NCBI GenBank assembly: GCA_000091165.1
Contig: FP565575.1
Location: forward strand, 1,410,001-1,442,000
From: Candidatus Methylomirabilis oxygeniifera
Lineage (GTDB): Bacteria > Methylomirabilota > Methylomirabilia > Methylomirabilales > Methylomirabilaceae
Length of the DNA stretch: 32,000 bases
Direction: 5' to 3'
The notes below the pieces were generated by a model. That model saw only the letters and a list, made by a program, of their open reading frames with translations, was not told the DNA's origin and ran no database searches. The position numbers and the translations under genes were made by a program. How positions within the stretch are numbered: position 1 is the first letter of the stretch; every line of letters starts with the position of its first letter. Below are positions 1 through 32,000 of this stretch, one piece after another.

Positions 1-1391
1 CCGATCCCTTCACCGGCCGTCGGAGGCATTCCGTATTCCAACGCCCGCAGAAAATCCTCATCCAGGCCATGGGCCTCCAGATCGCCTTGATCCCGCTGCC
101 GCAACTGGTCAAGAAACCGAATGCGCTGCTCGCGTGGATCGTTCAGCTCGGAGTAGGCGTTGGCGATCTCCATCCCGCCGATGAACAGCTCAAACCGCTG
201 AACGGTCGTCGGCTCACCTTGTGTCGCTTTGGCCAACGGGGAAAGCTCAGTGGGAAAATCGATAATGAACGTGGGCTGAATAAGTTTCGACTCCACCAGG
301 GTATCGAACAGCTCGGCCATCACCTTTCCCTTCCCCCAACCAGGCAGGATCGTGATCCCATGGTGTCCGGCCGTCGCGCGCACACCCTCTTCCGTCGTAA
401 GGGCCTCCGCCTCCAGTCCGCCCACCTTGACGAGGGCCTCCTCCAGCGTGAGTTTCGGCCATGGTGGCGCGAAGGAGATCTGCTGTCCCTGATAGGTCAC
501 CTGCTGATCGCCCGTGATCCCCTTCGCCAGGTGAGCCAGCATCTCTTCCGTCATCGCCATCAGATCCTCGTAATCGGCATACGCCTGATAAAACTCCAGC
601 ATCGTGAACTCGGGGTTGTGTTGGGTAGAGATACCCTCATTCCGGAAGTTTCGGTTGATCTCGAAAACCCGGTCGAACCCTCCCACCACCAGCCGCTTCA
701 GATAGAGTTCCGGGGCAATCCTCAGATACAGCTTAATGTCGAGGGCATTGTGATGCGTCACAAAGGGGCGCGCCATGGCGCCTCCGGCCATCGACTGCAT
801 CATGGGGGTTTCGACTTCCAGGAACTCCCTCGACTCAAAGAAGCGGCGGATCTCCGCGATGAGACGGCTGCGCTTCCTGAAGGCATCGGCAACCTGGCGA
901 TTCACAATGAGATCCAGGTAGCGCTGGCGGAAACGGGTCTCCACGTCGGTCAGCCCATGCCACTTCTCCGGCAGCGGCCGCAGCGACTTCGACAGGAGCC
1001 GAACCGTCCCGACGCGTACCGTCAGCTCCCCCGTCCGCGTCCGGAAGAGTTGACCTTCCACCCCCAGATGATCGCCGACATCCAGCCTCTTACAGAGGTC
1101 GTAGAGTTGCGCGCCCAGTACATCCCGGGAGAGGTAAATCTGCATCCTTCCGGAACCGTCCTGGAGATGAGCAAAGGTAACCTTGCCGTGATGGCGCAGG
1201 GACATCAGACGACCGGCAATGGCCACCTCTGGCGCTGCATCGGTCTCTTCAGGGAGGACGGCGTACTCCCGGTGAAGGTCGGCTGCGAGGTTCCGAATCT
1301 CGAAGCGGGCCGGATAGGGATCTACACCTGCCGCCTCAAGTTCCGCCAACTTCCGTATCCGCTCGCTCACCAACGGATTGTGCTCTTCCAC
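1..1391 (-). CDS. lysS: lysyl-tRNA synthetase, class II (3' end runs off the left edge of the window)
   Basis: Absent from the ORF track because it has no in-window stop. My reverse-complement translation from GTG 1391-1389 (GGAGG 4 nt upstream) reads [30 protein letters not shown]... It stays open to position 1 and ends ...[31 protein letters not shown], the conserved class II LysRS C-terminal region. The + strand ORF 69..1487 is its antisense shadow. Confidence 0.9.
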   Translation of the reverse strand, partial: [463 protein letters not shown]

Positions 1392-1418
1392 AATGCCTCC
1401 AATCGTCAAGTTCGTTCG

Positions 1419-1447
1419 ATTATAGGAACCACCCCGGCAACTGTCAA
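1419..1447 (-). promoter_or_regulatory. sigma70-type promoter of lysS, perfect consensus
   Basis: On the minus strand: TTGACA (1447-1442), exactly 17 nt spacer (1441-1425), TATAAT (1424-1419). It lies about 28 nt upstream of the GTG start at 1391. Confidence 0.55.
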
Positions 1448-1499
1448 GGAAGCCCCTGGTGAAATCCTGACATTCGGAGTTCCTTGAGTGGTATGGGAG

Positions 1500-1997
1500 T
1501 TACGTGACTAGAGTGTACCTCCGGCGTGACGCGTAAACGGCAAAGTTCACGATGAGTAGGCCGCTACATGCGGCCTTCACGGCGAATGCGGTGCGGTCGC
1601 AGAAGGAGTAGCGGGTGTGATCGGTGAGCGAGGGGTATGTGTCGTCTATGTAGAGATCCCACGCTTCACCTGTCTCACCGGCAATACACGCGGCGTACGG
1701 GTTGTCGTCGCGCTCCCACCAGTCCAGATAGTCGGCAGCGAGCGCATGCTCGGCTGCGGTGACGGCTTGATCGGGCGTGAGGCCTGCGGCGGCGGCAGAA
1801 GCGAGGTCAGGATTGAGCCACCCCTCACCGAGCCAATGTGGAAGGTCGCTGTCGGCACGGAAGCCTAGCGTATACCATTGCGCGGCGATGGCGGTGATGG
1901 CGGCCTGGTCGCGGTAGAGGTCGGTGTAGTGGGGAATCAGATCGGCGATCTCCGAGATTGCTTTCGCGGTAGCACGGGTATCAGGCTGCAGGCTCAT
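1500..1997 (-). CDS. hypothetical protein
   Basis: ORF-track entry 1500..2033 begins with TTG; the first ATG is at 1997 (MSLQPDTRATAKAISE...). Amino-acid composition is protein-like, unlike the R/G-rich overlapping + strand ORFs. I recognise no family motif. It sits between ctaB and lysS on the same strand. Confidence 0.45.
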   Translation of the reverse strand: MSLQPDTRATAKAISEIADLIPHYTDLYRDQAAITAIAAQWYTLGFRADSDLPHWLGEGWLNPDLASAAAAGLTPDQAVTAAEHALAADYLDWWERDDNPYAACIAGETGEAWDLYIDDTYPSLTDHTRYSFCDRTAFAVKAACSGLLIVNFAVYASRRRYTLVT

Positions 1998-2057
1998 CGA
2001 TTGCGTCCGTATCAGCGATCTGTCCTGCTCCAAGAGCCTGCGAACACGATGCTGACG

Positions 2058-2963
2058 TTACAAAGGTACCCTGTCCAGCACCATCAGCAAAAACAGTGCT
2101 GGAAGTTGTACGAGCGATGCGAACGCCAGCCGCCTCACATCTGCCGTCGATCGCCGGATGGTACAGGCGCACGCGCATCCAAGCAGGCTGATACCCAGCA
2201 TAAACGCGCCTACGAAATAGAATGGGCCGGCGAATCCCATGAGGGTCGGCAGCAGGCTGACGGCAAGCAAGATCAGGCAGTCGCAGATAATCCGACATCT
2301 CGTCAGTATATCGTCCGGATCGATCAGGGGGAGGAGTCGAATCCCTGCTCGCTTATAATCGTCCTTATGCAGCATGGCGATGGCTAGGGTATGGGGAAGC
2401 TGCCACAAAAACAGGATGGCGAATAGTACACACGCTTCACTGCCGAGCCTTCCCGTAGCCGCTGCCCAGCCGATCACCGGAGGTAACGCCCCTGGGACCG
2501 CCCCCACCATGACGCATAACGCAGTCTTGCGCTTCAGCGGCGTGTACAGAAATAGATAGCTTCCCGCGGTCACCGCCGCTGCAACACTACTCCAGGTGTT
2601 GACCGCAGCAGCCAGATACAACAGCCCTGCGACTGTAAGCAATACGCCGAACAGGAGCGCCTCCGCAGGATGGAGCCGCCCGGCAGGCAATGGCCGGAGT
2701 TGTGTGCGCGTCATCCGCCCGTCCAGGTCACGCTCAAGGAACTGATTCAGCGCGAGGGTTCCACCTGCAGCAAGCGCAGTACCGATGAGTACTTGCCACA
2801 GTACCCCATAGTTGGGCGTACCGCCGGAGCCAATATAAAAGCCCGCGCATGCGGTGAGCAGCACCATCATCAGGATACGCGGCTTCGTCAGAGATATAAA
2901 ATCCGCCGCGCGTCCGCGCGTCCGCGTGAACTCAGCGCCTGATGTTGCGGATGTGGGCATCAT
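2058..2963 (-). CDS. ctaB: protohaem IX farnesyltransferase (haem O synthase)
   Basis: The C-terminal 301 aa of ORF 2058..3299, from MMPTSATSG..., show UbiA-prenyltransferase / CyoE-CtaB hallmarks: ADFISLTKPRI, LNQFLERDLDGRMTRTQLRPLPAG, YTPLKRKT, multiple TM helices. The ATG at 2963 overlaps the ctaA stop (ATGA, 2963-2960). The upstream 112 codons of the track ORF overlap ctaA and are rejected. Confidence 0.88.
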   Translation of the reverse strand: MMPTSATSGAEFTRTRGRAADFISLTKPRILMMVLLTACAGFYIGSGGTPNYGVLWQVLIGTALAAGGTLALNQFLERDLDGRMTRTQLRPLPAGRLHPAEALLFGVLLTVAGLLYLAAAVNTWSSVAAAVTAGSYLFLYTPLKRKTALCVMVGAVPGALPPVIGWAAATGRLGSEACVLFAILFLWQLPHTLAIAMLHKDDYKRAGIRLLPLIDPDDILTRCRIICDCLILLAVSLLPTLMGFAGPFYFVGAFMLGISLLGCACACTIRRSTADVRRLAFASLVQLPALFLLMVLDRVPL

Positions 2964-3937
2964 GCGCGCACCCGCTCGGCGGGTAATCCCCCGTCGGTAA
3001 CAACAGCCTGCCGCGACGTCAACAGCCGATAGGATCGCAACGTCAGCATGATACAGGCTGCCAGCATCAGCGTACCCGTGATTCTGTGAGTAGTCGGCAG
3101 CGCCAACCGGGTAAAGGCTGCATAGGGGATTTCGAGTGAGGTAAAACGATTCACATACGATCCGAGGCCCAACAGAAGCTGTAGCACCAGCAGACCGACA
3201 AGTAGACTGACGGGCCACGTCAGCTTCACCTGATCTGCATGAGGTCTCAGGATACGTGCGGCCAGGCGCCAGACATGGATAGCGACAAGGGCGGCACACA
3301 ACAGATGGGCCAGAAACCAGTCGCCGATATGTGTCAGCATGCCCCCAAAGAAGATCTGGAGGTATACCAACCCGGTTGTCAAGACACAGAGCCGCTTGAC
3401 CGCTCCAACATCAGCCGCCACCGCTCTTCGTGAGTTGTGTTCCCACTCCTGAGAGGTCAATACCACCGAACTCACTGTGAGGGCAAAGAAGGCTTGGGCC
3501 AGCAAACCATGAATAAGTGCAAGTTCGCTCCCGGCCGACACCAGGATCACTCGAAGGCCGCCAAGTATCCCCTGGATGACTACCGCGCCGACGGCCGCAA
3601 CTCCGAGCCACCGCGCCGATCTTCTGGCGTCTTTCAACCGGAGCACAATCGCGAATGCCAGAGTCAGAAAACCTACGAAAGATCCGATCAGTCTGTGACT
3701 GTGTTCGTAGAAGATCCCCCCCACCATGTGTGACCATGGATAGAGGAACATGTTATACCCGAATGTCGTCGGCCAATCCGGTACTGCCAGCCCGGCCCCC
3801 GTATTCGTCACCAGACCGCCGACAAAGATCAACATCAGCGTTGATCCCGCGGTCAGCATGGCGAACCGATGGGGCCAGGGACTATAGGCCTGCGCCTGTA
3901 TGCGGTCCGTTAACCTCTCGTCGTCATTCTTCATCAT
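2960..3937 (-). CDS. ctaA: haem A synthase (COX15/CtaA family)
   Basis: 325 aa polytopic membrane protein with GGLVTNTGAGLAVPDWPTTFG, YEHSHRLIG and THRITG His-containing motifs typical of CtaA/COX15. Translationally coupled to ctaB downstream. Confidence 0.85.
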   Translation of the reverse strand: MMKNDDERLTDRIQAQAYSPWPHRFAMLTAGSTLMLIFVGGLVTNTGAGLAVPDWPTTFGYNMFLYPWSHMVGGIFYEHSHRLIGSFVGFLTLAFAIVLRLKDARRSARWLGVAAVGAVVIQGILGGLRVILVSAGSELALIHGLLAQAFFALTVSSVVLTSQEWEHNSRRAVAADVGAVKRLCVLTTGLVYLQIFFGGMLTHIGDWFLAHLLCAALVAIHVWRLAARILRPHADQVKLTWPVSLLVGLLVLQLLLGLGSYVNRFTSLEIPYAAFTRLALPTTHRITGTLMLAACIMLTLRSYRLLTSRQAVVTDGGLPAERVRA

Positions 3938-4046
3938 CTCTGTGTTCTAGCCGAGCTACGGAGCGAAGTCAACGAAAAACCGGTATCCCCATGTGTGTCT
4001 CAGGTTGTCGACCATGCCATACACCCCGCAAAAATGACGTCGCGCA

Positions 4047-4075
4047 TTGTCTTGCCTCTTCAGATGTGCTATATA
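4047..4075 (+). promoter_or_regulatory. candidate sigma70 promoter upstream of the first peroxidase gene
   Basis: TTGTCT (4047-4052), 17 nt spacer, TATATA (4070-4075) preceded by TGc (extended -10 like). It lies in the divergent ctaA/peroxidase intergenic region. Confidence 0.3.
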
Positions 4076-4176
4076 GAACCGCCGTAACAACCAAACAGAA
4101 CGATGAGAGGGCGAACCTGATCAGGCCTGAATTGCTGCGATTGCTGCAGCACACTAAGAAGACCGGGAGGGACAAC

Positions 4177-5211
4177 ATGCAACGCCGGACACGAGGGGTA
4201 CTTATTATTGGCGTACTATTTTCCACTGTACTGGGTCTTTCCGTCACGGGAAGCGGTGCGGAACAAGCGTACAAGCTCAAGATGCCGTTGGGTCTACAGG
4301 AGGATGCGGCGTATATTCCCCCGGACAACCCTCTGACGGTCGACAAGATCAGCCTCGGTCAACAGCTCTATTTTGATACGCGGCTCTCCGCCGACGGGAC
4401 TATTGCCTGCGCCACCTGCCACGCGGCGGACAAAGGGTTTTCCGACGGCCGCCCCACCTCGACGGGGATCAAAGGACAGGTCGGTGGCCGTAATGCCCCG
4501 GTAACGATTAATCGTCTCTTCAGCCAGGAGCAGTTCTGGGACGGCCGGTCCCCTTCGCTGGAAGACCAGGCGCTTGGCCCGGTGCAGAACCCCATCGAGA
4601 TGGGCCACACCCTGGAGGGGATGGTGGCGACTCTGGATAAGTTGAGCGGGTATCGGGAGCAGTTCAAAAAGGCGTTCGGGACAGGCGTCACCAAAGACGG
4701 GGTTGCCAAGGCCATCGCGTCCTTCGAGCGAACCCTTCTTTGCGGCAACTCAGCCTTTGATAAGTTTGAGGCCGGAGACAAACAGGCTCTCAGTGCGAGC
4801 GCCCAGCGCGGGCTTACCCTCTTTCGTGCGAAAAAGGCGAACTGTGTCGCATGCCACACCGGCTTTAACTTCACTGATGAGGGGTATCATAACCTCGGCG
4901 TAGGTATGGACAAAAAGGACCCGGACCTCGGCCGCTTCAAGGTGACTAAGAAAGAGTCCGACAAAGGCGCCTTCAAGACGCCGACCCTGCGCAACATCGC
5001 CGCCAGTGCGCCCTATCTGCACGACGGCAGCGCCAAAACACTGGAAGAAGTGATCGACTTCTACGACAAAGGCGGCATCAAGAATCCGAACCTATCGAAG
5101 GAAATCAAGCCGCTCAAGCTGACGGCTCAGGAAAAGGGCGATCTGGCGGCGTTCATGAAGTCGCTGAGCTGCCCCAATCTCAAGGTTGCCGCGCCTGCGC
5201 TTCCTAAATAG
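4177..5211 (+). CDS. di-haem cytochrome c peroxidase (CCP/MauG family), paralogue 1
   Basis: True start is ATG 4177 (MQRRTRGVLIIG..., GGGAGG 6 nt upstream), inside track ORF 3655..5211. It has a signal peptide, two CxxCH motifs (CATCH, CVACH), and the conserved NAPVTINRLF, QFWDGR, NPIEMG, FKTPTLRNIAASAPYLHDGS blocks of bacterial CCPs. Confidence 0.9.
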   Translation: MQRRTRGVLIIGVLFSTVLGLSVTGSGAEQAYKLKMPLGLQEDAAYIPPDNPLTVDKISLGQQLYFDTRLSADGTIACATCHAADKGFSDGRPTSTGIKGQVGGRNAPVTINRLFSQEQFWDGRSPSLEDQALGPVQNPIEMGHTLEGMVATLDKLSGYREQFKKAFGTGVTKDGVAKAIASFERTLLCGNSAFDKFEAGDKQALSASAQRGLTLFRAKKANCVACHTGFNFTDEGYHNLGVGMDKKDPDLGRFKVTKKESDKGAFKTPTLRNIAASAPYLHDGSAKTLEEVIDFYDKGGIKNPNLSKEIKPLKLTAQEKGDLAAFMKSLSCPNLKVAAPALPK

Positions 5212-5240
5212 GGGGGAAGGCTTTCCTTCCCCCCTATCTC
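5211..5240 (+). terminator. rho-independent terminator after peroxidase 1
   Basis: GGGGGGAAGG (5211-5220), loop CTTT, CCTTCCCCCC (5225-5234): a perfect 10-bp stem. It is followed by TATCTCTTTG. Confidence 0.6.
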
Positions 5241-5363
5241 TTTGACCTCGCCCCCTCAGCGCTGACAGGCCGCTACCAACCGGTAGACGGTCTGCAGGGA
5301 TCTCCTCGCTCTCCGCGCGATCGCTATCTGAAGAATTCTTCCGGGATATTCTTGAGAAACCCC

Positions 5364-5392
5364 TTGACAAACACTGTTTTAGTTTTTATCTT
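5364..5392 (+). promoter_or_regulatory. candidate sigma70 promoter for the cupredoxin / phosphoesterase / cytochrome / SoxYZ cluster
   Basis: TTGACA (5364-5369), 17 nt spacer, TATCTT (5387-5392). AAGGAGG follows at 5403-5409 and the ATG at 5417. Confidence 0.45.
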
Positions 5393-5416
5393 TTCCCTTA
5401 TCAAGGAGGCTGAGCC

Positions 5417-6142
5417 ATGACGCCGTCGAGAATGTTCCTCAGCTCTGTTGCGTTTACGGTTACCCTCATCACCCTCACACCTGTCGCCTACTCCTATCAG
5501 GAAGTCGCCGTCACCGACGGCGGAACCATCACCGGAAAGGTGGTCTTTCAAGGTTCGCCCCCACCCATGAAGCTGATTATCCCCACGAAAGATCAGGAGG
5601 TCTGCGGAGGGATTCGCGAGGAACCTCATATTGTCCTAAGTGAGAATCAGGAAGTTCAGCATGCCGTCGTGTTTCTGAAGGACGTTCAAACCGGCAAGGC
5701 CTGGGGGCGGCCCGCAAAAACACCGGACCTGACCAATCTGAAGTGCGACTTTGTGCCTCATGTCCAGGTTGTGCCGGTCGGATCGGATCTCGAGATCATC
5801 AGCGCCGATTCGGTTCTGCACGCCACGCACGGGTTCCTGGGAAAACGGACCGTTTTTAGCGTCACTCTGCCGAATAAGGGGGACCGGGTGACACGACCCC
5901 TCAAGAAGGCCGGGGTCGTACGGGTTGAGTGCGATGCCCACGGCTGGATGCTGGGGTGGATTTACGTCGCCGACAACCCATACGCGACCGTGACGGCTCA
6001 AGACGGGACGTTCACTATTACGGATGTCCCGCCCGGCGCCTACACCCTTGTGGTCTGGCAGGAGTATATGGGGTTAACTGAGACCCCGGTTACCGTCAAG
6101 GCAACAGATGCAGTATCGGTCAAGATCGAGTTAAACAAATAG
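5417..6142 (+). CDS. secreted cupredoxin-like (amicyanin-type Cu-site loop) protein with C-terminal carboxypeptidase-regulatory-like beta domain, paralogue 1
   Basis: Signal peptide (…TPVAYS/YQE). Candidate type-1 Cu ligands are LHATHGF and CDAHGWM (C-x2-H-x2-M, as in amicyanin). The C-terminus DGTFTITDVPPGAYTLVVWQE resembles CarboxypepD_reg-like domains. Same 241-aa length and roughly 40 % identity by eye to ORF 12889..13614. Confidence 0.7.
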   Translation: MTPSRMFLSSVAFTVTLITLTPVAYSYQEVAVTDGGTITGKVVFQGSPPPMKLIIPTKDQEVCGGIREEPHIVLSENQEVQHAVVFLKDVQTGKAWGRPAKTPDLTNLKCDFVPHVQVVPVGSDLEIISADSVLHATHGFLGKRTVFSVTLPNKGDRVTRPLKKAGVVRVECDAHGWMLGWIYVADNPYATVTAQDGTFTITDVPPGAYTLVVWQEYMGLTETPVTVKATDAVSVKIELNK

Positions 6143-6345
6143 GCAACGTCAGAACCTGTGCGCATCGGCTGAAGGAGGTTCGTGCGATGGATGATCATGG
6201 CCGTGATCGTGACCGACTAAGACTCCTGAGATCAAAGGCAAGACTCATGTGGTGGCGCAAAAACGGCTCTTCCCGAGAGATCGAGGATTTGCGCCGCGAG
6301 ATGGACCAAACATTAAGACAACCGGGTGAGCTTCCTGATAAGACA

Positions 6346-7419
6346 ATGGAACTTACCCGCCGTATGTTCATCCATAAATCGCTACTGGCCGGCGCGGCAG
6401 CCGGCGTCGCCTCAGCCGGATGGTTCCCTTGGCTAAATACCCTCGACCTGGCCTTTGGCGCCGAGGCATTTAAGTTCGTCTGGGTCTCTGATTCCCACTT
6501 GTACCCAAGAACTCTGAACACTCGTTTCGTTGATAAGGTAACCCGTGCGGTGAAAGAGGTCCAAGCTATGTCGCCGCCCGCTGATTTCCTGATTTATGGA
6601 GGTGATCTGGCGCAGCTCGGGGATCCCGTCGAGTTAGAGCTCGGGGCCGAGATCCTGAAAGAGGTCACCATCAAAAAGGTCTTCATCCCCGGGGAACACG
6701 ACTGGTACCTTGATATGGGAGTGAAGTGGGAGAAGCTCTTTGGCAAGTCCTCCTGGACCTTTGACCACAAAGGGGTCCGCTTTATCGGACTTGATACCGT
6801 GAGTCGCGGTCCGGACTACTGGACGGCGAAGAAGATGACCGCTAAAGAACGGATGGGTCATATGGCCACCCTGGATGGGAGTGTAGCGGGCGCGTGGGCC
6901 GGTGTCGGCCGTGACCAGCTCGAATGGCTTTCCACGACCCTTTCCAATTGGTCGAAGAACAAGCCGATCGTCATCTTCAGCCACAACCCGTTGTACGAGT
7001 ATTACCCGCCTTGGAACTTCTGGGTGCGGGACTGGCGCGAGGTTCACGAAGTTCTCAAGCCCTTCACGAACGTCACCAATATCCACGGTCATACCCATCA
7101 AGTGCTGTATAACGAGATCGGTAAGGTTCGTTCGATTGGGATGCTGGCCACCTCGTGGACCTGGCCGTACGCGCCTGAAGGGGTGCCGGCCCTCACCAAG
7201 TGCAAGGTCCGCGTCGATCCCGGTGATCCCTTCGATGGGGTAGGTTGGTCGACACACACCGTGAGCACGGCAGAGAAGGTCGAGAATGAGTATGTGATGT
7301 GGCGAAAAGATATTCTCGGCGAGGCACCGTGGGACTCGGGATGCGCAGACAACGCCAATCAGATCCTGAGCCCACGACTGGCCGATCGTGAGTGGCCGTA
7401 CTATGGCGCATATAAGTAA
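6346..7419 (+). CDS. Tat-exported calcineurin-like metallophosphoesterase
   Basis: Twin-arginine signal MELTRRMFIHKSLLAGAAAG. All five metallophosphoesterase motifs are present in order: VSDSH, GGDLAQLG, IPGEHDW, FSHNP, IHGHTH. The start is uncertain: ATG 6346 was chosen to give a normal Tat n-region, ATG 6301 or 6187 are possible, and none has a good SD. Confidence 0.75.
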   Translation: MELTRRMFIHKSLLAGAAAGVASAGWFPWLNTLDLAFGAEAFKFVWVSDSHLYPRTLNTRFVDKVTRAVKEVQAMSPPADFLIYGGDLAQLGDPVELELGAEILKEVTIKKVFIPGEHDWYLDMGVKWEKLFGKSSWTFDHKGVRFIGLDTVSRGPDYWTAKKMTAKERMGHMATLDGSVAGAWAGVGRDQLEWLSTTLSNWSKNKPIVIFSHNPLYEYYPPWNFWVRDWREVHEVLKPFTNVTNIHGHTHQVLYNEIGKVRSIGMLATSWTWPYAPEGVPALTKCKVRVDPGDPFDGVGWSTHTVSTAEKVENEYVMWRKDILGEAPWDSGCADNANQILSPRLADREWPYYGAYK

Positions 7420-7455
7420 CTGCCGGTTGATCATACATCCAAGAGGAGGACCGCG

Positions 7456-7920
7456 ATGAAGCGCCAACACAGTTCTATCAGAACGGCACTAGGTGCCTCT
7501 CTCCTGGGTCTGCTCCTTGTCGTCGTCCCCGGGCCCAGCCCGGCCATCGCTCACAAGGCCAAGCACACGCCCGAGCAACTGAAAGCGTTTGAGCAGGTCT
7601 TTATGGAACAGGTCAAGGTCGGCGACTTACTCTTCCATGGCGACGGCGCCGTCCAGAAGCGACTCGGCGTGACGCTGTCCAACACGGGAATGGCATGCGC
7701 GATGTGCCATCCCTTTGCGTCGGACACCCACCCCTATACGTTTCCAAAATTTCAGGAACAGATCAACAAGTTTGCCACGCTGCGAGATATGATCAACTGG
7801 TGCATCGAAAAGGCCGCTGAAGGGGAGAGAATCGAGGACGATTCAGACGCCATGAAGGCTCTGGAGACGTATATCTACTGGTCTACCAGAGGCTCGAAGC
7901 TCGACCCGGGACGGCACTGA
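7456..7920 (+). CDS. periplasmic monohaem c-type cytochrome (possibly SoxA-like fold)
   Basis: GAGGAGG lies 6 nt upstream. It has a Sec signal peptide (…SPAIA/HK) and a single CAMCH motif. The downstream segment FATLRDMINWCIEKAAEG...DDSDAMKALETYIYW recalls, from memory, the haem-distal RIN-x-C / AL-x-YI pattern of SoxA-type cytochromes. This is unverified. Confidence 0.7.
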   Translation: MKRQHSSIRTALGASLLGLLLVVVPGPSPAIAHKAKHTPEQLKAFEQVFMEQVKVGDLLFHGDGAVQKRLGVTLSNTGMACAMCHPFASDTHPYTFPKFQEQINKFATLRDMINWCIEKAAEGERIEDDSDAMKALETYIYWSTRGSKLDPGRH

Positions 7921-7944
7921 CCGGGACGGCACTGCACGAGTCAC

Positions 7945-8826
7945 ATGAGGATGACAGGCACGCGCGCCAACAGGCACGAGCGGGTCACCCAGGCAGCGTC
8001 ACCTACGGTGTCGAGACGGGCCTTTCTCGGTCTCGCCTCGACGCTGATCGCCTTAGAGTGGGCCGACATTGCATTCGCCCTGGAGCCGCAAGCTCCCGAC
8101 AATTCGAATCAACCGACTCCCCCTGAACAGGCATACCCGCTTGACCTTAAGGTGCCGCCCTTCACTCGCAACGGCGCAAATGTCCCGATCGTTGTTGAAA
8201 TGCGCCACCCGATGAACCCGGACCACTATATCAAGAGCCTTCAGATCCTGAATGAAGCCGATCCGATCCCATCAAAAGGAATCTTTCACTTGAGCCCGGC
8301 GAACGGTCGGGCCTATCTCTCAATGCAAGCCCGCATGAACAGCGGTACCTCCACGGTGCTGGCCATTGCCGAATGCACCCGACATGGTCGGTGGACGACA
8401 AGCCGACCCATCACGATTCCTGAAGGAGAGGGAGGGTGCGCAACCGGAACTGAAGGGGATGATCATGGATCGTCGGATGACGGCATCCGCCCACCGGTCA
8501 TCCGAATCCCCGAGCTGGTCGATCGCGGACAGGTCAGGCGGGGCGAGATCATCCGGGTGCAGATGAACGTCAAGCACCCGAGTCGGACCGGCTTAACCCA
8601 TCAAGGCACGACATTTCGTCACACCGCCGATCCCTTCTATCTGAAAGAAATGACCGTATTGTATGGGGATCGTCTGATCAGTCGTTATGAGATGACGCCC
8701 GCCATCAGCGACAATCCGTTCATTACCTTTGCATTGAGGGCGTCGGAACAATCCGCCATCCGGATTGTCGTCACCAACAGTCGCGGTCAACAGTTCCAGG
8801 CTACGCAAGAGGTGGCACTCACGTGA
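7945..8826 (+). CDS. Tat-exported fused SoxY-SoxZ-like sulfur-carrier protein
   Basis: Tat signal VSRRAFLGLAS. The N-half matches the SoxY pattern (LKVPPFTRNGANVPIVVE, ILNEADPIPSKGIF, VLAIAEC..., ITIPEGEGGC with Cys165 at 8437-8439). An acidic Gly/Asp linker follows. The C-half matches the SoxZ pattern (GEIIRVQMNVKHPSRTGL, YGDRLISRYEMTPAISDNPFITFAL). Confidence 0.75.
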   Translation: MRMTGTRANRHERVTQAASPTVSRRAFLGLASTLIALEWADIAFALEPQAPDNSNQPTPPEQAYPLDLKVPPFTRNGANVPIVVEMRHPMNPDHYIKSLQILNEADPIPSKGIFHLSPANGRAYLSMQARMNSGTSTVLAIAECTRHGRWTTSRPITIPEGEGGCATGTEGDDHGSSDDGIRPPVIRIPELVDRGQVRRGEIIRVQMNVKHPSRTGLTHQGTTFRHTADPFYLKEMTVLYGDRLISRYEMTPAISDNPFITFALRASEQSAIRIVVTNSRGQQFQATQEVALT

Positions 8827-8903
8827 GCCGGACTCCGACTCTGGAGCTGTCACATGGCTCTATTATAATAACGACAACCCCCTGAACAACCGGGAGAGAG
8901 ACA

Positions 8904-9929
8904 ATGGAGCGATGGGTACGAGGCATGCTGATCGCTGCTGCCCTGCTGCTTATCGGCGGCGTTGTTAGTCGAAGTGTGGCGCAGGGACCGTACAAACTTA
9001 CACTACCCTTGGGGCTGCAGAAAGAGGCTGCCTACGTCCCTCCGGATAATCCGCTCACAGCAGAAAAGATCGAACTCGGGCGACAACTGTTCTTTGACGG
9101 TCGACTCTCTGCGGATGGAACCGTGTCCTGCGCCACCTGCCACGCGCCGGATAACGGGTTTTCAGACGGACGGCCGACCTCTATAGGGATTAAGGGACAG
9201 GTAGGCAGCCGCAACGCACCCACCACGGTCAATCGTCTCTTCAGCCAGGAGCAGTTCTGGGATGGTCGGGCCGCTTCACTGGAAGAGCAGGCGCTGGGTC
9301 CGATCAAGAATCCTATCGAGATGGGCAATACGCTAAACGGGATGACGGCCACGCTTTCTTCGATTAAAGGATACCGCGAGCAGTTCAAACGGGTATTTGG
9401 GACAGACGTCAACGCAGCGGGTGTGGCGAAGGCTATCGCGGCATTCGAGCGGAGCCTGGTGTGCGGCAATTCGGCATTCGACAGATATGAAGACGGCGAC
9501 GACGCGGCGCTCTCAGAGAGTGAGCAGCGAGGACTTGAGATCTTTCGGGAGAGAGGCAATTGCGCACGATGCCACACCGGCTTTGCATTTACCGATGAGC
9601 GGTACCACAACATCGGCGTAGGTATGGACACGTCGAACCCGGATCTCGGACGGTATGCAATGACCAGGAAAGAATCGGACAAGGGAGCGTTTAAGACGCC
9701 GACCCTGCGCGATATCGCCGCCAGCGCCCCCTATTTCCACGACGGAAGCACCAAGAGCCTGGACGATGTCGTCGAGTTCTACGATCGGGGCGGCACGAAG
9801 AACCCGAACCTGTCGAACGAGATCAAACGACTTCTCTTGTCGGCCCCGGAAAAAGCCGACCTTGTGGCGTTTCTGAAATCACTGAGCTGCCCGGATCTCA
9901 AGGTAGCCGCGCCCACTCTACCGAAGTAG
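8904..9929 (+). CDS. di-haem cytochrome c peroxidase (CCP/MauG family), paralogue 2
   Basis: Signal peptide, CATCH and CARCH haem motifs, and the same conserved blocks as paralogue 1. About 70 % aa identity by eye, with identical nucleotide runs such as AATCGTCTCTTCAGCCAGGAGCAGTTCTGGGA in both. Confidence 0.9.
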   Translation: MERWVRGMLIAAALLLIGGVVSRSVAQGPYKLTLPLGLQKEAAYVPPDNPLTAEKIELGRQLFFDGRLSADGTVSCATCHAPDNGFSDGRPTSIGIKGQVGSRNAPTTVNRLFSQEQFWDGRAASLEEQALGPIKNPIEMGNTLNGMTATLSSIKGYREQFKRVFGTDVNAAGVAKAIAAFERSLVCGNSAFDRYEDGDDAALSESEQRGLEIFRERGNCARCHTGFAFTDERYHNIGVGMDTSNPDLGRYAMTRKESDKGAFKTPTLRDIAASAPYFHDGSTKSLDDVVEFYDRGGTKNPNLSNEIKRLLLSAPEKADLVAFLKSLSCPDLKVAAPTLPK

Positions 9930-9931
9930 TT

Positions 9932-9996
9932 TAGGCTGAAGACTGAAGGCTTTTGGGTAAATCCATTACCTCTTGATATCTTCAGTCTTCAGCCTA
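9932..9996. terminator. 17-bp perfect inverted repeat between convergent peroxidase-2 and ppdK (candidate bidirectional terminator)
   Basis: TAGGCTGAAGACTGAAG (9932-9948) pairs with CTTCAGTCTTCAGCCTA (9980-9996), with a 31-nt loop. A T-run (GTTTTTA, 10003-10009) follows on the + strand. The element sits between stop codons at 9929 (+) and 10015 (-). Confidence 0.45.
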
Positions 9997-10014
9997 CGGC
10001 CTGTTTTTATCGAC

Positions 10015-12672
10015 CTACTTCTCCCCCATCTCTTTGATCTTCACCTGCCTCTTCAGAACGGCATGGGCCGCCGCCAGCTTGGCGATGGGAACACGGTACG
10101 GGGAGCAGCTTACGTAATCCAGGCCCAACCGGTGACAGAGATCGACGGAGTTGGGCTCGCCCCCATGCTCCCCGCAGATACCGACCTCCAACTGTGGCTT
10201 GGCCCGGCGACCTTTTTCTATGCCGATCCGCATGAGCGCCCCCACTCCCTCTTCGTCGAGAACGGCGAACGGGTCCGTCGGAAGGATGCCCTGTTCCAAA
10301 TACAGGGGCAGGAACCGGCCGGCGTCGTCGCGTGAGAAGCCGAAGGTCGTCTGGGTCAGGTCGTTCGTGCCGAAGGAGAAGAAATCGGCCGCCTCGGCAA
10401 TCTGATCGGCCACCAGCACCGCCCTTGGGAGCTCGATCATGGTCCCCACAAGGTAGCGAACCTTCACCCGATACTCCTTCATCACCTCTCGAGCCACCCG
10501 GTCCACAATCTCCCGCTGAAGCCGCAGCTCTTTCACGTGGCCGACAAGAGGAATCATGATCTCCGGGAATGGACGCTTCCCTTCCCGTTTGAGTTCGCAG
10601 GCCGCCTCAAAGATCGCCCGCGCCTGCATCTCGGTAATCTCAGGATGGCTGATCCCGAGACGACAACCACGATGGCCCAGCATCGGATTAAACTCGTGAA
10701 GGATGCGAACCTTTTCCTTGAGCGCCTCCTCCGATACCCCCATGTGCTCAGCGACCTTTCGAATCTCCTCGTCCTTTCTCGGGAGGAACTCATGCAATGG
10801 GGGATCCAATGTCCTGATAATCACAGGGAGCCCGTTCATGATCTCGAAGATCGCCTTGAAGTCCTGCTTCTGCATCGGCAGCAGCTTGGCCAAAGCCTTC
10901 CGCCGCTCGTCAGCGTCCTTCGCGAGGATCATCTCTCGCACGGCCACGATCCGATCTCCCTCGAAGAACATGTGTTCGGTCCGACAGAGTCCTATTCCTT
11001 CGGCCCCGAACTGTCGCGTGACCCGAGCATCTGTCGGCGTATCGGCGTTGGTCCTGATACCGATCTTCCGAAAGCCGTCCGCCCACCCGATCAGGGCGCC
11101 GAACTCACCAGTCAGTTCCTCAGGTTGGGTCAGCTCCACCTCTCCGATAATGACATCTCCCGTCGTACCATCGATCGTGATCGAGTCTCCCCGTCGGACA
11201 GTCAGATTCGCCACTTGGAAGTACCCGTCTTCCTCATTGACGAAGATGTCGGTGCAGCCGGCAACGCAGGCTTTCCCCATACCGCGAGCCACCACAGCGG
11301 CATGGCTGGTCAGGCCTCCCCGAGCCGTGAGGATCCCCTGGGCAGCCACCATCCCCGCGATATCCTCCGGAGAGGTTTCGGGTCTGACCAGAACGACCTT
11401 CTCGCGCCGCTCCGCGGCCTCGACCGCCTCCTCCGCCGTAAAGACCGCCTTCCCGACGGCGGCGCCAGGTGAAGCCGGCAGGCCCTTCGCAATCGTGCGG
11501 ACCTGTAACTTCGGATCGATCCTTGGGTGCAGCAGTTGTTCGAGTTGCCACGGCTCCACCCGCAGGACGGCCATCTTTCGGTCAATCAGACGCTCCTTCG
11601 CCATATCCACGGCAATCTTGATGGCGGCGTGGGCCGTCCTTTTGCCGACGCGACACTGCAGCATGTAGAGCGTTCCGTTCTCGATGGTGAACTCAATGTC
11701 CATCATGTCGCGATAATGGCGCTCCAGGGTCCGGCAAATCCGCTCGAACTCTCGGTAGACGCGAGGCCAGGCCTCCTTCAGGTCCGTAATGGGGCGTGGC
11801 GTCCTGATGCCCGCCACCACATCTTCGCCTTGGGCATTCTGGAGAAACTCGCCGTAGATCCGCCGCTCCCCGATCGACGGATCGCGGGTAAAGGCCACGC
11901 CCGTTCCGGAGTCTTCGCCCAGATTGCCGAAGACCATCGCCTGCACGTTGACGGCAGTACCCCAGTCATCCGGTACCTTGTAGATCCGCCGATACTCAAT
12001 CGCCCGCTTATTGTGCCACGACTCGAACACGGCGCTGATCGCCAGGCGAAGCTGTTCCTTGGGATCCTGCGGAAACTCCTGGTCCGCCTCCCGCCGCACC
12101 ACCTCTTTGAACTGCTCCACCAACTCCATGAGATCCTCAGCCGTCAGTTCCGTATCGGCCGTCACCCGTTTCTTCCGTTTCATCTCGCTGAGGAGTCCTT
12201 CAAATGCCGTCTTTTTGATACCCAGCACCACGTCTCCGAACATCTGGAGCAGTCGTCGGTAGCTGTCATAGGCAAAGCGGGGATTTTGAGAACGTCTGAT
12301 GAGACCCTGAACCGTCTTGTCGTTTAACCCCAGGTTCAAGACGGTATCCATCATTCCGGGCATTGAGATTCTCGCGCCTGAACGGACGGAAACCAGGAGG
12401 GGGTCTTTCAAATCGCCGAACCGCTTCCCCATGGCGCGTTCCAGCTTGGCGACTTGCGTCTCGACCTCGGACCAGAGCCCGCGCGGGAAGCGTCGGCCCT
12501 GCTTGAAGTATTCGATGCAGGTGTCGGTTGAGATGGTAAAGCCGGGCGGTACGGGGATCTTGAGGGCGGTCATTTCATGGAGATTCGCCCCTTTTCCCCC
12601 AAGAAGATTCTTCTGCTCCGCTCTGCCTTCCGCCCGACCCTTTCCAAAAAAGTACGTATATTTCTTTGCCAT
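10015..12672 (-). CDS. ppdK: pyruvate, phosphate dikinase
   Basis: The N-terminus MAKKYTYFFGKG..AEG....LLGGKGANLHEMT is typical of PPDK. It has the catalytic-His region GGLTSHAAVVARGMGK and the PEP-utilising C-terminal TIM barrel (GTNDLTQ, CGEHGG). ATG 12672 is preferred over the upstream ATG 12690 (six extra codons, MGETKG) by comparison with known PPDK N-termini. Confidence 0.93.
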   Translation of the reverse strand: MAKKYTYFFGKGRAEGRAEQKNLLGGKGANLHEMTALKIPVPPGFTISTDTCIEYFKQGRRFPRGLWSEVETQVAKLERAMGKRFGDLKDPLLVSVRSGARISMPGMMDTVLNLGLNDKTVQGLIRRSQNPRFAYDSYRRLLQMFGDVVLGIKKTAFEGLLSEMKRKKRVTADTELTAEDLMELVEQFKEVVRREADQEFPQDPKEQLRLAISAVFESWHNKRAIEYRRIYKVPDDWGTAVNVQAMVFGNLGEDSGTGVAFTRDPSIGERRIYGEFLQNAQGEDVVAGIRTPRPITDLKEAWPRVYREFERICRTLERHYRDMMDIEFTIENGTLYMLQCRVGKRTAHAAIKIAVDMAKERLIDRKMAVLRVEPWQLEQLLHPRIDPKLQVRTIAKGLPASPGAAVGKAVFTAEEAVEAAERREKVVLVRPETSPEDIAGMVAAQGILTARGGLTSHAAVVARGMGKACVAGCTDIFVNEEDGYFQVANLTVRRGDSITIDGTTGDVIIGEVELTQPEELTGEFGALIGWADGFRKIGIRTNADTPTDARVTRQFGAEGIGLCRTEHMFFEGDRIVAVREMILAKDADERRKALAKLLPMQKQDFKAIFEIMNGLPVIIRTLDPPLHEFLPRKDEEIRKVAEHMGVSEEALKEKVRILHEFNPMLGHRGCRLGISHPEITEMQARAIFEAACELKREGKRPFPEIMIPLVGHVKELRLQREIVDRVAREVMKEYRVKVRYLVGTMIELPRAVLVADQIAEAADFFSFGTNDLTQTTFGFSRDDAGRFLPLYLEQGILPTDPFAVLDEEGVGALMRIGIEKGRRAKPQLEVGICGEHGGEPNSVDLCHRLGLDYVSCSPYRVPIAKLAAAHAVLKRQVKIKEMGEK

Positions 12673-12725
12673 TCCCTTTGTCTCCCCCATGAGTTTGGAC
12701 TATGACATCAGACGATAGACGCCGA

Positions 12726-12852
12726 GGGTGGGCGGCGGTTAGCAATGCGTCGTCGCTGGTCGGCGAAGCACGGACAGCGCAGCCGACCAGCGCCGATTCG
12801 AGCCGTACAGGGACGTACGGCGAGATTAAGCGGAGTCAACTGCCGCCCACCC
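12726..12852. other. highly structured GC-rich intergenic element (nested hairpins closed by a long outer stem)
   Basis: The outer stem pairs GGGTGGGCGGC (12726-12736) with GCCGCCCACCC (12842-12852), extendable by four more pairs. Inner hairpin 1 pairs GCTGGTCGGC (12755-12764) with GCCGACCAGC (12782-12791). Inner hairpin 2 pairs GCCGTAC (12802-12808) with GTACGGC (12815-12821). It lies between the cupredoxin-2 stop and the ppdK start. Confidence 0.5.
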
Positions 12853-12888
12853 CTGAGCCATAACCAGTAGACTCCGTAGTGAGCCCGA

Positions 12889-13614
12889 CTACTGCTTCGT
12901 CAGTTCGACGTTCAGCTTTGTCTCCTGCTTTGCCTTGACGACGACGTCCTGGACCTTCTTGCCCAGCGTCTCCTGCCAGACCTCGAGTTTATAGCTGCCC
13001 GGCGGAACATCGCTCAGAGTAAACTCGCCTTTGTCGTTGGTGACCGCCACATACGGATGGTCGGACACAACGACCCAGCCGAGCATCCAGCTATGAGCAT
13101 CGCAGGTCACCTTGACAATCTCCGGTTTCGCAAATTTTTCAGTCAACACCTTCTTGAATTTCGGCTGAGCCTTGTTGATCGACGAGTTCGCCTTGCTGTA
13201 GGTATGAATATTATGGAGAATCCCGTCATTGTTCAGGATCTCCAGTTCGCCGGCGGCGGGCATGACCACGACATGCGGCTCGTAGACGCACCCGTTTTGA
13301 TCCAGCGTGGCTTTCGTGATCGTCCACTTCTTCCCAGTTTTCATATCCAGCAGACTCACCACGGCATTTTCAATCCCTTTGTTCGGACCCACTATGAGAT
13401 CATAGCTCAGGTGCTGTTTTTTCCCGCACACTTCTTTGTCCTTCGTCACCTGGAGCTCTTTCCGCGCCGGTGCAGTCCCGGCAAACTTGATGGTACCGGT
13501 GATGGTCCCGCCGTCTTTGATCTCGCCGCCCTCGTAAGCTGAAACCTGAGCGGCAGTCCCAATGAACAAGCTCGCCACCACAGTCGCTGCAAGCATTCCG
13601 CGTATCCTGTACAT
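12889..13614 (-). CDS. secreted cupredoxin-like protein with carboxypeptidase-regulatory-like domain, paralogue 2 (last gene of the bc-type operon)
   Basis: AAGGAGG lies 9 nt upstream. Signal peptide (…AQVSA/YE). It carries ILHNIHTY and CDAHSWM (C-x2-H-x2-M) and the C-terminus KGEFTLSDVPPGSYKLEVWQE. It is 241 aa, collinear with ORF 5417..6142. Confidence 0.7.
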   Translation of the reverse strand: MYRIRGMLAATVVASLFIGTAAQVSAYEGGEIKDGGTITGTIKFAGTAPARKELQVTKDKEVCGKKQHLSYDLIVGPNKGIENAVVSLLDMKTGKKWTITKATLDQNGCVYEPHVVVMPAAGELEILNNDGILHNIHTYSKANSSINKAQPKFKKVLTEKFAKPEIVKVTCDAHSWMLGWVVVSDHPYVAVTNDKGEFTLSDVPPGSYKLEVWQETLGKKVQDVVVKAKQETKLNVELTKQ

Positions 13615-13684
13615 CGAACATCGCCTCCTTCTGTAGGTATGTGGCTCAGTGTCGTCGAACTTCTCGGTACGCCGATAGTATAAA

Positions 13685-16333
13685 TCAGTTCTCGCCAGAG
13701 CGCATCAGGTATTCCGTGATCGCCTGGATCTGTCGGTCCTCCTTACCCTCGAGGATATCTTCCGGACCGCCAGGATAGTAACTGGGCATCTTGGTCCCGG
13801 GCTGGATCTTCTGCGGATCCTTCAGCCACTTGCTCATCCAGATCGGCCGCAAGCGGCGCTTGGCCAGACCGAGATCGGGCGCCCAGTTTTCCGTCGGGCC
13901 CTCGGGTTTTTTCTCGCCCTGCTGGTGACAGGTAAAACAGTCAAAATAGTCCTTCGACATCAGCAATCGACCGGCCTTCACAAGCTCCGGGGATGACTCT
14001 TCCACCGAGACATACTCATAGGGGACCTGCTGCTTCCCCATTACCGCAAAATACTTGGTTAAGGCGGTCGCCTCCTCGATCGTCAGCCCGAAGGTCGGCA
14101 TCCGGACGTCGAGCCACGGCCGAAGCGGGATCGGCCGCCCCAGGAACTGGTACAGCCAAGTCGCTTGGACCTTCTCTCCTTCATGCATCATCCCCACTTC
14201 GAGAGGAGGTGGGACCCTGGTCTCATTGGCGTAAAAGGCCGCAATGGCGCCGCCCTGTCCCTCAATGACGTGACATCCGTTGCAGTTGTAGCGTTTCACA
14301 AGAGTTCGTCCGTCCTGAATGGTTCGCTCTTCGTCCGACAGTCCCCTTTGGAATTGCGGCTGGACACGCTCGGTGCTGAGACTTTTCAAGTAGACCATCA
14401 GTGTCTTCGCCTGGTCATCGGTAAAACCGAAGTTCGGCATCAACTGTTCTACCCGTTCGGTGGCATAGATCCCGGGATCCTTCAGTTTCCAGAACGTGTA
14501 ATCCTGCCAGGTCTGCTTCACCTGAACCGCCTCGCCGAAGAAGAGCTCCAGCAATCGCTTTCGGCTGAAGTTACTGAGATCCGGCGCAATCTTCTCCGAC
14601 GTCTCAAATCCCTTGATTTCGTGGCAGCCGAAACATCCCCGCTTACGGATCAGACGCTCACCCGCCGCGATTCGCTCGACTCTCCTCACTTCTCGCTCCA
14701 CACCCGCAACGCTTTGTTTCTGTCCCAGCGTCATCAGAAAGGCGGTGACTGCCCGCGCCTCGTCGTCTGAGAGACGCAGATCAGGCATCCGGGTTGTGGG
14801 CCGAAACTGCTTCGGATTCTTGAGCCAATCGAAGAGCCAGTTCGCGTTGACCTTGCCGGCGATCCTTGAGAGATCCGGTGCGAAATCCTGATCCTCGGGC
14901 TGGGGGGGCGGGGTGAACGCCGAGGTAGGCGTATCGGTGGGCGATACCGCGGGTGCACCGGCAGACGGAGCCTTCGTCTCGAAACCAGGAATCCGGTGGC
15001 AGCCAAGGCAACCGACCGTACCCACGATCTCTCGCCCGCGTTCGACGGATGCGGGCGTTCTCACCGTACCCTTACGAGCCGGCGTCGGCTGGGATGTGCG
15101 GAGAAGATAGGCCGAGATGTTCACTGCGTCTTCATCCGTCAGATCAAAATGAGGCATCCTCGTCTTGGGCAGATATCCTCTCGGCTTCTTGATCCACCGG
15201 ACCAGCCAATTCGGATCGACCTTGTCGGCGATCCGAGTCAGATCCGGCCCGACCTTCTGGGCCTTCTCGAATCCCGCTATCGTATGACAGCCGAAGCAGC
15301 CGAGTTCCTCCACCATCTGCCGCCCGCGCGAATAGACAGGCGCCAGCGCAAACTCCTTCCTGTCGGTATGGCATTTCCGACAACTCGTCTGCACGAAGTC
15401 GCCGCGCAGCAACGGGCGGTCCCAGTGAGACACCTCGCCGTGCGCCGCATCGACGTCGAGAGTCGGCCCCTGGCCCTGATGACACGCGGTACAACCAAAG
15501 CGGGTCATCTCGTGATTGCCGAACAGGACCTCTCGATGCGGATGCGTACGAAACGGCTGTTCAGCCTGTTCGAAACCGACTCGATCGATCGCAAGATGAC
15601 AGGTTGTACATCGATCGACGGTAAGAATCGGCACCTTGAACTCGTTGGTCGCCAGACCCTCGACTACGATCTGCTTGACCTCTGGCGATCGAGCTCCGAT
15701 AGCCTCCAGACGTCGCTCAAGGGCGGTGACCGGCGCGCTGAACTCCCCTATCCTGCTCTGAACGGTATCGACATCGGCCAGAAACCGTTTGACACCCTTC
15801 CGAGCCTCCTCGACCTGCGCTCCCAGTCTATCCGCCTGCGCCGTCAGCTCCCGTAACTGCTTCTCCAGTGCCGCCACCTTGGCTCGGAATTCTGCGGGAT
15901 CCTTTTTTGTATGAACGGCATGTTCTACCCAGTAGAGCGCTTCATCCAGCTCGCTCTTGACGAACTGCGCCTTCACGTTGATCTCGACCTGCTCGGTCTC
16001 GCGTTGTACCAACAGTTGCTGCGCCTTGACCGCCTCTGGTCCGGCCAGCCTGGCCTGCGCGGACTTCAGGTCCTGCTGCAGCTTCGCGATGGCAGCCTGA
16101 GTGTCCGGCATATCGAGCCGTGCTCGCTCCTTGGCAAGTTCCCGAGCGATCTGTTCGGACTCCAGCCGATTGAACTGTTGCTGATGGGCCTTCCACGGAC
16201 GCCTGGTCTTCCCCTCATCCCAGACGGCCCAGACCGCTACCGACAGAAAGAGCATGCTCGAAATAAAAAACAGGACCCGTAAGGACCGCTGCTCTACCAG
16301 CTTACTCGTGCGCCACTCTCTCCACGACCGCAC
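13685..16333 (-). CDS. membrane-anchored octahaem c-type cytochrome with N-terminal coiled-coil (bc-complex associated)
   Basis: One N-terminal TM helix, then about 180 aa of heptad-like charged sequence. Eight CxxCH motifs: CTTCH, CTACH, CRKCH, CFGCH, CLGCH, CFGCH, CNGCH, CFTCH. The last five lie in repeated class-I-like modules, each with a downstream Met-Pro (TRMPHF, TRMPDL, QLMPNF, VRMPTF, TKMPSY). Confidence 0.85.
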   Translation of the reverse strand: MRSWREWRTSKLVEQRSLRVLFFISSMLFLSVAVWAVWDEGKTRRPWKAHQQQFNRLESEQIARELAKERARLDMPDTQAAIAKLQQDLKSAQARLAGPEAVKAQQLLVQRETEQVEINVKAQFVKSELDEALYWVEHAVHTKKDPAEFRAKVAALEKQLRELTAQADRLGAQVEEARKGVKRFLADVDTVQSRIGEFSAPVTALERRLEAIGARSPEVKQIVVEGLATNEFKVPILTVDRCTTCHLAIDRVGFEQAEQPFRTHPHREVLFGNHEMTRFGCTACHQGQGPTLDVDAAHGEVSHWDRPLLRGDFVQTSCRKCHTDRKEFALAPVYSRGRQMVEELGCFGCHTIAGFEKAQKVGPDLTRIADKVDPNWLVRWIKKPRGYLPKTRMPHFDLTDEDAVNISAYLLRTSQPTPARKGTVRTPASVERGREIVGTVGCLGCHRIPGFETKAPSAGAPAVSPTDTPTSAFTPPPQPEDQDFAPDLSRIAGKVNANWLFDWLKNPKQFRPTTRMPDLRLSDDEARAVTAFLMTLGQKQSVAGVEREVRRVERIAAGERLIRKRGCFGCHEIKGFETSEKIAPDLSNFSRKRLLELFFGEAVQVKQTWQDYTFWKLKDPGIYATERVEQLMPNFGFTDDQAKTLMVYLKSLSTERVQPQFQRGLSDEERTIQDGRTLVKRYNCNGCHVIEGQGGAIAAFYANETRVPPPLEVGMMHEGEKVQATWLYQFLGRPIPLRPWLDVRMPTFGLTIEEATALTKYFAVMGKQQVPYEYVSVEESSPELVKAGRLLMSKDYFDCFTCHQQGEKKPEGPTENWAPDLGLAKRRLRPIWMSKWLKDPQKIQPGTKMPSYYPGGPEDILEGKEDRQIQAITEYLMRSGEN

Positions 16334-16354
16334 CGGGCATCCTCGATTATGGCG

Positions 16355-17179
16355 TTAGATATTGAACCAGGGTGTGACCCAGACATTCTTGATGTTAAAT
16401 GCCAGACGCAAGAACATCTTGATCGGAAGACTCATCATCGTCAAAAAGAGGAAGGCCACGATCCCGTATCGGACAGCTCCCAACAGACGGATCGTGTCGC
16501 TCGTATCCCGCTTTGCGAAGTAATAGACGATCGCTGTGCTGAAGTAGAGCGCAATCAACACCAGCCCTATCAACTCAACCCCGAAGATCTTGGGATTGCC
16601 CATCCACCGAAACGGGCCCCATGCCGGCAAATCGACGTTGGTCAGTGCAATCACCATATGGGGATCCCAGGTCTCCCACGGCCAGAAGAGGTTCCAGCCT
16701 GGGCCCCTGAAGAATACGCCCGTAATGATCAGTGAAATCCAGAGGAAAAAAAAGCCGAACAAAAACGTAAGAATGGCGAAGGGACGCTCCCGAAAGGTGT
16801 AATAACCGTTTCCCTTAGGATTGACATCGACGTATGGGATGATCATGAGCCCGACAATGATCAGGCTGGGCAGGACGACACCGGCAAACCAGGGATCGAA
16901 GTAGACCAGCATCTCCTGAAGTCCCAGAAAATACCACGGCGCCTTGCTCGGATTGGGGGTTCGTGTGGGGTTGGCCGCCTCTTCCAAAGGCGCATCGATC
17001 AGAATCGCCCAGACGGTCAGGATCACCATGACGATAATCGAACAGATAAACTCGTTGCGGACCAAGTAGGGCCAGACGTGGACCCTATCGGCAACCACAG
17101 GGTCTTTCGCGCCGGCCGGTTGCGCAGCCGGTTTCGGCGTTGTGTCCTCTTTTACGTCAGCCATCGCACCACTCGTCAC
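16355..17179 (-). CDS. cytochrome b C-terminal half / b6f subunit IV-like protein
   Basis: Polytopic membrane protein carrying the Qo-site PEWY-type motif as APWYFLGLQEML. It lies directly downstream of the b6-like gene. The track start is GTG 17179; ATG 17164 is an alternative. Confidence 0.8.
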   Translation of the reverse strand: MTSGAMADVKEDTTPKPAAQPAGAKDPVVADRVHVWPYLVRNEFICSIIVMVILTVWAILIDAPLEEAANPTRTPNPSKAPWYFLGLQEMLVYFDPWFAGVVLPSLIIVGLMIIPYVDVNPKGNGYYTFRERPFAILTFLFGFFFLWISLIITGVFFRGPGWNLFWPWETWDPHMVIALTNVDLPAWGPFRWMGNPKIFGVELIGLVLIALYFSTAIVYYFAKRDTSDTIRLLGAVRYGIVAFLFLTMMSLPIKMFLRLAFNIKNVWVTPWFNI

Positions 17180-17237
17180 ACGTTATGAATCATCAGGTAC
17201 CGTGCTTCACGTATCACCGAACACTTATCACTTAACA

Positions 17238-18008
17238 CTACAACGGCCCTGAGATCCCCCCGTCTTTTCTGATTCTCCAGAAATGGACGATCATCAGGAG
17301 GCTGATCAGGATCGGCAGAAAGATACAGTGCAACACGTAAAATCTGAGAAGTGCGGAGGGTCCTACAAGCGTACCGCCCAGCAGGAACGCCCTGGCGTCA
17401 TACCGCGACGTAACCCCGACGACCTCACCGAACGGGCCCTCACTCCCGACAAACGGCGTCGCTCTGGCCATATTGGTTCCGACCGTCACGGCCCAGATCG
17501 ACAACTGGTCCCAGGGCAACAGGTAGCCGGTAAAACTCAGCAGCAGCGTGATCGTCAGCAGGATGACTCCGACGACCCAGTTGAACTCTCTCGGCGGTTT
17601 GTACGAACCGGTCATGAATACGCGAAACATATGCAGCCAAACGGTAATCACCATGCCGTGAGCCGCCCACCGATGCATATTGCGCATGATCATCCCGAAC
17701 GGGACGTCGTGTTCCAGGTATTTCATGTCGGCATAGGCGTACTCGGCCACCGGACGATAATAAAACATCAGAATCACACCGGTTACGACCGTAACCAGAA
17801 ACATCAGAAAGGTGATGCCGCCCATGCACCAGGTGAAGCGGACCTTGATGGCATGGCGTCGGATCTTGGGCGGGTGCAGGTGGAGAAAAACATTCGCCAT
17901 GATCTGCAGTACCCGGTTGCGCGGAGTATCCGAGTACTCGTGGCGAAAGATCGAGCGCCAGAGTTGCGACTCGACGATCCGTTTCTTCAGCTCGTTCAGA
18001 TCGAACAT
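17238..18008 (-). CDS. cytochrome b6-like (N-terminal half of cytochrome b)
   Basis: The first His pair [16 protein letters not shown] has 13 residues between ligands. The second, [17 protein letters not shown], has 14, which is the b6-type spacing. The C-terminus [15 protein letters not shown] closely resembles b6 (HF..IRK.GISGPL). Confidence 0.9.
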
Positions 18009-18049
18009 TCAGAATCGCACCCTTTCCATCCGGACCGAGAACTTCCAGG

Positions 18050-18643
18050 CTAGACCTTCAACTTGAGAAACGCCTCTGGCTTCGTCCAGTCGCCCCGTTC
18101 GAAGCGGAACAGCACGCTCTTGTCGACCACGAGCTGTCCATCATCACCCAGCGTAATCTTGACCCGTTCCAGCGGTCGGGGAGCCGGACCCTCAAAGTTG
18201 ATGCCGTCTCTGTGGAAACCGCTCCCATGGCAGGGGCATTTAAACTTGTTCTCCGCATTCAGCCAGTTCGGGGTACAGCCGAGATGCGTGCAGACCGCCA
18301 GAAGCGCATAAAACCCGTCAGCCTCATGAACGATCCAGACGCCCGCCTCCTGTTTCCACCGCTCACTGACGGTGCCGACCGGGTACTCCTCCGGCAGGCC
18401 GGCCTTGAACACTGCTGACGGCTCAAAGAGTACTCTCGGAAACATAAAGCGCCCGAACGCCACGCCGCCGATACCCAGCCCGGCCGCGATCCCGCACCAT
18501 CCCGCGAGACAAAACACATCGCGCCGCGACCAGAGGGTCGCATTGCTTCCCTCCGGCGTCGCGATGAGGCGATCTTCTCTATTCTCTCCGGTAGGGCTCT
18601 GCTCGTCCACTGCCCCCTCAGCCGTGACGACTGACGTCGTCAC
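18050..18643 (-). CDS. Rieske [2Fe-2S] subunit
   Basis: CTHLGC and CPCHGS cluster-binding boxes, and a Tat-like SRRDVFCLAGW followed by a TM anchor. The track start is GTG 18643. GTG 18610 (GAGGGGG 3 nt upstream) is an alternative. Confidence 0.88.
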   Translation of the reverse strand: MTTSVVTAEGAVDEQSPTGENREDRLIATPEGSNATLWSRRDVFCLAGWCGIAAGLGIGGVAFGRFMFPRVLFEPSAVFKAGLPEEYPVGTVSERWKQEAGVWIVHEADGFYALLAVCTHLGCTPNWLNAENKFKCPCHGSGFHRDGINFEGPAPRPLERVKITLGDDGQLVVDKSVLFRFERGDWTKPEAFLKLKV

Positions 18644-18688
18644 GTTCTCGTCCCGTCAACTCCTTCTTTTTCAACCCTGTACGCAGCA

Positions 18689-18717
18689 TACATAGTATAG
18701 CATCCCTAACCTGTCAA
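18689..18717 (-). promoter_or_regulatory. candidate sigma70 promoter of the Rieske/cytochrome b operon
   Basis: Minus strand: TTGACA (18717-18712), 17 nt spacer, TATGTA (18694-18689), about 45 nt upstream of the Rieske start. Confidence 0.4.
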
Positions 18718-19048
18718 GGCGAAAAAGGCGAAATATGGTCCACTCAGGCTGGATAGAAATTAGAAATTCTTATCATCAACGATTCACTCCCTATCAAGGC
18801 AAACGTGGCCCCTACCCTTTTCCCCAAGCCACGCCCAAGTTATTTTTCTCTTGATTGGATTAGTCATATGTATAATACTAGATCAGGGGGGTCGGGTCAT
18901 CAAGCTGGAGGCTGCCACGCTCTCCCTGGAAAAGCCAGTTCCAGCTCCTGTATCACCACTCAACACATCGCCGCCAAAAACACTTGACCGCCTCTCAGGT
19001 TTGGGGTATGCATCTTAACTACGCCTTCCTCTTGGAAAGGAGGACTGC

Positions 19049-19274
19049 ATGGGAATTCGCACTGGAATACTGAGGGTCACCCACCACCCTGCTCCTCAAA
19101 GGGCCAGGAGTTGGACCCCTGCCGTCGTCACTCCTTCGTCACCCCCTCCCGCGAAACCCAAGCTTCTTGACCAGGTTCGCCTGGCGATTCGCGCTCGCCA
19201 CTACAGCCACCGGACGGAAGATACCTACGTTGGGTGGATCAAGCGGTTCATCTTCTTCCACGGAAAGCGTGTAG
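19049..19274 (+). pseudogene. intI: integron integrase, N-terminal fragment
   Basis: AAGGAGG precedes ATG 19049. KPKLLDQVRLAIRARHYSHRTEDTYVGWIKRFIFFHGKR is the characteristic IntI N-terminal SAM-like segment (consensus ...FHGKRHP). The reading frame then runs into the IS3-family element at about 19275 and stops. Confidence 0.8.
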
Positions 19275-19298
19275 TGCCCCCCTGAAAGTCAACAGGGC

Positions 19299-20150
19299 TT
19301 ATGCCGCCTGGGGGAGTTGATAGAACTGTTCACGCCAGACCCGAGGGGTGAGATACCCCAGGGCCGAATGCTGTCGCTCGCTGTTGTAGCGGTCGATCCA
19401 GGCCATGATGATGGATTCGGCCTCCGCGAAGGACTCGAAATGGTGCAACCAGACACATTCTTGCTTCAGGGTGCGGAAGAAGCGTTCAATGACCCCGTTG
19501 TACTCCGGGGAGTATCGAGGGATAAACTCCTGGGTAATCGCAAGCTGCTGGGTGGTCCCAACGAACAGGCGGGCCAGGAAGATGGAACCGTTATCGTGCC
19601 GAAGCCGCAGGCCCTCGGGTACGTGGGCGAAACTTCCATAGCACTGGAGAATGCCTTGCTCCAGGGCATCGACCGCTTCGATCGCCCGACCCTGGCGGGC
19701 AAACCGAGCGCCGACGCACTCGCGGCTGCCAGCGTCGAGGACGCCGATAAGACTCGCCCAGCCATCCCGACCACACCAGATCTTCGTCGCATCGGTGGCC
19801 CAGAGCCGGTCCGGCTGCTGGACCGTCGAACACTTCTCCCACGTCGGCGTGGGCCGCAGGGCTGGACGGTGCCACACGCGGCATTGCCACCCTTTCCGTT
19901 GCATGATCCGATGGACCGTCTTGCGATTCACCCTGACGCCCTCCTGGAACCGCAGCCAGGCCCACACCCGCCGGTAGCCGAAGGTCTCCTCGCGGTCCAG
20001 GATGTTCCGGATCCGCTGGGCCAGGCGCTCGTCACACGGCGCCTGCTGCGGGGAAGTGGGCGCCGAGCCGCGCTGCCATTTGTAGAAGCCCGCGCGCGAG
20101 ACACCCAGTGTCCGGCACGCCAGACTCAGCGGCGCACCCTGCGCCCTCAA
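19299..20150 (-). CDS. IS3-family transposase OrfB (DDE/rve integrase core), expressed as an OrfAB fusion by -1 frameshift
   Basis: Typical IS3 OrfB: GYRRVWAWL, WATDATKI (first D), IGVLDAGSRE, HDNGSIF (second D), YSPEYNGVIERFFRTLKQE (E), YNSERQHSALGYLTP. The frame is open upstream to the slippery run at 20191-20198, so the functional product starts in orfA. Confidence 0.9.
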   Translation of the reverse strand: MRAQGAPLSLACRTLGVSRAGFYKWQRGSAPTSPQQAPCDERLAQRIRNILDREETFGYRRVWAWLRFQEGVRVNRKTVHRIMQRKGWQCRVWHRPALRPTPTWEKCSTVQQPDRLWATDATKIWCGRDGWASLIGVLDAGSRECVGARFARQGRAIEAVDALEQGILQCYGSFAHVPEGLRLRHDNGSIFLARLFVGTTQQLAITQEFIPRYSPEYNGVIERFFRTLKQECVWLHHFESFAEAESIIMAWIDRYNSERQHSALGYLTPRVWREQFYQLPQAA

Positions 20151-20467
20151 CTGGTCGACCTCCGCCCACGTTGGCGGATCAGCGCGTCGGTTTTTTTTAA
20201 CAGCTCCTTCTCCAGGGTGAGCTGGCCCACCTTGCGCTCCAGCTCCCGCACGCGGCGCTCCCGCTCAGAGTCGATCTGTCCCCGGCGCGTCTTGAGCGCC
20301 GCCTGCCCGCCTTCCAGGAACCGATCCCGCCAGGCAAACAGTTGGGCTTGGCTGAGCCCATACCTGCGGGCCAGCTCCGCGGCCTCACCACCACGCAATA
20401 GTTCCAGCACCACAGCCGTCTTGCGGGTGATCGTCCAGCGATTCTGTGTCAGGGTCGACTCGGCCAT
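20147..20467 (-). CDS. IS3-family transposase OrfA (HTH)
   Basis: ATG 20467 with AAGGAGG 6 nt upstream. The track start GTG 20503 is less likely. It has an HTH plus leucine-zipper-like [25 protein letters not shown], and the slippery TTA AAA AAA ACC lies near its 3' end. Confidence 0.85.
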
Positions 20468-20531
20468 TCGACACCTCCTTGTTGAGTCGCCCCAGTTTGT
20501 CACAAGCGCTGTCTACTTCTCAAGGGGGTCA

Positions 20532-20715
20532 GTATAAGCGGGCCACGTGCCACACCTTTCGCCATTCCTTTGCCACGCACTTGCTTGAAGGCGGCTACGA
20601 TATTCGAACTGTCCAGGAACTTCTAGGCCATAGCGACGTGAAGACAACGATGATGTACACCCATGTCCTCAACCGTGGTCCGGCAGGCGTTCGCAGTCCG
20701 GTTGACGGGCTATGA
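20532..20715 (+). pseudogene. intI: integron integrase, C-terminal fragment
   Basis: [59 protein letters not shown] contains tyrosine-recombinase box II (HxxR...Y) and the IntI-typical NRG..GV.SP.D tail. Roughly 200 central residues of a normal IntI, including the IntI-specific insertion, are missing between the two fragments. Confidence 0.8.
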
Positions 20716-20890
20716 GGTCAGCAAGGAGGCTGTTATGCCGATCCGCATAAGAAGCCGTGATACACTGCTGGATTGCACCCAGCCGGCGGACAATAAGGAG
20801 ATGCGCGCGCCACTGGGCGGCGCTCCTAAGGTGTGATATGACGACAGGAAAACGAAACTCCGCATCTTATACGGATCATTCTAATTATTG

Positions 20891-21774
20891 TTAGCCGTAC
20901 AAGAGACATAACCCATGGAAAGTTTGCTTGTTCGTATAGCCAAGGAAAGATTCACACACCCAACTAGCCAAATTGTTCATTTTGTAGAAGACAACGATGA
21001 TGCAAACGACATATTAAATAATCTCGACCAGTATCCCCACGCATATGTTCTTGCTTGTCTGATGGATCGGCAGATTAAGGCAGAACGGGCTTGGGTAATT
21101 CCCTATTTAATCTACAAAGAATTGAATTCGTTTCTCCTGGACGACCTTGCAAAGATTGGGCTACCTGAACTAAAGCGCATTTTTAACGCCAACAAGCTCC
21201 ATAGGTTCAACGACACTATGGCGTCAGTTTTTCATGATGCTGTGTTGAAGATTAAAAACGAATACGAAGGAAATGCCGCAATTATTTGGAGCAATAATCC
21301 AAGCAGCTCAGCAGTTGTTTATAGATTCTTGGGATTTAAAGGGAGCGGCATAAAGATATCCACGATGGCAGCTAATATCCTTGCAAGACAATTCAGAATT
21401 CCATTCTCAGATTACTACTCAATTGATATATCGCCAGATGTTCACATCATTAGGGTAATGAAACGAATGGGCTTTGTGCCATCTGATGCGAATAACGACA
21501 TGGTTATATATAAAGCGCGTGAACTAAATCCAGGGTTCCCGGGAATCATTGACTTTTCATGCTGGGAGATTGGCAGAAAGTGGTGCCGCCCAAGAACGCC
21601 AAATTGTGTTGACTGCATTGTTACGTCAGAGTGCAACAAAGTAACATCTGTGCAAGACAGCCAATAGATCACAGTTAACAAGAAGCCATGAATTCAAGAC
21701 AAGCATTACGTACGGCTAACCCCCGGTTCCAGGCGACGTCGGCGCTAACGCGCCGCCGCGCCTGAACCGAAACG
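20891..21774 (+). mobile_element. integron gene cassette (884 bp) with its own attC
   Basis: The cassette begins TTAGCC, immediately after G20890 of GTTAGCC. It ends at G21774 of the R' core GTTATGG. The cassette-initial GTTAGCCGTAC (20890-20900) is the exact reverse complement of GTACGGCTAAC (21710-21720), which contains the R'' core. This is the geometry expected of a circularisable cassette. The body is visibly AT-rich compared with its flanks. Confidence 0.65.
20915..21667 (+). CDS. HhH-GPD / endonuclease III-like DNA glycosylase family protein with [4Fe-4S] loop
   Basis: Helix-hairpin-helix segment FLGFKGSGIKISTMAANILAR. SPDVHIIRVMKRMGF parallels VDTH.FRV.NRLG of Nth. The C-terminal CRPRTPNCVDCIVTSEC is the C-x6-C-x2-C-x5-C EndoIII cluster motif. 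Codon usage is low-GC. Confidence 0.75.
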   Translation: MESLLVRIAKERFTHPTSQIVHFVEDNDDANDILNNLDQYPHAYVLACLMDRQIKAERAWVIPYLIYKELNSFLLDDLAKIGLPELKRIFNANKLHRFNDTMASVFHDAVLKIKNEYEGNAAIIWSNNPSSSAVVYRFLGFKGSGIKISTMAANILARQFRIPFSDYYSIDISPDVHIIRVMKRMGFVPSDANNDMVIYKARELNPGFPGIIDFSCWEIGRKWCRPRTPNCVDCIVTSECNKVTSVQDSQ

Positions 21775-21780
21775 TTATGG
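21714..21780 (+). repeat. attC recombination site (67 bp)
   Basis: R'' GGCTAAC (21714-21720), spacer CCCC, L'' GGTTCCAGGCG (21725-21735, with one extrahelical C). The central region contains GGCGC-TAAC-GCGCC. L' CGCCTGAACC (21759-21768), spacer GAAAC, R' GTTATGG (21774-21780). The architecture parallels known attC sites such as attC-aadA7. Confidence 0.6.
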
Positions 21781-22014
21781 GTTGATGCGGTGAGGCGGCT
21801 TGGCCGGACGGCGGCTATAATATAAGGCGTTGGGTGCTTTACCCGCTCCAGGAATATCACAACCTGACGCATGATGAGATCGCCCCCTTGGTCTTGGGAA
21901 TTCCGGAAACACCGTACTCGAATTACGGAGGCACCGTACTAATTCCGCCGGCAGCCCCATCTCCCTCCTGACTACCGGCGCTGAAGGCAAGAACAACACA
22001 AGACCAGGCCGCCA

Positions 22015-22314
22015 TCACGCTCCCGCACCGATAGGATGAAAGCGCTTGACCCTGATGCGGTTGCTGCGCATGCGGGCCTGGGCGGCATCGTACCCGGCCT
22101 GCATGTTCAGCAGTAAGTCCATGTTAACACCGAACGCCTTTTCCAGCCGCAAGGCCATCTCGGCCGAGACAGCCGCCTTGCCATTGGTGACATCAGACAG
22201 AGTGGCGCGGCGCACGCCAAGGATCTCCGCAGCCTTAGTTACGGAGAGACCCAGAGCGCCGAGTACGTCCTCGCGGATGATTTCGCCCGGATGGGGCGGG
22301 TTCTTCATGGCCAT
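22015..22314 (-). CDS. higA: HigA-family antitoxin (XRE-type HTH)
   Basis: [59 protein letters not shown] is the canonical HigA/VapI HTH. AGGAGG lies 8 nt upstream. It sits 12 nt downstream of the toxin gene. Confidence 0.88.
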
Positions 22315-22326
22315 TACTCAATCCTC

Positions 22327-22611
22327 CTAATGGTAATCCTCAAAGTTCAGGTCCGTAATCACACTGCCTTTAACCATAAAGGTCACGCGCCAGTTGCCGG
22401 TGACGGTGATGCTGTATTCGCCTTTGCGACCGGCTTTCAGCGGGTGTAGTTTCCATCCCGGTACGGTTTGCACCTGTGACAGGTTGTCGGCGAACTGCAG
22501 CGCGGCGAGTATTGCCTTGATTTTTCTCACAGAGGCGGCGGGCAGCAGGCTGCCGTCGTCATCCTCATAAAGTCGCTTGAGGCCACGGTGTCGGAATTTC
22601 CCGATGTGCAT
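22327..22611 (-). CDS. higB: HigB-like toxin (plasmid maintenance system killer family)
   Basis: 94 aa, with LHPLKAGRKGEYSITVTGNWRVTFMV....DLNFEDYH matching the HigB killer-protein signature. The gene order is toxin first, as in higBA. Confidence 0.85.
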   Translation of the reverse strand: MHIGKFRHRGLKRLYEDDDGSLLPAASVRKIKAILAALQFADNLSQVQTVPGWKLHPLKAGRKGEYSITVTGNWRVTFMVKGSVITDLNFEDYH

Positions 22612-22929
22612 AACTTACTGTACGCTATTACCGTACGGATGTCAAGGTGAATCCCTGAACCCCTTATCTCTGAATCCTGAGACACCATATTTGTTTTTGA
22701 ACTTCAGTGACGCGCCGGCGGGGGTCCGATCAAGAGATTTGCAAACAAGAGATCGGGAGGGCGCCATGCCCATGTTATAACCACAAAGATTTTAGGCTGC
22801 TCATTTCGTGGTCATCCATGAGTTGGGTGGATGATCAGTCAAGTCACGCATCAATCGACGTAACGCCTATTACGTCGGAATATTCGATAGTTCCAAGCCT
22901 TCTCCCACAAACAGATCACTATCAGTCGT

Positions 22930-22945
22930 TGGCACGGAAACTGCT
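22930..22945 (+). promoter_or_regulatory. sigma54 (-24/-12) promoter upstream of amtB
   Basis: TGGCACGGAAACTGCT, with GG at 22931-22932 and GC at 22943-22944 (GG-N10-GC). Consensus is TGGCAC-N5-TTGCW. It lies about 95 nt upstream of the amtB ATG, and nitrogen-regulated amt genes are classic sigma54 targets. Confidence 0.6.
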
Positions 22946-23038
22946 CGCCCTACATCCAGCGTGTGTCCCGACAAAGATGTCGGATACGACACGACGACAG
23001 TGTCCACACATTTCCCTACATCATAACTAGGAGCAGCC

Positions 23039-24415
23039 ATGCCACAACGACGTGTCGTGAATGCCGTCATTCTGCTGGTTCTCGCCGCCGCACTACTGTT
23101 CACCTGGACCACGTCCTTCGCCCAAGAGGTCTTTCCGGACCAACCTGCCGCAGAAGAGACCTCGGCACCCGCCCCGCCGGCGCCGCCTAAGATCGACTCC
23201 GGGGATACGGCCTGGATGCTCACCTCTTCGGCATTGGTGCTGTTGATGACCGCGCCCGGTCTCGCGCTGTTTTATGCCGGCCTGGTCCGTCGTAAGAATG
23301 CGCTGGGGACGATCATGCAGAGCTTCATCACCCTGGCCTTGATCAGCGTGCAGTGGGCCCTATTTGGCTACTCCCTGGCCTTCGGCCCCGATACGGGCGG
23401 TATCATCGGGAGTCTCGACTGGGTCGGACTTCGCGGCGTAGGACTGGATCCTAATCCCGACTATGCAGCGACTATCCCGCACCAAGCCTTTATGATTTAT
23501 CAGATGATGTTTGCGGCCATCACCCCGGCCCTCATCACAGGCGCGATAGCCGAACGGATGAAGTTCAGCGCGTTTCTGCTCTTTACCATATTGTGGGCAA
23601 CATTGATATATGATCCGCTTGCACACTGGGTCTGGGGGGTGGGCGGGTGGCTGCACAAGATGGGCGCGCTCGACTTTGCCGGCGGTACTGCCGTCCACAT
23701 CAGCTCCGGCGTGTCGGCCCTGGCGGCAGCCCTGGTTGTGGGGCGACGGCGCGGCCATCCCGGAGAGCCGATGCCACCCCATAATCTGACCATGACCGTC
23801 ACCGGCGCGGCCCTCCTTTGGTTCGGCTGGTTCGGCTTTAACGCGGGGAGCGCCGCGGCCGCCAACCGGTTGGCTACCAACGCCTTTGTCGTCACTCACC
23901 TTGCGACAGCGGCGGCCGCGCTCTCATGGATGTTCGTCGAGTGGGGCTCCCGAGGCAAACCAACCGTCCTCGGGGCGGCCAGCGGCGCCGTCGCGGGACT
24001 CGTTGCCATTACCCCGGCATCCGGCTACGTCGGCCCGATGTCGGCCATCGTTATCGGCGCCGGTGGGGGGATCCTCTGCTACTCGGCCTGTATGCTTAAG
24101 GCGCGGCTGGGCTATGATGATTCACTGGACGTTGTGGGGGTTCATGGCGTCGGCGGCACGTGGGGCGCGCTGGCCACCGGCCTGTTTGCTTCTAAAGCGG
24201 TCAACCCGGATGCGGCCGACGGGCTGTTCTTTGGCAATCCTCATCAGTTCGTGGTGCAGGTGATCGCAACGCTGGCCTGCATGCTTCTGGCGTTCGTGGG
24301 TACGGTCATTCTGCTGAAGCTTGTCGACGCGCTGGTCGGCCTTCGGGTCAGCAGTGAAGAGGAACAGATGGGCTTGGATCTGAGCCAGCACGAAGAGAAC
24401 GCCTACGGCTTCTAA
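23039..24415 (+). CDS. amtB: ammonium transporter (Amt family)
   Basis: AGGAG lies 5 nt upstream. It has a signal peptide plus a Pro/Ala-rich linker, then [54 protein letters not shown] and [13 protein letters not shown], the hallmark Amt blocks. Confidence 0.93.
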
Positions 24416-24617
24416 AGACGGGGTGGAGGGTGTGGGGTGTGAAGGGAAGTTATGCCTTGCCTGGCCCTGCACCCTCCCACACTCTGCTTTTGACATAACG
24501 AGTACGACGACACATAAAGATAGAAGGCTGATGGTGCGTGCAGCGACCGGAAATCTGATCTTACACCACCGCCTCCACTATCTCCCTTGTTAAACTCGCC
24601 GCATTTTTGTTCCGGTG

Positions 24618-24646
24618 TTGACTACCACACACTTCATATCTATATT
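24618..24646 (+). promoter_or_regulatory. sigma70 promoter upstream of the universal stress protein gene
   Basis: TTGACT (24618-24623), 17 nt spacer, TATATT (24641-24646). This implies a leader of about 118 nt containing the hairpin CTCCC-TCAA-GGGAG and a GC-rich hairpin just before the SD. Confidence 0.5.
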
Positions 24647-24770
24647 AAATTGGCCTTGAGAGATCGTGTTGAAACTCCCTCAAGGGAGGAGTCCGGATGC
24701 GCAAACGCTTGCCGAAGCAATGTTAACCTGTATCTTGCCCGCCGCTGGCGGGCGGCAAAGGGAGGTCCCG

Positions 24771-25277
24771 ATGATTACACTCAAGAAGGTGCTGGTGCCG
24801 ACGGATTTCAGCGAGGCCTCGAAGGTGGCGATCAAGTATGCGCGGAACTTTGCCTCCACGTACCACGCCGCAGTGCATGTCGTGCACGTATTACCGGATG
24901 CCTCGGTCACGCCGTGGGCGTTCGGGGTCGAACCTGAGGTCATGGGACTGTCGAGCGCGGAGCGGGAAAAGCGGTGGAAGGAGCGGGCCGCAGAACAGAT
25001 GAAGCAATTGTTCTCGGAGGCGGAGCGAAAGGATCTTGAACTGCACCTGACAACGCTGGTGGGTCATCCGGTCCAGCAGATTCTACAATACGCCACCGAG
25101 CAGGAGGTTGATCTCATTGTGATGGGGACGCACGGCCGAAGCACTGAAGGGCCTAACATCGGGCAGAATTTTCCATGGGAACCCCCGATAGGAAGTGTCG
25201 CCGAGCGAGTGGTTCGCGGAGCCCCGTGTCCGGTCCTCTCCGTTCGTCATCCGGAGCATGAGTTCGTAACGCCTTAA
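24771..25277 (+). CDS. universal stress protein (UspA family)
   Basis: Start at ATG 24771 (GGGAGG 5 nt upstream), inside track ORF 24666..25277. MITLKKVLVPTDFSEASKVAIKYA... and DLIVMGTHGRS...GSVAERVVRGAPCPVLSV are canonical Usp motifs. Confidence 0.88.
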   Translation: MITLKKVLVPTDFSEASKVAIKYARNFASTYHAAVHVVHVLPDASVTPWAFGVEPEVMGLSSAEREKRWKERAAEQMKQLFSEAERKDLELHLTTLVGHPVQQILQYATEQEVDLIVMGTHGRSTEGPNIGQNFPWEPPIGSVAERVVRGAPCPVLSVRHPEHEFVTP

Positions 25278-25349
25278 CTGATCTTCAGGAACGCGCGAGC
25301 CGATGACGTCGGCCAATTGAGTCGAGCGCTCGCGAAGAGGCAAAACGAC

Positions 25350-25400
25350 AAACGCGACGCGGATCGCACCTTGCGGCGACCCGCGTCGCGTTTTGTGATT
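25350..25400. terminator. bidirectional rho-independent terminator between usp and the hemerythrin operon
   Basis: AAACGCGACGCGG (25350-25362) pairs with CCGCGTCGCGTTT (25381-25393): a 13-bp perfect stem with an 18-nt loop. T-rich on the + side (TTTTGTGATTTTT) and A-rich on the other side. It lies between convergent stops at 25277 and 25468. Confidence 0.65.
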
Positions 25401-25467
25401 TTTGGATGCTGCAATATCTGTCAGAAAGGAGTGATGGCGTCTCCTCCCCACCGGAAGATTGGGCCGT

Positions 25468-26382
25468 TTACATACATGAATGGCCGCCCGGCTTCAGCTC
25501 CTCCAGCAATGCCATCATGGAGTTGTGGACGTCGGCGCCGATCTTTTCGTTCTCGAAGCGCTCAAACGCCTCTCCCAGGCGCGCCTGGTCATCCGGACTC
25601 AACATATTGTCCGCCATCGCATACAGGATCATATTCTCTTTATCGATGTGGGGTCGCAGCATCTGAATATAGGCACGCCCGTTTCGGACGATCTTCTGCG
25701 TCGCAGTCGGATCGGTTCCGATGACCGCAGCGGCATCGGCCATCTCACGGACGTATGCGCGCCCGGCCTCATGGTCCGACAGCATGACCGCGATCGGTCC
25801 GCCCTGCAATGGAAAGCCGCGGTTCACCATCGTCTTGAACAGCAGGTCCTCCTCCTTGCCGTGATGACACTGATCGGCGAAGGTCCGGATGAACTTGACC
25901 GCCTTCTCGAAATAGGTCCGGTCCGGAGCAGCCCCGGCCTCAAGCGCGATCAGCTTTCGCTCCAGCCCGTCCAACGCCTGAAGGATCAGGGTATGTTCGT
26001 CCTTGAGGATTTGGGTCGGCGAACCGGTGTGGGCATGCTCGTGTCCGTGGTGTTCGTGATGTTCATGGTGCGCATGGTGCGCGTCGTGCATGTGGTGCCC
26101 GCCGCAGCCCATCCCCTCAGCCGGCGCATGCTGGCCTGCGGCAGCGGCAACCCGGCGGATCGCCACCTGCCACACCTCGGGACCGGCCTCCAGATAGCGC
26201 CATTCGAACTCCCCCGCCCGTTCCGCAGCGAATGTGTAGTAGAGCGGCTTGGGGTCATGATCGTTGACCAGGAGCATCGTGTCCCCGACCGCCAACTCGT
26301 CAAACGCTCGGAAGATAGTCGGGTGCTTCTGCGGAACCGGCAGGACACGGGCATCCACGGTTGCTGCGTAATTCGCTGGCAT
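25468..26382 (-). CDS. DUF2249 - His-rich linker - hemerythrin-like (HHE cation-binding) fusion protein
   Basis: AAGGAGG lies 8 nt upstream. The N-terminus VLPVPQKHPTIFRAFDEL.VGDTMLLVNDHDPKPLYY....GEFEWRYLEAGPEVWQVAIRR fits the DUF2249 pattern. The linker is GCGGHHMHDAHHAHHEHHEHHGHEHAH. The C-half with ILKDEH...CHHGKEED.LF...MLSDHE...HIDKEN is a hemerythrin-like four-helix His/Glu pattern. Confidence 0.8.
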   Translation of the reverse strand: MPANYAATVDARVLPVPQKHPTIFRAFDELAVGDTMLLVNDHDPKPLYYTFAAERAGEFEWRYLEAGPEVWQVAIRRVAAAAGQHAPAEGMGCGGHHMHDAHHAHHEHHEHHGHEHAHTGSPTQILKDEHTLILQALDGLERKLIALEAGAAPDRTYFEKAVKFIRTFADQCHHGKEEDLLFKTMVNRGFPLQGGPIAVMLSDHEAGRAYVREMADAAAVIGTDPTATQKIVRNGRAYIQMLRPHIDKENMILYAMADNMLSPDDQARLGEAFERFENEKIGADVHNSMMALLEELKPGGHSCM

Positions 26383-26421
26383 AGAAACTTCCTCCTTCGA
26401 CAGATACAGGGTTGTTGGTTG

Positions 26422-27498
26422 TTAGCGGATGATCATCTGAGGCATCGCCTCGGCGGCCGCCTCGGTCGCCAAGCGCACCTTGTCCGCGACATCGCGGAAG
26501 ATCTGCGCCTCAGCGGACTCCGGCATCGCCACGACAACAGGAGCGCCGGTATCCCCGCCCTCGCGGATAGTCGGGTTCAGGGGGATCTCCCCCAGGAAAG
26601 GAACTCCAAGCGAGTCACTCACCTGTCGTCCACCGCCCCGGCTGAAGATGTCGGTTTCTCCCTGACAGTGGGGACAGATAAAATAGCTCATGTTTTCCAC
26701 GATCCCCAGGATCGGGACGCGCGCCTCACGAAACATCCGCAGGCCTCGCTCTGCGTCCATCAAGGCCACAGCGGAAGGGGTCGTCACGATCACCCCGCCG
26801 GTCAACGGCACCGCCTGAACGAGAGTCAACTGCGTATCCCCCGTCCCCGGTGGAAGATCGACGATCAGGTAGTCCAGTTCGCCCCAGTGCACCTCATGCA
26901 GGAGTTGCTTCAGGGCCTGGGCTACCAGGGGACCGCGCCAGATGATCGGCGACTGCTCACCCAGCAGATATCCCACCGATATCACCCTCAGGCCGTGCCG
27001 CACCAGCGGGACAATCTTGCCTTCATGCGCCTTGGGACGGCCAAGCTCGCCCAGCATCCGGGGCACATTCGGCCCGTAAATGTCGGCGTCCAGAAGACCG
27101 ACCGCAGCCCCGGACTGCGCCAGGGCCAGGGCCAGATTAACGGATACAGTACTCTTGCCCACACCGCCTTTACCGGACGCAACGGCGACGATGCGCCGCA
27201 CCCCTGGAAGCGGAGCGGGTCCGGGAGCGGACTCCTGAGGCGCGGGGCGCGGGGCGTTCTGAATCCGAATCTCACCGATCCCCGGTACGCGACTCAGCGC
27301 CTCACGGACCGACGCCTCTACCTTGGCGACTACCTCCGCGTCCTCCGTCGGAACCTGGAGATCAAGATGGACGGTGGCGCCCTCTACCCGCGCATTCTTT
27401 ATCATGCCAAACGAGACGAGATCGCGGCTCATTCCAGGGTACTTGACCTGGCGAAGCGCCGAGATCACCATATCTTCCGTTAACTGTGGCGTTACCAT
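26422..27498 (-). CDS. apbC: Mrp/ApbC/NBP35-family Fe-S cluster carrier ATPase with N-terminal DUF59-like domain
   Basis: Deviant Walker A VASGKGGVGKST, DADIYGPN, DYLIVDLPPGTGD and the cluster-ligating CPHC motif (FICPHCQGE). The start overlaps the upstream DUF59 gene by 7 nt. Confidence 0.9.
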   Translation of the reverse strand: MVTPQLTEDMVISALRQVKYPGMSRDLVSFGMIKNARVEGATVHLDLQVPTEDAEVVAKVEASVREALSRVPGIGEIRIQNAPRPAPQESAPGPAPLPGVRRIVAVASGKGGVGKSTVSVNLALALAQSGAAVGLLDADIYGPNVPRMLGELGRPKAHEGKIVPLVRHGLRVISVGYLLGEQSPIIWRGPLVAQALKQLLHEVHWGELDYLIVDLPPGTGDTQLTLVQAVPLTGGVIVTTPSAVALMDAERGLRMFREARVPILGIVENMSYFICPHCQGETDIFSRGGGRQVSDSLGVPFLGEIPLNPTIREGGDTGAPVVVAMPESAEAQIFRDVADKVRLATEAAAEAMPQMIIR

Positions 27499-27836
27499 GC
27501 GGGTCCCCCCCGTCCCATGCCGGACAGGGCTTGCTTGCCCTCAGGCGAGATCATGTCCGGATTCCACGCAGGTTCCCATACGATCTCGACGGTGACGCCG
27601 GTGACGCCGTGTATCTCTCGAACGGCGCGATCAACCGCCTGGACGAAGCTGGCGTGCATAGGGCAGCCGCGCGTGGTGAGGGTCATGCGGATACCGATCT
27701 GTCCGCCTTCGATCTGCACGTCGTAGACGAGGCCCAGATCGACGATATTCACCCCCAACTCCGGATCAATGAGCTTCCGGAGCGTGTTATAGATCTGCTC
27801 TTCAGTTATTGACGATGTTTCCGGTTCCGCCATCAT
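27492..27836 (-). CDS. DUF59 (SufT/MIP18-like) metal-sulfur cluster assembly factor
   Basis: ITEEQIYNTLRKLIDPELGVNIVDLGLVYDV......I.MTLTTRGCPM is the canonical DUF59 signature. There are two adjacent ATGs (27836, 27833). GGAGG spacing favours 27833. Confidence 0.85.
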   Translation of the reverse strand: MMAEPETSSITEEQIYNTLRKLIDPELGVNIVDLGLVYDVQIEGGQIGIRMTLTTRGCPMHASFVQAVDRAVREIHGVTGVTVEIVWEPAWNPDMISPEGKQALSGMGRGGPAW

Positions 27837-27899
27837 GCCTCCTAATTCAAAAATGTCTATCGAGTCTGTTGCGTCTATTGCGTCCGGAACCCGCGGGCC

Positions 27900-29228
27900 T
27901 TAGGCTCCTGCAGTCTGCGCCTCGGGAAGAGGCGTCAGCCGGGGAACCAGGTGACGGTAGATCCGGCAGACGGCGACGGCGAACGTAAGACCCGCCAGGG
28001 CCAACACGAGGGTCCCCACCTGGAGGAGCAGCCCGGACGCGAAGATTACTCCGGCCACGGTCATCGCAATGCCCGCATGGAGCAGCCAGTACTCTATTCG
28101 AGGCATTGACTCGCCAAGGAGCTGGGTGGCGGCCGGAACCGGCCGAAGCCCTACGAGGTCGCTGTAACGGTGGTGCCAGACCAGGAATGGGATAATCTTG
28201 TACATCATACCGATAATCGTGACGGAAATCCAGCCCAGAAGCGCCAGGACCCCATAGCCGAAGGCCAGCCGGGCGGCAAACTCATCGCTCGAGACCCAAC
28301 CGGTGCTCAGCCATAGCCCCAGGATCGTCAGCAATATCAGCATGACCATGGCGCTGACGGAATGCTGCAGCCCCCAGTCCAGTCGCGGGCGTCGGCGCGT
28401 CCGCAGGACATCACGCATCGTCCGGAGAAACAGGCCCACCGCTGCGGCGATCAGGAGGGCGAACAACGCAGCCCACGAACTGTGCAGCAGCAGCATCACG
28501 TACAGACCCGCGAGACCGGCCTGGAGCAGCCAGAACTCCCAGTAGGCCGGCCGCTCATTGCGAAGCTCACTCAGGCTGAACATGGGGATCAGCTTGTAGC
28601 TCGCCCCGAAGATCATCATGGTGACCCAGCCGATACCGGCCAGGTGGGCGTGCGCGTGGATCGTGCGCAGGATCTGACCTCCCAGAAAGTCGAACATCTT
28701 GTCGAGCGCCATGAGATTCCCCATGACTACCGTGGAGGCCAGGTAGACCAGCGCCGCCGCCACGTGTCGCCCGATAATGTCCCAGCGGGGGAGCTGCCAC
28801 AGCGTGCGCCCCATATTAATCAGGAAGAGTGTGATGGCAATCAGCACCAGACCTGCGCCGATCGCAACGCCATGGTGATGCCCGATCCAGAAATGGCTCA
28901 CCATCAGCGTGACGCCGAGCACCATGATCCAGTACTGCCAGCCGGCCAGACGCTCGCTCCACAGCGTGGTCTCCAGGGCAACCGGCACCAATTGGAATGA
29001 CGCCCCCATGACCGTCATCGTGATCCACCCAAGCGTCAGCAGGTGGGTGAGAGCGAGGCCGTTTCCCTGATAGTAGAAGTCCAGCAAATTGTCGACCTGC
29101 CACGGCGCCCACAGCAGGGCGGCGACAAACGCGGCCTGCGCCGTGACAAAATAGCGCAACGGCACCCAGAGGGATGGCTGTCTGGCCGGGGCGGCGCTAC
29201 TTCCAGATGCGGGTTTCGAACCAACCAT
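27900..29228 (-). CDS. 12-TM His-rich integral membrane protein of unknown function (distantly haem-copper-oxidase-subunit-I-like?)
   Basis: About 12 predicted TM helices with conserved His clusters (THLL, GHHHG, HAHAHL, WHHR). A motif GW[IV][TS]xx[IV]xG[AM]x[FY][QK][LI][IV]P recurs every 132-133 residues. The start is uncertain: TTG 29270 in the track, ATG 29228 chosen, GTG 29165 possible. Confidence 0.7.
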   Translation of the reverse strand: MVGSKPASGSSAAPARQPSLWVPLRYFVTAQAAFVAALLWAPWQVDNLLDFYYQGNGLALTHLLTLGWITMTVMGASFQLVPVALETTLWSERLAGWQYWIMVLGVTLMVSHFWIGHHHGVAIGAGLVLIAITLFLINMGRTLWQLPRWDIIGRHVAAALVYLASTVVMGNLMALDKMFDFLGGQILRTIHAHAHLAGIGWVTMMIFGASYKLIPMFSLSELRNERPAYWEFWLLQAGLAGLYVMLLLHSSWAALFALLIAAAVGLFLRTMRDVLRTRRRPRLDWGLQHSVSAMVMLILLTILGLWLSTGWVSSDEFAARLAFGYGVLALLGWISVTIIGMMYKIIPFLVWHHRYSDLVGLRPVPAATQLLGESMPRIEYWLLHAGIAMTVAGVIFASGLLLQVGTLVLALAGLTFAVAVCRIYRHLVPRLTPLPEAQTAGA

Positions 29229-29763
29229 GCGTCGTCTCTTCGGTGGAAAAGCTGAAGCCCCGCTCCTCAAGTTTCGGATAGAGCAGCATCGGCCGCCGAT
29301 CGGTCATGGCCAGGATATGTCCGCCTGCCGCGATCCGGGGAAGATTCTCCAAGATCTTCGCCATCGGCTGCGGCGGCTCCAGTCCGCGCGCGTCCACGAC
29401 AATGGCGTCCCCGACGGGCTCCGTCGGCCTCGATGCGGCGGCAGGCGCCGGAGCGGCCGCGGCCTGTGCGTCGGCCCGATAGAAGGTGATACACCAGTCT
29501 TCGGGACCGCGCTTCTGTGTCCAGTGCGTAAAGCCGCGCTGCGCCATCACGCCATACAGCGGGATCGGCTCAAAGATATTGTAGAGGACAAATACCTGAT
29601 CGTCTTTGAGCGACATAACGGACTGCATGATCCGCTGAAACGGCTCCTGTCCCGCCCGCACCTGGTCGCGAACATCCAGGACTACCCGGCGATCATCGGA
29701 CACATTCCGAAGCGCCTCAGGGATCGACGCGCCCTCGCCGTGACAACTACTCTCGTTCATCAT
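29197..29763 (-). CDS. tandem DUF2249-domain protein
   Basis: GGAGG lies 8 nt upstream. There are two DUF2249/TusA-like repeats: VLDVRDQVRAGQEPFQRIM....LYNIFEPIPLYGVMAQRGF and VVDARGLEPPQPMAKILENL......RRPMLLYPKLEERGF. They are separated by an Ala/Pro linker. Confidence 0.7.
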   Translation of the reverse strand: MMNESSCHGEGASIPEALRNVSDDRRVVLDVRDQVRAGQEPFQRIMQSVMSLKDDQVFVLYNIFEPIPLYGVMAQRGFTHWTQKRGPEDWCITFYRADAQAAAAPAPAAASRPTEPVGDAIVVDARGLEPPQPMAKILENLPRIAAGGHILAMTDRRPMLLYPKLEERGFSFSTEETTHGWFETRIWK

Positions 29764-29836
29764 AGGGATTACCTCCTTTTTCTCAGGTTACTGACTCAGC
29801 GTCGAGTGTAGTGTAGAGCGAAAGATTGAGGACGTC

Positions 29837-29852
29837 TGTGACTTTAGTCTCA
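29837..29852. promoter_or_regulatory. CRP-type palindromic operator TGTGA-N6-TCTCA upstream of the DUF2249 operon
   Basis: TGTGACTTTAGTCTCA matches 9 of 10 half-site positions of TGTGA-N6-TCACA. It is centred about 81 nt upstream of ATG 29763, in the 116-nt gap after the Crp-family gene. Confidence 0.5.
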
Positions 29853-29879
29853 CGGATGACAAGAAGGGCAAAGGTACGA

Positions 29880-30545
29880 TCAGAGCAGGCGGATCAGGGC
29901 AGCCCGGCTCACAATCACAACCCCATGGCGATCAAACGTGATGGCGCCTTCCTTTTCCAGGGCCTTAAAGGCGCGGCCGATCATCTCGCGGGCCGTTCCC
30001 ACAACGGACGCCATCTCCTGTTGCGTGGACTGCTGCTTCAGGCGCAGACCGCCTTGGCCGTCATCTTCGGCCATCTCCAGGAGGTACTTCGCCACACGGC
30101 TGGTCACGCTGCGAAACGACAGGTCCTCGACCTTACGGGTAAAGTAGCGGAGCTTTCCCGTAAACGCCTTGAGAAAGCCGATCGCAATGGCAGGATGCTC
30201 TTCGACCAGGCGCCGCATCGCATCTCGCCGGATACCCCACAGCGCCGCCGGCTCCGCAGCCTGAGCGTTGGCAGGGTTCGGCCCGCCGTCGAAGATCGGG
30301 ACCTCATTGAAACAATCGCCGGCCTCCGCAACCCGAAGGACCTGCTCACGCCCGTCAGGGGACAGCTTAAAGATCTTGACCTTGCCGGATCGAACCACGT
30401 ACATCGCCTCGGCCGGCTCCCCTTCTGTAAACAGGAGTTCTCCCTTCTGCAACTGCACCTCAAAGACGTTGGCCCGGATACCCTCCAACGCTCGCGCATC
30501 GAGGTCCTGGAAATACGGAATCGCCTTCAACTGCTCTGACAGCAT
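29880..30545 (-). CDS. Crp/Fnr-family transcriptional regulator (no Fnr-type Cys cluster)
   Basis: cNMP-binding-like beta-roll (LFTEGEPAEAMYVVRSGKVKIFKLSPDGREQVL) and a C-terminal HTH TQQEMASVVGTAREMIGRAFKAL with a CRP-like R-E-x3-R recognition helix. ATG 30545 is preferred to the track's TTG 30581. Confidence 0.88.
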   Translation of the reverse strand: MLSEQLKAIPYFQDLDARALEGIRANVFEVQLQKGELLFTEGEPAEAMYVVRSGKVKIFKLSPDGREQVLRVAEAGDCFNEVPIFDGGPNPANAQAAEPAALWGIRRDAMRRLVEEHPAIAIGFLKAFTGKLRYFTRKVEDLSFRSVTSRVAKYLLEMAEDDGQGGLRLKQQSTQQEMASVVGTAREMIGRAFKALEKEGAITFDRHGVVIVSRAALIRLL

Positions 30546-30729
30546 GGCCACCCCTGGATGACACAACGAGGGATATCCCAACCACCCGGTATCATTGTAG
30601 AAGGACGAACAGCGCAGGTCAATCGTTCTCCCGATTTGACCTGGAGAGGGTTTTCCGGTAGTTTCGATCCCAACAAAACCATAAGGGAAAAGGGTGGCGG
30701 TCTAAGGAAAAGAACCGAACCTCTCGAAC

Positions 30730-30960
30730 TCAAAAGGTCCCTTCACCTTCAAGGCTTTGACATTGCCACCGAAAAGTAAACGCGATATCAAGCAACTCAC
30801 CCCCCATGACCATTGCCAATCGCATTCCCCGCATCGCTCTCCGGTCGTAGAGTTTCATCGTGTGCGGGCTTTCATGGGCCGCAATGGCCTGTGCACCTTC
30901 AATCGCTCCGGCGTTTAGCAATAAGCCCATAGCTACGGCAAACACCAACGGAAAAAACAT
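30730..30960 (-). pseudogene. tyrosine recombinase (phage-integrase family) C-terminal remnant
   Basis: FAVAMGLLLNAGAIEGAQAIAAHESPHTMKLYDRR aligns by eye with the box II end of integrases (H.FR.TG.T..L..GG.LE.AQ...GH.S..TT..YDRR). The conserved Arg is replaced, an in-frame stop lies immediately upstream, and the tail is unrelated sequence. Confidence 0.5.
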
Positions 30961-31119
30961 CTAGCGCAGCGCATCTAACGCTTTTTTACATGTTCCGTTC
31001 GCCGTGAGCATGTCGAAAAGCTGCGAGAACGCCTCGATCATCCCATCGCGCCGATCATTGTCATCCGTGGGCCGTTTGCTTATCCTTGACGTAACGCATA
31101 CTTTACGCTACGTTGAGTA

Positions 31120-31404
31120 ATGATCGTCAGCTATCGGGACAAGCGCAGCAGAGACTTCGCGGCCGGCAAACGAGTCAAACCCTTCACCGGCTTCGAGCGC
31201 GCGGCGCGCCTGAAGCTCGACCGTCTCGATGTGGCCCTGTCGCTTCAAGACCTTGCCGCTCTGCCCGGTAACCATTTTGAGGCGCTGATGGGCGACCGTC
31301 GAGGCCAATATAGCATCCGCATCAACGACCAATGGCGAATATGCTTCGAATGGCCAGAACGCTCGCCGGGTCCCGTGAACGTAGAAATTGTGGACTACCA
31401 CTAG
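31120..31404 (+). CDS. higB: HigB-like toxin (killer protein family), second copy
   Basis: 94 aa, with LPGNHFEALMGDRRGQYSIRINDQWRICFEW.......VEIVDYH as the canonical HigB signature. It is preceded by TTGACG (31086-31091) and the inverted repeat ACGTAACG / CGCTACGT (31090-31097 / 31106-31113), a possible promoter and operator. Confidence 0.88.
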   Translation: MIVSYRDKRSRDFAAGKRVKPFTGFERAARLKLDRLDVALSLQDLAALPGNHFEALMGDRRGQYSIRINDQWRICFEWPERSPGPVNVEIVDYH

Positions 31405-31416
31405 GAGGCTTTGAAC

Positions 31417-31743
31417 ATGCCGCGCATCCCCATCCATCCCGGTGAGCATCTCGCCGAAGAACTGACAGCGCTCAACATGAGCGCCGCCGAGCTTGCGCGC
31501 CACCTCAGCGTCCCGACCAACCGCATCACCGAGATACTCAACAGCCAGCGCGCTATCACGGGGGACACTGCCCTGCGTCTCGCACATTTCTTTGGGACCA
31601 GCGCGCAGTTTTGGCTGAACCTTCAGGGTCTCTACGAGTTGCGTCTCGCCGAGCAGAAGGTCGGAAAACAGATCAAGGCTCTTCCGACTCTCAAGCACCG
31701 CAAGACCAGGATCGGACCGCTCCACCAACCTGCCCATCTCTGA
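31417..31743 (+). CDS. higA: HigA-family antitoxin (XRE-type HTH), second copy
   Basis: MPRIPIHPGEHLAEEL.ALNMSAAELARHLSVPTNRITEILNSQRAITGDTALRLAHFFGTSAQFWLNLQ is canonical HigA. AGGAGG (31403-31408) lies 8 nt before ATG 31417. The track start at 31411 is TTG, only 2 nt after the SD. Confidence 0.88.
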   Translation: MPRIPIHPGEHLAEELTALNMSAAELARHLSVPTNRITEILNSQRAITGDTALRLAHFFGTSAQFWLNLQGLYELRLAEQKVGKQIKALPTLKHRKTRIGPLHQPAHL

Positions 31744-32000
31744 CCCTACAGTGTCCGTACCCGTTCTAAACCCTCCTCGCATCATGCAGGCTTATTGCAT
31801 CCGGCCGCTACCCGATTTGTATATCTTGTATTTTTGAACCTAAGGTGCAAAACTGCACGGTATGAGATATCTCCAACAGCAACAGGCTGATCGTCTTCGG
31901 CTCCTCATCCGGTCATTCCCAGCCGTGCCCTTCGTCGGCTCCCAACGAGTACGGAAAGAGCGCGCTCATCGGTGAACTCGATCTGTTCTGAGGTTATTAC

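Follow-up and report, generated by a model that had tools for sequence, protein, structure and literature searches.

A conserved operon of Candidatus Methylomirabilis oxyfera encoding a heme-copper-oxidase-superfamily homologue together with DUF2249, DUF59, Mrp-type and hemerythrin proteins

An operon of Candidatus Methylomirabilis oxyfera that encodes a divergent 12-TM homologue of the respiratory heme-copper-oxidase (HCO) superfamily is real, widely conserved and experimentally uncharacterised, and is a member of a known, functionally unsolved family. Our tentative reading, which we give a probability of about 0.45, is that its products form an NO-linked membrane complex protecting, repairing or maturing iron centres. 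A literature search returned no functional description of the unit, as an earlier reading made from the DNA letters alone (the sequence-only reading) had supposed, and no mention of the locus tags DAMO_167x to DAMO_169x, a guessed range.

The window, i.e., the whole 32,000-nt stretch that was analysed, comes from Ca. Methylomirabilis oxyfera, a nitrite-dependent methane oxidiser (accessions of the locus, CBE68743-68748). ORF coordinates and Pfam domains bore out the six minus-strand genes proposed earlier. In gene order, these encode a Crp/Fnr-family regulator of 221 residues (29880 to 30545; cNMP_binding, 92.7 bits, and HTH_Crp_2, 58.6 bits), a tandem-DUF2249 protein of 188 residues (29197 to 29763; PF10006, 110.9 bits, two stretches), the 12-TM protein of 442 residues (27900 to 29228; COX1), a DUF59 (FeS_assembly_P) protein of 114 residues (27492 to 27836; PF01883, 73.4 bits), an Mrp/ApbC/NBP35-type P-loop Fe-S carrier ATPase of 358 residues (26422 to 27498; PF10609, 340 bits), and a fusion of DUF2249, a His-rich linker and hemerythrin comprising 304 residues (25468 to 26382; PF10006, 98.3 bits, and PF01814, 66.1 bits). 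The spacings, namely a 116-nt gap, a 32-nt overlap, a 63-nt gap, a 7-nt overlap and a 39-nt gap, all agree with those given before. The assumed start of the 12-TM gene at ATG 29228 is backed by its N-terminus, M-x-x-S-x-P-x-S, which is kept in relatives at 37 to 40% identity, and by an overlap of approximately 29 to 35 nt with the upstream gene that recurs in other phyla. The label "His-rich" had also been applied to the 12-TM protein (15 His, 3.4%), but it suits the fusion protein, with 24 His (7.9%), far better.

The genes had been described as one six-gene operon; while they hold together as a conserved functional unit, we read them as a regulator gene followed by a five-gene operon, because crp has a sigma-70-like promoter of its own (TTGACC-17-TACAAT, minus strand, 30594 to 30622; a consensus match only, at 10 of 12 positions in a consensus scan) and because a CRP-type box follows crp. 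This box is the palindrome TGTGACTTTAGTCTCA noted earlier between crp and the tandem-DUF2249 gene, and it is present at 29837 to 29852 as an exact match, reading TGAGACTAAAGTCACA on the operon strand and TGTGA-N6-TCTCA on the plus strand. The match alone is without significance, with 1.7 expected per 32 kb at up to one mismatch; its footprint, yGAGAC-N4-GTCrCA, is nevertheless kept in all six NC10 loci (L001 to L006) and in locus L032 (61% identity), while the flanks diverge. A candidate -10 element, TACACT (minus strand, 29810 to 29815), lies 21 nt downstream of the box, and by-eye reading of the alignments shows TAnnCT in L032 and in every NC10 locus at a constant distance of 21 to 22 nt from the box. 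The predicted promoter places the box centre near -41.5, i.e., in class II activator geometry. A ribosome-binding site, GGAGG, precedes the tandem-DUF2249 gene at 29772 to 29776. The strong bidirectional terminator reported earlier was confirmed at 25350 to 25393, with an 18-bp stem flanked by an A-run and a T-run, a minimum free energy of -40.3 kcal/mol and a z-score of -4.43; it is shared with a convergent Usp gene (24666 to 25277, plus strand).

Among solved structures, the regulator is closest to GlxR and M. tuberculosis Crp (125 bits), with Dnr at 89 bits. It retains the CRP-type recognition helix R-E-x-x-x-R in the alignment to E. coli CRP, while R82 and S83 of the latter align to N and P, so that the cAMP-phosphate-binding Arg/Ser pair is gone. 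With a single Cys, it lacks the Fnr Cys cluster, as had been stated. We infer an effector other than cAMP, which may be NO, O2 or redox state.

The 12-TM protein had been left without a family, which is no longer tenable. Pfam COX1 matches at 55.1 bits (cutoff, 34.8), the profile matches are to CcoN of cbb3 oxidases, and the AlphaFold2 model (pLDDT, 88; pTM, 0.88) features 12 helices; in a Foldseek search, the best 50 matches were HCO/NOR subunit I chains throughout, with TM scores of 0.6 to 0.73 to subunit I of cbb3, aa3, bo3 and NOR. This HCO-superfamily homology answers the check proposed in the sequence-only reading and rules out a transporter. As the protein lacks the canonical six-His set, databases are wrong to call it "cbb3 oxidase subunit I".

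Conservation was evaluated across 132 diverse representatives. H62 (29043 to 29045, minus strand, as for all codons given here) and H193 (28650 to 28652) occur in all 132 and also in every one of the 24 members of a subfamily at 22 to 29% identity; they probably ligate one bis-His heme between TM2 (H62) and TM6 (H193). H195 (28644 to 28646) and Y325 (28254 to 28256) are both present in 92 representatives, both absent from 33 and discordant in 7 (Fisher p = 3e-23, a value inflated by common ancestry), and judging from this pattern a second, His/Tyr-ligated site probably exists between TM6 and TM10 in the subfamily of the M. oxyfera protein. In the NC10-like clade, H112 (28893 to 28895) lines up with H257, a CuB ligand in CcoN; it is found in only 22 of 132 representatives. 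The TM7 His pair and the TM10 His are absent from the protein, and we therefore infer that the canonical binuclear centre, of CuB or FeB type, has been lost and that no CuB is bound. The conserved ligand-type residues stand at -20/-22 from a conserved Pro in each four-helix unit, the same register as the ligands H207, H345, H347 and H60 of CcoN, and the two sites would be situated in the membrane's periplasmic half. The only Cys, residue 421, is not conserved.

The core of the unit across phyla, from NC10 to Verrucomicrobia-type relatives at 37 to 40% identity, consists of overlapping genes for the tandem-DUF2249, HCO-like and DUF59 proteins, and the neighbourhood check found this gene string syntenic, in keeping with the conserved unit proposed earlier. 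This invariant core is often accompanied by Mrp, hemerythrin and Crp as accessories; Mrp and hemerythrin had been counted as part of the unit, which holds for their frequency but not for core status, since Mrp is missing from two NC10 loci (L004 and L006) and hemerythrin is a separate gene or missing in other clades. Both DUF2249 domains of the tandem protein are conserved across phyla; the protein shows a weak TusA match in profile searches, and its orthologues in L032 and L040 have the architecture DUF1858 plus two DUF2249. Two paralogues are orphans; at all other loci, the HCO-like gene is followed by the DUF59 gene, whose product carries the Cys motif TTRGCP, and four representatives are natural HCO-like::DUF59 fusions. 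On account of these fusions, the DUF59 protein appears to behave as a cytoplasmic subunit of the 12-TM protein and not as a generic Fe-S assembly factor. The Mrp/ApbC ATPase (344.4 bits against NCBIfam ApbC; cutoff, 348) bears a DUF59 domain at its N-terminus; its GKGGVGKS motif is located at residue 109 and its CPHC motif at residue 275. The fusion protein combines a DrpA-like DUF2249 domain (residues 8 to 77; 26152 to 26361), a Cys/His-rich linker (residues 93 to 118; 26029 to 26106) and a hemerythrin HHE domain (residues 122 to 257; 25612 to 26019) marginally similar to YtfE/RIC (E about 0.01); relatives retain the G-C-(C/G)-G-H start and the His-rich run of the linker at varying length.

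The suspected tie to nitrite and NO genes recurs in other organisms. One neighbour set comprises YgbA_NO, NirK-like, SCO1 and Crp genes, another ScdA_N, NnrS, hemerythrin and cupin, and a third ScdA_N and Crp; several members examined have no NO-related neighbour. The trio of hemerythrin, DUF2249 and HCO-like genes endures in a distant subfamily; among 25 of its loci, hemerythrin is encoded in 18, a cytochrome c' in 8 and DUF2249 in 12 according to Pfam, or 17 by tblastn. M. oxyfera has lost a ferredoxin gene and the DUF1858 domain, both retained in sister lineages.

It is this genomic context that points to NO physiology and iron-centre care. NO is an obligatory intermediate in M. oxyfera. 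In the favoured model, the Crp/Fnr-family regulator would activate the five-gene operon from the class II promoter, and the products would assemble into a membrane complex centred on the 12-TM protein. The DrpB-like, presumably TusA-fold tandem-DUF2249 protein and DUF59, encoded by translationally coupled genes, would be fixed subunits on its highly conserved cytoplasmic face. NC10 would have added the Mrp/ApbC carrier, which may dock via its own DUF59 domain, and a RIC-like di-iron hemerythrin connected through the His-rich, metal-binding linker to a DrpA-like DUF2249 domain. Active in NO-rich, denitrification-type physiology, the unit would keep Fe-S, di-iron and heme centres functional.

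DUF2249 was said to have no established function, but PMC11218638 cites Pei et al. 2014 for an in silico link between the HCO-like family and DUF2249, and Thermus DrpA and DrpB have been studied genetically (PMC6282519). In Haloferax, DUF2249 genes, one of which lies in the nar operon and encodes an Mrp-DUF2249 fusion, are induced by 3.2 to 8.7 log2 under denitrification (PMC11218638). Thermus drpAB depend on the Crp-family regulator DnrT, and DrpB (DUF1858 plus two DUF2249) is membrane associated despite having no TM helix; the authors regard DrpA and DrpB as nitrate sensors, not repair factors (PMC6282519). Modelled on their proposed action on DnrS/DnrT, an N-oxide or O2 sensor is conceivable here, if unlikely, in which the HCO-like heme protein and hemerythrin detect NO, nitrate or O2 and the DUF2249 proteins signal the adjacent Crp-family regulator. 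Such a gene adjoins the module in NC10, L032, L042, L014, L021 and L031, combinations of DUF2249 with response-regulator domains have been reported, and hemerythrin domains often serve as sensor modules. Yet the adjacent regulator is missing at many loci, and Fe-S carriers (DUF59 always, Mrp often, and DUF59-membrane fusions) are unexpected in a pure sensor. The Thermus mutants point both ways: nar and dnr expression is no longer nitrate dependent, whereas without drpA and drpB nitrate reductase shows little activity at wild-type protein level, which points to maturation (PMC6282519).

The principal interpretation of the sequence-only reading, that DUF59, Mrp, DUF2249 and hemerythrin serve only the cofactors of the 12-TM protein, we regard as quite improbable. 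Tight translational coupling and the DUF59 fusions speak for it, and Mrp-type proteins such as Ind1 and HCF101 are dedicated maturases of other complexes; however, without conserved Cys the 12-TM protein offers no evident Fe-S site for Mrp and DUF59 to fill, stoichiometric fusion of an assembly factor to its client is rare, and many lineages can do without Mrp and hemerythrin. Slightly less credible still is a new enzyme of the oxidase/NO-reductase superfamily, with a rearranged site, that itself catalyses the turnover of NO or O2, supplied with electrons or iron by hemerythrin, DUF59, Mrp and the ferredoxin of sister taxa. The HCO fold, the four conserved ligand-type residues along with H112, a ferredoxin gene within the operon in L004 to L006, L032 and L040, and NirK and cytochrome c' among the neighbours would suit catalysis, and NO reduction is reported for YtfE-type di-iron proteins. 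Against it stand the missing TM7 and TM10 His and the scarcity of H112, the lack of any partner gene for a subunit II or a cytochrome c, a TIGR00780 ccoN score of 39 bits where the cutoff is 583, and a universal set of only two His, which suits a simple bis-His heme.

Compared with known systems, the tandem-DUF2249 protein resembles DrpB, but without the DUF1858 domain. Canonical oxidases carry their sites in pores C and B, whereas those of the 12-TM protein would occupy pores A and B. As an HCO-superfamily homologue, the 12-TM protein is of the same broad kind as NnrS, and in the favoured complex a membrane part resembling NnrS would stand alongside cytoplasmic parts of the RIC-like and Fe-S-carrier types.

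Six minus-strand ORFs (products CBE68743 to CBE68748), which the sequence-only reading had placed at 25468 to 30545 and assigned to one Crp-controlled operon, were found exactly there with the domains predicted for them: a Crp-family regulator (29880 to 30545), a tandem-DUF2249 protein (29197 to 29763), a 442-residue protein with 12 transmembrane (TM) segments (27900 to 29228), a DUF59 protein (27492 to 27836), an Mrp/ApbC protein (26422 to 27498), and a DUF2249-linker-hemerythrin fusion (25468 to 26382). The proposed spacings were also reproduced, namely, a 116-nt gap after crp followed by a 32-nt overlap, a 63-nt gap, a 7-nt overlap, and a 39-nt gap. The start of the 12-TM gene at ATG 29228, on which the 32-nt overlap depends, is backed by an N terminus conserved among relatives and by a 29- to 35-nt overlap recurring in distant relatives. 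The strong bidirectional terminator expected after the hemerythrin-fusion gene lies at 25350 to 25393 (18-bp stem, z = -4.4) and is common to the operon and a convergent universal stress protein (Usp) gene, which together with an ammonium transporter (Amt) gene occupies 23039 to 25277 on the plus strand. Just upstream of the crp region, a HigB-like toxin/HTH antitoxin pair is located at 31120 to 31743 on the plus strand. The proposal of a six-gene operon stood in part: the genes and the regulatory box are present, but because crp carries its own promoter-like site, the unit consists, as far as the sequence indicates, of a regulator gene and an operon of five genes, the single transcript of the latter being only predicted.

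The regulator belongs to the Crp/Fnr family (PF00027, 92.7 bits; PF13545, 58.6 bits), and its closest solved relatives are actinobacterial GlxR/M. tuberculosis Crp (125 bits), with Dnr (3dkw) at 89 bits. Asn/Pro are aligned to Arg82/Ser83 of E. coli Crp, the score against NF008732 is 87.7 bits at a cutoff of 266, and, as had been noted earlier, the N-terminal Cys cluster that binds a [4Fe-4S] center in Fnr is missing, with a single Cys at residue 78. With the Asn/Pro exchange and the single Cys, the regulator is neither a cAMP-Crp nor an Fnr. Dnr/NnrR proteins, characterized by a heme-dependent NO response, combine a TTGAT-N4-ATCAA box with an E-x-x-S-R helix; here, the CRP recognition residues R-E-x-x-x-R are kept and the box, TGAGA-N6-TCACA, is CRP-like. 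The palindrome described in the 116-nt gap is present at 29837 to 29852 and is not statistically significant within the window alone; the argument for a regulatory box therefore rests on its conservation across species. Specifically, TGAGA-N6-TC(A/G)CA is kept in every NC10 locus and in a locus whose 12-TM protein shares 61% identity, while the surrounding sequence diverges. A TAnnCT hexamer follows the box at a fixed distance of 21 to 22 nt; as a candidate -10 element, it would center the box near -41.5.

Elsewhere in the window, a cytochrome bc-type gene set at 13685 to 18643 on the minus strand comprises a Rieske gene (18050 to 18643), cytochrome b in an N-terminal (17238 to 18008) and a C-terminal part (16355 to 17179), and an 882-residue multi-heme cytochrome c with four Cytochrom_C stretches (13685 to 16333). 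On the plus strand at 3655 to 9929, two di-heme cytochrome c peroxidase/MauG-type genes (3655 to 5211 and 8904 to 9929) surround three others; between them lie a metallophosphoesterase gene and a SoxA/TsdA-like cytochrome c gene (7456 to 7920), and a SoxY-SoxZ fusion gene, whose product also matches Desulfoferrodoxin, is found at 7945 to 8826. Two paralogous 241-residue ORFs with a C-terminal CarboxypepD_reg domain, at 5417 to 6142 (plus strand) and 12889 to 13614 (minus strand), are situated near cytochrome genes. The GC content of positions 21001 to 22000 is 0.47, compared to about 0.58 elsewhere in the window. The ORFs at 19317 to 20537 and 20915 to 21667 had no Pfam match, and Rfam and tRNA scans of the whole window returned nothing.

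The 12-TM protein scored 55.1 bits against Pfam COX1, above the GA threshold of 34.8. The match runs in two stretches (residues 57 to 116 and 190 to 246), each of which aligns to oxidase models in their TM10 region, and profile comparison located the strongest similarity in oxidase TM9 to TM12. An AlphaFold (AF2) model built from a 28-sequence alignment features 12 helices with a pLDDT of 88 and a pTM of 0.88. Its best Foldseek matches in the PDB were all subunit I proteins, from cbb3, aa3, bo3, and ba3 oxidases and from NO reductases, with TM scores of 0.6 to 0.73 at 11 to 16% identity. The model displays the fold of the heme-copper oxidase (HCO) superfamily, i.e., a 12-TM subunit I with three pseudo-symmetric four-helix units. 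Based on the Pfam score, the AF2 fold, and the Foldseek matches, the protein belongs to the HCO superfamily, and the known transporter family that the sequence-only reading had considered possible is ruled out by the COX1 match and the fold.

A genuine cbb3 oxidase or NO reductase (NOR) is ruled out as well, because the ligand set and the equivalog scores do not fit and partner subunits are absent. The canonical set of six His residues (TM2, TM6, a pair on TM7, and HxH on TM10) is not found; specifically, the alignment of the 12-TM protein holds no conserved His on TM7, which provides the CuB pair in canonical oxidases, and none on TM10, which provides two heme ligands. The ccoN equivalog TIGR00780 gave 39.3 bits at a cutoff of 583, and neither ccoO nor ccoP is present at the locus, where the neighbors encode DUF2249, DUF59, Mrp, and hemerythrin proteins. 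CcoN is the best match in sequence and structure, and the HxH motif of the 12-TM protein aligns to CcoN H345/H347, but it sits on TM6 instead of TM10. The database annotation "cbb3-type cytochrome c oxidase subunit I" is misleading. The family counts 966 clusters at 50% identity (E ≤ 1e-30), and the routine mislabeling of its members as cbb3 subunit I skews genome- and metagenome-based reconstructions of oxygen respiration. Two members are unusually long: P0192 (862 residues) is matched by the family profile in two stretches and had no Pfam hit at E ≤ 0.001, and P0301 (704 residues) bears a C-terminal DUF3108 domain.

Residue conservation was counted in 132 diverse representatives and in a distant proteobacterial subfamily (24 loci, 22 to 29% identity). 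H62 on TM2 and H193 on TM6 are each present in 132/132 and 24/24 sequences. H195, also on TM6, occurs in 96 of the 132 representatives and is replaced in the distant subfamily, mostly by S or V; Y325 on TM10 is found in 95/132 and 2/24, the other distant sequences having mostly L or an alignment gap, and H112 on TM3 in 22/132 and 0/24. H195 and Y325 are gained or lost jointly, with both present in 92 of the 132 sequences, neither in 33, and 7 discordant, a figure inflated by shared ancestry. Each four-helix unit contains a conserved Pro (P82, P215, and P347). Profile alignments to CcoN were shifted by four or eight helices, and when the conserved His residues are mapped in register, they account for only two of the six canonical ligand positions; the -20/-22 register relative to the Pro of each unit was therefore used in place of a single global alignment. 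In CcoN, the ligands of which we take to be H60, H207, H257/H258, H345, and H347, canonical ligands stand at -20 (H207, H347) or -22 (H60, H345) from the equivalent Pro position. In solved oxidases, a His at -22 points into the pore belonging to its helix arc and one at -20 into the next pore, which is closed by its helix. The corresponding registers in the 12-TM protein are -20 for H62, -22 for H193, -20 for H195, and -22 for Y325. These registers predict two sites: pore A, in which canonical oxidases carry no cofactor, would contain one heme bound by H62 and H193, and H195 and Y325 would form another site, of the His/Tyr type, in pore B. The predicted pairing coincides exactly with that in the conservation statistics, the rotation not being fixed by sequence alone. 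The most conserved residues outside the TM segments lie on cytoplasmic loops (S91/E92/R93, N138/T142, R278/D284, and W351/Y355/P365), which would fit docking of cytoplasmic partners.

Profile searches confirmed the domain assignments of the partner proteins. PF10006 identified three DUF2249 domains, two stretches with 110.9 bits and one with 98.3 bits. Both domains of the tandem protein are highly conserved across phyla, and a D-A-R-G-L-E-P-P-x-P motif in the second resembles that of TusA but lacks its Cys; a PDB sequence search with this protein returned nothing meaningful. It consists of 2xDUF2249 only, while the full DrpB-type architecture (DUF1858 + 2xDUF2249) is present in the orthologous genes of loci L032 and L040. 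The DUF2249 domain of the fusion protein represents a separate type, marked by K-H and N-D-H-D-P motifs that are conserved; this type, which Thermus DrpA resembles, is present in other phyla as single-domain proteins. The linker of the fusion protein starts with G-C-(C/G)-G-H and is His-rich and variable in length. Its hemerythrin domain (66.1 bits) possesses the His/Glu motifs H130, H173/H174, E177/E178, H204, H245, and E248 and matches YtfE marginally; with 20.1 bits against NF008221 (cutoff 254) and no ScdA_N domain, the protein lies outside RIC/YtfE. The Mrp protein (PF10609, 340.2 bits) has the deviant Walker A motif GKGGVGKS at 109, CPHC at 275, and an N-terminal DUF59 domain, and its score of 344.4 bits is marginally below the ApbC equivalog cutoff of 348. 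The separate DUF59 protein (PF01883, 73.4 bits) shows the Cys motif T-T-R-G-C-P at residue 54 and remains below the SufT and SUF_assoc equivalog cutoffs (97.7 versus 143.4 for SUF_assoc).

When genomes were first scanned with a single protein, the hits were confined to close relatives within NC10 and one very distant subfamily; the middle range was added from contigs encoding homologues. The conservation of the gene string, which had been proposed as a check, was borne out: the entire string is kept in the NC10 loci, with Mrp absent from two metagenome-assembled genomes (MAGs), and the core order recurs in Verrucomicrobia-type relatives. In L032, a hot-spring relative with 61% identity, the order is Crp, ferredoxin, DUF1858 + 2xDUF2249, HCO-like protein, DUF59, Mrp, and DUF2249-hemerythrin. 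In L040 (55% identity), ferredoxin, ScdA_N, DUF1858 + 2xDUF2249, HCO-like protein, DUF59, and Mrp are followed by cupin, DUF2249, CopD-like protein, Mo-oxidoreductase, hemerythrin, and NnrS, the last as a separate gene. In L042 (41% identity), the order is Crp, a single-unit COX1-like gene, ScdA_N, 2xDUF2249, HCO-like protein, and DUF59; the second of these genes (4668 to 5105 of L042) encodes 145 residues corresponding to one four-helix oxidase-like unit and lies upstream of the core. Verrucomicrobia-type relatives (37 to 40% identity) have 2xDUF2249, HCO-like protein, and DUF59, sometimes together with a single DUF2249, and one such locus adjoins YgbA_NO, a NirK-like copper/cytochrome c protein, SCO1, and Crp. 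Two paralogues are orphans without partner genes nearby.

The distant subfamily (22 to 29% identity) is distributed over Gamma- and Betaproteobacteria, Campylobacterota, and Leptospirales. Its neighbors include hemerythrin in 18/25 loci, cytochrome c' in 8/25, Crp in 3/25, and DUF2249 in 12/25 by Pfam or 17/25 by tblastn. In these loci (L007 to L031), a uniform 146-residue ORF (5259 to 5699 in L007, 1473 to 1913 in L009) is followed by a DUF2249 gene of roughly 90 codons and the HCO-like gene, and the size and position of this ORF agree with the hemerythrin hits of the neighbor census. One of these loci, L014 of Pollutimonas harenae JCM 16917, has the order DUF2249, HCO-like protein, and Crp. 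HCO-like::DUF59 fusion proteins were found in four independent representatives, with DUF59 at the cytoplasmic C terminus. From the locus survey and these fusions, we conclude that the membrane protein would form the core complex together with the DUF59 and DUF2249 proteins, that hemerythrin is an ancient associate, and that the accessories comprise Mrp, Crp, ferredoxin, cupin, and ScdA_N/DUF1858. In sister lineages (the NC10 loci L004 to L006, L032, and L040), a small 2x[4Fe-4S] ferredoxin gene separates the Crp box from the DUF1858 + 2xDUF2249 gene downstream. M. oxyfera and its closest relatives have lost this ferredoxin gene as well as the DUF1858 domain.

M. oxyfera, an NC10 bacterium, oxidizes methane with nitrite, and NO is an obligatory intermediate of this process; a dedicated system for the survival or use of NO therefore bears on nitrite-driven methane oxidation. 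Some involvement in NO-related physiology is rather likely and more secure than any specific reading. The best of these, to which we assign a probability of roughly 0.45, is that an NO-linked membrane complex would protect, repair, or mature iron centers, built from RIC-like and Fe-S-carrier parts together with an NnrS-like heme protein. The sequence-only reading had proposed metal-center assembly or repair serving the 12-TM protein itself. Its observation was sound and its interpretation pointed in the right direction, but what the membrane protein is, how far the operon extends, and which genes form the core had to be corrected; the lack of any conserved Cys in the membrane protein weakens the self-directed role, and self-directed cofactor assembly now appears improbable. 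Little weight is given to a true catalytic NO or O2 enzyme with a rearranged site, the oxidase-like fold being set against the missing TM7 and TM10 ligands. A long shot is the joint proposal that the 12-TM protein founds a functionally new HCO branch, acting catalytically or in iron trafficking on NO or NO-damaged iron; pore A, empty in canonical oxidases, would then hold a bis-His heme (H62/H193), pore B would contain a His/Tyr-ligated heme (H195/Y325) rather than a heme-Cu center, and the cytoplasmic side would be wired to a DUF59/DUF2249/di-iron-hemerythrin/Fe-S module. If true, the protein would be part of the handling of NO and internally made O2 by M. oxyfera.

Sensing in the style of DrpAB is unlikely, though less so than these alternatives. 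According to an excerpt of PMC6282519, expression of drpAB in Thermus thermophilus depends on the Crp-family regulator DnrT, drpAB deletion renders nar and dnr expression nitrate independent, and a drpA drpB double mutant has little nitrate reductase activity at normal protein level. DrpA and DrpB are, in the same excerpt, DUF2249 proteins under a Crp-family regulator. The architecture of DrpB, DUF1858 + 2xDUF2249, is exactly that encoded by the gene preceding the HCO-like gene in L032 and L040, and DrpA is akin to the single-domain DUF2249 type with the conserved His. In contrast, the tandem protein of M. oxyfera lacks DUF1858, the DrpA-like domain is in this organism part of the hemerythrin fusion protein, and drpAB is bicistronic and directly downstream of nar, the excerpt mentioning no HCO-like, DUF59, or Mrp partner. 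The analysis provides testable predictions in the assignment of residues to cofactors, DUF59 as a membrane-protein subunit, and the geometry of Crp box and promoter. The HCO-like family and its fixed partners DUF2249 and DUF59 are without demonstrated biochemical function and stand beside nitrite and NO genes in archaea-linked DUF2249 systems, NC10, Verrucomicrobia, and Proteobacteria.

The operon locus belongs to a kind that is recognized computationally, without an experimental solution. Literature searches gave no mention of the guessed locus-tag range DAMO_167x-169x and no match for "HCOH"; Methylomirabilis with hemerythrin led to an aerobic methanotroph bacteriohemerythrin, not to the operon locus, and DUF59 with hemerythrin and nitric oxide to a general Fe-S review only. 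Pei, Li, Kinch, and Grishin (2014, Protein Sci 23:1220) reportedly described single-unit and three-unit "HCOH" families, including NnrS, and are said to have found two conserved His in most three-unit members and to have predicted a role in denitrification or NO detoxification. By this definition, which also draws on PMC11218638, the 12-TM protein is a three-unit HCOH, with 12 TM segments in three four-helix units, strongest similarity to oxidase TM9 to TM12, two universal His residues, and a denitrification/NO gene context. It differs from NnrS among these families in having no match to Pfam NnrS (PF05940) at E ≤ 0.01; precomputed PF05940 hits exist for some homologues of 43 to 47% identity. 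The excerpt of PMC11218638 cites Pei et al. 2014 for a link of DUF2249 to HCO homologues and summarizes a genomic association of HCOH families with DUF2249 and denitrification/NO genes; it also states that all four DUF2249 genes of Haloferax mediterranei are induced under denitrification, one being an Mrp-DUF2249 fusion in the nar operon. With RIC/YtfE/ScdA, the fusion protein shares a hemerythrin-type domain with His/Glu motifs and the weak YtfE match, and the other half of RIC appears in sister loci as separate ScdA_N or DUF1858 genes or domains; unlike RIC, it has an N-terminal DUF2249 domain in place of ScdA_N plus a His-rich linker, and its gene is embedded in a membrane-protein operon. 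The Mrp and DUF59 proteins resemble Mrp/ApbC/NBP35 and SufT/PaaD/CIA2-type carriers in GKGGVGKS, C-x-x-C, the DUF59 domain on Mrp, and T-x-x-G-C-P, whereas, unlike in these Fe-S carrier systems, DUF59 is here the fixed and sometimes fused partner of a predicted heme membrane protein.
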